Source: a virus (taxonomy: Duplodnaviria > Caudoviricetes). From it: a DNA stretch of 54,209 bases. The stretch spans positions 1 through 54,209 of IMG/VR virus record IMGVR_UViG_3300037458_000931, one strand, 5' to 3'. The position numbers were made by a program, and so were the translations under genes. The notes under the pieces are model-generated. The model saw nothing but the letters and a program-made list of their open reading frames with translations, had not been told where the DNA came from and did no database searches. Below are positions 1-54,209 of the stretch, in pieces (position 1 is the stretch's first letter; the number at the start of each line of letters is the position of its first letter).

Positions 1-2
1 CC

Positions 3-221
3 GGTGCGAGCTTAACGTATGAAGTTCAGTATGGAACTCGTAATATGACAAGTAATGCTGAAGCTGAAACAGCCATTTTGGCTAAGGCTGATGGAACATT
101 AACAGCAAAAACTGCCAGTGATTCTTTGGCATTAACTATTCCTTGGCCATTGGCTCGGTTAAAGATTACTAGTTTTGCAAGCGGTACAGCTACTTTACGT
201 GTTGTTGAGACTGTTGCATGA
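3..221 (+). CDS. 3' part of a probable virion structural protein (truncated by the window edge)
   Basis: Open frame from position 3 (GASLTYEVQY...RLKITSFASGTATLRVVETVA) ending in a TGA that overlaps the endolysin ATG (ATGA). Not in the ORF track. Confidence 0.6.
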   Translation, partial: GASLTYEVQYGTRNMTSNAEAETAILAKADGTLTAKTASDSLALTIPWPLARLKITSFASGTATLRVVETVA

Positions 222-793
222 TTAATCGAGTCAAGCCACTTCTTGATCTTATCGCCAGGCATGAGAGTGAAAGTGCTGCTGAAGCACAGGGTGTTGAGTC
301 TGGTTATGATGTGGTGGTTTGGCAAGCGTTTAAAGTATACCCCCCGTTAAAGCCTTTAACAACTTTAATAGTTGCTGAGGTACTGGACTGGCAAGATGAA
401 GCAATTAGACGGTATAAAGAAAAACATAATTCAAGAATTGGATACAGTGCTGTAGGCCGCTATCAAATTATTAACTCCACGTTACAGGGTCTTGTTGATT
501 CTTGGTGGAAAATGAGTGATGTATTTGATGCAAGTACACAAGACATGCTTGGGCTGCAGCTGCTTCGCCGGCGGGGTTTAGATAAATGGCTGGTTGGGAG
601 GATGCACGGTGGGGATGAGTCTTTTGCTGATTCTTTATCAATGGAGTGGGCTTCGCTTCCGTATAGGACTGGAAGGTCTTATTATGATAAGGATGTGCAT
701 GGGAATAAGGCGCTAGTGTCTCGGCAGGAATTAATGTACGTACTTCAAAGAGTTAAAAAGGATGCTTTTTTGGTAGGGGAATATAAATTGTGA
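218..793 (+). CDS. Endolysin, lysozyme-superfamily muramidase
   Basis: LLDLIARHES (candidate catalytic Glu), SAVGRYQII, F..TQD and EWASLP motifs of lambda-R-like lysozymes; next to a holin. Confidence 0.85.
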   Translation: MINRVKPLLDLIARHESESAAEAQGVESGYDVVVWQAFKVYPPLKPLTTLIVAEVLDWQDEAIRRYKEKHNSRIGYSAVGRYQIINSTLQGLVDSWWKMSDVFDASTQDMLGLQLLRRRGLDKWLVGRMHGGDESFADSLSMEWASLPYRTGRSYYDKDVHGNKALVSRQELMYVLQRVKKDAFLVGEYKL

Positions 794-1179
794 ACTGGAT
801 AATCAATCGCTTGCGGGAAGCTTCTACATGGCGTGGATTGGTTTGGCTGTTAACTGTTTCCGGTGTCGCTTTACGACCTGATCAGATTGAAGCGATTGTG
901 CTAGCCGGGATGGCGCTGGCGGGCCTGATTGGAGTGTTTGTACGTGATGAAATTCGTTCGCCGGAGACCCGTACTCGTGAAACCGATATATCCGAGATCA
1001 ATTTGGTGGGACGCAGCGAATCTGTGCAAGAAAGCCATTCACTTTCTGTTTCTGGTGGCGATCCTCAGTCTTTTGATCCACCTATTATCCGGGTGCGCAC
1101 TGCTTCACTGCAACCCAACGATGAGCATCAAGACCCCGGATCCACTCTGCGGCAGGATGGCGGTGGCTACAATGGTTGA
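790..1179 (+). CDS. Holin (two N-terminal hydrophobic segments) with a long hydrophilic C-terminal extension
   Basis: GTG start overlaps the endolysin stop; RLREASTWRG motif followed by two hydrophobic segments, typical of small phage holins. Confidence 0.7.
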   Translation: MNWIINRLREASTWRGLVWLLTVSGVALRPDQIEAIVLAGMALAGLIGVFVRDEIRSPETRTRETDISEINLVGRSESVQESHSLSVSGGDPQSFDPPIIRVRTASLQPNDEHQDPGSTLRQDGGGYNG

Positions 1180-1213
1180 GTCGGTCGGGATGCAGTGTCG
1201 GGGGATGTTTTAA
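947..1213 (+). CDS. Putative lipoprotein overprinted on the holin (+1 frame), possible o-spanin-like
   Basis: ATG at 947 with GGAG at 931-934; KK, hydrophobic stretch, lipobox LLSGC; short Cys/Pro-containing mature part ending in F. Confidence 0.55.
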   Translation: MKFVRRRPVLVKPIYPRSIWWDAANLCKKAIHFLFLVAILSLLIHLLSGCALLHCNPTMSIKTPDPLCGRMAVATMVESVGMQCRGMF

Positions 1214-1438
1214 GTGTTGCGCTCTACGGCTTTGCACATTCAACAGCGTCGCTTGTATTGTGCGCACTTTGACTGGATTTTGCGCTATGCGATGACGGAA
1301 CGAGCGCGATTATTGCCGGGGTTTCTCCTGCGGCCCAATCCCGGATTTTGTTTCTATACCTATATTTTGTGTGAGACACGAAACGAAGAGTTGATTCTGG
1401 ATTCGTTGGGCTGTCTGGATTCCGATTTACTATTTTGA
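1214..1438 (+). CDS. Hypothetical protein
   Basis: Fills the gap between tightly packed + genes; no motif recognised. Confidence 0.35.
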   Translation: MLRSTALHIQQRRLYCAHFDWILRYAMTERARLLPGFLLRPNPGFCFYTYILCETRNEELILDSLGCLDSDLLF

Positions 1439-1447
1439 GGCAATAAA

Positions 1448-1828
1448 ATGAAAAAGCTTTTTCTCGGTTTGTTGTTTGCTCCAGCGCTGTCTATCGCCTG
1501 TGGCGATGCCGCGTTTGGCCCGGATTACAGCGCCGAACCCTGTCCGGTTATTGTGGCTCCCACATGGATTCCGCTGGAGGGACATAATCGAGATATTTGG
1601 CTCGGCTCCAAGCCAGATGGTTCGTCTCGCGGTTTGGCTCCCGTTACTGGCTATGTTGTCGATGGATTTGCAGTATTAGTAGCGACTCTTCCGAATGGTT
1701 TGAAAGTCGCTGGTATCTCAAACCAGTGCATCAGTGAATATTGCCCGAACTTGGGCGAGTGGGCGCGTCAGGATTTGCAGCAGCGAATTGACTTACTGGC
1801 GCGGTTTGCATTTCTGAATGGTGAATGA
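1448..1828 (+). CDS. Exported protein, possible lipoprotein
   Basis: GAGG RBS; MKK plus hydrophobic signal peptide ending LSIAC. Confidence 0.6.
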   Translation: MKKLFLGLLFAPALSIACGDAAFGPDYSAEPCPVIVAPTWIPLEGHNRDIWLGSKPDGSSRGLAPVTGYVVDGFAVLVATLPNGLKVAGISNQCISEYCPNLGEWARQDLQQRIDLLARFAFLNGE

Positions 1829-1853
1829 TCTTTAATATTTTGGAGTAGTAACA

Positions 1854-2417
1854 ATGGCGAACGCTGATTTTGCTGATCTGTTCAAAAAATACCCCAATCG
1901 CAATGCCGAACTGAGAGCCGTGGCGAAGTCGGCTTACGAGTTTGGTAAGACCGTCGCTCAAGAAGCCGATGCCGCTCTGGGTTCCGGGATGCACGAGTGG
2001 TCGATTGGCCGCCAGAATTCATATCTGGACTACATGACTACTCTCGTTGAGGCGATTCATGCGAAGCCGATTCCCGACCTACCCGCGACGCATCCGACCG
2101 GCTTTAACATCAATCTGGCCGAACCCTACGATATGTTCGTAGAGGACATTAACGGCGAGAATGTTCCGTTGAATGAGCAGACGGAATTGCTGGCCCAGTA
2201 TTGGATGCTGACCGCCGTGGAACTATCTCAGTCGCAGTCCGCAAGTATGGCCGGGTCGTTGACCGAGCATGACTACAAGCGGGCGATCAGCAATATCGGC
2301 GTGATGCGGAAGCTGTTGAAAGAAATGACGAGCAGGCCGGTGCTGGATTTGCCGGAAACGAGCGTTCCAGGGTCGGAATTAACCAATCCTACTTCGGCAG
2401 GTTTCAACGACAAGTGA
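1854..2417 (+). CDS. Hypothetical phage protein (helical)
   Basis: GGAG RBS, 187-aa ORF followed by a hairpin. Confidence 0.75.
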   Translation: MANADFADLFKKYPNRNAELRAVAKSAYEFGKTVAQEADAALGSGMHEWSIGRQNSYLDYMTTLVEAIHAKPIPDLPATHPTGFNINLAEPYDMFVEDINGENVPLNEQTELLAQYWMLTAVELSQSQSASMAGSLTEHDYKRAISNIGVMRKLLKEMTSRPVLDLPETSVPGSELTNPTSAGFNDK

Positions 2418-2424
2418 TAGGCGC

Positions 2425-2446
2425 AGCGAGCCTTCACCGGCTCGCT
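2425..2446 (+). other. RNA stem-loop after the stop codon (possible weak terminator or stabiliser)
   Basis: AGCGAGCC-ttcacc-GGCTCGCT followed by only a short T run. Confidence 0.5.
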
Positions 2447-2460
2447 TTGCGGAGGCTGGT

Positions 2461-2667
2461 ATGAATCCTGATAAGCGGTTAGATGTAAAAGTATCGTTGG
2501 TCATTACTGACAACGAAAAGCCTTTTTCCTCTTCAGTGGTGACGTGGGAAGACATGCCTTATGCCTACGTTCTCGACATTGAGAAGAAATTGATTGGAGC
2601 GCTGGCTGAACTGAATCAACTCGGTTATGCGATGCTCAACGCAGCCAATCCCACGCCCAGTGAATAA
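2461..2667 (+). CDS. Hypothetical protein
   Basis: GGAGG RBS, 68 aa. Confidence 0.7.
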   Translation: MNPDKRLDVKVSLVITDNEKPFSSSVVTWEDMPYAYVLDIEKKLIGALAELNQLGYAMLNAANPTPSE

Positions 2668-2668
2668 C

Positions 2669-2914
2669 ATGAAAACCTTTAGCGGTAACATCTGGTTGTT
2701 AGCGCTGCAAACGATCATCAAGATGCTAGTCGGATCGCTGGATTACGAAAGGATAAAACTTGCGGTAATCAGACTGAGTGATGCTGATATATCTGGAACG
2801 GATAAAAAGCAGATTGTTCTGAGCGAGTTTGCGTATGTTGCCGAAGCGATAGGTCGTGATTTGTTGAGTATCGCGGTCAAAACGGCAGTTTTGATGATGA
2901 GAAGTGGTAAGTAA
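2669..2914 (+). CDS. Small hydrophobic phage protein
   Basis: ATG one base after the previous stop; hydrophobic N- and C-terminal helices. Start shortened from the track ORF at 2627. Confidence 0.65.
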   Translation: MKTFSGNIWLLALQTIIKMLVGSLDYERIKLAVIRLSDADISGTDKKQIVLSEFAYVAEAIGRDLLSIAVKTAVLMMRSGK

Positions 2915-2917
2915 CCC

Positions 2918-3028
2918 ATGCCCGTCCCGTCTGGTATTGAGTCTTGTCAACAGATTGCGGTCTCGGTAGGTGCGGCGTTGCTGAATCTGGCGATTGAGAT
3001 TGCCGTGAATAGTTTGAAGGTGAAATAA
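2918..3028 (+). pseudogene. 36-aa ORF resembling the C-terminus of the preceding gene (probable remnant)
   Basis: AVSVGAALLNLAIEIAVNSLKVK aligns with AEAIGRDLLSIAVKTAVLMMRSGK of 2669..2914. Confidence 0.4.
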
Positions 3029-3029
3029 C

Positions 3030-3284
3030 ATGGCTCTACTGCTCAAGCATCAAACCGCTGCGCAATTCGTTTCCCGCTTTCGGGAAGCGTATCGCAACGC
3101 CGAACGCGAGCGCTGCGTGCAACTGGCGAAGTTCGTGATCTCCAGAATTCAGGCGGGTGATTTAACCGATGCCCAGGTTCGCAACGCCTTCGGCTTGACG
3201 GTGACGCAGTGGAATAATCTCAAGACGAAAATGAACAAATGGATTACCGCGCACAACGACCTGCAAGCGGCTGTAGGAGAATAG
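3030..3284 (+). CDS. Small tail-region protein
   Basis: AAGGTG RBS, 84 aa, in the fibre gene block. Confidence 0.7.
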   Translation: MALLLKHQTAAQFVSRFREAYRNAERERCVQLAKFVISRIQAGDLTDAQVRNAFGLTVTQWNNLKTKMNKWITAHNDLQAAVGE

Positions 3285-3286
3285 TC

Positions 3287-3505
3287 ATGCCCATTACTTC
3301 ACACTTGAAAGAAGAGTCCGTGCAGGCGAATGGCAGCAAGCATGTGGTGCTGCGCATGTACGATCAGGACGGGCGGGAATACATGATCTCGTTCTTCGCT
3401 GCGGTGGGCGTGGATGTCAATACGATCATCACGAATCGCATTGCGGAGATGGACGTGCAGTTGGCGGATCAGGAATTTGAAGCGTTAGTTGGGGCGGAAT
3501 CATGA
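3287..3505 (+). CDS. Small tail-region protein
   Basis: AGGAG RBS before ATG 3287; ATGA overlap with the next gene. Confidence 0.7.
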   Translation: MPITSHLKEESVQANGSKHVVLRMYDQDGREYMISFFAAVGVDVNTIITNRIAEMDVQLADQEFEALVGAES

Positions 3506-4839
3506 CGCTGTATTATGTCGCCAGTGATGGCGATAACTCCGATGGGTTGACCTGGGCGAAAGCGTTTACCACGTTCGCCGGGGCCGTCACGGCAGCGACC
3601 GGCGATGGCGATACCATTTACGTCGATCAGGGGTTCACTGATACGTTGTCGGCGGCTGCGACGTATACCTTTGGTAATAACGTCAACGTTATTTGCAGTA
3701 ATGATAAAAGCAACGAGCCGCCACAAACGCTAGGGACGATGGGGGTTAATAACTGGATTGGGCATGACTCGTCCACTCGCACTATTGATGTTAATGGAGC
3801 GTATCGTGTTTTTATATCGGGATTGACTTTTAGAATAGCAGGATCAAGCTCTGCATCAATGACCATCGGCTCTTCTGATGGAGCACATCTTGAATTAGAA
3901 AATTGTTATTTGTGGCTGGGTACTACTGGCACCGGCAATATAATTATTGGAGGTTCGGCTTCTTCGAGCAATAATTATATTAATCTTTCCAATACAACAT
4001 TTCGGTTCGGCGCTACCGGACATGGAATAACGAATCATTCAAATTCTAGTTTTTTAGGTTGCGTTATTTCATCTGATGGTTCCACACCAAGCGTCTTGCT
4101 AAAAGCTTCAAGTTCGGGATGTTTGATTCAATGTGTGGGATGTGATTTATCGGTGGTTACTGGAACACTGATCGCATCGCAAACCAATCGAGCGACAGAA
4201 TTCCAGTTTATTCATTGCAAACTCGGTTCTGGCGTCGCTATTTTAGCATCACAAACGCCCGCTAATAAAAGCTCGGCGCACGCTTGGCTGTACAACTGCT
4301 CGGCAGGCGATGAGCACTATAACCTGCAATATCACGACGCCTTTGGCTCGACCGTCATTGATACCGGCATCTATGCGAATAATGGCGCGAGCTATGACGG
4401 CACGAATCGCTGTAGCTGGAAAATCGTCACCACGGCGAATTGCAGTTACACCACGCCTTATGTGAGTCCGTGGATTGATTGCTATCACTCCGGAACTTCG
4501 GCGATTACGCCCTCGCTGGAAATTGTCCGTTCAGGGAGTGCTACGGCGTATCAGAACGATGAAGTGTGGGGTGAATTCAGTTATCAGGGTACGTCCGGCT
4601 TTCCGCTCGCCACGATTGTCTCTGATCGAAAAGCCCTGCTCGCCGCAGCGGCGGATCAGACCACCGGGGCGCTGGATGCGAGTGGTTGGACCGGCGAAAA
4701 CGCGACCTCCTGGTTCGGTAAACTGAACCCGACCTCGGCGATTACCCCGGCGGAAATTGGCCACCTGCGCGCCCGTGTGGTGGTAGGCGAACCGTCGATC
4801 ACCGTGCACGTAGACCCGACTATTCGAGGCCGGAGTTAG
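3502..4839 (+). CDS. Tailspike-like beta-helix protein (putative receptor-binding protein)
   Basis: N-terminal YYVASDGDNSDGLTWAKAFTT resembles the cap of pectin-lyase-like beta-helices; G/S/N/C-rich strand repeats follow. Confidence 0.65.
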   Translation: MTLYYVASDGDNSDGLTWAKAFTTFAGAVTAATGDGDTIYVDQGFTDTLSAAATYTFGNNVNVICSNDKSNEPPQTLGTMGVNNWIGHDSSTRTIDVNGAYRVFISGLTFRIAGSSSASMTIGSSDGAHLELENCYLWLGTTGTGNIIIGGSASSSNNYINLSNTTFRFGATGHGITNHSNSSFLGCVISSDGSTPSVLLKASSSGCLIQCVGCDLSVVTGTLIASQTNRATEFQFIHCKLGSGVAILASQTPANKSSAHAWLYNCSAGDEHYNLQYHDAFGSTVIDTGIYANNGASYDGTNRCSWKIVTTANCSYTTPYVSPWIDCYHSGTSAITPSLEIVRSGSATAYQNDEVWGEFSYQGTSGFPLATIVSDRKALLAAAADQTTGALDASGWTGENATSWFGKLNPTSAITPAEIGHLRARVVVGEPSITVHVDPTIRGRS

Positions 4840-4842
4840 TCG

Positions 4843-6081
4843 ATGGCGATCAACCGCGTTACGCCCTCCGGCTGGTTAGAAGAAACCGGAACGCTTTCGC
4901 GGGTCACGCCCTTTGGCTGGGTGCAGGAAACGACGAGCACAGGTTCTGGTGCAAGCGTTACTGTTCCTACAGCGGGAATTGTTGTTGCTGCTTCTACTCC
5001 AACGATTCAAACAGGCAGCGCAGTAGTTTCTCCAATTGGCGCGATTACTGTTTCGGCCATTGCCCCATCGTTAGGCCAAGGATCGTCGATAATTGTTCCA
5101 TCGGTTGCGGTAGTTATTGCTGGATTAACCCCTACAATTCAATCCGGTGTTAGTTTTGTTTCTCAGGCAGCAAATGTTGCAGTAGTAGGAAGTCCTCCTT
5201 CGCTGGCGACCGGGGTTAGTTTCGCTGTTCCGAGTGCGGTAGTCTCTATCGATACCGCTGCCCCGCTGATTACAACCACATCAATTACTGAAGTAGTAGT
5301 TCCCGCCGCCGCAATCACTGTCAGCGCCCTTCGTCCCTGCGTGAATGGCTACTGGCGCACGGCGGACGAAACCGATGTTACCGCTGATGAAACTTCGCTT
5401 ACCGTAGACCATACCTGTTCGCCATTTGCGAATGTCGGGCTGTTGCCAGTCGCAGTGACTATTGCAGCGATTGTGCCTTCGTTGGGCCAAGGCGTTACGG
5501 TGACGGTTCCCGCTGTAGCCGTCAATCTAGATATAGCGCCCCCGGCGATTAATACGGGCACCTCGCTCAGTGTGCCTGCGGCAGGAGTCGCGGTCGCGAG
5601 TACGGCTCCGACGATTACTGTAGCAACCGCCGTAAATGTTCCGGCAGCAACGGTTCAAGTCGCTTCGTCGGCTCCTCAGATTTCAACCGCAGCAGTGGTA
5701 GCGATTCCTTCGTCCGCCGTTACGGTATCAGCAGTAGCGCCAAATGTCGGGCAAGCTGCGGTGGTTCAAGTCCCTGCGGCCTCGGTTGAAGTGGCTTCGT
5801 CGGCTCCAACGGTCAACACGGCCACGATTCTCCCGTTCCCCGCCTCAGTCGCCGTGGCGTCTCTGGTTCCAGCAGTATTGACTGGCGCATCGCTGACAGT
5901 TCCAAGCGCCACGATCCTGATCTTTGCTCGGAAACCTGCCGTGTATATGGGTGAATTCCCTCTTGGTGTGGATCGTCCAGGACTGCAATCCGATACCGCT
6001 TTGTCAGGACTGCAATCGGCGACGAAACGCTTGACCGTCTTGCAAGCCTCACCCCGCAACCTTCTTCGGAGAGCCGCATGA
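4843..6081 (+). CDS. Repetitive tail fibre/shaft protein
   Basis: Many ~21-aa repeats of the form VxVPAAxVxVxxxAPxI; V/A/T/S/P-rich. Confidence 0.7.
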   Translation: MAINRVTPSGWLEETGTLSRVTPFGWVQETTSTGSGASVTVPTAGIVVAASTPTIQTGSAVVSPIGAITVSAIAPSLGQGSSIIVPSVAVVIAGLTPTIQSGVSFVSQAANVAVVGSPPSLATGVSFAVPSAVVSIDTAAPLITTTSITEVVVPAAAITVSALRPCVNGYWRTADETDVTADETSLTVDHTCSPFANVGLLPVAVTIAAIVPSLGQGVTVTVPAVAVNLDIAPPAINTGTSLSVPAAGVAVASTAPTITVATAVNVPAATVQVASSAPQISTAAVVAIPSSAVTVSAVAPNVGQAAVVQVPAASVEVASSAPTVNTATILPFPASVAVASLVPAVLTGASLTVPSATILIFARKPAVYMGEFPLGVDRPGLQSDTALSGLQSATKRLTVLQASPRNLLRRAA

Positions 6082-6437
6082 GTAGTTTAAAAGAAACCGT
6101 CTATGTTGGGCGAAATAATGCTATTCGGCTGATCCTGAATGAAGATGGTGTTGACTTTCATACCGCTTATCCAGATGTTGATCCTACAAGGTGGGTACTC
6201 ACGATCAATACTGTCCCTGAGATTGAGATTGATTCGGATACGAATCCCGAAGCGTTTGATTGGGATGAGACGACTTCGGTGTTGGAATTGCGACTCGGGT
6301 TATTACTCTCGACCGCTTTTAATTATACGACCGCCATTCTCACGGTGTATTCCGCGCAATGGCCCGAAGGTATGGTGTGGGTAAATCCTACTTGCACCCC
6401 TGATAAATTACTGATTCGCGTCTGCGATCAAGTGTGA
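6078..6437 (+). CDS. Tail-region beta-sandwich protein
   Basis: ATGA overlap, GGAG RBS, beta-strand pattern. Confidence 0.65.
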   Translation: MSSLKETVYVGRNNAIRLILNEDGVDFHTAYPDVDPTRWVLTINTVPEIEIDSDTNPEAFDWDETTSVLELRLGLLLSTAFNYTTAILTVYSAQWPEGMVWVNPTCTPDKLLIRVCDQV

Positions 6438-6448
6438 GGATTTAAATC

Positions 6449-6889
6449 ATGGCTGTCACGATTACCCTGTACAACCACACCGTTTCCCGTTTCGCCTCTG
6501 GCGCGAATGCGGTCGGCGATACCTACAAAATCAATCTGTATTCAGTGTTTGATTTTGACGCCGCCGATACTACTAAAGCCTTGGCGGAAGGGGGAGCTAC
6601 GCAGCTATCGACGGCTAATGGCTATACGCAGGATGACAAAGCGCTGGCCGATGTTGCCGTAAGTGTTGTCACTACCAACGATGCCAAGTTTGATGCAACG
6701 GATGTCAGTTGGACGGCTTCGGGCGGCGATATTGGCCCGGCTAGTTATGCGTTGATCTACAACGATACGGATGCCGACGATCCTCCTGTGGCCTATATCG
6801 CGTTTGGGGAAGCGAAAACGGCGAATACGGGAACCCCATTCAATATCACCTGGGACGCGGCAGGGATTGTCACCTTCACTTACACCTGA
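6449..6889 (+). CDS. Putative tail structural protein
   Basis: GAGGA RBS; GYTQ, FDATDVSWTASGG and YND/F.I.W...GI pattern common in small phage tail proteins. Confidence 0.7.
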   Translation: MAVTITLYNHTVSRFASGANAVGDTYKINLYSVFDFDAADTTKALAEGGATQLSTANGYTQDDKALADVAVSVVTTNDAKFDATDVSWTASGGDIGPASYALIYNDTDADDPPVAYIAFGEAKTANTGTPFNITWDAAGIVTFTYT

Positions 6890-6897
6890 GAATCGCC

Positions 6898-7101
6898 ATG
6901 ACTGATTCGCGATACCGGATTACTGATGAGTACGATTATACCATTTGCGCGCATGTGTTTGATCGGTATCCGAATCAGATTGTTCGGCTGGCGGCTCCTG
7001 ATGGCGAAACGATCATGGGGTGCGTACCTCATGAGATTCATCATCCACTGCGTGAAGTGCATCTCAAGCGCAGTTTTTTTGACCCGTATGCGAAGGATTA
7101 G
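6898..7101 (+). CDS. Hypothetical protein
   Basis: GAG RBS, fits between neighbours. Confidence 0.55.
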   Translation: MTDSRYRITDEYDYTICAHVFDRYPNQIVRLAAPDGETIMGCVPHEIHHPLREVHLKRSFFDPYAKD

Positions 7102-7103
7102 GT

Positions 7104-8117
7104 ATGGCACAGCAAACAATTAGCATCGGTACGACTGCCAATGACGGCACGGGCGATACGCTGCGGGATGCCTTTGATAAAGCGAATGATAATTTCACTG
7201 AGTTGTATGCTTCTGGCGGTGGCGGCGATCTCGTGGATGATACCACCCCGCAACTCGGCGGCGATCTCGACCTGAATGGGAACCAGATTACTGGCAGTGG
7301 CGGCACCGTCACCACTTCGCAACCGATTATCGATGTTTCGCAGACGTGGAATAATGCCGCAGTCACGTTCACCGGGATTAAGGCCAATATTACCAGTACC
7401 GCCAGTGCGGAGGCGAGTAAACTGCTGGATTTGCAGGTTGGAGGGACAAGCAAAGTCTTTGTCAATAAAGAAGGAATAGTTAATATTATAAATACATCTC
7501 ATACTATCCAACATGTTAATGACTGGCTTGTACTAAAAGGCGCCACTGGAATTTATTTTGCAACATCCGCGCATTTTGGTGTCAGGGCCGACGGAAAGGT
7601 ATTGCTAGGGGGTGGCGTCGCACTGGGGTGGGGAAATACTAACGCAACAGGTGATCAAATTCTGGTCCTAATAAATGACGATAACGATGTCCTTGCCCAA
7701 CGAAGAACTACCAACCCTCAAACCTATCGCCTTTACAACACCTACACCAACGCCAGTAACTACGAGCGATTGGCGCTTAAGTGGGGGTCTAATGTCTGCA
7801 CGATTACTACCGAAGCATTAGGCACTGGCACCCTACGTGGGCTAAAGATTGGCGAAGCCGTCACCAGTCTGGTCGGTTTTTACGGCGTGACCCCGGTGGT
7901 TCAGCAAGCCAGCGCCGATCAGGCGGTGGTCACTCTCGGTAATGCGAACAGTGAAATTAGCGACCTGACCTTTTCTGCCAGCCCGACGCAAGGCGAATGT
8001 CAGGCATTGCGGGACAAGTGCGAAGAACTCGCAGACGACGTGCGAGCGTTATCGACTTTGGTGCATTCCTTACGGACTGCGTTACTCAACACCGGCCTGA
8101 TCAAAGGCGCGGCTTAA
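7104..8117 (+). CDS. Tail or head fibre protein
   Basis: N-terminal IGTTANDGTGDTLRDAFDKANDNFTELY attachment motif, DTTPQLGGDLDLNG fibre motif, C-terminal coiled coil ending GLIKGAA. Confidence 0.75.
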   Translation: MAQQTISIGTTANDGTGDTLRDAFDKANDNFTELYASGGGGDLVDDTTPQLGGDLDLNGNQITGSGGTVTTSQPIIDVSQTWNNAAVTFTGIKANITSTASAEASKLLDLQVGGTSKVFVNKEGIVNIINTSHTIQHVNDWLVLKGATGIYFATSAHFGVRADGKVLLGGGVALGWGNTNATGDQILVLINDDNDVLAQRRTTNPQTYRLYNTYTNASNYERLALKWGSNVCTITTEALGTGTLRGLKIGEAVTSLVGFYGVTPVVQQASADQAVVTLGNANSEISDLTFSASPTQGECQALRDKCEELADDVRALSTLVHSLRTALLNTGLIKGAA

Positions 8118-8135
8118 TCTTTATCGGGAGGTTTT

Positions 8136-8405
8136 ATGGCAGTTTTAGTCAAGATCAACAACGGGCATCGCGTCGGCAATCAGCTTTTATTTGCGCTTGC
8201 GCAGATTCGGGATGGGCTGGCAGTCTTTGAAAAATATGATGGGATGCGCGCTCAGACGATTGGAACCAGTCTACCGACCTTTGAGAGCACTTTCGGCGTT
8301 GCAGAAAATGGGCAGGCGTTTTCGGATCGGTGGGCGAGTATTGCTGCTGGTAATTACGCAGGATTGCTAGATTTCATTGACGCGACGCTGACGACTGACG
8401 ATTGA
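8136..8405 (+). CDS. Hypothetical protein (fibre-associated)
   Basis: GGAGG RBS, 89 aa. Confidence 0.7.
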   Translation: MAVLVKINNGHRVGNQLLFALAQIRDGLAVFEKYDGMRAQTIGTSLPTFESTFGVAENGQAFSDRWASIAAGNYAGLLDFIDATLTTDD

Positions 8406-8411
8406 GCCAAG

Positions 8412-8810
8412 ATGGACGGTATCACTCGACTCCATGAAGACGAAGACGACGATGACCCCGAAGAACTGATGGTCAACTTACATAAAGACCGCCGTTCCGG
8501 GACTGATCGTCGTCTCGGGGTGAGTTCCAATTCCCTGGCGCGTCTTGATATTGAGCGGGAATACCGGGCGGAGATTCGGCAGTTGCGGGATGAGGAAACC
8601 TGCAAGGATGCGCAGATTGCCGAACTCAAAGCAGAGTTAGCGATGATTCGGGAATGGCAGAGGGACAAGGAAGAGACCCTGCAAGCGGCGAAGATTATTG
8701 TTCATGCAGGAACCGCCCTCAAGTTTACCATCATGATTCTCATTGGTGTCACGGCAGCGATTGGCGGGATTGCGGCGAGTCTGGAGGCGTTTAAAGCGTG
8801 GTTTCGCTAA
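8412..8810 (+). CDS. Membrane protein (coiled coil plus C-terminal TM)
   Basis: Acidic N-terminus, DRR motifs, heptad region, hydrophobic FTIMILIGVTAAIGGIAA. Confidence 0.65.
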   Translation: MDGITRLHEDEDDDDPEELMVNLHKDRRSGTDRRLGVSSNSLARLDIEREYRAEIRQLRDEETCKDAQIAELKAELAMIREWQRDKEETLQAAKIIVHAGTALKFTIMILIGVTAAIGGIAASLEAFKAWFR

Positions 8811-9301
8811 AGCACTGGTGGATAAACACCTGCCGGTTTTGTCACTGGATTGATCGCCTTATTTCCGTAGGTTTGCGGTTGTTGATCCTGGGACTGTCAA
8901 TCTACGGTGGGTATCTGGTGTTGTATTGGGTAGAAGATACTTCGCCGGTGGTGATTTTTGATTTGGGTGAAGTCACTCCAAGTACTGGACGTCCGAATGA
9001 AGTGTTGATTTTCTATCAGCCCATTCGCAAGGAAAGAAACTGTTGGGGTGTGGTGAGAAGAGTGCTGGTGGGTGATTGTGGGCTATTCGTGATCAGTGAA
9101 TCGCCTTCTTGGCTACCGGCTCCTTGGCACGGACGGTTGACCTACGCCGTTCAAATCCCTCCCGAGGCGATTCCGGGGCCGTGTGGGTTTCAGGTCATTG
9201 GCCGGTTTGTTTGTAATCCGCTGGACTTGGTGGCAAAGCCACGACTGGTGGCGAGTACGCCCATTCAGTTTCAGGTATTACGCTATGACCAAAGTCAGTG
9301 A
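8798..9301 (+). CDS. Single-TM membrane protein with Cys-containing beta domain
   Basis: GGAGG before GTG; TM LLILGLSIYGGYLVLYW; four Cys downstream. Confidence 0.65.
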   Translation: MVSLKHWWINTCRFCHWIDRLISVGLRLLILGLSIYGGYLVLYWVEDTSPVVIFDLGEVTPSTGRPNEVLIFYQPIRKERNCWGVVRRVLVGDCGLFVISESPSWLPAPWHGRLTYAVQIPPEAIPGPCGFQVIGRFVCNPLDLVAKPRLVASTPIQFQVLRYDQSQ

Positions 9302-9440
9302 GCCGAAAAAAGTCCCGCCACCGATTGAACCCTCGGGCTTGCAGGCGACGATTGACCCGAAAACCGGCTGCGTTCTTCCTGCGCCGTTTCGGGATCGGGA
9401 CGGGCGATTACTCGAATGGATACCGTGGAATGAACTTTGA
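9285..9440 (+). CDS. Small hypothetical protein
   Basis: AGGT before ATG 9285; 51 aa. Confidence 0.4.
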   Translation: MTKVSEPKKVPPPIEPSGLQATIDPKTGCVLPAPFRDRDGRLLEWIPWNEL

Positions 9441-9588
9441 GACGCCACAGCTAAAAATCATTTGGTTCGGCCCTACTTGGCGATATGATTTCAAGGAGCA
9501 AAAGGTGTACGAGTCTACAGAATCTTTACTAAAGCGCCCTAAACCGAAACCTTATACGTGGAATTGGTATCAGGGGAATAAAAAGTGA
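9430..9588 (+). CDS. Small hypothetical protein
   Basis: ATG 9430 overlapping the previous ORF; aromatic-rich, 52 aa. Confidence 0.4.
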   Translation: MNFETPQLKIIWFGPTWRYDFKEQKVYESTESLLKRPKPKPYTWNWYQGNKK

Positions 9589-9594
9589 ACTACT

Positions 9595-9795
9595 ATGAAA
9601 GATAAAAGAACAGCAGTGCTATTAATTTTAGGAATACTAGGATGGTTGTTTGTGCTTATATTGGCGAGCTACCAAATCGTTGACTATCTCAAATTTCGTA
9701 ATGCAGGCAATCGCTTTACCGCTCATCATGGGCAGGAACTCTGTCTGCGTGTGCAAGCGTTGGAAACGAATCCTAAACCTTGTGAGTACGAATAA
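9595..9795 (+). CDS. Small membrane protein
   Basis: N-terminal TM and two C-terminal Cys; stop overlaps the next start. Confidence 0.6.
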   Translation: MKDKRTAVLLILGILGWLFVLILASYQIVDYLKFRNAGNRFTAHHGQELCLRVQALETNPKPCEYE

Positions 9796-10766
9796 TGGCT
9801 GAGTCTGGCGCTTCTCCGAATATCGTGCAGGGGTTTAAAGGGTTGAACAACCGCATTGATCCTACTCGTTTGGGCTTGGAGTGGCAACTGACTGCGGAAA
9901 ACGTCCTGTGTGATGATGCCGGGTATCTTACCCGCCGACCGGGGGTTGAAGCGTTTTTATCAGGCTTTACGGACGTGTACGGGACGCGCAACGGACGATT
10001 GTTGGCGATTACGACTGGCAATGCGCTGGTGGAACTTACCGAAGAGGGGGAGACTCTCCCGCTACATACCGGAGTCACGGGCGGACCGTTTCAGTGGGCT
10101 GAATTAGGCTATGCCTTTTTCTTGCAATCCAAGGCCGCTTCCTGGGCCGTGTATCCTCACCAGGTTATTACCTGGGGTTCGCTCTGTCCAGCGCCACCAG
10201 TCGCCGCTTATCCACTTTCTGACCCGATTAGCTATCCCCCTCCGGTGGGCGAAGTGATTTGCTCGCGGAGAAGCCAAATGGTTGTGAGTGTTTGGGAGCC
10301 AGAACGGGATCGGAGTGTGCTGTATTTCAGCCGTCCAGACTTCCCGCATGAGTTCCGGCTGGAGAAGGATTTTGTCCTGGTTCCGGGGCGAGTCACGATG
10401 CTGTCTAGTTTGGCGCAAGGATTAGTAATCGGCACCGACCGGGCTATTTTCCTGGACCCGATAGGCAGCCCCTTGCAGCGCGTGGCGGATTACGGAGTAC
10501 CTGTTGGGGCAATGGCACACGACGACCTTAACCGGGTGCATTTCTGGACGGAACGAGGGCTGTGTCGGGCTTTCCCATTTGAGAATATGACGGATAAGGT
10601 TTTGACTGTACAACAGCGGGAGCAGGTCACGGCGGGGGTTTTACCTTACCAAGGTAGTACTTACGTTGTGGTACATCAATACGGGAAGGTTGTGCCTAAG
10701 CAATTGACTCGTCCTTACACGCCTTATTTCATTTCAGCGACTTACCCACAAGGGATAAGTATTTAA
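9795..10766 (+). CDS. Tail nozzle/stabilisation-type protein
   Basis: N-terminal FKGLNN...AENV...G.L.RRPG pattern typical of podovirus tail tubular B / P22 gp10-like proteins; beta-propeller-like strands. Confidence 0.6.
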   Translation: MAESGASPNIVQGFKGLNNRIDPTRLGLEWQLTAENVLCDDAGYLTRRPGVEAFLSGFTDVYGTRNGRLLAITTGNALVELTEEGETLPLHTGVTGGPFQWAELGYAFFLQSKAASWAVYPHQVITWGSLCPAPPVAAYPLSDPISYPPPVGEVICSRRSQMVVSVWEPERDRSVLYFSRPDFPHEFRLEKDFVLVPGRVTMLSSLAQGLVIGTDRAIFLDPIGSPLQRVADYGVPVGAMAHDDLNRVHFWTERGLCRAFPFENMTDKVLTVQQREQVTAGVLPYQGSTYVVVHQYGKVVPKQLTRPYTPYFISATYPQGISI

Positions 10767-10787
10767 TTCTTTTACCGGAGTCCTATC

Positions 10788-11276
10788 ATGGCTTTAAAAT
10801 TTTCTACGGGCCTGAAAAATCAATTGTTTGGTGCTATTAAAGGAGCCGTAACAACGACTTCTAGCTTGGAGCATGGGGTAATTTACATTTACTCGGGAAG
10901 CCAGCCAGCAACCGCTGACGCCGCTGCGACCGGAACCCTGTTGATGATTGTAACGGTGGCTTCTGGTGCGTTTGTTCATGGAACAGCGACAAACGGATTG
11001 GACTTCGCAGCTCCGGCTGCGGGAGTGATGACTAAAGATTCGGGAGAGGTTTGGAGCGGAGTCGGCCTAGCTGCAGCAGGCACGGGAACCACGGCGGGCT
11101 GGTTTAGGCACAGTGGTAATCCAGCGGACAATCAAGGGATATCCACCACCCTCCCGCGCATTGACGGGCGGATTAGTACCAGCGGTGCGGAAATGAGTCT
11201 TAGCAATCTCACGATTGTTGAGGGTGCGTCCACCACGGTAGACACTTACCAGTTGTCCTGGCCGTCTACGCTGTAA
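10788..11276 (+). CDS. Tail structural protein, paralog 1 of the STGL family
   Basis: MALKFSTGLKN, IYSGSQPATADAA, GWFR, RIDG shared with 15065 and 15537. Confidence 0.75.
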   Translation: MALKFSTGLKNQLFGAIKGAVTTTSSLEHGVIYIYSGSQPATADAAATGTLLMIVTVASGAFVHGTATNGLDFAAPAAGVMTKDSGEVWSGVGLAAAGTGTTAGWFRHSGNPADNQGISTTLPRIDGRISTSGAEMSLSNLTIVEGASTTVDTYQLSWPSTL

Positions 11277-11280
11277 ACCA

Positions 11281-14200
11281 ATGATATCCCCCCGTATCCT
11301 CTTTGAAGGCAACCCTACGGAAGCGTACAAGTACGTAGGGATGGCTAAAGATTTCGGACGCTCGACGTTCGCGGCGGGGATCATCTCAAAAGTTTGGAGG
11401 GTGAGTAACGAAGTACAAATTCGTGTGGTTAATAATATAAAGTCAAAAATTTGTAAAGTGTGGATTACTGCATCGGAAGGTAATTTTTTGCTGTTGGCTT
11501 GGATTCCTGAAGGGATTGCATTAACTCCGCGAAGTGCGTCTGCTGAATTTGGCTACGGGTTTCCAAAACGTGAACCGGGGACATTGGAGGAAGAAAACAA
11601 CGTGCAGTACTTTGTGGGAGGTGAAAAGATTAACCCCCCATTTGGTACACGAATCGAAAGTAAGGAAAACGAATGTGTAAGTCAAGTACTTATCAATCGG
11701 TTCGAGAACAATAAGTATCTTGATAAAAAAGGATTTATCAAAGGATTTGATGCTGATGAACAGGAAAAAATAGACAAGAAATTGCCAGAAGAAAACCCCC
11801 GTCTTCGTGAACGAATCGAGGATAGCGCCCCTAGTAGGTTGCCCGTTGTTTATGCACCGTTGTTTTATACGCCTGCCGATATTGATAATAGTTTTTGGGA
11901 GCTAGATGAGAATCGTATTAACTGGATTGATGAACCTGGCTACAATTTAGGCCGTGTAAGTAAGAAATTTAAACCAAAAAAGATGCCAGAGTTGGATGAT
12001 GAAGGGGCGATTATCGGCGAGATTCCGCTGAGGCAGTTTGACGAAACCGGGGTTTCACTGATTTATGAAGAAGAATCAGAAAATTGGTTCTGTCATTGGC
12101 CAGAAGAACTGCTTTACTTAAATGACGCGCAAGAAGCTATTTTCCTGCTGACGAATAAATATCGTTCAGATGTTGGTAAAAGTTCTCTCTGCCGTGAGAT
12201 TCGTGGATATGTAGGGCTGTCTCGTATGGTGATTAGCGAAATGCAGCGCGCTAAAATTATGTATCATCATTCGACGAATTATCGAGAAGGGTATTACCGA
12301 ACGGAAGATCGTTCAATGAATGGAGGGGCCAATAACTGGACGGTAGGTGAAAATCTATATTTTTCCAGTCTTTCAGGTGTAGATGTTCTTGCCGGGGCGA
12401 GAGCAGCTATTTGGTGGAAAAACTCTCCCTATCATTATGCTAATATTATTTCAGACAACTGGGATATTCCAGGGTCAACCTCTTTAGATGTTGCTGGAAA
12501 TGCTGGAGTTTCTATAACAGAATATGGGGTTGATCAGCAAAGTGGAGGGGCGGTTAGTTCTTTTGATCCTCCTGTTGCTGGATATGCTTGGTCAGAAGTT
12601 TTTTGTCAGCGCGAAGCATGGGTTTACGGTGGGCATGTGACTCAAGAAGGAACTGCTGGCCGTTGTGGATTGTTCGCTTATCAAAGCCCTATTGGGTTTC
12701 CTACTAGTTATCGAGACGATGAGTCGTGGTTGAATCGTGCGGGGGAGATTCCTATTAGTTCTTTGCGGGCCATCAATTATTTTACTTACCAAGGGCGATT
12801 GATTGAATGTAATCCAGCAACCGACCTTATTATCGCCGGAAATCTAGTCTGGATCATTGGTGCCGTGGCTTATTATAAAGACGAAATTCCTATGTTTCGT
12901 ACTGTGGTGTATTATACGAAAACACCATACACCGATAAAAATGTGATGGTTTATAGTAGGCCTGTTCATGGGAATCATGTCGATTGGGTAATAGAAAGCG
13001 GCGGAACGGCTTATCTTCAAGACATGGCTTCTGTTTATGGGTTTAGCCGTATCCCACTTATACATTCGATGGTGTTTTTTAAGAAGGATGGAAGTGCAGG
13101 GGTCTTTTCGTTTATCAAAGAACAACGTAGTTTTCCAGAGGATGCCTTCTATTTTCAAGCTTTTGCAACGGATGCACAACCGATGCAAATAGTAATTGGT
13201 TGGGTACATATTATAGATGGAATATTGGAATTAGATGTTAATTACGGTGTTGGGCCGGAGATTGAATACACACTTACTGTTGATGGGGATAATCAAGCAA
13301 TTTCCTATACACAAATTGGGGAAGATACCCAATCCGTTTTTCCTTATTACGATATAGAAGATGAGTTGGTGTATTTAAAAGTCTACCTAAAGCAAGACAT
13401 TAATAATCGTGTTTTATCAGCAGGTGCTTCATACTATTTTACGGCACATGAAATAGTGTACCCTTCGCTAAATAGAGTTGGATTGTTCGATGTAGGTGTA
13501 GTCAGAAATGATATTGGGGAAGAAGAACACGCTGATTTAAGTGAAGATAGCTACTTAACTCAGATCATTTATCTTGACCCACGGGCCGAAGATTGTGCCT
13601 ATGCAAAATTGTTGCTGACAAAATCCTCATCTCTTGACAGCACTGACGGGATTTTTGGGAATACTCTGGAAATTTACCACAACTCAACACTGATTAAAAC
13701 TTTAGTGAATGAGAATATTCCCGTACAGCGGTTTTGGATTGCTCCTGGACCTACTTATAAATACGACCGATGGCTTCCAAGACCCCCTATAATTGAAGAA
13801 CTTGATGTAGATCAGTACGCGCTAAAGAATGTGTACCTTTATTTAAGTACGCGAATTAATATATCAGGATCGGACAGCCGGGTTTTACCAGAAGTGGCAA
13901 CCCCGGTTGTTGAATCTTCTTACGATGCTGCGGGCAGTATTGGATTTACTCAAGGCCGTGCTTTAAAGGGGGTACAGAATTCTTTATTAGGGTTTCGGTC
14001 TATGAGAAATGACTTTTTATTGACTACGACAAAAGACAATGTCTCTTGGATCGGGGTAGGCTACAACGCCGGGTTGCCAATAGTTCATAATGACATTTAT
14101 CGTGCAACTGATATAATTGATGATGTTTACTGTCAATTCGCACGTTATCAAGATCGAGTGGTGTTGCGTATTCGCTGGAAAGGTGATTCATGGGATATTG

Positions 14201-14307
14201 AACTTCCCGAAGAAGAACAAGTGATAACATACGCAAATTTTGATCTGGATGCGCTGGTATTCCCAGAGGATACGGTAAAAGACCTTTATCCTTTGGGGAC
14301 CGTTTGA
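11281..14307 (+). CDS. Large virion-module protein containing a CAP/SCP domain
   Basis: LTNKYR, HH, VGENL and WWKNSPYHYANII match CAP motifs (N.YR, GEN, W..S.GH..N). Confidence 0.7.
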   Translation: MISPRILFEGNPTEAYKYVGMAKDFGRSTFAAGIISKVWRVSNEVQIRVVNNIKSKICKVWITASEGNFLLLAWIPEGIALTPRSASAEFGYGFPKREPGTLEEENNVQYFVGGEKINPPFGTRIESKENECVSQVLINRFENNKYLDKKGFIKGFDADEQEKIDKKLPEENPRLRERIEDSAPSRLPVVYAPLFYTPADIDNSFWELDENRINWIDEPGYNLGRVSKKFKPKKMPELDDEGAIIGEIPLRQFDETGVSLIYEEESENWFCHWPEELLYLNDAQEAIFLLTNKYRSDVGKSSLCREIRGYVGLSRMVISEMQRAKIMYHHSTNYREGYYRTEDRSMNGGANNWTVGENLYFSSLSGVDVLAGARAAIWWKNSPYHYANIISDNWDIPGSTSLDVAGNAGVSITEYGVDQQSGGAVSSFDPPVAGYAWSEVFCQREAWVYGGHVTQEGTAGRCGLFAYQSPIGFPTSYRDDESWLNRAGEIPISSLRAINYFTYQGRLIECNPATDLIIAGNLVWIIGAVAYYKDEIPMFRTVVYYTKTPYTDKNVMVYSRPVHGNHVDWVIESGGTAYLQDMASVYGFSRIPLIHSMVFFKKDGSAGVFSFIKEQRSFPEDAFYFQAFATDAQPMQIVIGWVHIIDGILELDVNYGVGPEIEYTLTVDGDNQAISYTQIGEDTQSVFPYYDIEDELVYLKVYLKQDINNRVLSAGASYYFTAHEIVYPSLNRVGLFDVGVVRNDIGEEEHADLSEDSYLTQIIYLDPRAEDCAYAKLLLTKSSSLDSTDGIFGNTLEIYHNSTLIKTLVNENIPVQRFWIAPGPTYKYDRWLPRPPIIEELDVDQYALKNVYLYLSTRINISGSDSRVLPEVATPVVESSYDAAGSIGFTQGRALKGVQNSLLGFRSMRNDFLLTTTKDNVSWIGVGYNAGLPIVHNDIYRATDIIDDVYCQFARYQDRVVLRIRWKGDSWDIELPEEEQVITYANFDLDALVFPEDTVKDLYPLGTV

Positions 14308-14325
14308 TGACTAGAGAGGTTTAAG

Positions 14326-14862
14326 ATGACATGTTCTTGCCCTGCATGGAATTCTTATCGTGGAACGGAAGAGGTTTGCGATATCCAAGAAGGTAATAGT
14401 ATTTTTATAGATGGAGTTTGGTTGTATGGATTTTCTAGTTATTATGAACCACCAAACCCGCTTTATGGAGAAAGCGTACTGACTGTGGTTGACACAGACC
14501 CGAGTTATAATGCAGAGTGGTTTACTTTTTCTGCGGGCGATGAAATTACTGTAGTTACTGATAAAGAGTATTTTGCTGACAACCCTATCAAACGTATACA
14601 ATTAAAGTTGCTTTTTACTGGATATATTTCTCTTTATAATACAGACATAACCCCATTATTAGTTGGTGATAAATACGAATGGACGTTTATTATTCCGCTA
14701 GAGGCAGAAAATTTAATATTTTATGAGATAACAGCACCTCCGGCCTCTGGCGATAAATTAGACTCGTTTTATATTTATGATGTGCGGTCTTCATTAGGTG
14801 GGATTTCTTCTCCAACTAAAGACCCGCAACTTATGGAGATGTTCCAAGAAGCGCCTTTTTAA
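14326..14862 (+). CDS. Hypothetical acidic tail-region protein
   Basis: GAGG RBS; AT-rich ORF of 178 aa. Confidence 0.7.
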   Translation: MTCSCPAWNSYRGTEEVCDIQEGNSIFIDGVWLYGFSSYYEPPNPLYGESVLTVVDTDPSYNAEWFTFSAGDEITVVTDKEYFADNPIKRIQLKLLFTGYISLYNTDITPLLVGDKYEWTFIIPLEAENLIFYEITAPPASGDKLDSFYIYDVRSSLGGISSPTKDPQLMEMFQEAPF

Positions 14863-14874
14863 CAAATAGAGGAA

Positions 14875-15060
14875 ATGGTATCTACAAGAATTACACCGCC
14901 TCGCAAAGAACAACGCCGGCGAATCTGTCAAGAGTGTTCGGAGGTTGAGCGGGTGTATCCCCTAATGCGTTTAACTGGGTATGATCGTTGCAAAGTCTGC
15001 GGATGCCCGATAGCGTCCAAGGTTCTATTTTCCAAACAATGCCCTTTGGGCAAATGGTGA
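14875..15060 (+). CDS. Small Cys-rich (metal-binding) phage protein
   Basis: R..ICxxC...CxxCGC....K....CPLGKW pattern. Confidence 0.75.
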   Translation: MVSTRITPPRKEQRRRICQECSEVERVYPLMRLTGYDRCKVCGCPIASKVLFSKQCPLGKW

Positions 15061-15064
15061 TATT

Positions 15065-15526
15065 ATGGCAATTAAGACTTCGACCGGGTTACGTACCCAT
15101 TTGGCAGTGACGGGCAGTGTGAAAGATGCGCTGGATGGTGGGCAACTGATGTTTTACGAGGGAACAGAACCCGCGACCGCTGATGCGGCTGTAGCAGGGT
15201 CGCTTCGCTGGACAGTGACCGTAGATGGGGATGGTACCGGGTTGACTTTTGAGGCCGCCGCTGTCGCTACGGCTGCTGTAAAAACAACAACGGAGGCATG
15301 GCAGGGGGCGACTACCGCCGGAACGCCGAACTATTGGCGGTTTATTGACGCGACAGAAAAAGCCGGGAGCATTGGGGGAATTTCTACAGTGCTTTCTAGG
15401 ATTCAAGGAACCTGTGGTAATACGGCGGGTGTCGATGTTTACTTGACTACCCCTACGTTGTCCACTGACGCTGCGCTCGACGCTAAGGTATTGGATGCCT
15501 TCTCTGTTTCTGTATTAACTAACTGA
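15065..15526 (+). CDS. Tail structural protein, paralog 2 of the STGL family
   Basis: MAIKTSTGLRT, FYEGTEPATADAA, YWRF, RIQG. Confidence 0.75.
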   Translation: MAIKTSTGLRTHLAVTGSVKDALDGGQLMFYEGTEPATADAAVAGSLRWTVTVDGDGTGLTFEAAAVATAAVKTTTEAWQGATTAGTPNYWRFIDATEKAGSIGGISTVLSRIQGTCGNTAGVDVYLTTPTLSTDAALDAKVLDAFSVSVLTN

Positions 15527-15536
15527 GGGTAAGCTC

Positions 15537-15989
15537 ATGGCGCGCTTCTCGACTGGATTGCGAAATGCCGTAGCGGCTCAGTATGGCCTGGGGCTGTTAA
15601 TGAATGGCGGGGTGATTCGCATCTATGGCGATGAGCGGCCATCCTCCCCTGATTTGCCTCCAGGAACAACTGAACTAGGGCAAATCACAACCGGGGGGCA
15701 GGTTTTTGTTCCTGGAGACCCGAACTCTACGGCGGGCTTGCTAATCGCCCTTGAATCTCCTGGGGTGCTGGTCAACAACGGGGACTGGCGGCTGAAAGGT
15801 AGCGCCAATGGAATACCGACCTGGTGGCGCTGGTGTTGGGCTGATTTAGATCCGTTGGATGAAAGCACCTATTACCCACGGGTTGACGGGCTAGTAGGGA
15901 CAGAATTGGTTTTAGCGTTGACGAACATCACTGCAAGTACCAATGTTGAAATTGAGCAATTCGCGTTCGCTCTATCTATGGGAGTTTAG
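15537..15989 (+). CDS. Tail structural protein, paralog 3 of the STGL family
   Basis: MARFSTGLRN, IYGDERPSSPD, WWRW, RVDG. Confidence 0.75.
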   Translation: MARFSTGLRNAVAAQYGLGLLMNGGVIRIYGDERPSSPDLPPGTTELGQITTGGQVFVPGDPNSTAGLLIALESPGVLVNNGDWRLKGSANGIPTWWRWCWADLDPLDESTYYPRVDGLVGTELVLALTNITASTNVEIEQFAFALSMGV

Positions 15990-15991
15990 CA

Positions 15992-16279
15992 ATGGCTTCT
16001 GGAAGTTTGCTTTACAAAATCACTGGAAGAACTTTAGAAGAAGTAATTCTTCCTCCGCCTATTTTACCGCTATCCCCCACGACTTTTTATTCTAATCTAA
16101 CAATTCCGATTCCCGTCCCAAGAATTAACATCCCTGTTCCTGTTTCCATTCCACCCGATGTTAATAGTGAATGGGAGTGGGTACAGGTAGGAGGGATAGG
16201 ACTTGATAGAGGGGAGTATGTAAGAGTTCCTGTAATAAATTCAGGGTTTGATGGGATTTCTATCCCTTCTCCCCCATGA
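15992..16279 (+). CDS. Pro-rich small tail-region protein
   Basis: GGAG RBS; P/I-rich 95 aa. Confidence 0.6.
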   Translation: MASGSLLYKITGRTLEEVILPPPILPLSPTTFYSNLTIPIPVPRINIPVPVSIPPDVNSEWEWVQVGGIGLDRGEYVRVPVINSGFDGISIPSPP

Positions 16280-16291
16280 TAGAGATTAACC

Positions 16292-18817
16292 ATGACTCTT
16301 ATCTATAGAAATACCCCAGGGTGGGACGCTGACGCTCGAACTGTCGAGTCATTCTCTAACGACGGGGCGTTCACCTTTAGGGTAGAAAACCCTATAGGAG
16401 TCGCATGTGGTCTGAACAATGCTAACAATAGCGCCAACTATTTTGAGCTAGATTACGCATTTTTTATTGATCCTCAGTATTATCAAATTATTGAAAGTGG
16501 GGAAATAAAAACAAGTAAATATCCTGTTGTCTCTGGTGCTGTTTATAAAATAGAACGACTGGATGAGGTTATTCGGTATTTTGTTGATGAAATTCTTATT
16601 TACACTAGCTCAACCCCGTCAGCCGGAACAGTTTTTGGTGATTGTTCGTTATATGCATATTTAGATACAGTTATTGATGCCTGTATTTTAAATTATGATA
16701 CTATTGGCACTGATGTTCCTGATTCTGTAATCGCTCAAATACAAACAGTAAAAAATTTATTAGAGAATGGGGAAAGAATACTAGGGGAAATAGATTACGA
16801 TCTACAACAAATTCTTGCGTTGGTTGAAGATGTTCAGACACTTTTAACCAGTGACCCAGTTGTTTTAACTGGGGTAGATATTATCTGGGATAGCATTGTC
16901 GCTATCATTACCTCATTAAAAACGAACTATGATAATTTTTATTTAATAGACACGCTGTATAGTCTAATTCTTCAAGTAGAAGATATTATAAATGGGGGGT
17001 TGGACACATCAGACGTTGATGACATTCTTGAGCTAATTCAAGAAATCATTGATTTAATTAGTCAAGCAGAACAAGCGATCATTGATGAGACTGTAAGCCT
17101 ATGGGATGGGATAACAGATTACATAAGCGAATTAGAAGAACAAAACCCGGATTCTACTTTTATTGAAGCGCTTAATTCTTTAGTAGATCAAGTCAACTAC
17201 TTTTTGTTAATCGGTTCAGAAGACTCACCTACTGTTTTGCTTTTGATTGAAGCAATCCTTGATTTAATTGAATTAGGTGACGAAGCTTTACTATATGATG
17301 TATCGGTAGGGGTTGCGCTTGTCGGTCCGGTGGGGGCGATTGGTTCTGAGGAACCGATTAACTTAGGATTTATTGGGATTGGTCCAGTTCAAGCCGCTGG
17401 CACGGAAGCGGACATTAACCGGGGGTCTATTTCTATAGGTCCAGTTGGTGTAACCGGGGCGGAGGGTGATCCTAGCTGGGGCGCAGTGTCGGTAGGGCCG
17501 CTGAGTGTTTGGGGGCAAGAAGACCTGTTGCTGCCTGAGTACAACGCCGGAGACGCTTACTTAAGCCCGGTAGCTGCCTATGGCTACGAAGGGGTTATTG
17601 ATGTTTGCTACGGTACGGCGGGACTGGGGCCGTTAGATGCAATAGGTAGTGAGGGGGATGTTGCTTTTGGGGGTGTTGAAATTGGCCCCTTGTTTGCCGG
17701 TGGGTACTCAAATTATCGCCAGTATTTATTGGCTGAGTGGCCCCCTTGGTTGATGGATAACCGGCAACTGCTCTTCAATGCGTTTGCAGATTTACAGGTT
17801 CCCGCGCCGATCCTGACCGCTACAGCTAACCACGACGACAATATCCGGTTGTCAGTGATTGTGCCGGCTCCGATTCTTACCGCTTATACGGGTGCCGTTG
17901 CTCCGTTGACAGTTCCCGCTCCGGTGTTGACTTCTACGGGGACGGTGCAAGCTGTCGCTCGGGCTGAACTGGAGGTCCCTGCGCCGGAATTGACGGCCAC
18001 AGCAACCAACTCGATTCTGGCGTCTGTAGAGCTTGAAGTTCCCGCGCCTATCCTTACTGCGGCTACCGGGGCGTATGCCAGTCTGGAAGTGCTGGCCCCG
18101 ATCCTGACCGCAACAGGAAGGGTTGAAGGGATCGCTCAAATTGAACTGACGGTTCCCGCTCCTGAATTAACAGCGACAGGAACGGTCGGTAGTGTGGCAA
18201 GTGTGGTGCTGGAGGTTCCTGCACCGATTCTGACCGCTACCGGAATTGTCGGTGCGATTGCACAAGTTATACTAATTGTCCCTGCACCTATCCTGACAGC
18301 AAGCGCTCAAGTCAGTCCTGGGGTAGGACTGACCGCAACAACGGTAGCGACGGAAACCACCTATACCGTGAACCTAACAACGGGGGCCGTAACGACCCTG
18401 CTGTTAGGGGGGCTGGATAAACTGATTACCGCACATGGCCGGTTGTACGGACTTCGTTCGGGAGAACTCATCCGCCTGGACGGCGATTTGGATGGTTCCG
18501 CCACAATCCAGGCGACCGTGCGGTTTGCACCTCAGACCTTCAACACCAATCGGGCGAAGCGGCTTTCTACAGTGTATCTCAGTACTCGGGAAGATGACGG
18601 GCTGACGCTGGAAGTGATTTCTGACGAAAAAACGACTTGGCGCTACCAAACGTCCACGGATAACGCCCCTGCCTACGGCACCCATAAGATGAAGGTGGGG
18701 AGAGGGATCAAGTTTCATACGGCTGGAATTATGCTGTACAACCGCAACGGGGGTCGTATGGATGTAGGGGGGATGGAACTAATTGTAGATCCGCTCTCGC
18801 GGAGGTCAAAAACATGA
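16292..18817 (+). CDS. Multi-repeat tail protein
   Basis: Beta domain, acidic helical duplication, 7 GPxxAxGxE-like repeats, 9 VPAPxLTA-like repeats, C-terminal beta domain. Confidence 0.75.
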   Translation: MTLIYRNTPGWDADARTVESFSNDGAFTFRVENPIGVACGLNNANNSANYFELDYAFFIDPQYYQIIESGEIKTSKYPVVSGAVYKIERLDEVIRYFVDEILIYTSSTPSAGTVFGDCSLYAYLDTVIDACILNYDTIGTDVPDSVIAQIQTVKNLLENGERILGEIDYDLQQILALVEDVQTLLTSDPVVLTGVDIIWDSIVAIITSLKTNYDNFYLIDTLYSLILQVEDIINGGLDTSDVDDILELIQEIIDLISQAEQAIIDETVSLWDGITDYISELEEQNPDSTFIEALNSLVDQVNYFLLIGSEDSPTVLLLIEAILDLIELGDEALLYDVSVGVALVGPVGAIGSEEPINLGFIGIGPVQAAGTEADINRGSISIGPVGVTGAEGDPSWGAVSVGPLSVWGQEDLLLPEYNAGDAYLSPVAAYGYEGVIDVCYGTAGLGPLDAIGSEGDVAFGGVEIGPLFAGGYSNYRQYLLAEWPPWLMDNRQLLFNAFADLQVPAPILTATANHDDNIRLSVIVPAPILTAYTGAVAPLTVPAPVLTSTGTVQAVARAELEVPAPELTATATNSILASVELEVPAPILTAATGAYASLEVLAPILTATGRVEGIAQIELTVPAPELTATGTVGSVASVVLEVPAPILTATGIVGAIAQVILIVPAPILTASAQVSPGVGLTATTVATETTYTVNLTTGAVTTLLLGGLDKLITAHGRLYGLRSGELIRLDGDLDGSATIQATVRFAPQTFNTNRAKRLSTVYLSTREDDGLTLEVISDEKTTWRYQTSTDNAPAYGTHKMKVGRGIKFHTAGIMLYNRNGGRMDVGGMELIVDPLSRRSKT

Positions 18818-20700
18818 GTGTAGAAAGCGCCATTAATAGCTTAATTGCAAGTTTGAAATCTATATCAGGCAGCACTCGCGGGCAGGCGACTAACTTAGTA
18901 AATCAGGCGGGGGCTACCTTTAATGGAGTCACCCCTCCTAAACTAAACCCAGTGCTGTTTGAAGTCGAGCGCACCACTACAGATAGTGTACGAGTGCCAC
19001 AGCCGCCGAACTTGAGTGATATTGTACAATTTGAAAATCCTGAGTTTAGCGGACTTCAAGATATTACGCCGTTTAAAGATAAATTTACGGCTAAGCCGCT
19101 TAAAATTTCTTTGCCTGGTACAGTAACTACTTTGTTGTCGGGTTTGCCTTCTTTTAGTAAGTCTGCGCCGCGCACACCAAGTTTAACGACAACTCCTGAT
19201 TTTTCACTGGCGGAGCAGGAGCCAGTATCACCGACGCTTACAATCCCTGGTGAATTTAGAATTAACCCTTTGTCCGGCGATCCGCCTAATGTACCGAAAC
19301 CAAAGTTTGAAAAATTCGATGGGGATTTTTTTGAAGAGTATGAAGCCGGTCTTAGGATTATGGCCCCGGATATGGAGTCATTTTCGCAATGGTTAAGCCA
19401 ACTTTATCAAGATGTTGTTGTTCGGCTGGATACAGTTTTTACTGCACGGATGCAAGGTATTTTGCGTGGGACAGAAACTGCCGTGCCAGATGACTGGAGT
19501 ACGCAACGCCATACACAAGCTATACAGGATTTACGAAGCGAACGGCAATCTGCTTTAACCACGTTGGACGACGCACCTTCTTCATTAACCGGGTTGCCTA
19601 CAGGTCAACGGTTATGGGCGCGGCTTGATTTGGAACTGAAAACCCTCCAAGGTACTACACAATCAGCTTCTAAAGTCGCGTTGGAACGGCGAAATAAAGA
19701 AGTAAAACATCTGCAATGGGCTATGCAGTTGTGTTCGCAATGGATTGAAGCTGCGTTGATGTTAAAGGCGCAAGAAGTTGGTTGGCGAATGAAAGGGGCG
19801 CAATTGGCGCTTGATGGGGCTTCGCAAGCGCTGGCGCTAGCTATAAAAGTCCTAGAGACCAAGGATAAGGAAATTGGCTTTTTTATTCAGTACAACGAAA
19901 CGCAGTCTCGCCGCACGGAGCTTCGGCTAAAGTTGGAGCAAACCAAGCTCACTGAAATGAAAACAGTGTTAGAGTCTAATCAATTAAAAAACACCTTTAA
20001 TCAACACCAACTTCAAGTGTATCAAGGGGCGATGGCGATTGTTGAACAGCGTACTCGGAAGTACCAAACGGAAACCGAATATCTTGCAACGCAACAGAAA
20101 TTGGAATTATTAAAATTGCGGATTTACGAAGCCCGCGTGAAGGCGTTTGATGCCAATGTGAAGGCGTTTGCTGCCGAACAGCAATCATTGACTGCCCGGA
20201 TTAAAGGGGATGTCGCCAGAATGGACGGGGAACTGGTTAAGGTTCGCCAGTACCAAGCACAAGTTAAGGCATTCGAGGCCGAAGTGGCCGGAATGTCTGC
20301 AACCGTGACTGCGCAAGCTGCACAAAATAACGCACTGTTGGAAGAATACAACGCGCTTCTTGACGGAAAGCTTTTGGAGCTCCAGTCGTTTGATACGGTG
20401 CTACGCTTGGCGGTAATGGCTATGCTGCAAGGATATGAGGCGGAGGCGGCGGAAATGTCTTTAGAACTGCAAGGACAGGATTTAGAAGATCGAGTTGTGT
20501 TAGATAATGCCCTACGTGAAATGCAAAAAGACCACACGGAAACTATTTTGGCTATTGAAGAATATGGAATATTGTTTGCTCAACGGCAGGCGGAAGGCGC
20601 AGTTATTAATCAGGGAGCAGGTACGGTAGGAAGTTTAGCCACGCAATCGTTCGCCGGGTTGAACGGCGTAGGGGCATTAGAAATTATGGAGAGTGCATAA
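18814..20700 (+). CDS. Coiled-coil internal virion/ejection-type protein A
   Basis: Pro-rich N-terminus then long heptad repeats (Y.A.V.A); similar layout to the next gene. Confidence 0.6.
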   Translation: MSVESAINSLIASLKSISGSTRGQATNLVNQAGATFNGVTPPKLNPVLFEVERTTTDSVRVPQPPNLSDIVQFENPEFSGLQDITPFKDKFTAKPLKISLPGTVTTLLSGLPSFSKSAPRTPSLTTTPDFSLAEQEPVSPTLTIPGEFRINPLSGDPPNVPKPKFEKFDGDFFEEYEAGLRIMAPDMESFSQWLSQLYQDVVVRLDTVFTARMQGILRGTETAVPDDWSTQRHTQAIQDLRSERQSALTTLDDAPSSLTGLPTGQRLWARLDLELKTLQGTTQSASKVALERRNKEVKHLQWAMQLCSQWIEAALMLKAQEVGWRMKGAQLALDGASQALALAIKVLETKDKEIGFFIQYNETQSRRTELRLKLEQTKLTEMKTVLESNQLKNTFNQHQLQVYQGAMAIVEQRTRKYQTETEYLATQQKLELLKLRIYEARVKAFDANVKAFAAEQQSLTARIKGDVARMDGELVKVRQYQAQVKAFEAEVAGMSATVTAQAAQNNALLEEYNALLDGKLLELQSFDTVLRLAVMAMLQGYEAEAAEMSLELQGQDLEDRVVLDNALREMQKDHTETILAIEEYGILFAQRQAEGAVINQGAGTVGSLATQSFAGLNGVGALEIMESA

Positions 20701-22622
20701 TGTCTGCTGAAAGCCAAATGGCGGCTATTTTAAGCCATGCAATTACAAATGCGAATAGCTTAACTGAATCGGCGCAGTCGCTGGTCAATCAGGCGGTTGG
20801 GGTTATTAGTGAGCCAGTTCGTATTCCTGAAATACCTAGAGTTATTCAAGCGAAAGGCCTGACAAATTTCGATGAGTTAAAATTTTCCCCATCTCAAACT
20901 GGACCTTCAAAGCCAGGGCTTCCTATTTTCCCTACTGTAACCCTTCCGCCGCTTCCATCACTGACGACTGTTGATGATATTGATACAGAGTTTGATGCGA
21001 CATTGGCGGCATTGCAGTTTCCGACATTCCAATATGCTTCGTTTGGCAACGCTCCTAAATTTTCACTGGCAGACCCGTCAGTAAGTTCCAGCGTAACTTT
21101 ACCAGCCACCCCTGACACGGCGTTGCCTGCATCCCCGACGTTGCAAAGTTTAACAGCATTACCTGCGGTGCAGATAAATGTTCCGCCTACTGAATTTGAG
21201 CCGCTTGATGTTGATTTGAATTTCGATCCAGGATTTTTTGATGCCCAGCTTAACAAATTCTCCGGGTCGATTTTCGGTGGGAATCAAGGGATTCGTGGGC
21301 TGGATGAGTTGATCGAAGAACTTTCTGCGATGTCTGATCAATCTTTTGGGCCGATTTTTACTGACTTCATTGATTTAATCGGGGCGCAATTAACGGATCG
21401 TTACCAAAGCCGGCTGACTTCTACCGAAACCAAAATTCAGCAAGGGCTGAATACAGCGATTGAGGAAGAAGCCAATCGAGTACGAGCGGCTTTCCAGGAT
21501 CGTTCAGGGTGGGACTTACCAGCGCTAGTACGAAACGCTCTTAGCACCACAATGGAACAGTCGATTAGCGCCTGGACTGCTCAGGCGCAGTCACAACAAG
21601 AAACGAATCAATGGGAACAAGCGCAAGATTTGTTTGAGTTGTCAGCTACGCTTTATGAAAAACTTCGGCGGGCTATCCAGGAGCTAAAAACCAAAGAACT
21701 GGAAATGGTCTTGGAAGCACACCGGCAATCTATTAAATATGCTCAACAAGTAACAGACGCTTTGTTGACTGCGTTTACTGTAGAGAACTATCAGATTTAC
21801 GACCTGGAATTTAAAGAAGCGGAGTTTAAACTGAGGCTGTTTGAAGAAGAACTGAAAGTTCAGTTGATTCAATACGAAGTGGTGTTTGCACAATTAGAAG
21901 TTGAGAAGGCCAAGCAGGAACAAGACGGGATGCTGGTGCAGCAATACCAGACTGAACTGCAACGGTTGGAGGCAGAGAACCGCGTATTGGCTTCGCAGGT
22001 GGCGATGGCAAGGACTGAACTGGAATTGAAGTCGTTGCCGGTAGAAGTCTTCGAAGCGCAGATTCGTTCTTTTGGTTCTAGGGTCAATGCGTATGAAGCC
22101 CAAGTCAATGCCCTGGTAGCGGAAATTAGTGGAAACACGGCACTGATTGAAGCGGAAACAGCAAAGATAAAAGGGTATGAAGCACAAGCGGATGCTTTCA
22201 TTGCCCAAGTCAATGCCAGCCGGGCGATTATTCAGTCACAAAAGCAGCGGAATGACGCGGTGCTGGAGGAACTTAAAGCCAAGGTAAAAGCGGCAATGGC
22301 CCCAGTAGAAATTTCCACATCTCAAGCAAAGTATGATCTAGCCGCGTATGAAACAGCGGCTAAGGATTATTTGGTAGACGCTCGGGCCACTTTGGAAAAA
22401 GCCAAGCTGGATGATGAATGGCGGCAAGAAGAACAGAAGGGGCTTTTCGAGGCGTACAAAGTTACTCGTGAGCAAGCAATTACAATAGCCCAAAAGAAAT
22501 TGCAGATTCTTGAATCGCTTGCAAAAGTGAATGGGGAAGGTGCGCAAATCATGGCCCAAATGGCAGGTGGGGCTATGTCTGCTGCGAATGGAATTGCTAA
22601 TGTTATTTTTGATGAGAGTTAA
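20700..22622 (+). CDS. Coiled-coil internal virion/ejection-type protein B
   Basis: Same architecture as 18814..20700, with GWDLP matching GLP and an AMSAANG C-terminus. Confidence 0.6.
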   Translation: MSAESQMAAILSHAITNANSLTESAQSLVNQAVGVISEPVRIPEIPRVIQAKGLTNFDELKFSPSQTGPSKPGLPIFPTVTLPPLPSLTTVDDIDTEFDATLAALQFPTFQYASFGNAPKFSLADPSVSSSVTLPATPDTALPASPTLQSLTALPAVQINVPPTEFEPLDVDLNFDPGFFDAQLNKFSGSIFGGNQGIRGLDELIEELSAMSDQSFGPIFTDFIDLIGAQLTDRYQSRLTSTETKIQQGLNTAIEEEANRVRAAFQDRSGWDLPALVRNALSTTMEQSISAWTAQAQSQQETNQWEQAQDLFELSATLYEKLRRAIQELKTKELEMVLEAHRQSIKYAQQVTDALLTAFTVENYQIYDLEFKEAEFKLRLFEEELKVQLIQYEVVFAQLEVEKAKQEQDGMLVQQYQTELQRLEAENRVLASQVAMARTELELKSLPVEVFEAQIRSFGSRVNAYEAQVNALVAEISGNTALIEAETAKIKGYEAQADAFIAQVNASRAIIQSQKQRNDAVLEELKAKVKAAMAPVEISTSQAKYDLAAYETAAKDYLVDARATLEKAKLDDEWRQEEQKGLFEAYKVTREQAITIAQKKLQILESLAKVNGEGAQIMAQMAGGAMSAANGIANVIFDES

Positions 22623-22642
22623 ACTACAACCGGAGAAGTGTT

Positions 22643-22879
22643 ATGCCTTTAGAGCAACTTATTAAAGCTGGTAAAAAGATGTACGATGCAATGCCAAAAG
22701 GAAAAGGGCCAGACCCTGAAATCCCTGTGCCAGGGAGGCAAAGAGCTTCTGCCCCTCCACCACCGAAAGTTACTAACCAATCAAGAGCGAATGTCGCTGC
22801 TGATACGTTAAAGGTTCCGGGGCGGGACGTGGTGCGAGGGGCTATGGCGAAACGGAAGAAGATGCTGGATGAGCTTTAA
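22643..22879 (+). CDS. Small basic protein
   Basis: GGAG RBS, K/P-rich 78 aa. Confidence 0.65.
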   Translation: MPLEQLIKAGKKMYDAMPKGKGPDPEIPVPGRQRASAPPPPKVTNQSRANVAADTLKVPGRDVVRGAMAKRKKMLDEL

Positions 22880-22887
22880 TTGATAAC

Positions 22888-22910
22888 AGCCAGTACATGG
22901 AGTACTGGCT
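22888..22910. other. Intergenic stem-loop
   Basis: AGCCAGTAC-atgga-GTACTGGCT perfect 9-bp stem with no U-tract. Confidence 0.55.
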
Positions 22911-22934
22911 ATCACATAACTGCGAGGTATTGCT

Positions 22935-24158
22935 ATGGCTACGTTTTTTGATAGGTTTGCTAAAATGCGTGAGGAAGGCTTAGCAGCTACTCGTGCGGCT
23001 AATAAACCAAACATGCTTGGTGTTCGTCCACAAAATAAAGCGTATGAAAGTGCCCCAACACCTTTAAGCACCGTTAAAGATTTTGTAGAAAATCGCCGAG
23101 TAGCATTGAGATCTCCACAACCTAAACCTACTGTACCTACTACTTTAGCAAATAATGTTCTTACACCTTCTTCAGCAGAAGATGCAGTCCGTCGGTCGCG
23201 TATGCCTGTTAATACCATCGCTCGCCCCGAAGGTGTTGCGAATATACAGCGGGGTACGGAAGTAGTTGAAGCACCTATCACAAACATGCAGCAAGCTGAA
23301 AGGGCACGAATAGCCGGAATTAAAGGCCGTATCTCTCCTGAAAATCCTTACGGGGCTGATGTAGTTGGTGGTAATATGCGCACAGGGCAGGTGCAAGGAA
23401 TATCTACCCAAGAACAAGCTGACCGTAATTTACAATCTCGTTTTGAGCAGGATGCAAATGCAAACAAAATGGCTGCAAGTTTTGACCGCTCCACCGAGGC
23501 ATTAAGAGACCTCCGAGCGGAACGTATGGGAATACCGCGTAGTCAATTAGATATACGTGAAGGTAGAGTAGCCGGTTCTGGGACTGCTGCCCCGCAAGAG
23601 GGTGGACAATTCGGGGATGAGATTTTAGATCGGGATAGATTCTTACGGCAGTTCCAAGCAGCTCCTGGGTCGCTCGGTGGGGCGAAGAGACGGGCGCAGG
23701 CTAATACTATCGCCGCGCAGCAAATGTGGGATGCAAACCAGCAGGCTATGCAGAGGCCTGTAGCGCAAGCGCCGACGGTAAATCCTTTGGATGAAAAACG
23801 ACTTTTGGTTGATATGCAAAATAACGCTGCAAGGCAAGGTGTTGATAGAGAGCGCTTGCTTATTGATAAAGGTAATTTGCAGAATCAAACTGCAAAGACA
23901 AGCTTGGAAGAAAAGAAACAAGACATTGAGGCGAAAAGTGTTTTTACTGAAAATTTCTCAATTGGTAAAGAAGGTGCTCCAGATAAAGAATTAGCTACGG
24001 GTGCTTGGGAAATATCTAAAGCAACTGGTGTTCCGGCGGAGATTGTACAAGGGTATATGCAGCGATCAGATTTTGACTGGAAGAATGGGCCACCTGCAAA
24101 CATGACTAAGTACCTTGAGAATATAACGGCTCAAATAACCAGAGATCACAAAGGATAA
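22935..24158 (+). CDS. Putative internal virion (ejection) protein
   Basis: GAGGT RBS; A/Q/R-rich, low-complexity helical sequence, upstream of the giant protein. Confidence 0.6.
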   Translation: MATFFDRFAKMREEGLAATRAANKPNMLGVRPQNKAYESAPTPLSTVKDFVENRRVALRSPQPKPTVPTTLANNVLTPSSAEDAVRRSRMPVNTIARPEGVANIQRGTEVVEAPITNMQQAERARIAGIKGRISPENPYGADVVGGNMRTGQVQGISTQEQADRNLQSRFEQDANANKMAASFDRSTEALRDLRAERMGIPRSQLDIREGRVAGSGTAAPQEGGQFGDEILDRDRFLRQFQAAPGSLGGAKRRAQANTIAAQQMWDANQQAMQRPVAQAPTVNPLDEKRLLVDMQNNAARQGVDRERLLIDKGNLQNQTAKTSLEEKKQDIEAKSVFTENFSIGKEGAPDKELATGAWEISKATGVPAEIVQGYMQRSDFDWKNGPPANMTKYLENITAQITRDHKG

Positions 24159-24162
24159 TAAA

Positions 24163-24327
24163 ATGCCCAAACAATACGAGGCAGTACGAGATAAAATCGC
24201 CAAGGGCGCTAAGAAAGATAGCCCGGCTTATGACAAGGCGCAGTCTCAGGCGGCGGCTATTTTTGTCGGGCAGGGTAAAACCAAAAAGGCCCGCAGCCAG
24301 CGAGCGAAGTCACTTAAGAAGGACTGA
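24163..24327 (+). CDS. Small basic protein (54 aa), absent from the ORF track
   Basis: AAGGA RBS; MPKQYEAVRDKIAKG...AAAIF...RAKSLKKD. Confidence 0.65.
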   Translation: MPKQYEAVRDKIAKGAKKDSPAYDKAQSQAAAIFVGQGKTKKARSQRAKSLKKD

Positions 24328-24331
24328 TGAA

Positions 24332-24529
24332 ATGAGTCCACACGAAAAGCTTCGAGCGCTAATTGATAATCTCAACAAGCAGTCCCGCCTCCCTACCGGC
24401 GGCGACGGGCGAATGACAGCGGAGGCGCTTAATACTTCTGCTATTGCCAAGGGGCAAGCGATTGATAGATACAAACCAGGGAAGGTTGCACAGACAAGAC
24501 CCTTAAAAGAATTACAAAATAAACGGTAA
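24332..24529 (+). CDS. Small hypothetical protein
   Basis: AAGGA RBS before ATG 24332; 65 aa. Confidence 0.6.
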   Translation: MSPHEKLRALIDNLNKQSRLPTGGDGRMTAEALNTSAIAKGQAIDRYKPGKVAQTRPLKELQNKR

Positions 24530-24535
24530 CATAAA

Positions 24536-24566
24536 TACGAAACTGTTTGTCAATTTCGTACATACA
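24536..24566. promoter_or_regulatory. Palindromic motif, copy 1
   Basis: TACGAAACTG-N5-CAATTTCGTA-CATACA just upstream of the giant gene; related copies at 36409, 42851, 47863 and 52769. Confidence 0.6.
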
Positions 24567-24577
24567 CAGGTGATAAC

Positions 24578-27500
24578 ATGGCTGCGTCTAACATCATTAA
24601 CCCGTATGAGCAAATCTGGAAAACCCGTGATCTTCGTGCGTTAAACACTCCAGTGGAGATTGATAATAAACTCCCTGAGTGGCGGAGGGGATTGGGTGCC
24701 TTCGGGAAAGAGATGCAGGCAACAGGCTATGGACTTGTGGGCTTAGGTGCGCAAGGGGTAGAGAATCTTATTGGGGAAAATGCTGTAACCAGCGGGCTTA
24801 CAGATTGGGGTATTGAAGGGTATAATAAGGCTATACAAGAAAGTCAAAGTGGATTAAATGCACCGAGCATTGCGAGGGTGGAAGATATTAAAAACGCTTC
24901 AGACGCTATGGACTGGGCTGGATACCAATTAGGTAAAGGTATTCCGATGCTTGGTACATTGGCGTTAAGCGGTGGTATTGGTGGGGCAGTTGCTCGGATT
25001 GGTGCAAATCAAGGAGTTAAAGCACTTGCAAAGAGTGCTGTTGGAGACCTAGTTAAAAAGACTGTTGCTACTAAGGCTATACAAGCGGCTGAGGGACAAG
25101 TTGTAACGCAGGCTATGAAACAGGCTGCAGCTACCGCCTTAAGGGATACGTTTTCTAAGGGCGCTATCGCCGGCGGATTTACAGGGAGCTTTGGGCTGGA
25201 AGGTGGACTTGCGTTTGGTGAACAAGTTGCTGAAGGGGTAAACCCGGCTGACGCTGTTAAAAGCGCTATTGCAGTGGGTGGTATTAACGGGGCGCTGGAG
25301 TTCTTGCCGTTTTACTCGGCGGCGAAGAGCATTGGGATGGGGTCGTATGCTAAAAAGAGTATTGCCAAAGTTATTGCAGATAACCCTGAACTTTCAAAAC
25401 GTGCCATTGGCTTGGCTAAGGAAATTGGTGGCCGAGCCGCTAAAGGTGCAGCCGTTGGTGCCGGGGCGGAGGGTATTACAGAAGGGTTGCAAGAGCTTGT
25501 CTCTATCGCCGGCCTCCGGTGGGCGGAGAATGAGCCGCTGTTTGCTGATTTAACTCCTGAAGATTGGGGACGGATTAAGAACGCAGCGGCGGCTGGTGCG
25601 CTGGTCGGTGGAGCTGCGATGGGTGCAGGGGCTACTGTTGGCGGGCTACAAGCACAAGAAACTGCTCCACCTCCTGCCGGGACTCCGCCTGCACAAACTG
25701 GAACTCTGCCTGTAACACCACCAACTGATCAAACCAGAACGCAAGACCTTGAGGCTATGCGGAGTAGGATAGATGCGGCTTTGGCAGAAGCACAGGCCGC
25801 CGGGAATACGGCGGGGGTGGAAGAACTGCAACAGATAAGGGCGCGGTTTGATAGTGAGTTGGGTGTGGAAACGCCTGTTCAAGAAACACCGGGACAAGTG
25901 GCTCCTGTGCAAGAAGCTCCTGTTGAAATTCCTCCCGTTATCCAAACTATACCTCCGACTCAAGAGATAACCCCGCCGGTGCAGGAAACTCCGCTGGATA
26001 TTCCGCCAGTCGAGGAGCAAGTACCAGTTGTAAGTCCTAATATACCTCCCGTTACGCAGCCCCCAGTCCTACCTCGGCCCGGCGAGACTGTTCAGTTAAA
26101 GCGTGGGGAAGAGGTTATACTTACCCCGCCGGGTCAACCTGAAACAAGAGTTATTCCTACTGAGGAAGAAAAAGCTAAGCTGCAGCAGTTGTTGGGAGAA
26201 CGTCCAACTAAACCAGAGGTAATTCCAAATGCCGAAGAAGTGCAAACCCAAACCGAAGCCCCGGTAAACACCCGGTTCTCAATGCCTCGCCGAAAAGGAA
26301 CAAAATATACTATTAAAGCTTATCATGGAACGCCTGATGATACATTCGCTGAATTTGATGCTAAAGAGTCAGGTAAGAATTCTGGAAATACAGGATTAAA
26401 TGGAGCAGGTTTTTATTTTACACCCGATAAAGAGACAGCTTCAAGCTATGGTAAGAATGTAATTAGTGCATCTCTTGAACTAAATAATCCACTTATTACT
26501 GAAGACTTTGCAGCATACGAAGGTAATGAGGCAAGTGATGAAGAATTTTTAGCTGCAGCAGATGTAAACTTTAATGCGTTAGGATCAGTATTTGATAATA
26601 ATCCAGAATTATCTATAGAACAAAAAAATATAGCTAAGGCTAAATTAAATGAGTTTAAGACAACAGGAATGGGTGGTGAATTACTTTTAACCTTTATGGA
26701 TGTGTATAAAGAAGCAGTAGGTCCACTTGAAGTAAACGATGCACCTACTAAATTATCTGATATGGCTAAACAGGCAGGATATGATAGTATTACTGCTAAT
26801 TATAATGGAGAACCTTTAGAAATTGTAGTATTCGATCCTAAACAAATTAAAAAGTCTAAGCCCCGCCGGCAAGCCACCGAAGCCACAATGGAGGAATTTG
26901 AGGCTGTTCGGAAGCAGTTTCAAGAGCGCCAAGCGCAGGAAACCCCATTTAAAAACTGGTTCGGTAAAGGGACTCCCGGCGTAACGGCAGACTCCGCCGG
27001 GACACCCATTACTTTATACCACGGTACTAACAACCCGGTGTTTAATGAGTGGGATTCGAGTCGCGCCGGCGAAGCCAGCTCCCACCCGACCAGCGGGTTA
27101 GGATTCTTCATGACCGCTGATAAGGGGGCGGCTGCAAGATATGGCAACAACCTTATGGCGTTACATGCTAAGATTCAAAATCCTTACGAATTAACCGACG
27201 CTGACTTAACGAGTATTGAGACTAAAGAAGATGCAGCCAAGCTCCGTAAAAAGCTTATGGCTAAAGGCTATGACGGGGCGATTGTGAAAGCACCGGGAGC
27301 TAAGCCTTATGTTATTGCGTTTGATAGTAAACAGGTGAAGTTTGTTACGAATGAGAAGCCTACAGACTCGGAGGATTTTAGGTACTCGATGCCGAAAGGG
27401 AGATTTTACTCCGGACTTTCTCGTGCTGTTGAGGGGTTATCACAGAAAAAAGCTTCTGGTACACAATGGGCTTCTATGTTGAATAACATGGTTAGTAAGG

Positions 27501-30500
27501 GGCAGATTAAAAAAGAAGAACTTGACTGGATGGGAGTTGATGAGTGGTTGAAAGAACAAGGTGTTGTGAGTAAAGAAGATGTTTTGAAATTTGTTAAGGA
27601 TAATGAAGTTAAAGTAACTGAAACATTGTTGGGCGCAGGTGAGCCAAAGATTACATTAAATGATGAAACTAATAAATGGGAAGTATATGATCTGTCTGGA
27701 AAGTTAATTGGAACAGTAGATAATATAAAAGATAGCTCGGATAAGGAAGCAAAAAGATTTGGTGATGAAATAGAAACTGTTTTAAAACCACTTGATTTTT
27801 TAAATACTCAATATATAGATAAGACTAGAAATAAAAAATGGACACTAGCTGGTGGAAAAAATCACCGGGAGATAGTTATAACAAGTCCTAATATTCAGCC
27901 ATATAACACTGAAGATAAGATACATTACGGCGACATTAAAGAAGGTCGTGCAATAGCGTGGATAAGGTTTAATGACCGTACTGACGAAGATGGAAAGAAG
28001 TTGTTGTTTATTGAAGAGATACAAAGTAAACGCCACCAAGAGGGAAGTAAACAAGGATATATTAAAGAGTGGACTGCACAAAAATTATTAGATGATAAAA
28101 ATTTTACGATAGCACCTGAAACCTTTGAAGGAGAAACTGAGTGGTTTGTTCGAGAAAAGGAAGATGGTGCTCTTATTGCTGCAGGAGATACAAAAGAACA
28201 AGCTATTGAAAAAGCAGTAAAAAGTCTAAATAAATATGCCAATGGGAAAGTACCTATTGCACCTTTTCAGCAAACCATCTCTGGGTCTTCAAGCACTCTG
28301 TCAGGTTGGGCAGGGTTAGGCTTTAAACGTATGCTACGTTACGCGGCGGAAAATGGTTATGATAGGGTTGGATGGACGACTGGAAAACAGCAGGCAGAAA
28401 GATACGAGCAAGCAGGACGTGATTATTTAATAAACCTTTATGATCGCCAGTTACCGAAGGAGATTAACAAATACGTTAAGAAGTGGGGAGCAGAGGTTGG
28501 AACTACACAAATAAAAGTAGGTGATAAACAGTCTACCGCTGTCCACAGCGTAGACATAACCCTGGCGATGAAAGAGTCGGTGATGCAGGGGCAACCGTTA
28601 TTTAGCTTCGCCGGGCCACGAGCTGCTACTGCTGATTTAATGTCTTTAGAGACTGCACAAAATCGTATAGAAAAAGGAGACAATCCTGAAGTTGTGCGTC
28701 AACAAACCGGCTGGCATCAAGGAGCTGATAAGAAATGGAGATTTGAAATCTCTGATAAGGATATGAAGTGGAAACAATCGTTTGATTCTATTCCTGAATC
28801 AGAATTTTTTAAAGATGAAAAAGCAATTCCGTTAAGCGAAGTTATTGATCATCCTAAGTTGTTTGCAGCTTATCCCTTTTTGGAAGCAATTAAGTTAATA
28901 AAAAGAAAAGCACTTTTTGATATTGACCAAAGAACTCAAGGGTATTTTAGCGACGATAAACTGGAGATTGTTGTTACCCCTTACGCAAAAGATCCACTGT
29001 CAACTATACTCCATGAGATTCAACATGCTATTCAAATGTATGAGGGATTTGCTAAGGGTGGTAATGAGAATTCGGTTTGGGAATCGCTGCCTGTAGAAAC
29101 GAAAGAGAATGTTGCTAAAGGGGTGATGGAAAAACTGAATGAACAAATTTATCAATTAAAAGAAGCTATCGAAACCGCTGTTTTTTTAGAGAAAAATATT
29201 GATTTTATTATAGATTATGATAACGCAATTAGTATTCGTGATAAGGCGTATGCTGAATACATGGTTTATGAGAATCTTCCTCGTGAAAATAAAACCCGCC
29301 AAGAAAAATTAAAAGTATGGAGGGAAGCGATGAATGATGTGGGTCATGTGGAAAAAGTTATTGCAGGTTTATTGGGTAGTGATCGTGGGTTAGGTAGTCT
29401 TCCTTTTAAAACTTTTTCAGTTTTAAGTAAATTTATAGATTTCATAAAGAAGGATGACTCAAAAAAAGAAATCACAAAATACAAATTTAAACTTAACGTA
29501 GAGATCACCGATATCCTCGAGAAAATCGCTGCGATAAGATCCGGTAATGAAAAGGCTATTCGTGCGGAAGCAAATCTTTACGAGTTTTACAAAAAGCTCG
29601 CCGGCGAAACCGAAGCTCGCCTAACCCAAGCCCGGCAAGGCATGACTGAGGAAGAACGGAAGGAACGCTCTCCGCAGTCCATGCAGGAATACCCCGACGA
29701 AGAGCAAATTGTTGTTATGCAAGGGGGACAGTCGTTAAGTGCTGAGCAAGGGTCCCCAATTCGTCCGGTTACTCCAGACGAATTACGTGCTAACGTAAAT
29801 TCTGTAATGGGTGAGAACTGGATACAGCAAGCGGAGGCCGCCGGGATTATCGAAGTCATTGACGGAGCTGGCACACGCGGCGAGTCAGGCTCGTGGGCGG
29901 GAGACAAGTTTAGATTATACACTCAAACCATGCCGGCGGACGGTTCACCTTTAGGTGTGCTGTTGCATGAAGGTAGCCATGCCCCTACGTTTAACGAAAT
30001 ACTTGGGGATAGTCTGGAAGGATATTTAAAGGACCTCGATACCCTTGCTGAGAATGGTAATGAAACAGCCAGGAACGCCATCGCGCAAGCAACTATCGCT
30101 GTGGCTGATGTGCTTGGGATTAAGCATAATCTCATGCAGGGTGGGAATAAGACGGACCTTAAAAACGTGCAGGCATTAATTGAGGAACGCCGGCCAGGGC
30201 TATTAGCGGAAGAAAAGCTGGCGTATTTTATTCAGTACGCTGCGGAAACTAAAGACGGGGCGGGATTTTTAAAGAGATTAATAAACGCAATTAAAGCTTG
30301 GTTTGCACAAACGCAACTTGGGCAAGCGCTTAAACAAGCCGGGATTGGGTTTGAGTTAAACGAGGCAATGGCTGTTGAATGGGCGAAGGCGAGCTTGAGA
30401 AACAGCTTGGCTGAGGCACAACAAGCCGCGAGGGCAAGGGAATTGGTTATTGCTGAAGCGAAGGAGATGCCGCCGAGTGTGAGATTAGGGCGGGCGCTTG

Positions 30501-33500
30501 AGGCGCAGTATAGTGTTGCACCAGAGACTACGCTACAAGATACCCCAGAAGAGTCTATTGATAAAGTTCGTAAGCAATATGAAAACTCGGATCAATGGAT
30601 GAAAGCGCCTAATGGGCAATCAACCAATTTGAACGAGCGGCAGTGGCTGCAGGTAAGAACACCTGAGTTTAAGGCTTGGTTTGGCAACTGGGAAAACGAT
30701 CAAGGTAACTCTAGTAAAATTTTAGATGACAATGGTGAACCCTTAGTAGTTTATCATGGCACACAATCTGACTTTTCAGAGTTTGATTTGGGTAAAGTTG
30801 GGACAGGGACTGACTCCGGTGTTTATGGTAAAGGTTTTTATTTTACATCTGACCCAAAATTAGCTAGCGTATATACTAAAAATTACTCCGGCGGTAATGT
30901 TATTCCAGTTTTTCTTAATATGCAAAATCCAGCTGCTAAAGCACAAGTTGATTTTACGGATCCAGATATTCGAGAAAACTTGAAACAATCTGGATATGAT
31001 GGGGTTATAGTAAAACCTCCACAGTTGCCGGCTGAATTTCAGAATGTTGAACTGTTTGGAAGAAAAGCAAAACAAGCCTCGGATGAGTATGTTGTATATG
31101 ATCCAAATCAAATTAAATCTGCCATAGCCAACATAGGGTTGTTTTCATCTACTGATTCTAATATCCTTTACAGCATAGGCCTCCAAGAGTTTAAAGACAC
31201 CCTTTGGACAGACCCAACAGATTCCCGGCAGGACTTTGTAAACAAGCCAGGGTTGTTGCAAAAGTTCCGTGCAAATTTCATAGACTTCTTCGCAGAAATG
31301 GAAAAGAAGTCTACAAGGGTTTACGATGCGTATTCACTTTTAAGAAATAAAAAGGCCGCCCGGCTAGTGCAAGCCCGGCAGGAGTACATGTTTCCTTTAC
31401 GGGATCTTATCGCTAAAGGTCCGTGGACTTCAAAAGAAGTCGGAGACATGCTTGCTGCCCGACACCTTAAGGTGGATAACGTAAACACCCGGCTTGCCGA
31501 AAGGTCGAGTTACAGTTATACTAAGGAGCTTTTAAAGGCGTTGCCTGAGTCAAAGAAAAAGGAGTTAATGAAGGCCCGCTCGAATGTTAAAGGCGGAAAA
31601 ATGCCAGACGGGTCTGTTTACTTAGATATAAACGGTACCCCGGCTAAAATGTCAAAAAAAACTAAGCAAAAGCTTATGTTTGATTTGATGAATAAGTATG
31701 TTGTGTTTGAACAACTTAACCCTGACGGAAAGCAGGCGTTGAGGTTTGAGTGGGAGGTGTTTAAGGACGCCGCCGGGGGATTCTCTAACGGTGGAATTGG
31801 TAAGGGGATTGTAAGAAGTATCGACGACGTACTTGCGGATACGAGTAAAGATCAAGCACGGTTTGATAAAATCGCTAACTTATTCGATGCGATGAATCGA
31901 CACGCGCTGCAAATCCGTGAGGATGGGGAGTTAATCACTCCAGAAGAACATGCCAGATTGTTACTTGATAAAACTACATACGCACCTTTACGCCGGGAGT
32001 CTTATAATGTTGATAGAGAAATTGAACAACTCTTCCAGCGCGCCGGTCAAGGTGGGTCTAAGCAACTCGGAGTTCGTACAGGAACCACTGCACTTTCCGA
32101 GCCAACACTTGTACTACAAAACGCACTCGCAGCACTTGAAGCAAGCGCAGCAGCAGCGGAGAGGAATCTGGCGAATAAAGAGTTGTATGAGGTAGTTAAT
32201 GCTGATAAAGAGAGTTGGAAACCCTGGTTTGCTATTGTTGATGCTGATAAGTACATAACGCATGATGAGGATGGATTCTTGCAGGAAAGAAATGCTACGG
32301 CCTCGAACCGTGCAGACATTACACTGATTAATAAAGGAAAGAAATTAGTCATCCGGCCTAACATGCACAATGAAAGAGCAATGGGCTTTGTACGTGCAGC
32401 TAATAACTTAGACGCGCAGATTGTTAGCGGGCCGATGAGTGTACTTAATTTCTTTAACAACATCGTAAGGTGGGTTAATGTTACCGCCTCACCGGCGTTC
32501 CTGATGATGAACGCGATTAGAGATCCGGGGACTGCACTTTACAATTTGCAAGCGACTGAAGCAGCACCGTACACGAGTGAAATATTTGCGAATTATGGTA
32601 AATCTTTTAATGCTTTGAAAAAGGTATTTCTCGATGGCAATCGAAACCCGACTGATGCAGACGTAAAAATGGTTGAGGCATTTGAAAATGCTGGAGGCCG
32701 GACCTCGTTTATTGAGCAGTTGAATCCGTCTGATGATACATGGAGGAGCTTTGATGCGCAGGTCGCCCGGCGGCAAGGGGGCATGAAGCAAATAATGGCT
32801 GCCAAGGATAAATGGATTGATGGGCTTGAGAACTTTAACGTGCTGTTTGAGAACGTAATGCGGTTGAGTACCTTTAATGTATTGATGGATAAGGGGGTTG
32901 ATAAGACTCGGGCAGCGCGAATTGCTCAAGACTTAACAACTAACTTCACCCGGCGGGGGTATAAGACACAGGCGCTTGGTAATTGGTGGGTGTTCTTTAA
33001 CGCGGCGGTGCAGGGGAATTATCAAGTTTTAAGGAACTTAATGGCGTCTAAGAAATTACAAGCCTGGGCAGGTGGAACTATTATGTTCGCCTTAATGCTT
33101 GACTTACTTGGCCGAGCGGTAGCTGATGATTGGGATGAAATACCTGAGTGGGATAAGGAACGGTTTATTATCTTACCGATTAAGGTGGCTGGTGACTTTG
33201 TTAAGATTCCTGCACCCTGGGTGTATAACGTACTCTGGCGCACCGGCGGAATGTTTGGTGAGACACTTGCAGGTGTACGTAAGCCACAGAACATGATATT
33301 GGATCTTGCAGCGCTTACTGCAGTTACGTTTAATCCTTTGGGTAAACCGGGGAGTATTGCACAGGCTATTTCTCCCACAGCTGCCGATCCGTTTGTGCAG
33401 ATTCTTGAGAACAAAGACTTCGCCGGGAATCCAATAGGGCCAGAAGGCTTCCCCGGTGCAGGAAGCAAAGCCAATTCAGAATTGCTCTGGAGCAGCACAC

Positions 33501-34045
33501 CGAAGGGTTATCAAAGCGTTGCGAGGTTTGTTAATGAGTTAACCGGCGGAAGTGCTGTTGAATCCGGGGCGATTGACCTCCGTCCCGGAGATTACCAACT
33601 GCTAGCGAAGTTCCTAACTGGCAGCTTGGGTAGGTTTCTTTCGGATGCAACATTTGGGCTGCAAGAAAATTTAGAGAAGGGTATTGAGGGTCCGAAGGAA
33701 ATTCCGATTGTTAAGGAATTCTTCTCAGAACCATACAACCCTATGCGGTCACAGACTTATCATACAAACATCGCTGCAGTTTACGGAGCACACAAGTTAG
33801 AAAAGATGTATAGAGATGGACCGGAAAGAGACCTAGTTAAATTGCAGGAGGTACGGCAAGCGAGGAGTAAAGACTTAAGAATGTATAGTCAAGCGCAAGA
33901 TGTTGAAAGGCAGATTAAAAGCTTACGGGTGCGGATACGAGCCGCTGAGAATAGAAAGGATGACGCCCGCGTTAAGGAGCTTCGCGGGCGTATAGAGGCT
34001 GTGCAAGAGAGATTTAACGCTGCGTATAAGCAACGGGTGAGTTAA
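24578..34045 (+). CDS. Large polyvalent protein (3155 aa): three ART-like modules, two HExxH motifs, LPD23-like and LPD38-like regions
   Basis: YHGT at 26321, 27017 and 30752, each followed by G.GF[YF] and GYD motifs; TGWHQGADKKWRFEISD; HEIQH (29012) and HEGSH (29966); C-terminal NF.RRG, FFNAAVQG, ENKDF.G.PI region. Confidence 0.85.
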   Translation: MAASNIINPYEQIWKTRDLRALNTPVEIDNKLPEWRRGLGAFGKEMQATGYGLVGLGAQGVENLIGENAVTSGLTDWGIEGYNKAIQESQSGLNAPSIARVEDIKNASDAMDWAGYQLGKGIPMLGTLALSGGIGGAVARIGANQGVKALAKSAVGDLVKKTVATKAIQAAEGQVVTQAMKQAAATALRDTFSKGAIAGGFTGSFGLEGGLAFGEQVAEGVNPADAVKSAIAVGGINGALEFLPFYSAAKSIGMGSYAKKSIAKVIADNPELSKRAIGLAKEIGGRAAKGAAVGAGAEGITEGLQELVSIAGLRWAENEPLFADLTPEDWGRIKNAAAAGALVGGAAMGAGATVGGLQAQETAPPPAGTPPAQTGTLPVTPPTDQTRTQDLEAMRSRIDAALAEAQAAGNTAGVEELQQIRARFDSELGVETPVQETPGQVAPVQEAPVEIPPVIQTIPPTQEITPPVQETPLDIPPVEEQVPVVSPNIPPVTQPPVLPRPGETVQLKRGEEVILTPPGQPETRVIPTEEEKAKLQQLLGERPTKPEVIPNAEEVQTQTEAPVNTRFSMPRRKGTKYTIKAYHGTPDDTFAEFDAKESGKNSGNTGLNGAGFYFTPDKETASSYGKNVISASLELNNPLITEDFAAYEGNEASDEEFLAAADVNFNALGSVFDNNPELSIEQKNIAKAKLNEFKTTGMGGELLLTFMDVYKEAVGPLEVNDAPTKLSDMAKQAGYDSITANYNGEPLEIVVFDPKQIKKSKPRRQATEATMEEFEAVRKQFQERQAQETPFKNWFGKGTPGVTADSAGTPITLYHGTNNPVFNEWDSSRAGEASSHPTSGLGFFMTADKGAAARYGNNLMALHAKIQNPYELTDADLTSIETKEDAAKLRKKLMAKGYDGAIVKAPGAKPYVIAFDSKQVKFVTNEKPTDSEDFRYSMPKGRFYSGLSRAVEGLSQKKASGTQWASMLNNMVSKGQIKKEELDWMGVDEWLKEQGVVSKEDVLKFVKDNEVKVTETLLGAGEPKITLNDETNKWEVYDLSGKLIGTVDNIKDSSDKEAKRFGDEIETVLKPLDFLNTQYIDKTRNKKWTLAGGKNHREIVITSPNIQPYNTEDKIHYGDIKEGRAIAWIRFNDRTDEDGKKLLFIEEIQSKRHQEGSKQGYIKEWTAQKLLDDKNFTIAPETFEGETEWFVREKEDGALIAAGDTKEQAIEKAVKSLNKYANGKVPIAPFQQTISGSSSTLSGWAGLGFKRMLRYAAENGYDRVGWTTGKQQAERYEQAGRDYLINLYDRQLPKEINKYVKKWGAEVGTTQIKVGDKQSTAVHSVDITLAMKESVMQGQPLFSFAGPRAATADLMSLETAQNRIEKGDNPEVVRQQTGWHQGADKKWRFEISDKDMKWKQSFDSIPESEFFKDEKAIPLSEVIDHPKLFAAYPFLEAIKLIKRKALFDIDQRTQGYFSDDKLEIVVTPYAKDPLSTILHEIQHAIQMYEGFAKGGNENSVWESLPVETKENVAKGVMEKLNEQIYQLKEAIETAVFLEKNIDFIIDYDNAISIRDKAYAEYMVYENLPRENKTRQEKLKVWREAMNDVGHVEKVIAGLLGSDRGLGSLPFKTFSVLSKFIDFIKKDDSKKEITKYKFKLNVEITDILEKIAAIRSGNEKAIRAEANLYEFYKKLAGETEARLTQARQGMTEEERKERSPQSMQEYPDEEQIVVMQGGQSLSAEQGSPIRPVTPDELRANVNSVMGENWIQQAEAAGIIEVIDGAGTRGESGSWAGDKFRLYTQTMPADGSPLGVLLHEGSHAPTFNEILGDSLEGYLKDLDTLAENGNETARNAIAQATIAVADVLGIKHNLMQGGNKTDLKNVQALIEERRPGLLAEEKLAYFIQYAAETKDGAGFLKRLINAIKAWFAQTQLGQALKQAGIGFELNEAMAVEWAKASLRNSLAEAQQAARARELVIAEAKEMPPSVRLGRALEAQYSVAPETTLQDTPEESIDKVRKQYENSDQWMKAPNGQSTNLNERQWLQVRTPEFKAWFGNWENDQGNSSKILDDNGEPLVVYHGTQSDFSEFDLGKVGTGTDSGVYGKGFYFTSDPKLASVYTKNYSGGNVIPVFLNMQNPAAKAQVDFTDPDIRENLKQSGYDGVIVKPPQLPAEFQNVELFGRKAKQASDEYVVYDPNQIKSAIANIGLFSSTDSNILYSIGLQEFKDTLWTDPTDSRQDFVNKPGLLQKFRANFIDFFAEMEKKSTRVYDAYSLLRNKKAARLVQARQEYMFPLRDLIAKGPWTSKEVGDMLAARHLKVDNVNTRLAERSSYSYTKELLKALPESKKKELMKARSNVKGGKMPDGSVYLDINGTPAKMSKKTKQKLMFDLMNKYVVFEQLNPDGKQALRFEWEVFKDAAGGFSNGGIGKGIVRSIDDVLADTSKDQARFDKIANLFDAMNRHALQIREDGELITPEEHARLLLDKTTYAPLRRESYNVDREIEQLFQRAGQGGSKQLGVRTGTTALSEPTLVLQNALAALEASAAAAERNLANKELYEVVNADKESWKPWFAIVDADKYITHDEDGFLQERNATASNRADITLINKGKKLVIRPNMHNERAMGFVRAANNLDAQIVSGPMSVLNFFNNIVRWVNVTASPAFLMMNAIRDPGTALYNLQATEAAPYTSEIFANYGKSFNALKKVFLDGNRNPTDADVKMVEAFENAGGRTSFIEQLNPSDDTWRSFDAQVARRQGGMKQIMAAKDKWIDGLENFNVLFENVMRLSTFNVLMDKGVDKTRAARIAQDLTTNFTRRGYKTQALGNWWVFFNAAVQGNYQVLRNLMASKKLQAWAGGTIMFALMLDLLGRAVADDWDEIPEWDKERFIILPIKVAGDFVKIPAPWVYNVLWRTGGMFGETLAGVRKPQNMILDLAALTAVTFNPLGKPGSIAQAISPTAADPFVQILENKDFAGNPIGPEGFPGAGSKANSELLWSSTPKGYQSVARFVNELTGGSAVESGAIDLRPGDYQLLAKFLTGSLGRFLSDATFGLQENLEKGIEGPKEIPIVKEFFSEPYNPMRSQTYHTNIAAVYGAHKLEKMYRDGPERDLVKLQEVRQARSKDLRMYSQAQDVERQIKSLRVRIRAAENRKDDARVKELRGRIEAVQERFNAAYKQRVS

Positions 34046-34278
34046 AACTGCAATTCTTTTTCATCGTTCAACTGCCTAATAGCCGAGTTATATTCGTCAA
34101 TCTCTTCGTCGGTTATGCTGTTAATCCAATCAACGTAAGCGTTTAAAGCGTCTATAACTTCTGGCTCTAGGTAGATGGTGTTCTCAGAATCATCATCGTT
34201 TTTAGTGTATAAGCAAAGTACATCACCGTCTATACAAGCGTAGACGGAGTCACCGAGATAGCGTTCGTGCCTATTCAT
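34042..34278 (-). CDS. Hypothetical phage protein
   Basis: YLGDSVY...N.IYLEPEV..AL pattern; stop shares TTAA with the convergent giant gene. Confidence 0.7.
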   Translation of the reverse strand: MNRHERYLGDSVYACIDGDVLCLYTKNDDDSENTIYLEPEVIDALNAYVDWINSITDEEIDEYNSAIRQLNDEKELQF

Positions 34279-34519
34279 AACGGGTAAGCTCCATTTGAAT
34301 AGCCCGGTCTATTGCGTCACGCGCCTCACGTAAATCGTCAAGCTCGCTGTTCTTCATACGCTCGCCGGCGCAGAGAAGTTTCTTTATAGCATGAGCGCGG
34401 GCAGGGCACCAGACGTTAAATGTGTCTAAAACTGCGTACACGTCTATCTGGTCATCAACCATACAGGTAACGGGGCGGAGATACTTACGCCCACTAGTGT
34501 TGAAGTTTGAATTACTCAT
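34271..34519 (-). CDS. DUF3310/SaV-like small protein
   Basis: DVY.VL..F...CPA..HAIKKLLCAG.R...DL.EA...I.RAI motif; next to dCTP deaminase. Confidence 0.55.
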   Translation of the reverse strand: MSNSNFNTSGRKYLRPVTCMVDDQIDVYAVLDTFNVWCPARAHAIKKLLCAGERMKNSELDDLREARDAIDRAIQMELTRYE

Positions 34520-35115
34520 TATCTAACTCCTTTATTCCCAGTTACTTCACTTAAGTTATTATACTGCCCCCTTATTGCATACGACGCAGCATCTGGAACA
34601 GGCTCGCCTTTAAAGAAAACTGCTTGCCCGATTTTTTGTCCGGGTTCTAAAACAAGCGTATGGTATCGGGTGTTGTTTCTGAGTTCTACTGTTAGAACTG
34701 AATTGTTCCATGAAGGATCACACCATACAGCCAATGCTTGATCCAAACCTGCCCGCGCCACTGAGGACTTAAGTCGAAATTCGGCGGCGATGTAGTTAGG
34801 GAGATTAAATACCTCCAGAGTTTGTGCTAGAATAAACTCCCCTGGTGCTAAATAAAACGGATACCCCCACGGAAGAATTTCCTTACTCATCACCAGTCCC
34901 TCTTTCCCTTTTAGACAAACGTAATACGAAGGGCGAAACGTAACTGACCCTGGCGGAGTTTCACGAAGAAACGTCCTACCCAAGCGTAAGTCTACAGAAG
35001 CTCCGTTGATTTGGGAGCTGTCGATTTTATTGTAAGGGTGGTCGTTGTCAGCAGGGGCGACTAGAAGCCCGGCGGAAATTAACAACTGTAACTCGGTGTG
35101 GGTGATTAAACTCAT
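34519..35115 (-). CDS. dcd: dCTP deaminase (trimeric dUTPase superfamily)
   Basis: ASVDLRLG, F.LAQTLE, KSSVARAG, DP.W, LTVEL.N, KIGQ..F and GQY motifs. Confidence 0.9.
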   Translation of the reverse strand: MSLITHTELQLLISAGLLVAPADNDHPYNKIDSSQINGASVDLRLGRTFLRETPPGSVTFRPSYYVCLKGKEGLVMSKEILPWGYPFYLAPGEFILAQTLEVFNLPNYIAAEFRLKSSVARAGLDQALAVWCDPSWNNSVLTVELRNNTRYHTLVLEPGQKIGQAVFFKGEPVPDAASYAIRGQYNNLSEVTGNKGVR

Positions 35116-36368
35116 TTCTTAAAGTCCTCAATTAACACGTTATAAATGGGGATACTTCCTTTATATTCTGCAAAGGTTATATCTCCGGCTTGAATCATTG
35201 ATCGGATTATCTGCCCTACCTCGTGGGGCTTATGGGTCTTACGCAATTTTCTCTCCAGTTCAGCGTGAGTTATTGTACAATTTGCTTTGGTCTTGCTGTG
35301 TAATACCTGTTCGATTGAGTGGTGAAAGCCGTTTGACGTTATTAAGTCATCAAACAGTGCCGTAACATTTTTCTCAGACAAAAGCAAATATTCTAGCGCT
35401 TGATCGAAATGTTTTTCCTCCAGCATAAGTTCGTTTGACTCGGCGGCGGCACAGCATATGGCGATTTTGCTGAGGTGCAACGACCGCCGGACGTTGTAGT
35501 CTATGAATCGGGAGTGTTCAATCGCGCCGGGATTGTCAACGTGGAAAGCGTTTAACTTTTCTTTAAACCGTGTACTAAGTTTGTACTCCCCTGCCAATAA
35601 TGAAAGGGCGCGAATGTCTGAGATAATTTTTCCTTTTAGTGTTTGATCCACTGTCTCGTTGTTAAAGAAGGGTTTGCGTGTTAATTCACCCGCATTGCAA
35701 ATAATTAACCTGGCAGTGAAGCCCATTTGGAAAGCTTCCTCTGGTACAATCCGGGCAAACACCGCCGGCTGAGTTCCTAAAAGCATAGCTAAATGGGGGT
35801 TTTCGATCTTAACAGTGGATGAAGCACCCCGCCCCCGAACTCGCTCGGTGAAAGAGTTTTTACAATTATATAAGTCGTTAATGATGGAGATCATTTGAGT
35901 CTGGTACTCAGGCATGAACGCACCCAACTCCCCATTAACAACGTATAATGAGTGACAGTGGACTGTCTCTGGTTTCCCTCCGTGCTTGAATGTAAACGCA
36001 AGTCTTGATTCATCATCTGCCAGAGCGTCAATAAGACCTTTGGTTGATAAAGATTCCGGGGCGATGTTAACACCTTGCTGCTGCTCCATTTCCTCGGTAG
36101 CTGAAGATAATAAATCCCGGATGGTATTGATAACTAAATCTTTTCCAGATCCTGGTGCCCCACATAAAAGAATAAACAAGTTAGGAAATAATAACGGCAT
36201 AACAGGGTTAGTCTGGAACCAAACCCGCCGGGTTAATGCGGCGGATATGAGAGATAACCCTCCCCATTTTTTAAATATACTGTGTGCGTGTAAGGGCTTA
36301 ACGTATTCATCCCAAGAGGCCAGAAGGTTATCTGCTGTTCTGACGCTTTGGGGGATTTTACTGACCAC
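35112..36368 (-). CDS. P-loop NTPase, DUF3987-like putative replicative helicase
   Basis: Walker A GAPGSGKD, degenerate Walker B (YVVNGE), GFTARL arginine-finger-like motif, C-terminal winged-helix-like region; directly downstream of the polymerase. Confidence 0.65.
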   Translation of the reverse strand: MVSKIPQSVRTADNLLASWDEYVKPLHAHSIFKKWGGLSLISAALTRRVWFQTNPVMPLLFPNLFILLCGAPGSGKDLVINTIRDLLSSATEEMEQQQGVNIAPESLSTKGLIDALADDESRLAFTFKHGGKPETVHCHSLYVVNGELGAFMPEYQTQMISIINDLYNCKNSFTERVRGRGASSTVKIENPHLAMLLGTQPAVFARIVPEEAFQMGFTARLIICNAGELTRKPFFNNETVDQTLKGKIISDIRALSLLAGEYKLSTRFKEKLNAFHVDNPGAIEHSRFIDYNVRRSLHLSKIAICCAAAESNELMLEEKHFDQALEYLLLSEKNVTALFDDLITSNGFHHSIEQVLHSKTKANCTITHAELERKLRKTHKPHEVGQIIRSMIQAGDITFAEYKGSIPIYNVLIEDFKK

Positions 36369-36408
36369 ATTGGAATTTCCTTTAGTTGTTTTGCTAGTTT
36401 ATAGGCAA

Positions 36409-36439
36409 CACGAAACAGCCTAATAGTTTCATACATACG
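36409..36439. promoter_or_regulatory. Palindromic motif, copy 2
   Basis: CACGAAACAG-N5-TAGTTTCATA-CATACG in the gap between polymerase and NTPase. Confidence 0.55.
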
Positions 36440-38245
36440 TTACAACTTCCAACTTTGCCACCCGCCGGCCACCACTCGCGTTCGCCCGTCTAAAGGGTGA
36501 CTAATGCCGTTGGGATTGCTTTCGGACTTACGCCCTAAGTTCCATCCACTTTCCGCCTCCGCAGGTACATACCAGTCTCGTGTCTTTCCGCCGGGGGAGG
36601 TAAGGGTAATATGCTCCTCCATCTGCTCGTGCATTGTTTTTATAACCTGCTCTTCCAAGCTTTCCGCACAAGTAGTAACTAATTCGTCGTGCTTTGATAG
36701 TCGGATTACACCAGGGAATTTATCGCCCATGCTATGTAAACGTAAAAGCGCCCTGTTACAATAGTCCGCCGCAACAGATTGTGGCTCGTAAGCAACTGCT
36801 TCCCGAATTGTAGCGTCGTCATTAGGGCGACCGAAAAACCGGCGAGTTCTGCCAAGCATGGTAGTTATTTCACCGGTGGTTTGCACTTGCTCAGCCACCC
36901 ACCGATGCCACTTAGCAATCTCAGGGAACGCATCGAAAAACACTTCTTGATAATGCTCGATTAACTTAACCTCGATGTGGGAGTGCTTGCTCATTTGTGG
37001 TGGTTTGCCACAGTAAGAAGTTCCGTGGCCTAAAGTCTTGCTCACGTCCCGGCGGGACTTGCCTCGGTAAAACGGAGCGGAGGCAAGCTTCTTTGCAGCC
37101 TTGAGTAAATCCTTTGGGAAGGATCCGTGTTTGATACACCACTCGATCTTAAAATCTTCCGGCCACGGCAGGTCAGGCCACACCATTGAGGCAGCCAAGG
37201 AGTGAAGGTCTCCTGACTCAGTCCCGGCGATGTAGTTCTCAAGGCCGAATAAACGAAAACAAATTGCCGCGACTATACGGGACTCGATTTGAGCATAGTC
37301 GCATACGATAAACTTCTCTTTCGGCGGACTTACGAAAATGTGCCGGAGTTTAGGAGTTACATTCTGACCGTTTGAACCGAATCCTTGAGCGTTCTGGCGA
37401 GAAGCTAATCGCCCGGTTTCTGTAACCGCACCGAAAGATGATTTAAAAAGTCCATGCTCTAATTTGCAGTTGAGAAACCCGAGTGACTTTGATAGGTCGC
37501 TAATTGCAAGGCAAACGTGTGCAAAAGGTGCGGCTATGGTGGTGGCAAGTTTCTCTTCCCCTGAAGACTTAATTATTTTCTCAAGGGCTTCCCGATCAAC
37601 GGCAGGGGTGTAATCTCCCTTTACGTTTCGGGATTTGTACTCAGGTATACCGTGAGTTTTTAACCAGGGAGGAGGGATAAAGTATGGTAAGGCTGTGGTG
37701 TTGGCAGGGGAGCCAAAGAAGTGGTAGAACAGTCGGAGCTTTTGGGCAGGGGAGTTAGGATTGAATGGCTCGGAGAATTCCTTAATAGCCTTTTGGAATG
37801 TAACTAAAGCCTCTGGCGCAGCCTCTTTTAAAGCCCGGCGGGTTTGAAGAGGAAGCTCTAGCCACTCGGTCCAGGTTGTTGGTAAGTCTATGCCAGGGGC
37901 GTAAGGTGAAAATTCTAAAACAGCCATATTGCGATAATAATTAAAATACCCAATGGCTTCAAGCATCTGGTTAATAACGGCTGTTAATTGGACTTGTTCT
38001 TTAGAGAACTGGACAGCCATTTCCCGCCGGGCTGACTCATCGACAGGGAGGCCGGCGAAGGACATGCTTAAAAGGGGCGCTTGCAACTCCATCTCGAAGT
38101 TGTAAGTGGAAAGGCGATGCTCGTCCATGAGTGGTAATAACCCGTCTTTAATCTCGAACAGAGTTAAAACATCCAGCCCGGAATATAAAGCAAGCTTGTC
38201 GAAGGGTGATGAAGGGAGGGAGGTGGAGGTGTTGAGGATTTGCAT
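36440..38245 (-). CDS. polA: Family A DNA polymerase, polymerase subunit (starts at exonuclease motif III)
   Basis: TETGRLAS, motif A DYAQIESR, motif B RDVSKTLGHGTSY, motif C HDEL; N-terminal YSGLD matches Exo III. Confidence 0.92.
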   Translation of the reverse strand: MQILNTSTSLPSSPFDKLALYSGLDVLTLFEIKDGLLPLMDEHRLSTYNFEMELQAPLLSMSFAGLPVDESARREMAVQFSKEQVQLTAVINQMLEAIGYFNYYRNMAVLEFSPYAPGIDLPTTWTEWLELPLQTRRALKEAAPEALVTFQKAIKEFSEPFNPNSPAQKLRLFYHFFGSPANTTALPYFIPPPWLKTHGIPEYKSRNVKGDYTPAVDREALEKIIKSSGEEKLATTIAAPFAHVCLAISDLSKSLGFLNCKLEHGLFKSSFGAVTETGRLASRQNAQGFGSNGQNVTPKLRHIFVSPPKEKFIVCDYAQIESRIVAAICFRLFGLENYIAGTESGDLHSLAASMVWPDLPWPEDFKIEWCIKHGSFPKDLLKAAKKLASAPFYRGKSRRDVSKTLGHGTSYCGKPPQMSKHSHIEVKLIEHYQEVFFDAFPEIAKWHRWVAEQVQTTGEITTMLGRTRRFFGRPNDDATIREAVAYEPQSVAADYCNRALLRLHSMGDKFPGVIRLSKHDELVTTCAESLEEQVIKTMHEQMEEHITLTSPGGKTRDWYVPAEAESGWNLGRKSESNPNGISHPLDGRTRVVAGGWQSWKL

Positions 38246-38248
38246 TAG

Positions 38249-38443
38249 TTATTGCTCGTTAAATTTTGAATCTATTTCAATAATCTCAGCATCATCAAAC
38301 TCTACAATATTTACATAGCCAGCAGGCTCTCGGCTTTTATATGCTTCCGGCCATTGCCCTATATAAGGAACAGTCTTCCCGATAAGCTTTGAATACCACA
38401 TGTGGCTATCTTTAGCTTTTAATATTCGTAGCATTTTCATCAA
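38249..38443 (-). CDS. Small hypothetical protein between the two polymerase genes
   Basis: AAGGT RBS; 64 aa, MWYS...SREPAGYVNIV. Confidence 0.65.
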   Translation of the reverse strand: MMKMLRILKAKDSHMWYSKLIGKTVPYIGQWPEAYKSREPAGYVNIVEFDDAEIIEIDSKFNEQ

Positions 38444-38449
38444 TTTACC

Positions 38450-39529
38450 TTAATCGTTTTGTTTACTTGTCTCATTACGAATCCCTTTCCAACTCCGTTC
38501 GTCAAGGAAAATACTCCCTAAGAATCCTAAAGACTTTTCTAACTCAAGCGCCCACGCATGACTCATCTGCATGGTGTCATGAGTTATGTTCTTAACCCCG
38601 ATTTTCATTTCCTTAGCTAACCAGTAGGAATCATACTGCATACAATTCTGCCCGATCTTAGGCACATCAGATTCAAGTACAATCTTTACAAACCTCCATG
38701 CTTCAAATTCAGTCTTTGCATCCGGCCACCAGTTTACAAATTTCCCTGATTCTTTCCAAAAGAAAGGAACGTGCAGGGCATGAGTTGAGTCGGCGGCGAA
38801 AGATATTTCTGATATTTGACTATTACGTATTGTCTCAATATCAAAGGCAAGTAGCTCCGCCTGCGAACCGTACAGCTCCCACCACTTGTAAAGGTCTTCG
38901 ATTGAGGGTTGTGTCCATATCTCCCTAGACAGTGTTCTTACTTCAGGGTATTCGCTTTCACGAAGGGCTTTATGTAAATCCAGCACGGTCACGATTCGCT
39001 GGCTCCAGTTCCGAAGCACACTTGCCGGGTGAAAGGTAGGAAGCACCTTCCCGAAGGGTGTATCAACTACGTTTCCCCTTAATTTAGAAATACTTGGAGG
39101 CAGTCCCAAGGCCCATAATGCTGTATTACCTAACGTAACAATCACATTAGGCTTTAATTCCTTAAGCGTTTCGTGCAACTGAATAACGTGCGATTCGTAT
39201 TCCAGCTTAAGGTGGTGAATAGCGTTATCAATCCGCCGGGAAGGGAGTAAAGAAGACACCTCGCAAGTGTTAGGCTTTGCGTAAAAGAACTCCACGTTGT
39301 TTTCCGGCGGGCGAGCGTTGAACACGCTTAATAGCGGGTAGGGAAACTTGTTCCAGTAGCTCAACATTCTAACTGCGGAGCTAAAGTTGTAAGGTAGGAA
39401 CTGGCACGGATAGCCGGCGTGAAATAACATTCGAGCAAGCTCTTGGCCAGCGGCTCCGACGAATGGAGATTGAAGCCTGGCTTCTTGCTCACCCCAAGCT
39501 TCACCCACAAAGGCTATTTTAGTTGGCAT
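38450..39529 (-). CDS. Family-4-like uracil-DNA glycosylase fused to 3'-5' exonuclease motifs I and II
   Basis: VGEAWG..E...PFVGAAG, RPP, IVTLG..A and FHPA (UDG); FDIET (Exo I), GQN..YD (Exo II), HDTM. Confidence 0.85.
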   Translation of the reverse strand: MPTKIAFVGEAWGEQEARLQSPFVGAAGQELARMLFHAGYPCQFLPYNFSSAVRMLSYWNKFPYPLLSVFNARPPENNVEFFYAKPNTCEVSSLLPSRRIDNAIHHLKLEYESHVIQLHETLKELKPNVIVTLGNTALWALGLPPSISKLRGNVVDTPFGKVLPTFHPASVLRNWSQRIVTVLDLHKALRESEYPEVRTLSREIWTQPSIEDLYKWWELYGSQAELLAFDIETIRNSQISEISFAADSTHALHVPFFWKESGKFVNWWPDAKTEFEAWRFVKIVLESDVPKIGQNCMQYDSYWLAKEMKIGVKNITHDTMQMSHAWALELEKSLGFLGSIFLDERSWKGIRNETSKQND

Positions 39530-39784
39530 TTAATTCCAATATTCCTGTGAAGCATCCTCAAACCCTGTTTCATAGGCATGTTCTAAAGCTTCTTTAATCC
39601 AGGATAATTCTCTGAAAAATGTTTTGTCCTCTGGTTCAATGGCGTCAGACTTTAACATAACAGTTTCGCCGTAACACCTTACCCGGATATAAGATGCGTA
39701 TTGTTTGCCCACTTGTGGCATTGACTCTTGCTCAGCAGGAGATAAATCGTTAAAACCTTCGATTGTTACACTAAATTCATTCAT
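39530..39784 (-). CDS. Hypothetical acidic protein
   Basis: SDAIEPED..F.R.L.WI..AL..AY..G pattern; tight packing. Confidence 0.7.
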   Translation of the reverse strand: MNEFSVTIEGFNDLSPAEQESMPQVGKQYASYIRVRCYGETVMLKSDAIEPEDKTFFRELSWIKEALEHAYETGFEDASQEYWN

Positions 39785-40074
39785 GACTTAATTCTCCAAA
39801 TCGCAACCAGTCCCGCCCCGAATAGCCAAAGCGTTCCGGGGACTGGAATAGAATGTATCTCTCGCCCGCAGTCTTTTTCCGAACCGATGCAGGTGATATG
39901 AAAAAGCTTCGCCGGCGGAACTACGTGGGTGTCCACAGCACCGGCGGAACCCTTCTCACCGAGCTTGTACTTGGCGTATGTGCCGGCGCTCACATCCCAG
40001 TTATAAATAAACGTCCCGCTTACACCAAGGGTAAGACCGAGTGCAAAACCTTTTACAAACCTATACCGTTTCAT
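39781..40074 (-). CDS. PEP-CTERM/VPLPA-CTERM-type exported protein
   Basis: GGAGG RBS before ATG 40074; N-terminal signal/TM; C-terminus SIPVPGTLWLFGAGLVAIWRIKS (Pro motif, TM, basic tail). Confidence 0.7.
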   Translation of the reverse strand: MKRYRFVKGFALGLTLGVSGTFIYNWDVSAGTYAKYKLGEKGSAGAVDTHVVPPAKLFHITCIGSEKDCGREIHSIPVPGTLWLFGAGLVAIWRIKS

Positions 40075-40318
40075 TTTGCACCTCCGGCGTAACGTCTTCA
40101 AAAAACCACTTGTTTTGTTTTTCGCACCATCCGTAGCGGATAACTTTAAGTGTGTCTCCAGCCTCGTTATAGCAACGCATGTTGAACTGAAACAGCGGTT
40201 CGCGAGGCCAGCGGTATTCTACTTCAACCCCGGTTAAAATTTTTTCCAGTTGGAATTTTACTTTAATAGGGTCGGTGTCAGGTGCGTAAAGGATGTTGTC
40301 AATATTCATGGTTTTCAC
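40061..40318 (-). CDS. Hypothetical protein
   Basis: 85-aa ORF overlapping both neighbours. Confidence 0.55.
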   Translation of the reverse strand: MKTMNIDNILYAPDTDPIKVKFQLEKILTGVEVEYRWPREPLFQFNMRCYNEAGDTLKVIRYGWCEKQNKWFFEDVTPEVQNETV

Positions 40319-40647
40319 CTTGGATTGTAAACAGGCTTTTTAGTATTAAGCCATTCTTCATGGTCTTTATCAAGGTTGGGGTAAGGTATGTCGGTTGTTA
40401 CGACTGGTGGAGGGGGAGGAGGCAAGTTACTAATACTCCAACGGTGAGTGTGACTTCGCTGCTGTAAGTCTTTACTAAATACCAATCCTTTGCCACGAAG
40501 CCCGACAAGTAAACGCTTAACAGTAAGCACAGAAATTCCAGTTATTTCAGCAATTTCTGCTGACAGCAGTCCCGCCGGGTTTGCATTTAATGCGTCTATT
40601 ATAGCTTGCCTGTTATCAGCCCTTTGCTGTAATTGGATTTTGTTCAT
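40315..40647 (-). CDS. Winged-helix DNA-binding protein
   Basis: IIDAL...GLLSAEIAEITGISVLTVKRLLVGLRGKGLV HTH pattern with Pro-rich tail. Confidence 0.7.
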   Translation of the reverse strand: MNKIQLQQRADNRQAIIDALNANPAGLLSAEIAEITGISVLTVKRLLVGLRGKGLVFSKDLQQRSHTHRWSISNLPPPPPPVVTTDIPYPNLDKDHEEWLNTKKPVYNPR

Positions 40648-40650
40648 ACC

Positions 40651-42162
40651 TTAAAGTGCCACAATGGTATCCATAGAGTTAATGTAATTACAGGCATTTT
40701 CGTAAATACCTGCATCTTTTTCTAGTCCCACGACACGATTAGCCTTTAACCGATGGGCAGTTATTAAACTTGTACCTGAGCCACAAGTTGGATCAAGGAC
40801 GGAAGAGGAACTATCAACAAACATTTCGAAGAAATGATTAAGGATGTGGATGGGCTTTTGACTCCGATGGATGCGAGAGTTTGCTTCACGAGAGCCGTCT
40901 ATGGAAAGTGCGCGAGGAGCTACAATCTTACGATCACCGAAGGAAACAAGCATTGCGGTTTCGTAAGTACGCCGGCCATAGCGCTGAGGGTCAGGGACTA
41001 TTCCATCGCCGCAATGCCAGATCATTAAAAAAGGTTGAACGGTTCCACCTATCGCTTTAAAAAAGTCCTCAGTTTCCCGGCGGAAATTCTGAGAAAACCA
41101 AAACATTATGTGCGCTTGCGGGGCGATGATGTGGTTATTGTCTCTAAGGCAATTTAACAGCTTCCAATACGCATCACTTGAATCGTCGTAGTCACCGAGG
41201 ATGGTGTTGCTTACACCGGAGGTAAACTCGCCGGTGTTGAAGGAAATGCCGTAAGGGAAGTCGCAGTGGATAAAGTTAAACGGCTCGCCGGTGTAGAGGG
41301 GCGCCCAGGTTGTAAAGTCTTGGTTAAGAATAAGCTTGTCGGATAGTGAAAGTTCTTCTTCAGGCTCTTCGTACTCTTCGTAATCTATTACTTCGCCAGG
41401 TTTGGTGTAATACTTTGCACCAAGTGGCTTTGCAGCCATGGGTCCAGGCTTGTTGACAAGGGGTTTATCCGCCTTAGGCCGTGGCACCATTGAAGTAAGA
41501 GTCACGTCCTGGCCACGGCGGGAAGTGTATCGCTCGAGGGTTTGCGCGGCGGACTTTAAAGTTGGGGCCTCTTTAATAATTGTCTTTACGTCAGCCTCAG
41601 CGTCTTCGTCTGCGAACAAGCGCCAAACTCGTAAAGACTCGGTAACGGTTGCCTTGTGAATACCGATGAGGTTAGCAGTTTGCACAGCGGTCCAGTCTTT
41701 ATACTCGGATAAGCCCTTACAATAAATGTCGTAAATGGCTTTGGCTCGGTCTTGCCAGGGTAAGTCTTGACGCTGAGCATTTTCTATAAATTCAAACATT
41801 GCCAGGTCGGTGGAGGTGAAGTCAGAACCGAGCTGCGCCGGGATTTTATTCCAGCCTTGCCAAGAGTCTACTTGACAAGTGCAAATAGGGAATAGGGCGT
41901 CTCGTGCCTCCAGGGTATTGCTGAAGCCTGAGTAGTTACCATCGGTGGCTGCCCGTAAGGCTTTAACAGCAGTTAGCCGACGTTCGCCGGCGACTAAGTA
42001 ATTTGTGTCCTTGTCGATAAGGACGGGGGAAATCCACTGAGACCGTCCGATGGAAACGGCTAAGGATAAAACGGAATCGAATGTGAGTTCTGACCGTTGG
42101 CGAGTACTACGGTCTATAATAATGTCATCGACAAGGACTTGGACTAGGGTGTTTTTGAACAC
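40651..42162 (-). CDS. ParB-family domain (CTPase boxes plus HTH) fused to a beta-class amino-methyltransferase
   Basis: LVAGERRL and IENAQRQDL; HTH WTAVQTANLIGIHKATVTESLR; MTase CDFPYG, H.SQKP and VLDPTCGSGTS in beta order. Confidence 0.85.
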   Translation of the reverse strand: MFKNTLVQVLVDDIIIDRSTRQRSELTFDSVLSLAVSIGRSQWISPVLIDKDTNYLVAGERRLTAVKALRAATDGNYSGFSNTLEARDALFPICTCQVDSWQGWNKIPAQLGSDFTSTDLAMFEFIENAQRQDLPWQDRAKAIYDIYCKGLSEYKDWTAVQTANLIGIHKATVTESLRVWRLFADEDAEADVKTIIKEAPTLKSAAQTLERYTSRRGQDVTLTSMVPRPKADKPLVNKPGPMAAKPLGAKYYTKPGEVIDYEEYEEPEEELSLSDKLILNQDFTTWAPLYTGEPFNFIHCDFPYGISFNTGEFTSGVSNTILGDYDDSSDAYWKLLNCLRDNNHIIAPQAHIMFWFSQNFRRETEDFFKAIGGTVQPFLMIWHCGDGIVPDPQRYGRRTYETAMLVSFGDRKIVAPRALSIDGSREANSRIHRSQKPIHILNHFFEMFVDSSSSVLDPTCGSGTSLITAHRLKANRVVGLEKDAGIYENACNYINSMDTIVAL

Positions 42163-42186
42163 TTTTATGTACCTTTAAGAGAGTAA

Positions 42187-42213
42187 GGCCGGAGGAGTTA
42201 AAAACCTCCGGCC
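42187..42213 (-). terminator. Stem-loop after the SSB-like gene
   Basis: GGCCGGAGG-N9-CCTCCGGCC; weak U-tract on the - strand. Confidence 0.5.
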
Positions 42214-42221
42214 CGTAAGGG

Positions 42222-42815
42222 TTAAGCCTGGGTTACGGACTGAATCGTAAGGTTTGCCGGGCGAGTCGGGTCGTTCGGGTTAGCTTCATACCCAAACGTG
42301 GCGATAAACTTCTTACCCACGGTGTCTTCCAAAATAGTCCCAAGTTCTTCACCTTCAGGGTAGTTAAGACCAAGCACGTCAACAACAAAGCCCTGCTGGT
42401 CGCCGTTGTCAGAGCGCAAGTAAAACCGCCAGGCGTGCTTGTCAAGAATCCCGATTACGTCTCCACGCTCGTCAGTCTCGATGATAGGGAAGTTGACTGC
42501 AGAAACGCCGGCCATTTTCTGCTGCGTGTCACGAGAGGTGTAGGCGAACTGGAACTCGCGGGCGGTCCAGTCACCAAACTCGTTGAGCTTGGCAAGCTGC
42601 TCTGACTGTAAATCCGGGTTGGAATCGTCGTCAGCTTCGATACAGGAAACGGGGCGAATTGTAGGGACGTAAGCCAATCCATGAACGCCGGACTTTTTCC
42701 AAAAGAACGGAATCATGTCATAAGACGTGATAACGACTACGTAGTTGCCTTCAGGGAAGCGGGAGGGGGCTTTGAAAGAAGAAGCGTTTGTTTTCAAAAG
42801 ATCAGCGATTTTCAT
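42222..42815 (-). CDS. Putative ssDNA-binding (OB-fold-like) protein
   Basis: P...PEGNY.V.I N-terminus and VGKKF C-terminal strand typical of SSBs next to Sak4-like ATPases; call rests partly on context. Confidence 0.5.
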   Translation of the reverse strand: MKIADLLKTNASSFKAPSRFPEGNYVVVITSYDMIPFFWKKSGVHGLAYVPTIRPVSCIEADDDSNPDLQSEQLAKLNEFGDWTAREFQFAYTSRDTQQKMAGVSAVNFPIIETDERGDVIGILDKHAWRFYLRSDNGDQQGFVVDVLGLNYPEGEELGTILEDTVGKKFIATFGYEANPNDPTRPANLTIQSVTQA

Positions 42816-42844
42816 GGTTATAACCTGTTTGTTGGATATGGAAA

Positions 42845-42875
42845 CGTATTTATGAAACTGACTGGTTGTTTTGTA
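42845..42875. promoter_or_regulatory. Palindromic motif, copy 3
   Basis: CGTATT-TATGAAACTG-N5-TTGTTTTGTA upstream of the SSB-like gene. Confidence 0.5.
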
Positions 42876-42882
42876 TTGTCGT

Positions 42883-43764
42883 TTATCCTCTCAATTTAAA
42901 GTACTCAACAAGTGCCTTATCCAACGGGTAGCGTGACTCACACATTCCGTAGAAAGGTGTTTTGGTAATAATCCCTACGCGGGGTGTAGTGTAAACGTAC
43001 CGCCGGGATACTGCGCCCTTACCCTCGGAAGACGCCACGAGGAGATGATTCATGCGGGAGGGAAGTTTAACCCGCCCGGCTTTGCCGACGGAGATAGGAC
43101 ACATCTGCACGTCTACCAGTTCATCCACCACTTCCCCTTTGTCGTTGACTTGGGTAGTGGGTTTGTTAATCTCAATCGGATCAGCATGACCGGTTACGAT
43201 AACATGGCAGGGGAAGTCTGCACAAGCAAACATTAAAGACTCAGCAAGGTGCTGCGGGTCTTGGTAGTCTCTCCACTCAAGAGACTGATTTAACTTGCCG
43301 TTTAATTCCTGGGTGAAATTGATAATGGCCCGCACAGCGTGCGTGAAAGAATCAACAACTAAAATGGTCTTTTCGTTAAGGGTTGGAGACCATTTTTCCA
43401 ACTGCTTAATCGCTGTACTCCAGGCAGTTGCGGTGTTGATGCCGAGCTTTTTAACTGTGCGTTTGCCTTCGCGGGCGGACACCACGCTTTGCTCTTCGCT
43501 GCAGGGGCAAATGTCGTAATTCTCAACAAGAGCTTTATCGTGCTGCTCTTGAGTTATTAACCCTTCTTTAACAAACCGGGCGAGGGTGCTACGCACGACC
43601 TCTTCAAACTTGCTGTCGAAATCCAACACCCGCAGCTCGTATCCAGGGTTGTCTAAATACCCTGGGATACCTAAGGGGACGATTGAAGTGCTTTTGCCTT
43701 CGCCGGACTGCCCCATGAAGAGCATTTTTATTAACGGGGCTTTGGCAGTAGGAGATAGTTTCAT
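42883..43764 (-). CDS. AAA_24/Sak4-like ATPase (recombinase)
   Basis: GQSGEGKS Walker A, LDFD, LVVDSFT Walker B, HVIVTGH. Confidence 0.75.
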   Translation of the reverse strand: MKLSPTAKAPLIKMLFMGQSGEGKSTSIVPLGIPGYLDNPGYELRVLDFDSKFEEVVRSTLARFVKEGLITQEQHDKALVENYDICPCSEEQSVVSAREGKRTVKKLGINTATAWSTAIKQLEKWSPTLNEKTILVVDSFTHAVRAIINFTQELNGKLNQSLEWRDYQDPQHLAESLMFACADFPCHVIVTGHADPIEINKPTTQVNDKGEVVDELVDVQMCPISVGKAGRVKLPSRMNHLLVASSEGKGAVSRRYVYTTPRVGIITKTPFYGMCESRYPLDKALVEYFKLRG

Positions 43765-43931
43765 TTTTGGTTCTTTCTTTGGTAGGCTTCTTCCAGAAAG
43801 TATCTAACACCCTCAGTGTATGATACTTTGTCTACACCTATGGTGGCAAAATGCTCTTTAACAAACTCCCAAATCCTGTCAGGGAGTATGATAGAGCGCT
43901 GAGTTTTCTTTTCGCGCAGTGGGACTAACAT
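43761..43931 (-). CDS. Ribbon-helix-helix-like regulator (56 aa), absent from the ORF track
   Basis: MLVPLREKKTQRSIILPDRIWEFV...SYTEGVRYFLEE; ATGA overlap with the Sak4-like gene; promoter directly upstream. Confidence 0.6.
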   Translation of the reverse strand: MLVPLREKKTQRSIILPDRIWEFVKEHFATIGVDKVSYTEGVRYFLEEAYQRKNQK

Positions 43932-43982
43932 GGTATGAGGCTCCGGGCTGTGGGGGGAATAATGGTTTAATTTGACGGGGAT

Positions 43983-44036
43983 ATGATAACCCGGATTTAA
44001 TGGGATTGCAACAATTTTTTATGGATTGTTGCAATC
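43983..44036 (-). promoter_or_regulatory. Sigma70-type promoter with overlapping 12-bp inverted-repeat operator
   Basis: TTGCAA-17 nt-TATCAT on the - strand; GATTGCAACAAT-N9-ATTGTTGCAATC at 44004-44036 covers the -35. Confidence 0.7.
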
Positions 44037-44052
44037 AGCAATACGTTATTCT

Positions 44053-44265
44053 TTACAATTTATCCCGTTGCCTATGCACCGTTATCTCATCTATACCTAA
44101 GCACGTAATAGTAAAGCCGGCGGCATGTGTACCGTAGGTGTAATTAAGATAGCCTTCGTTGAACAGCTCTTCAAATAAGGGATATTCGTCTGCTTCGGGG
44201 GCGACAGGATTACGGGTTCCAATTAGGCGAGCTAGAATCATTCGGTGTTTAGGGGTTATAGTCAT
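44053..44265 (-). CDS. Small hypothetical protein
   Basis: 70 aa with L...GY...F.IT..G pattern (winged-helix-like). Confidence 0.6.
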   Translation of the reverse strand: MTITPKHRMILARLIGTRNPVAPEADEYPLFEELFNEGYLNYTYGTHAAGFTITCLGIDEITVHRQRDKL

Positions 44266-44274
44266 AAATACGCC

Positions 44275-45114
44275 TTATAAAAGTTTCGGCTTAACAGCAG
44301 TTATCGGTGGAGAGATAGTTCCAATCATCTCGAAGTCTTCTGCGAAAAAAGCATCTTTATCACTCCCGTTGTAAATCAGCCGGGGCGGGGCGGGATAAGA
44401 AATTTCAGGCATACAGCCAAAATTCAGTATCTGCCTTATCGCCTCTGTGTGGGAAGGTTCTATGTAAGTATGTGCATCTCCAAAAGTCCATAACATTTTC
44501 TCAGGGACACCCTCTGCTTGGGTACAAACCCATAGTAAAAAGGCCCACGACTGAATCCAGTTGTGTGGAACACCTAAAAGCATGTCCGCACTCCGCTGGT
44601 AAGAGTGCATAGAAATCCCACCGTCTTTGGACACGAAAAATTGCACTACAGTCGAATGACAGCACGCCGGCGTTCGAGGGTTGTTGTTTACCTCTTTGAT
44701 GAACGCCATTTTTACTGGGTTCCAGGCAGTAATTACGTGCTCACGGCTGAAGGGGTTATTGCGGAGGTTGTGTATTAAGTGCTTTATCTGGTCGAAGTTA
44801 AATGACCGGAATTGTTCACCATATCCGTTTAAGTAAAGTCCGTTGGGATTTAGCTGCCCGTCCCACCAGTCTAAAAGGTCGGAAGGGCAACGAGGTTTGC
44901 CACTTAAAAACCACTCCATCTCACGAATAGCTTTCTTCCATGCGGTGTGTCTTACAGTTACGAGGGGTGTTGCGTCGAAGGTTACTGTTGGGAGGGTGAA
45001 CAGCCGGCGGGAGGGGCCGTTTCGGGATTGAACCTCCTCGCCGGATTGGGAAATTCGCTCGAGGAGGGAGGTGTAGATTGTATCAGTTTTATTCACTTTG
45101 CTCAATCTCCTCAA
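44275..45114 (-). CDS. thyA: Thymidylate synthase (ThyA family), divergent; start uncertain
   Basis: REMEWFL, YGEQFR, TAWNP, CCH catalytic Cys, QF, YQRSADMLLGVPHN, GDAHTY. Confidence 0.85.
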   Translation of the reverse strand: MRRLSKVNKTDTIYTSLLERISQSGEEVQSRNGPSRRLFTLPTVTFDATPLVTVRHTAWKKAIREMEWFLSGKPRCPSDLLDWWDGQLNPNGLYLNGYGEQFRSFNFDQIKHLIHNLRNNPFSREHVITAWNPVKMAFIKEVNNNPRTPACCHSTVVQFFVSKDGGISMHSYQRSADMLLGVPHNWIQSWAFLLWVCTQAEGVPEKMLWTFGDAHTYIEPSHTEAIRQILNFGCMPEISYPAPPRLIYNGSDKDAFFAEDFEMIGTISPPITAVKPKLL

Positions 45115-45280
45115 TGGTGTTTTTGATTAACTCAATTAAGTATTTTGCTTCGGCTTTAGTGAATTGCATTTGGCTATAGCCAACTAACTCTACGTTTTCG
45201 CCGGCTTTACGGACTAAACAATCAGTAAAGGCGTTATTGCCAGAAGTGCAGGTTACAAATACGTTCGGGTTCTTAATCAT
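45089..45280 (-). CDS. Hypothetical protein
   Basis: 63-aa ORF in the operon. Confidence 0.55.
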   Translation of the reverse strand: MIKNPNVFVTCTSGNNAFTDCLVRKAGENVELVGYSQMQFTKAEAKYLIELIKNTIEEIEQSE

Positions 45281-45285
45281 AACAT

Positions 45286-45474
45286 TTATCTCTTGAGTAG
45301 GAAGCAGGTTCGTGGGCGAGGCTTTGCAGAGTCTGCTTCGATAATAGAAAGACCTTTGTAAGATTTGATAGCCGGTAGTATTACTTTACAAACCCGCTGG
45401 AAGTATAAAGGAACACCGTGGTCTGAAAACACCAGCCGGCTATCCAAATGCTCACAATGGTCACAGATTTTCAT
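45286..45474 (-). CDS. Small Cys-containing protein
   Basis: CxxC...C...C pattern. Confidence 0.6.
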   Translation of the reverse strand: MKICDHCEHLDSRLVFSDHGVPLYFQRVCKVILPAIKSYKGLSIIEADSAKPRPRTCFLLKR

Positions 45475-45475
45475 T

Positions 45476-45745
45476 TTAAATCACCGCCATATCAACAGCA
45501 CGATCAAAGTCCTCTTCGCTACCACGGTGGTCTAAGCATCTAGACACTACGAAATCTTCTAACCCTCCTGGTCCAGTATCAAATCCTGGATTAGCAATTT
45601 TACGTAGTTTTAGATAACGATTTGCATCAGATCGTAGTTTATCCATCTCAATTAACCGCTTTTCATCCTCAATAATTACTTTCAGTACACAATCAGATAA
45701 ATCAATAGCCTTTTGTAATACATCCATCTGTTCTCTATGGTTCAT
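45476..45745 (-). CDS. Hypothetical protein
   Basis: AGGAG RBS; DANRY..LR...DRAVD pattern common in small phage proteins. Confidence 0.65.
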   Translation of the reverse strand: MNHREQMDVLQKAIDLSDCVLKVIIEDEKRLIEMDKLRSDANRYLKLRKIANPGFDTGPGGLEDFVVSRCLDHRGSEEDFDRAVDMAVI

Positions 45746-45749
45746 TGAT

Positions 45750-46748
45750 TTAACTCCTACGACTTAACGGGTTCCAAGTACGCTTTTTAAAGCTCCCTTC
45801 CAAGAACATTTCCCGGCGGGCCGGCGGCTTGGCGCAGATCTCTCTAAAGTGGCAACCTGAGTAATTATTACAGGCTGTTTCGTTGGGCAAGAATACTCCT
45901 GTCCTGCAAGCGTCCATTGCCTGTTCAATCCAGATTTGTAAGTCTTGGATGTACTCGTTTATTTCCTCTAGGGAAAACGGTACGACTTGCCGGGCGAAGC
46001 GGGAGAAATTAACACCGAGCTGAATCCCGTCAATAATAACTCCATGCGCCGGAGGTAACTCGCTTGTTTGGTGAGCAATTAAATGGCAAGCAGTGGTGTA
46101 TAAAGCCATTTGAGTAGAAGGCTTGAATTGCTCAAAGAACCTGCTGTCGAGGGTGTACTTGGTGGTTTTGTAGTCGCAAACGTAAGTTTGTCCCTGCCAA
46201 GCAACTAACCGGTCTATGTGTCCACAGATGTAAACTTTTTTGGAATCGTAAAGCATGAAGGGGAGTTTGAAGTGATACTCAACAGCCGCTTTCCCGTCGG
46301 AGCGCTTTATAGTAGTGGCTTTATCTTCCCAGAATTGGTCCAAGTACCAAATGATAGACCGGACTAAAGTTTCCTTGGTACGAGCATTGTCACCCGGCGG
46401 AAGAGTCTCACCGAGAAGCCCGGCTAAGCGTGTGACGCGCATTAAGGATGTGTGTTTGTCTATACCTGACTCAACGAGCTGGTGCCAGGTTTGGAGAAGG
46501 GTGTGGAGGTGGATACCGAAGGCTAACGCAGGCGGAACGATCTTGGGGACATAGCCCTTTACTATTGTATAGAAATACTTTCGGGGGCAGGTTTTGAATA
46601 ACCCAATGGAGGTTGAATCCCAATAAAACTGGATGCCTTTTGAGAAAGAAGTGTTTTCGGATTGCTCTTCCTCAATAATGCCGATTGGAATGGAGTTGGG
46701 CGAAGGGTGGCCTAAAAACTCGTCGGTGAAGGGACTGTAATATAACAT
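45750..46748 (-). CDS. PD-(D/E)XK Cas4/RecB-like exonuclease
   Basis: CPRKY, GIHLH, GHIDRL, DYKT, QMALY and C-terminal C....GC....C; GAGGA RBS before ATG 46748. Confidence 0.85.
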   Translation of the reverse strand: MLYYSPFTDEFLGHPSPNSIPIGIIEEEQSENTSFSKGIQFYWDSTSIGLFKTCPRKYFYTIVKGYVPKIVPPALAFGIHLHTLLQTWHQLVESGIDKHTSLMRVTRLAGLLGETLPPGDNARTKETLVRSIIWYLDQFWEDKATTIKRSDGKAAVEYHFKLPFMLYDSKKVYICGHIDRLVAWQGQTYVCDYKTTKYTLDSRFFEQFKPSTQMALYTTACHLIAHQTSELPPAHGVIIDGIQLGVNFSRFARQVVPFSLEEINEYIQDLQIWIEQAMDACRTGVFLPNETACNNYSGCHFREICAKPPARREMFLEGSFKKRTWNPLSRRS

Positions 46749-46752
46749 AGTC

Positions 46753-46917
46753 TTAGTCCTCTGTAATAATAAGCCCAATTATAAAGCAAGCAAAGTTACT
46801 GAGCAAAAGAGCGGATATACCGATAATTGAATTGTTATCGGAAAATGCAGCCGCTGTAAGCAGGTTACTACTAATTAAAACCGCACAGCATGAGATTAGT
46901 TTAAGATACTTTTCCAT
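46753..46917 (-). CDS. Small two-TM membrane protein (54 aa), absent from the ORF track
   Basis: GAGG RBS; MEKYLKLISCCAVLISSNLLTAAAF...IIGISALLLSNFACFIIGLIITED. Confidence 0.6.
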   Translation of the reverse strand: MEKYLKLISCCAVLISSNLLTAAAFSDNNSIIGISALLLSNFACFIIGLIITED

Positions 46918-46925
46918 AATAACCT

Positions 46926-47129
46926 CTATAGTTTAAGCCCTTCAAACGCCAAGTCCTTTTTAGGCTCTTTAAGGACAACCTTGGCTGCAGGTACACGAGT
47001 ACGAGTCCCGGCAGCTTGCTCTTGGTTCCACCTGGCCCGCTGTTCCCGAAGTCCTTCAATTAGTTGAAGGATGTCATCTTCGTTCCACTCTTGTGCAGGC
47101 TTTGATAACAGGGTGTCAAGGTTTTGCAT
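46926..47129 (-). CDS. Hypothetical protein
   Basis: GAGGT RBS; 67 aa. Confidence 0.7.
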   Translation of the reverse strand: MQNLDTLLSKPAQEWNEDDILQLIEGLREQRARWNQEQAAGTRTRVPAAKVVLKEPKKDLAFEGLKL

Positions 47130-47130
47130 T

Positions 47131-47451
47131 TTACACCTCTACGTAAACGATTTGGTCTTCAGGTACGGAGTCGTGAGGGCCATGTAAAGCTAACATTGTA
47201 AGGTCGTCGATGAGGCATAATTGGTGGGAGGTTAAGATGTGCTTCACGCCGGGCTTGCCGAATATCCAAGCGGCCTCGTAAATCGGGCCGGTTAAGTCCA
47301 TTTTGCTTCCGTGGTACACTTGCCCGCCATTAACTACTTTGCGAATGAGGCGAATTGATAATACCTCAAGCTGTTCGTTTTCGAGTTCGTACTCGACAAG
47401 GATGGGGAATCTTTCGGATAGGAACTTAGTGTAAATTATTACGTTGCTCAT
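47131..47451 (-). CDS. Hypothetical protein
   Basis: GAGG RBS; 106 aa. Confidence 0.65.
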   Translation of the reverse strand: MSNVIIYTKFLSERFPILVEYELENEQLEVLSIRLIRKVVNGGQVYHGSKMDLTGPIYEAAWIFGKPGVKHILTSHQLCLIDDLTMLALHGPHDSVPEDQIVYVEV

Positions 47452-47640
47452 TTATAGCCTCACAGTGTTTATTGGCTTTTGTGCATAAAATATCCATTTA
47501 TCATCTTGCTTTACCGCGAGGCGTTCGCCGGCGGAAGTTGTCACGAGCTTAGCAGGTTCGTTAATGTTTAACACTGTAAGCTCGTTGGGCAATAACCGGC
47601 GAGCCTTGTACTTTTTGCCGTTTATTTTTACTGAGGACAT
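47452..47640 (-). CDS. Hypothetical protein
   Basis: Abuts neighbours; 62 aa. Confidence 0.6.
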   Translation of the reverse strand: MSSVKINGKKYKARRLLPNELTVLNINEPAKLVTTSAGERLAVKQDDKWIFYAQKPINTVRL

Positions 47641-47641
47641 A

Positions 47642-47842
47642 TTACGCAGCCTTTGGGGGTAAGGAGGTTTCTTCTTGCCAAAACTTTTTATGCTGGTATT
47701 GCATTAGCAAGTATGCGTGTGCTTCGTTTTTGCCTCTCATTAACTGGTTGGCTAATGAAATAACTTGGTGCTGAGTTAAATCACCAATTTTGCCCTTGAT
47801 AACTTGTCCATCGTCGAGAACTTGGCGGAAGTCTTCTTGCAT
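47642..47842 (-). CDS. Hypothetical protein
   Basis: 66 aa, downstream of motif copy 4. Confidence 0.6.
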   Translation of the reverse strand: MQEDFRQVLDDGQVIKGKIGDLTQHQVISLANQLMRGKNEAHAYLLMQYQHKKFWQEETSLPPKAA

Positions 47843-47856
47843 TTGAGGGAGCCTTT

Positions 47857-47887
47857 TGTATGTATGAAACTGATTGACAATTACGTC
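47857..47887. promoter_or_regulatory. Palindromic motif, copy 4
   Basis: TGTATG-TATGAAACTG-N5-CAATTACGTC, intergenic. Confidence 0.55.
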
Positions 47888-47895
47888 AATACGTT

Positions 47896-48144
47896 TTACT
47901 GTTCAGATTTGAACGTCTTAAAAATAATGTCCTCAGCTTCTTTTAAATCGCGGGCTGAGGCAACCCGCCCGGTTTCCATCTGCTCCTTACAGTAAAGCCC
48001 GAACTGGTAAAGAACTTGGCGAATTGCGTCGCTTCCACGAATACCGGATGGGGACATTGAGAAGAACTCCAAAATCTTGTCGTATGTGGGAATATGTACC
48101 CGAATTGTGCGAGGAGATACTTCGTTGAGTTTCTTGCGAGCCAT
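47896..48144 (-). CDS. Ribbon-helix-helix-like DNA-binding protein
   Basis: AGGT RBS before ATG 48144; RTIRVHIPTYDKILEFF...GSDAIRQVL. Confidence 0.55.
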   Translation of the reverse strand: MARKKLNEVSPRTIRVHIPTYDKILEFFSMSPSGIRGSDAIRQVLYQFGLYCKEQMETGRVASARDLKEAEDIIFKTFKSEQ

Positions 48145-48183
48145 TTGAGTATACCTGTATGTAAAGTAGCAATCACATTGAAC

Positions 48184-48217
48184 AAAAAAAATGGGCAAGG
48201 GTTAAACTCCCTTGCCC
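48184..48217 (-). terminator. Rho-independent terminator
   Basis: GGGCAAGGG-N7-CCCTTGCCC followed by a T8 run on the - strand. Confidence 0.85.
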
Positions 48218-48225
48218 GGCGGGGA

Positions 48226-48870
48226 TTAAAGACCTAACGCAGACAGCTTGTTCTCGGCGGCAACCTCACGGTCACGAACAGCAGCCTCTTCGGCGGCGGC
48301 ATCTTCTACTAGCCCGTCACGAACTTCGATGAAGGCAGTGACTTCAGCCCAGGGGCCTTCGCCGGCGACCAGCCGGTCAACCTCAAACTCAAACTGCTCG
48401 TAGGAGATCTGGTCGCCCTTCGGCTCTTCGTCTTTCTTAGCAACACCGACTGGCGCGGGAAGGGACTGATAACCCTTTTTCTTTAAAAGCTTCTTAATAA
48501 ACGCCCCGGCGAGTTTGGTAAAGATGCGTTCGAATAGATTCCCGGCGATGCCTCCACGAGAGGCGCGGGTGCCGCTGAAGTCGTAAGTGGTGTATAATTC
48601 ATCCATTGCCGACTGTCCAGGTAGGGTAGTTCCAGCTTTAATAGCTGCCCTGATGCGAGCGCTTATGTTGTTGCCGAGGTTTTCTGCCAGCACCTGGTTA
48701 AGCTGGTTAGCTACGCCGGTGGCACTCGCTCCGACTTCCGAAACGCCTTGAACCATCTCAGCAGTGAACGGTTGAGGGATAGTGAATTGGAAACCTTCTT
48801 GGCCGGCGGCAGTGTAAGCGTCTTCTAAGATGGTGCGCTGGCGAACTGGAGTGTTTTCTGATTTTAACAT
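48226..48870 (-). CDS. Hypothetical phage protein in its own transcription unit
   Basis: AGGA RBS before ATG 48870; own promoter and terminator; LNQVLAENLGNN motif. Confidence 0.75.
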   Translation of the reverse strand: MLKSENTPVRQRTILEDAYTAAGQEGFQFTIPQPFTAEMVQGVSEVGASATGVANQLNQVLAENLGNNISARIRAAIKAGTTLPGQSAMDELYTTYDFSGTRASRGGIAGNLFERIFTKLAGAFIKKLLKKKGYQSLPAPVGVAKKDEEPKGDQISYEQFEFEVDRLVAGEGPWAEVTAFIEVRDGLVEDAAAEEAAVRDREVAAENKLSALGL

Positions 48871-48918
48871 GGGAATGTTCCTGATTGTTTGGTTAATGGG
48901 CGGTTTTGACCGCGTGTG

Positions 48919-48948
48919 TATGATAACATGGTTTGGGGGACATATACA
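48919..48948 (-). promoter_or_regulatory. Sigma70-type promoter with extended -10
   Basis: TTGTAT-18 nt-TATCAT with TGn before the -10. Confidence 0.55.
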
Positions 48949-48963
48949 ATACATTGTGCGCAT

Positions 48964-49003
48964 AAAAAACCGCGTCAATCGGATTTAATTGACGCGGTTT
49001 TTT
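48964..49003. terminator. Bidirectional rho-independent terminator
   Basis: A6-CCGCGTCAAT-N8-ATTGACGCGG-T6. Confidence 0.9.
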
Positions 49004-49012
49004 CGGGGCGGA

Positions 49013-49570
49013 TTATTGGCGAACTTTCGCTCTCTGCTCATCCGTTGGGGCAGGCAATTTCTTACTCACGTCAATATCCACAATCACGAGCTCTTCGATT
49101 GACGGGATTGCGTAGCAAAACATACTTCGTGTTGTGTCAACGTAAACGGCTCCGAGTTCGGCAGGGAACTTGGCCTTTAATTGGTTAAGGCGGGAGAACG
49201 CTTGGCGAATCCCGGCGATAATTGGAACGGGCTTTTTAGTTGCAACGCAGCGAATAATATCCCATGTTACGCTGCCCGGCGGGTTTTCCAAATTGGCTAC
49301 GATTAAGCCTTTTGGGTGTGCCTCTGGTACAATATGGTAGTAAAGACCCTTGCCATACAGGTACTCTTCCGGGGCGTAGGTTGCTAAAGAATAAACGGCG
49401 TTGCGATACCGCTCGCCTTGGATGATACGATATAAATACTTAGACCGCTTTTCCGTTGTTTGATAGACTACAGCCTTTCCGTATGGGAGGGATAAGGCTG
49501 CGTCTAATAAGGGAAATATCTCGGCTTCTTGCCCTGGAACGATAGCGGGCTTGTTGAGGTACTTTGGCAT
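49013..49570 (-). CDS. Hypothetical protein
   Basis: GGAGGAG RBS; 185 aa. Confidence 0.75.
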   Translation of the reverse strand: MPKYLNKPAIVPGQEAEIFPLLDAALSLPYGKAVVYQTTEKRSKYLYRIIQGERYRNAVYSLATYAPEEYLYGKGLYYHIVPEAHPKGLIVANLENPPGSVTWDIIRCVATKKPVPIIAGIRQAFSRLNQLKAKFPAELGAVYVDTTRSMFCYAIPSIEELVIVDIDVSKKLPAPTDEQRAKVRQ

Positions 49571-49571
49571 T

Positions 49572-51038
49572 TTACTCCTCCAGTCCGTCGATCTGTTTAG
49601 ACGTTATAAACGTAAGTTCTTGCATAGCACGAGTCACTGCAACGTAACCGAGATTTTGTTCTTGTTCTTGTTCCCACTCACTGGAGGCGTTTCGGCCTAA
49701 AAGATGGGAGTCAAGGAATAAAACACTCGGCCACTCTCGGCCCTTTGCTTTGTGGATTGTTGAGAGGTGTACGTCTGCCGGGCGGTAGCCCTTGTCTTTG
49801 GGGTCAGGGTAAAGCTTACCAAGGTGCTTGCGCATGGAGTCGAGGTCTTTGTGCGCTTGGGCAAGGGTGCGAAGGACAAGAGCCTTTTCAGTGATGCTGA
49901 ATTTCCGGCGGGGGTATTTAACAAGCTCCCGCTCTTTCCACTTCTCAAGGCGGTCGAGAAATTCCTGTGTGGACAGGTTTTTCTTGGTGATACGCTCGGT
50001 GAGTTTTATTAGGTTTTGCCCGATGTCTTTTCCGGCGATTTCGACTGTTCGCCCGGATACGAGCAACCGCAAGGCAAGGCGCATTAAAGGGGCGTTGTTG
50101 CGACAAAGAACAGTTTTGGGGACTTCTTGCAGGGTTAGACTGGAGGGGTATAAAACGGAGCCTTGTGCGCAACCAGAGGCTGCCTCGATGTCTGGTACGT
50201 AGCCCTGGGCTACCTTTATGACCTCCGCCGGGCAACGCCAGGAGACCGTGAGGGGAAGTTCCTGCATTGAGAAGGTCTCAACGAGGGACTTGTAGGAGTT
50301 GGATAATGCCCCACGAAAGCCGTAAATTGCTTGCCTATCGTCTCCAGCGGCGATGACTCGCCCGCCGGGGAGTAAAGACCGCTTTAGCATGGTGTGCTGG
50401 AGCAGGTTAAAGTCTTGTACCTCATCTGCAAGGATTGTGGGGACTTTTGTGAAGCGATGGGGGAATACTGTTGCACAGTAAAGCATGTCGTCGAAGTCGA
50501 TTATGCCGTCTTTTGTGAAGGACAAGTTGGAAAGATTTACTGCCGTCCGGCTCCAATGAAGAATCTCGTCGGAGAATTCTAAATCGTACTGTGTGGCGAG
50601 TTCTTCCCAAATTTGGGTCTCGTTCGGGGTAAGACCTTCGGGACCGGCGGGGTCGGGCTGGATGCCGTATACTTTGGCTATAGTCGCCAGGGCACGTATT
50701 TCTGCTTGGGTTTCGAAGGGTATTTCGTTTTCTTCTCCGAGGGCTTTAACAGTTTCAAACATCTTACCCTTTTCGAGTTTGATGGTCTTGCCGCTGGCTT
50801 TAAGGGCTTGGAGGCCCAGGGCGTGAAAGGTCTTGGCGGGGAACTTGGGGCCGATCTTTTTAACAAGTTCCTCTACGGTTGACTTGCTAAAGCTGGTTGC
50901 GATTCCACTTTTGGGACTGGAGTTCGCCCATCGCTGAAGGGAAAAGGTTTTCCCTGTACCTGCGCGAGCGCGAAGGGCGATTGAGTCGGATGACTTAGTT
51001 GTGGCTAAGAAATCAATTTGTTGGGGAGTGAGATCCAT
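49572..51038 (-). CDS. Superfamily 1 UvrD/Rep-like helicase
   Basis: ARAGTGKT, TFHALG, DFDDML, DEVQD, GDDRQAIYGFRG, STIHKAKGREW, YVAVTRA. Confidence 0.92.
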   Translation of the reverse strand: MDLTPQQIDFLATTKSSDSIALRARAGTGKTFSLQRWANSSPKSGIATSFSKSTVEELVKKIGPKFPAKTFHALGLQALKASGKTIKLEKGKMFETVKALGEENEIPFETQAEIRALATIAKVYGIQPDPAGPEGLTPNETQIWEELATQYDLEFSDEILHWSRTAVNLSNLSFTKDGIIDFDDMLYCATVFPHRFTKVPTILADEVQDFNLLQHTMLKRSLLPGGRVIAAGDDRQAIYGFRGALSNSYKSLVETFSMQELPLTVSWRCPAEVIKVAQGYVPDIEAASGCAQGSVLYPSSLTLQEVPKTVLCRNNAPLMRLALRLLVSGRTVEIAGKDIGQNLIKLTERITKKNLSTQEFLDRLEKWKERELVKYPRRKFSITEKALVLRTLAQAHKDLDSMRKHLGKLYPDPKDKGYRPADVHLSTIHKAKGREWPSVLFLDSHLLGRNASSEWEQEQEQNLGYVAVTRAMQELTFITSKQIDGLEE

Positions 51039-51063
51039 AAATGGTTTCCTTAAGGGATAAGTG

Positions 51064-51095
51064 GGGCCAGCCGAGGGATTACTCTGGGCTGGCCC
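51064..51095. other. Intergenic stem-loop
   Basis: GGGCCAGCC-N14-GGCTGGCCC directly after a stop codon, without a clear U-tract. Confidence 0.55.
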
Positions 51096-51101
51096 GGCGG
51101 G

Positions 51102-51320
51102 TTAAGCAGCGTGATAATGAAACTCGATGTCTGAGACGGGCGTGAAATTCTTTATGTCCGTTTGATTTATATGCTTTTTGGTTGAAGAGGAAAAGTACTT
51201 ATCTAGCCTAATGCATACTAGCTCGTCTTCATAAGCAATGCACGTCTCGTATGAGAAATACCACGTCCTGTTGTCGTGCGTTATTGCTACGAGATTAGCG
51301 CTTATTTTTTTTATTTTCAT
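51102..51320 (-). CDS. Small early protein
   Basis: YFSYET.IA...FSSSTKKHIN pattern seen in small phage proteins; AGGAG RBS. Confidence 0.7.
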   Translation of the reverse strand: MKIKKISANLVAITHDNRTWYFSYETCIAYEDELVCIRLDKYFSSSTKKHINQTDIKNFTPVSDIEFHYHAA

Positions 51321-51541
51321 GTGTTTACTCCTAGGGCGTTCCAGTTGTACTTGGCCTGTTGCATGAGCAGTGTGTAGTCTGCCCTAAAGATGGAGGTGCA
51401 GTAAACAAGCCCGTTTGATTCTTTAAAGTACGCCGGGTAGTCCAGCGGGCTTACTCTTGCAAGTGCTGTCCATTGCGCGGCGGAGTATTTACCGCTCGCG
51501 GTTAAAAGCCCGGCAAGGGCGAAGGGGAAGGGCTTTTTCAT
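51317..51541 (-). CDS. Small early protein
   Basis: AGGAG RBS, ATGA overlaps. Confidence 0.65.
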   Translation of the reverse strand: MKKPFPFALAGLLTASGKYSAAQWTALARVSPLDYPAYFKESNGLVYCTSIFRADYTLLMQQAKYNWNALGVNT

Positions 51542-51771
51542 TCGTTTTCTCCTACGTAAGCCTTATGTATGCTTGCTGCGTCAGGGCGCTTGGTGTCTAA
51601 TTCGTAGTCAAGGGATAAATCAACCTCTAACCAATTATCCCCATCGAGAGTATAGTGTAAGGTATGCCACTTTACAAACCAAGACTTTATATCGTCTAGG
51701 TTATTTACGCCTTCAATGTCTATATCATCGGACAGGTTAAGTACGTAACAGGTGTTTACAGTAATTTTCAT
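51538..51771 (-). CDS. Small acidic early protein
   Basis: GGAGG RBS, ATGA overlaps. Confidence 0.7.
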   Translation of the reverse strand: MKITVNTCYVLNLSDDIDIEGVNNLDDIKSWFVKWHTLHYTLDGDNWLEVDLSLDYELDTKRPDAASIHKAYVGENE

Positions 51772-51959
51772 TTGGCCTCCTTAATATCGTGGTATACTTC
51801 AAGGGAAGCTTTGTCGTTGCTGTAGAACGTGATTAAGGCTGTTCCGTCCTTGTGCTTTACTTGGATTTTGCAGTAATACGTGGGGTAAGGTGTTTCACTA
51901 ATCTCCCTGGCCGGGGATAAGGTGATTGACTCAACATCGAAAAGGCTATACATTTGCAT
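51768..51959 (-). CDS. Small early protein
   Basis: 63 aa, ATGA overlap. Confidence 0.65.
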   Translation of the reverse strand: MQMYSLFDVESITLSPAREISETPYPTYYCKIQVKHKDGTALITFYSNDKASLEVYHDIKEAK

Positions 51960-51996
51960 TTTTTGTACTCTGGTTCCGGGCTGAAAGTAGCCACGC

Positions 51997-52024
51997 TAAT
52001 AGCCTCGCAGGCGCGAGGCTATTA
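51997..52024. other. Intergenic stem-loop
   Basis: Perfect 12-bp stem TAATAGCCTCGC-aggc-GCGAGGCTATTA. Confidence 0.65.
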
Positions 52025-52029
52025 CTTAG

Positions 52030-52302
52030 TCACTCGTCAGCGATTAAATACGAAATTAGTTGTGTTAGGTGAAAGGTTGCTTTTGGTTCACCAGTACATT
52101 CCTCAAGGGTGTGCCTCGCCCAAAAGATTATATCATCTTTGTCGAGTAGTGTCCCGCCGGGGCAAGGTTCTACATCATATCCCTCTAACAACATAGGCAG
52201 CTTTTGTGGGGCGGGACTCCCTACGGGAGGCTCGGGAACGTACTCAAATACGTCTGGATAGTCCATAGGGACGTAGGAGTTGCAAATAGGAGCTTGATAC
52301 AT
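52030..52302 (-). CDS. Small early protein
   Basis: GAGGT RBS; 90 aa. Confidence 0.65.
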   Translation of the reverse strand: MYQAPICNSYVPMDYPDVFEYVPEPPVGSPAPQKLPMLLEGYDVEPCPGGTLLDKDDIIFWARHTLEECTGEPKATFHLTQLISYLIADE

Positions 52303-52307
52303 TTTAA

Positions 52308-52481
52308 TTACCTCTGTGAGGGAAATGGCTTGTTGTCGAAGGAACGGATGGTTTTCAAAATGCGGTAATATTCCCGCTTTTGAATGTTAAGGGCCCTAAG
52401 GACAGTTCCTTGTCTTAGGTGGGAAATCTCCTCGTTGCGGGAGAGGAGAGAAAAGACCTTGGAAACGCCTTGATGGTTCAT
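52308..52481 (-). CDS. Small early protein (57 aa), absent from the ORF track
   Basis: AGGAG RBS, ATGA overlap; MNHQGVSKVFSLLSRNEEI...PFPSQR. Confidence 0.55.
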   Translation of the reverse strand: MNHQGVSKVFSLLSRNEEISHLRQGTVLRALNIQKREYYRILKTIRSFDNKPFPSQR

Positions 52482-52726
52482 GGGTTGCTCCTGAAAACGG
52501 TATACATGCCAGTATTGATTACATACTTATCAACAATTACGCTTTGCCCTTTGCGGTATACGCTGTAGTATCCCGCGAGGGATTCCAAATAGGAATGTAA
52601 ATCCTGAACGGTTTTAAACTCAAACACCTCAGCGGTTCCGGGGCGGGTGAGGGTGAGGGGGAATAAGTCTTTCACGTTGTGGCTGATGATGATGCCAGGG
52701 GAAAGACGGGCAGACTTTTGGCTCAT
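52478..52726 (-). CDS. Small early protein
   Basis: ATG 52726 (MSQKSARL) preferred over the longer track start, which runs through a palindrome. Confidence 0.55.
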   Translation of the reverse strand: MSQKSARLSPGIIISHNVKDLFPLTLTRPGTAEVFEFKTVQDLHSYLESLAGYYSVYRKGQSVIVDKYVINTGMYTVFRSNP

Positions 52727-52764
52727 TGTGTGAGATACTCTGGGGAGGATGAGGGAGGGAATGA

Positions 52765-52799
52765 TATGGCCGAAATTATGGGGCAGTTTCGGCCATACG
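52765..52799. promoter_or_regulatory. 11-bp inverted repeat containing palindromic motif copy 5
   Basis: TATGGCCGAAA-N11-TTTCGGCCATA; reads GCCGAAATTA-N5-CAGTTTCGGC-CATACG. Confidence 0.6.
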
Positions 52800-52802
52800 T
52801 TA

Positions 52803-53042
52803 TTATTCAGCAAACATCCTGTGATTTTTTCGATACCTGTAGGGAATAAACATTATATCTTCTTCATCACAGCAAGTTATGAATCCCGACACACTCACAC
52901 CCCGAACTCGAACGCGGGCTGGAACAGAAAACCAACTATTAGCGTAGCCGGTTATGTCCGCTACCCGGCGGGAGCCGTCAGGGCAAAGGCAATTCTTTAC
53001 CTTGACGATTCGGTTGTTTCTCAGGATGGTTTCGGCTTTCAT
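52803..53042 (-). CDS. Small early protein
   Basis: AAGGTG RBS; CPDG.RR...WFSVPARV...VSGFI. Confidence 0.7.
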   Translation of the reverse strand: MKAETILRNNRIVKVKNCLCPDGSRRVADITGYANSWFSVPARVRVRGVSVSGFITCCDEEDIMFIPYRYRKNHRMFAE

Positions 53043-53051
53043 GGGACACCT

Positions 53052-53213
53052 TTAAGGGGCAACAACCCAGTCTTGGGCGTTTTCTGGGGTTAGCCGGAAT
53101 GATTCTTTAAGCCCGTGCTTGACAGGTTGGGAAAAGTCTTTCGGGCGGGTTTTCCAAGTCTGCATCTTTCCGCTCTTGCGGCACCTGGCGGGCGAACCGT
53201 CGGCGTTGCGCAT
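53052..53213 (-). CDS. First early ORF (53 aa), absent from the ORF track; start uncertain
   Basis: MRNADGSPARCRKSGKMQTWKTRPKDFSQPVKHGL..., a pattern I recall from small phage proteins; no RBS. Confidence 0.5.
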   Translation of the reverse strand: MRNADGSPARCRKSGKMQTWKTRPKDFSQPVKHGLKESFRLTPENAQDWVVAP

Positions 53214-53290
53214 AAGGCGATGCCAAAATTCGCTGGTGTTGAGGATTGACTCGCGAGGTTAAACGCTCGCGGTATGCGGGCGATACGGGT

Positions 53291-53318
53291 ATTATATGAC
53301 AATGCAATGTATTGTCAA
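53291..53318 (-). promoter_or_regulatory. Consensus sigma70 early promoter
   Basis: TTGACA-16 nt-TATAAT with AT-rich upstream; TGACAAT-N7-ATTGTCA palindrome spans the spacer. Confidence 0.85.
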
Positions 53319-53499
53319 TTTATTTTTATGGGGTCATTTTGGTTTAATGGTTTGCGGGCGGGTTGCGGGCAACCGGCGGCGAATTCCGGCGGTTGTGTGG
53401 TGTGGAATGGGGCAGGAACCGGGCAAAACGGCGATTTTCGGCGTTTGGGGTTTACGGCGATATGATACATGGTTCCGGGGCGAACGTGCCACCAACGCC

Positions 53500-53861
53500 A
53501 AATTCTTCACAAGCACTCTTCCAACCCTCTTTCAACCCTCCAGCATAATCTACCTAACTCCACGAAATCCACCAAAGATTTTTTGCGCACAACGCATAAC
53601 GTAAATACGATTGCGGGATGTAGGTAAACATATTGCTTGTAGAGTGCCTAATGTATATATCTTACATAATTTTTTTTTTTTATATAAGGGAATCGTATTG
53701 CCTGAATCGCTCAGGGGGTCAGAATCGTATTTCTTATATATGGGTGTTTGCGTTGTTTTTTGTGTTTTGTGTTTTGTAAAATTGGCTGGTGGATTTGATG
53801 GAGTTTGATGCTATATGGTGGGGTGAAGCTGGAGTGCTGCTGGAGTGCTGGTGGAGAATTT
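53500..53861. repeat. Long imperfect inverted repeat flanking an AT-rich core (origin or packaging-site candidate)
   Basis: 53500-53580 aligns without gaps to the reverse complement of 53781-53861 (54/81 by hand); core has AATCGTATT x3 and a T run. Confidence 0.65.
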
Positions 53862-53949
53862 TAAATTGTTTTATTTTTCAATATGTTACGTTAAAATAAT
53901 CATGAATTTTTATTTTGACAATATGCCATGTTTTTTTTTTATTTTATTT

Positions 53950-53977
53950 TTCAACAGTATACCATTATTGGTATAAT
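53950..53977 (+). promoter_or_regulatory. Possible rightward extended -10 promoter
   Basis: TTCAAC-16 nt-TATAAT with TGn; overlapped by a TATACCA/TGGTATA palindrome. Confidence 0.4.
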
Positions 53978-54016
53978 GTATATTGTCAATATGTTATTTA
54001 GTGGTTTTTTTATGAA

Positions 54017-54064
54017 TGTTTCACGGGAAACAACTAGAAAATGGTAAATATTTCCCGTGAAACA
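54017..54064. promoter_or_regulatory. Two parS-like sites
   Basis: TGTTTCACGGGAAACA (15/16) and TATTTCCCGTGAAACA (14/16) versus the bacterial consensus TGTTTCACGTGAAACA. Confidence 0.75.
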
Positions 54065-54109
54065 ATTAGAAATCGGTTTAATGGTTTATTCTAGTAATAC
54101 GCAGGCAAT

Positions 54110-54136
54110 AAAAAACCCGCCTCGCGACGGGTTTTT
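54110..54136. terminator. Bidirectional rho-independent terminator
   Basis: AAAAACCCG-N8-CGGGTTTTT. Confidence 0.75.
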
Positions 54137-54142
54137 AATGGA

Positions 54143-54208
54143 TTATTCGGGTTTAATCAATTCACCTGGCAGGTTTGGGGGTAGTAAATCTGTCTTCATC
54201 AAGGCTAT
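54143..54208 (-). CDS. Possible 3' end of a gene entering from beyond the window
   Basis: Open frame IALMKTDLLPPNLPGELIKPE stops just before the terminator. Confidence 0.3.
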   Translation of the reverse strand: MALMKTDLLPPNLPGELIKPE

Positions 54209-54209
54209 C

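Follow-up and report, generated by a model that had tools for sequence, protein, structure and literature searches.

Chromosomal ParB/Spo0J and Noc act as clamps gated by CTP, with parS or NBS as their loading sites, and the orphan adenine methyltransferases M.EcoGIX and M.BceJIII may carry a ParB-like N-terminus. Kaljevic et al. (PNAS 2025, PMC12704722), whose survey tested 50 proteins, catalogued proteins joining a ParB-CTPase fold to an N6_N4 methyltransferase (MTase; PF02195 + PF01555) as enriched in phages and without a known function. An earlier note on the DNA described here likewise held that phage ParB–MTase fusions occur without a known mechanism, in agreement with that paper, and no solved mechanism of such a fusion was found in the literature covered, most of it outside subscription journals. 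The ParB-like CTP switches HerB/YfjB, KorB, and BisD have non-partition roles (PMC13370423 and PMC13229309, both available in part), and in the ParB-dependent thymine dioxygenases of phages a ParB fold is coupled to a post-replicative DNA-modifying enzyme (PMC13229309). M.EcoGIX and M.BceJIII, in turn, are described as low-specificity, replication-linked enzymes of mobile elements (PMC7736820, available in part).

The window, that is, the whole stretch of 54,209 nucleotides of viral DNA that was analysed, encodes a protein of this general type. Its open reading frame of 503 residues, on the minus strand of the ORF list, begins with GTG, and the aligned homologues begin at the same MF(K/S)N start; the full-length homologues found by protein search are 37–85% identical to it, and an identical protein is encoded on a 66.8-kb contig. 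All the motifs quoted in the earlier note could be located, with GERR at residue 59, ENAQRQDL at 127, HKATVTES at 169, DFPY at 301, and DPTCGSG at 457. The gene, the parts of its product, and its two neighbors are as follows.

40651..42162, minus strand: fusion gene, ParB fold/HTH–linker–MTase (open reading frame, full-length homologues, and synteny).
41713..42162, minus strand: ParB N-terminal nucleotide-binding fold, residues 1–150 (profile matches, invariant residues, pLDDT 82–92).
41506..41712, minus strand: HTH DNA-binding domain, residues 151–219 (aligned to the HTH of Noc and ParB).
41362..41505, minus strand: disordered K/P/E-rich tether, residues 220–267, ~48 residues (pLDDT <50).
40651..41361, minus strand: beta-class DNA MTase domain, residues 268–503 (Pfam PF01555, invariant motifs, Foldseek).
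40315..40647, minus strand: small winged-helix (IclR/MarR-like) protein, directly downstream of the fusion gene.
42222..42815, minus strand: conserved 197-residue protein, directly upstream of the fusion gene and after the gene of a Sak4-like ATPase.

With the fusions of Kaljevic et al. the protein has in common both Pfam domains and their order, a phage origin, and the absence of an adjoining parA. In the available part of their paper, those fusions are strongly enriched in prophage regions, whereas the present family occurs in apparently lytic podophages and two MAG contigs; it is also distinguished by a 30-residue insert between boxes II and III and by DFPY replacing DPPY. As in HerB/YfjB, KorB, and BisD, the ParB N-terminal domain and HTH are joined to a different C-terminal module, although the latter proteins regulate transcription and, as far as the available parts of their descriptions go (PMC13370423, PMC13229309), have no enzymatic domain, and the dimerization domain of HerB has been shown structurally. 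The ParB of the thymine dioxygenase systems is described in the available part of PMC13229309 as a separate protein with a C-terminal dimerization domain and no obvious DNA-binding domain, whereas the ParB described here is fused, has an HTH, and is without the C-terminal dimerization domain. M.EcoGIX and M.BceJIII, which can be likened to the fusion by description, are plasmid leading-region enzymes active on ssDNA (PMC7736820, in the part available), whereas the fusion is phage-borne.

The N-terminal fold includes a box I-like RQR (21–23), box II GERR (59–62), and box III ENAQR (127–131), the last two being separated, according to hhalign, by a family-specific insert of ~30 residues (about 74–103). 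The match of the single sequence to Pfam ParB_N is weak (E 0.055, 14.0 bits vs. the cut-off of 26.3), and the orthologue from a complete related genome (G003) is above the cut-off with 26.6 bits. Compared with the PDB, the A1 profile of the fusion family matches Noc (7ng0) with E 3.5e-12 in two stretches, 5–69 and 104–209, and the family profile matches structures of Noc, Spo0J, and ParB with E from 3.5e-12 to 1e-4. The probability of the hhalign match between the family and canonical ParB is 97.5%, and Foldseek places the ParB module on ParB from M. xanthus (7bnk, 1.6e-6). In the conservation set of 38 homologues, which are 41–85% identical to the window protein, G59, R62, E124, E127, N128, and R131 are invariant, and E60 and R61 are kept in ≥90% of the sequences. 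The presence of both ParB boxes, claimed from the letters of the sequence, is thus borne out by the profile and structure matches and by the near-invariance of boxes II and III. Mean column entropy in the same alignment is 1.37 bits for the N-terminal domain, 1.34 bits for the MTase, and 1.93 bits for the HTH. Judged from these 38 homologues, the pocket motifs (GERR, ENxxR, and the Arg of box I) and the MTase motifs are under strong purifying selection.

The Arg of box I (R23) is kept (≥90%), and the position of the canonical catalytic Gln of QPR is occupied by Arg21 or by a gap, while the cytosine-contacting Gly of canonical ParB (GxxQP) aligns with Gln42 of the fusion; the roles of box I and C-motif residues are assigned here after the available part of PMC13229309. 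Since the Gln of box I is not conserved and the Gly is replaced, the pocket may bind a nucleotide other than CTP, or may not hydrolyze it. The nucleotide specificity of ParB folds is stated in the available part of PMC12704722 not to be predictable from sequence or by AlphaFold3.

As in chromosomal ParB/Spo0J and Noc, the N-terminal fold with boxes II (GERR) and III (ENxQR) is followed by an HTH, in the same order, but the fusion has no ParA partner and no C-terminal dimerization domain of ParB (no PF23552 match), the MTase fold instead coming after the disordered linker. In the model, helices of the HTH comprise residues 159–166 and 170–184, the second of which is the predicted recognition helix, and the structural residues W157, T162, G167, V173, L177, W180, and R181 are retained. 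Among the folded parts of the protein, it is this domain, with its recognition helix, that varies most. Canonical parS is contacted by K171, S172, R173, N178, G201, and R204 of Caulobacter ParB, of which R173 and G201 show absolute conservation (PMC7383237). In the hhalign alignment, K171, S172, R173, and N178 of the Caulobacter protein correspond to I168, H169, K170, and E175 of the fusion, and these positions are among the most variable in the 38 homologues, with P (9), H (9), R (8), and K (5) found at position 170. The SxGHAR motif, present in a ParB of another locus (L304), was not seen in the fusion sequence. The caveat attached to the original proposal, that the recognition helix is non-canonical, thus proved well founded.

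The tether contains 12.5% K, 16.7% P, and 10.4% E, compared to 4.8%, 4.6%, and 5.6% in the whole protein, so that both its composition and a pLDDT below 50 at 220–267 agree with the flexible K/P/E-rich linker noted earlier. It carries a semi-conserved (K/R)PGP motif, in which P241 is present in ≥90% of the sequences.

The MTase domain matches Pfam N6_N4_Mtase (PF01555) with 31.3 bits vs. the cut-off of 26.7, and its motif IV (DFPY, 301–304), which aligns to DPPY of 5hek, lies ahead of HRSQKP (432–437) and motif I (DPTCGSG, 457–463), the order of the beta class. Residues D301, P303, Y304, R433–K436, D457, T459, G461, and S462 do not vary among the homologues, F302 is kept in ≥90% of them, and the catalytic and SAM motifs are, as read from the sequence, intact. 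Pfam, motif order, and Foldseek all uphold the original description of a beta-class MTase with variant motifs. The best Foldseek matches are N6-adenine enzymes, led by M.BceJIV (7.3e-11) and followed by M1.HpyAVI, MboIIA, CcrM, and RsrI; the domain is only ~230 residues long, and the best fold match normalized by target length is the small M1.HpyAVI (TM 0.81–0.84). The fusion resembles these enzymes in fold (Foldseek E from 7e-11 to 1e-6), in the position of motif IV before motif I, and in the HxxQKP and DPxxGSG motifs, but it is only 12–19% identical to them and differs in the DFPY of motif IV and in the attached ParB module. An MTase motif beginning with Asp points to N6-adenine. On the strength of this motif and of its closest structural neighbors, the enzyme probably methylates adenine at N6. 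In the putative target-recognition segment, GIVPDPQRYGRRTYETA, P390, G396, R398, and Y400–A403 are invariant, and the segment is conserved in phages of 37% to 50% GC.

The fusion gene is a core gene of the replication/recombination module in an uncultured clade of SU10/GP4-like podophages, and it is syntenic in four genomes, namely the window and three relatives (G001, G002, and G003). The module comprises a PD-(D/E)XK exonuclease, the Sak4-like ATPase, the conserved 197-residue protein, the fusion, a UDG-like/exonuclease protein, PolA, and a primase-helicase. The 197-residue protein, 57–79% identical in the three relatives, gave no match in Pfam, PHROG, or NCBIfam, and the small downstream protein matches Pfam HTH_IclR (1.2e-4) and a MarR-type PHROG and has a homologue at the same position in G001. 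Of 591 candidate viral stretches, 575 contain the fusion family, whereas bacterial genomes, sampled once for each of 185,579 species, yielded it only in two short MAG contigs, a near-absence that fits a lytic lifestyle. Neither ParA, a second ParB, nor an integrase was detected in 89 scanned ORFs of the complete relative G003 (94 were called, of which three crossing locus borders and two small ones lay outside the scan), or by family search in 48 of the 77 ORFs of the window. Compared with ParABS systems, therefore, the window has parS-type sites and no ParA family in these two sets of ORFs. No near-identical phage was present in INPHARED (megablast, 24 kb), and by protein only MTases or ParB–MTases of 22–29% identity were found there, in Vibrio, Microcystis, and Mycobacterium phages. 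The search for tRNAs as a clue to the host gave none. Two weak hints to the host are that one short relative contig is labeled as a gammaproteobacterial MAG and that one ORF of the window contains a PEP-CTERM motif.

Further features of interest are listed below.

53291..53318, minus strand: sigma-70-type consensus promoter, 12/12, facing the early and replication genes (consensus match only).
54017..54032, no strand assigned: parS-like site 1, 15/16 to canonical (a parS half and a GGGAAAC variant half).
54049..54064, no strand assigned: parS-like site 2, 14/16 to canonical (inverted copy of site 1).
54108..54139, no strand assigned: GC-rich hairpin with A/T-run flanks, terminator-like on both strands (inverted repeat and RNA fold stem).

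The two parS-like sites, which had been recognized in the earlier note, are real: they have one and two mismatches, whereas 0.0007 sites with ≤1 mismatch and 0.017 with ≤2 are expected by base composition. They form the 22-nt arms of a dyad that is 86% complementary. The hairpin is positioned between the pair and a minus-strand ORF that runs off the end of the window, and the order of terminator and then parS is also seen in G002 and G003, where single perfect parS-type palindromes occupy the equivalent place. A parS-type site is thus found at the same relative position in all three near-complete genomes of the clade. The exact variant pair of the window had no match in viral contigs, but was present in five contigs of bacterial type. 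In one of them it lies directly upstream of a canonical parA–parB operon, the parB of which encodes ParB_N, HTH_ParB, and ParB_C with a GKSR...N helix, and in another it is ~1.4 kb from dnaA; the spacers of the bacterial pairs, 12–16 nt long, are unrelated. Chromosomal ParB of P. aeruginosa binds both GTTCCAC and GTTTCAC half-sites, according to the available part of PMC10419367. An exact scan of viral contigs with TGTTNCACGTGNAACA was uninformative, with at least 126 stretches matching, which is about the chance level for 14 specified bases, none of the 78 examined loci being from the clade of the fusion. No account of host-type parS on lytic phages was found in the literature covered, again mostly without subscription journals.

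The reading that we prefer, and to which we give roughly even chances, is that the fusion is an NTP-gated, DNA-tethered protective MTase that operates independently of canonical parS, and that the separate host-type parS is read by host ParB. The enzyme would methylate replicating phage DNA, likely at adenine N6 and in a short or relaxed motif, thereby blunting host restriction. The ParB module would bind an NTP, with CTP being plausible and the base not predictable, and its HTH would hold the enzyme on DNA, so that long stretches could be modified efficiently. Possibly the module is a dimeric clamp, one end of which would be closed by the MTase domains, and its loading would probably not need canonical parS, as has been proposed for clamp-like loading in the HerB/YfjB group in the available part of PMC13370423. 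The same source describes HerB/YfjB as ParB-like clamps that dimerize otherwise than by the ParB C-terminal domain, a precedent for an alternative dimerization module. Finally, the parS-like pair (54017–54064) would be an accessory, host-type centromere element, more likely bound by the chromosomal ParB of the host. Some beta-class MTases are known as dimers. Dimerization of the fusion through its MTase domain is, with regard to these enzymes, only an analogy.

The location of the gene within a replication/recombination module, near the Sak4-like annealing ATPase and the 197-residue protein, could also indicate that the ParB half is not a clamp but a regulatory or targeting module, serving in nucleotide sensing, oligomerization, or recruitment to ssDNA or replicating DNA, with the MTase acting at forks in the manner of the plasmid enzymes M.EcoGIX and M.BceJIII. 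The (K/R)PGP motif of the tether could then serve as a docking peptide, and the fusion has no ParB C-terminal dimerization domain; Fomenkov et al. 2020 (PMC7736820) describe MTases of low specificity whose activity is confined to single strands and which are coupled to Pol I. The ParB of a related phage system, furthermore, activates a DNA-modifying enzyme although its NTP-binding residues are dispensable (PMC13229309), which also weakens the assumption of NTP gating in the preferred reading. We nevertheless consider a non-clamp role unlikely, in view of the near-invariant GERR and ENxxR, which argue that nucleotide binding matters, and of the complete HTH, the structural residues of which suggest binding of dsDNA.

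In the model put forward in the earlier note, a CTP-gated sliding clamp nucleates at parS of the phage, spreads, and methylates processively in cis, conferring self-specific protection. The part of this model that concerns architecture stands, with a ParB fold, HTH, long flexible tether, and intact MTase all present and with the pocket motifs conserved, and it is also favored by the position of the parS-type site, which heads the early region just past the terminator, as well as by chromosomal ParB and Noc being the nearest relatives of the ParB module. Its link to parS and the marking of self in cis are not supported by the comparison of genomes, although the parS-type site in all three near-complete genomes leaves a link to the fusion some probability. 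Not only do the residues at the parS-contact positions vary freely in the family, but helix and site do not co-vary: the site of G003 is of the perfect GTTTCAC type and that of G002 of the GTTCCAC type, although their recognition helices are nearly identical, whereas the window and G003 have a half-site in common and different recognition helices. A recognition helix almost identical to that of the window is found in L219, the 20.6-kb locus of which has no site with ≤2 mismatches. None of the 26 more distant family records (33–37% identical members, G002 and G003 aside) contains an exact parS and one has a match with one mismatch, the reversed control pattern being matched in 3 of 28 records; none of the six partial contigs of the clade with ≥7 kb upstream of the helicase has a site with ≤2 mismatches, although these are fragments, and the site could be elsewhere. 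The cassette of a 175-residue gene and terminator that precedes parS in G002 and G003 is present without parS in L224 and L222. In bacteria, moreover, the same variant pair adjoins canonical parAB and lies near dnaA, and to a strictly lytic phage the sparing of host DNA would be of little use. Taken as a whole, the model appears decidedly unlikely.

A reading that we hold to be quite improbable retains the host-type parS of the phage as the loading site. It envisages a nucleotide-gated sliding-clamp MTase, in which two ParB legs would shut around the DNA with an MTase dimer at the opposite end of the ring, and which would methylate the phage chromosome processively in cis after loading either directly or via co-assembly with host ParB clamps nucleating at parS.

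Instead of being a protein-binding centromere, the pair might represent the arms of a cruciform, or of a stem-loop transcribed as a small RNA or attenuator, between a rightward promoter-like site and the terminator. The sites are inverted copies with the same asymmetric center, in which the change of T to G in site 1 is matched by a change of A to C in site 2, so that complementarity between the sites is kept while the symmetry of each is broken. In the fold of the RNA of 53985–54145 the sites pair as a perfect 14-bp stem, and the terminator hairpin comes next (z = -2.8; an equally good fold is reached by 2 of 200 shuffles). Transcription could start from a promoter-like site on the plus strand (53948–53977, 10/12 with TG), but the number of promoter-like sites in the region is no higher than in shuffles. 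The single perfect palindromes of G002 and G003 would be unable to form such a stem, the inverted pair with unrelated spacers occurs at bacterial parAB and dnaA, where parS is expected, and nothing credible in Rfam matches 52300–54209 (best E 0.45), which together make this interpretation very improbable.

Equally, it is very unlikely that the MTase serves regulation internal to the phage (the timing of transcription, replication, or packaging, cf. Dam in some phages) rather than protection from restriction. Conservation of GIVPDPQRYGRRTYETA across such a range of GC content, presumably in different hosts, would accord better with a target intrinsic to the phage than with imitation of particular restriction–modification systems of hosts, but it would suit a protective enzyme of broad specificity equally well. 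Avoidance of GATC and of several 6-bp palindromes persists in the window, indicating that methylation does not relieve all restriction pressure. On the other hand, no conserved dispersed motif common to the clade was found, and protection is the most frequent role of orphan MTases in phages.

The GC hexamer and palindromes as a docking site of the fusion can be rejected, since their enrichment is missing in G002 and G003, the enriched palindromes differ between G001 and L219 (GGCCGGCC vs. CCCGNCGGG), which have the same recognition helix, and the sites are mostly intragenic and without an extended dyad. The enrichment itself, reported in the earlier note, is real in the window, with CGCCGG occurring 59 times and CCGGCG 58 times compared to ~12 each expected from a dinucleotide Markov model, but with its absence in these two relatives it is not a conserved partner of the fusion. 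The five-site palindrome named there as an alternative could not be identified, as no palindrome of ≥10 nt occurs five times; CGCCGGCG is present 11 times in the window, CCCGNCGGG 14 times, GCTGCAGC five times, and TTCGCCGGCG five times on the plus strand. No dispersed family of long (≥16 bp) quasi-palindromes was seen in the window, G001, or G003.

Fusions of a ParB fold with an MTase are among the commonest uses that phages make of the CTP-switch fold. The family described here provides a good test case, with 575 viral stretches, a compact protein of 503 residues, and invariant pocket motifs, and its origin in lytic phages allows a role in partition to be set aside. Since parS is decoupled from the fusion in the comparison of genomes, it should not be taken for granted that the fusion, if it has a loading site at all, loads at parS. 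At the same time, three related lytic podophages carry a bacterial-type chromosomal parS without ParA or a canonical ParB, which suggests that phages may draw host ParB to their DNA and, by way of ParB, SMC or ParA as well. Should a clamp MTase loaded at parS prove true after all, it would be, among known enzymes, the first to travel on a clamp of the ParB type.

The linear IMG/VR virus record, estimated to be 80% complete, is divided by gene calls into two arms, and no convincing genes are found in the 1.7 kb beyond the second of them.

Window 1-34045, + strand, structural arm
Window 34042-52481, − strand, replication and early arm
Window 40651-42162, − strand, fusion gene, an ORF of 503 aa with a GTG start

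The start residue of the fusion protein is the same in its homologues, and the synteny of the gene is kept in three related viral contigs, G001 (homologue 67% identical), G002 (54% identical, contig 97% complete), and G003 (50% identical, complete, with terminal repeats). The order comprises a UvrD-type helicase, a PD-(D/E)XK exonuclease, a Sak4-like ATPase, a conserved 197-aa protein, and the fusion gene, followed by a UDG-like/exonuclease gene, PolA, a primase-helicase, and then a giant virion protein. G003 encodes an SU10-type portal and adaptor, as well as a GP4-type fibre protein, and neither the 89 ORFs scanned in G003 nor the 48 scanned in the window include a ParA, a second ParB, or an integrase. 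The fusion gene is one of the core genes in the replication module of a podophage clade that appears to be strictly lytic. Elsewhere in the window, a 3155-aa ORF (24578-34045, + strand) contains a lysozyme-like segment and matches giant phage proteins (phrog_14770 at 1e-85), with counterparts of 37-70% identity in G001, G002, and G003. A 106-aa ORF (39781-40101, − strand) ends with a PEP-CTERM-like motif (Pfam E 3e-4), a weak hint at a Gram-negative host that might possess an exosortase system.

The fusion protein belongs to an already known kind. Among 8000 candidates scored in a large protein database, 2118 matched at E ≤0.001, and most of the 120 matches listed are about 500 aa long and carry both Pfam domains. 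A relative is encoded in 575 of 591 candidate stretches of viral contigs, and by only two short MAG contigs in a set of one genome per species for 185,579 bacterial and archaeal species. The ParB-methyltransferase ORF described in the earlier note is confirmed, with all five of its motifs in place (GERR at residue 59, ENAQRQDL at 127, HKATVTES at 169, DFPY at 301, and DPTCGSG at 457), and the domain evidence gives a ParB fold, an HTH, a flexible P/K/E-rich linker, and a beta-class methyltransferase. In single-sequence Pfam searches the C-terminal N6_N4_Mtase exceeds the cut-off and ParB_N reaches only E 0.055. A1, an alignment of 38 full-length homologues (41-85% identity to the window protein), gives a profile that aligns with Noc at E 3.5e-12 over two segments, 5-69 (the N-terminal fold) and 104-209 (box III and the HTH), with further matches to Spo0J and to the ParB proteins of H. 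pylori and M. xanthus; hhalign places the family against a canonical ParB from a bacterial contig with 97.5% probability. In an AlphaFold2 model (mean pLDDT 82, pTM 0.62), residues 1-219 and 268-500 form two confident bodies, and the stretch that links them (220-267) stays below pLDDT 50 and is enriched in P, K, and E. Foldseek on this predicted model matches the N-terminal body to ParB and Noc and groups the C-terminal body with beta-class N6-adenine methyltransferases (M.BceJIV at 7e-11, M1.HpyAVI with a target-normalised TM of 0.81-0.84, MboIIA, CcrM, and RsrI), N4-cytosine enzymes ranking slightly lower.

Invariant residues in A1 include G59 and R62 of GERR and E124, E127, N128, and R131 of box III, as well as D301, P303, and Y304 of motif IV, R433-K436, and D457, T459, G461, and S462 of motif I. 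Column entropy averages 1.37 bits over the N-terminal fold and 1.34 over the methyltransferase, so strong constraint acts on the nucleotide pocket and on the catalytic centre; in the HTH and the linker the average rises to 1.93 and 2.36 bits. The residue at position 170 may be P, H, R, or K, and that at position 175 E, K, or R. Judged by the alignment, the DNA-reading surface is not under strong constraint. Where canonical ParB has the Gln of QPR, the family has Arg21 or a gap; Gln42 aligns with the Gly of the canonical GxxQP. We write NTP rather than CTP since, in the work of Kaljevic et al. (PMC12704722), ATP or GTP was bound by some ParB folds and nucleotide specificity could not be predicted. 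Unlike canonical ParB and Noc, the family has roughly 30 extra residues inserted between boxes II and III (about 74-103, window 41854-41943, by hhalign), with a largely conserved CTC...SW...W motif and an invariant W104. The disordered tether (220-267, window 41362-41505) carries a semi-conserved (K/R)PGP motif, possibly a peptide on which a partner docks; P241 is kept in at least 90% of the 38 homologues.

The following parS-type sites are present in the window and its relatives.

Window 54017-54032, parS-like site, one mismatch to the canonical 16-mer
Window 54049-54064, parS-like site, two mismatches to the canonical 16-mer
G003:C1:49105-49120, perfect canonical parS (locus L081)
G002:C1:60478-60491, perfect 14-bp palindrome of the GTTCCAC type (locus L088/L089)

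With expected window counts of 0.0007 at the one-mismatch level and 0.017 at the two-mismatch level, the two window sites pointed out earlier are real. In all three phages the site lies at the head of the early region, directly after a terminator-like hairpin, with half-sites that vary between GTTTCAC, GTTCCAC, and a CACGGG variant. Three related lytic podophages carry a chromosomal-type parS with no encoded ParA or canonical ParB. The window also has a perfect sigma-70 consensus promoter directed toward the early genes (53291-53318, − strand; TTGACA, 16 nt, TATAAT), as well as AT-rich direct repeats and G-rich repeats within 52.5-54.2 kb, among them GGTTCCGGGGCG, present twice there and four times genome-wide.

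The sites do not track the fusion protein. Positions 170 and 175, which vary among the homologues, correspond to the canonical parS contacts R173 and N178, and R173 is absolutely conserved in canonical ParB according to PMC7383237. The recognition helices of G002 (GLDHSSVAKCLKLW) and G003 (GLDHSTVAKYLKVW) are nearly alike, yet their half-sites differ, and G003 shares its half-site with the window while the helices differ. An exact parS was found in 2 of 28 family genomes scanned, only G002 and G003; one of the remaining 26 has a one-mismatch match, and a reversed control pattern gave 3 of 28. A helicase-anchored search yielded 12 clade loci. Six of them, all fragments, extend 7-10 kb upstream, and parS at ≤2 mismatches is found in none of the six. 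A homologous gene and terminator precede parS in G002 and G003 (34% identity between the two proteins).

G003:C1:48537-49064, 175-aa gene with no known family
G002:C1:59708-60232, 175-aa gene with no known family

Two partial clade loci, L224 (gene 5336-5839) and L222 (gene 1830-2255), have this gene and a terminator and no parS. The equivalent place in the window holds the stop, at about 54165, of a − strand ORF that continues past the window end at 54209. While the identity of the protein stands, the proposal that it loads at parS and methylates phage DNA in cis is not supported by these comparisons, in which the sites follow neither the helix nor the family, exact parS occurring in only 2 of 28 genomes and in none of six partial loci.

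The GC-hexamer enrichment reported earlier holds, with 59 copies of CGCCGG and 58 of CCGGCG against about 12 expected. CGCCGGCG occurs 11 times (about 1 expected) and CCCGNCGGG 14 times (0.5 expected), and the over-representation of short GC-rich palindromes is 20- to 30-fold (for example at 566, 14914, 25168, 36224, 37048, 41985, 48215, and 51093). All but two of the 14 CCCGNCGGG sites fall in the 34-54 kb arm, for the most part within genes; the GC sites of the window are mostly intragenic, with no extended dyad, and no dispersed family of long quasi-palindromes was found. We rejected these motifs as a conserved partner of the fusion, as the enrichment is not shared by G002 or G003, and as the partial locus L219 has CCCGNCGGG in common with the window whereas G001, despite its L219-type recognition helix, is enriched in GGCCGGCC instead. 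Other palindromes are under-represented in the window, namely GATC (129 against 198 expected), likewise GGCC and CGCG, as well as GTTAAC (3 against 20) and AACGTT (1 against 13), a depletion suggesting that restriction sites are avoided even though the phage has a methyltransferase of its own.

The fusion protein, with its established domain composition, intact motifs, and flexible tether, and its place in the replication module of lytic phages, would methylate replicating phage DNA, probably at adenine N6, for protection. Its ParB module, presumably gated by a nucleotide, may tether or clamp the enzyme on DNA, and its preference for particular sequences would be slight or variable. For a clamp, a second dimer interface would be needed. 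Several beta-class methyltransferases are dimers. Because of this, and because HerB (PMC13370423) shows that dimerisation of ParB legs can rely on a module foreign to ParB, the methyltransferase domain might provide one.

As to the parS-type site itself, metagenome contigs were searched for the exact window pair, for which chance matches are negligible because 28 bases are specified. Five bacterial-type contigs (GC 53-73%), none with protein similarity to the phage of the window, contain it.

L304:2885-2975, exact pair
L303:190-290, exact pair
L301:7228, exact pair
L302:10003, exact pair
L305:885, exact pair

The spacers inside the bacterial inverted pairs are 12-16 nt long and unrelated. In L304, the pair and a third copy lie directly upstream of parA and a parB gene, whose product combines the domains ParB_N, HTH_ParB, and ParB_C with a recognition helix of the canonical GKSR...N form, and L303 has three copies about 1.4 kb from dnaA. 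These contexts identify the asymmetric CACGGG inverted pair of the window as a natural chromosomal form of parS, the halves of which look like a mixture of parS-type and Noc-site-type letters. They also favour a protein site over an RNA stem-loop, which we consider improbable: the two window sites are inverted copies that would form a perfect 14-bp stem, with a terminator after it and a promoter-like site before it, but G002 and G003 have single palindromes in its place, as expected of a protein site. In P. aeruginosa, a chromosomal ParB binds both half-site types found in the phages (PMC10419367). The simplest reading is that the site is an accessory centromere element of host type, carried by these phages and read by host ParB. 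As to its role, we can only guess at recruitment of ParB, SMC, or ParA, positioning, titration, or a carrier state. A host-type parS on lytic phages is, as a by-product of this analysis, more unexpected than the fusion protein.
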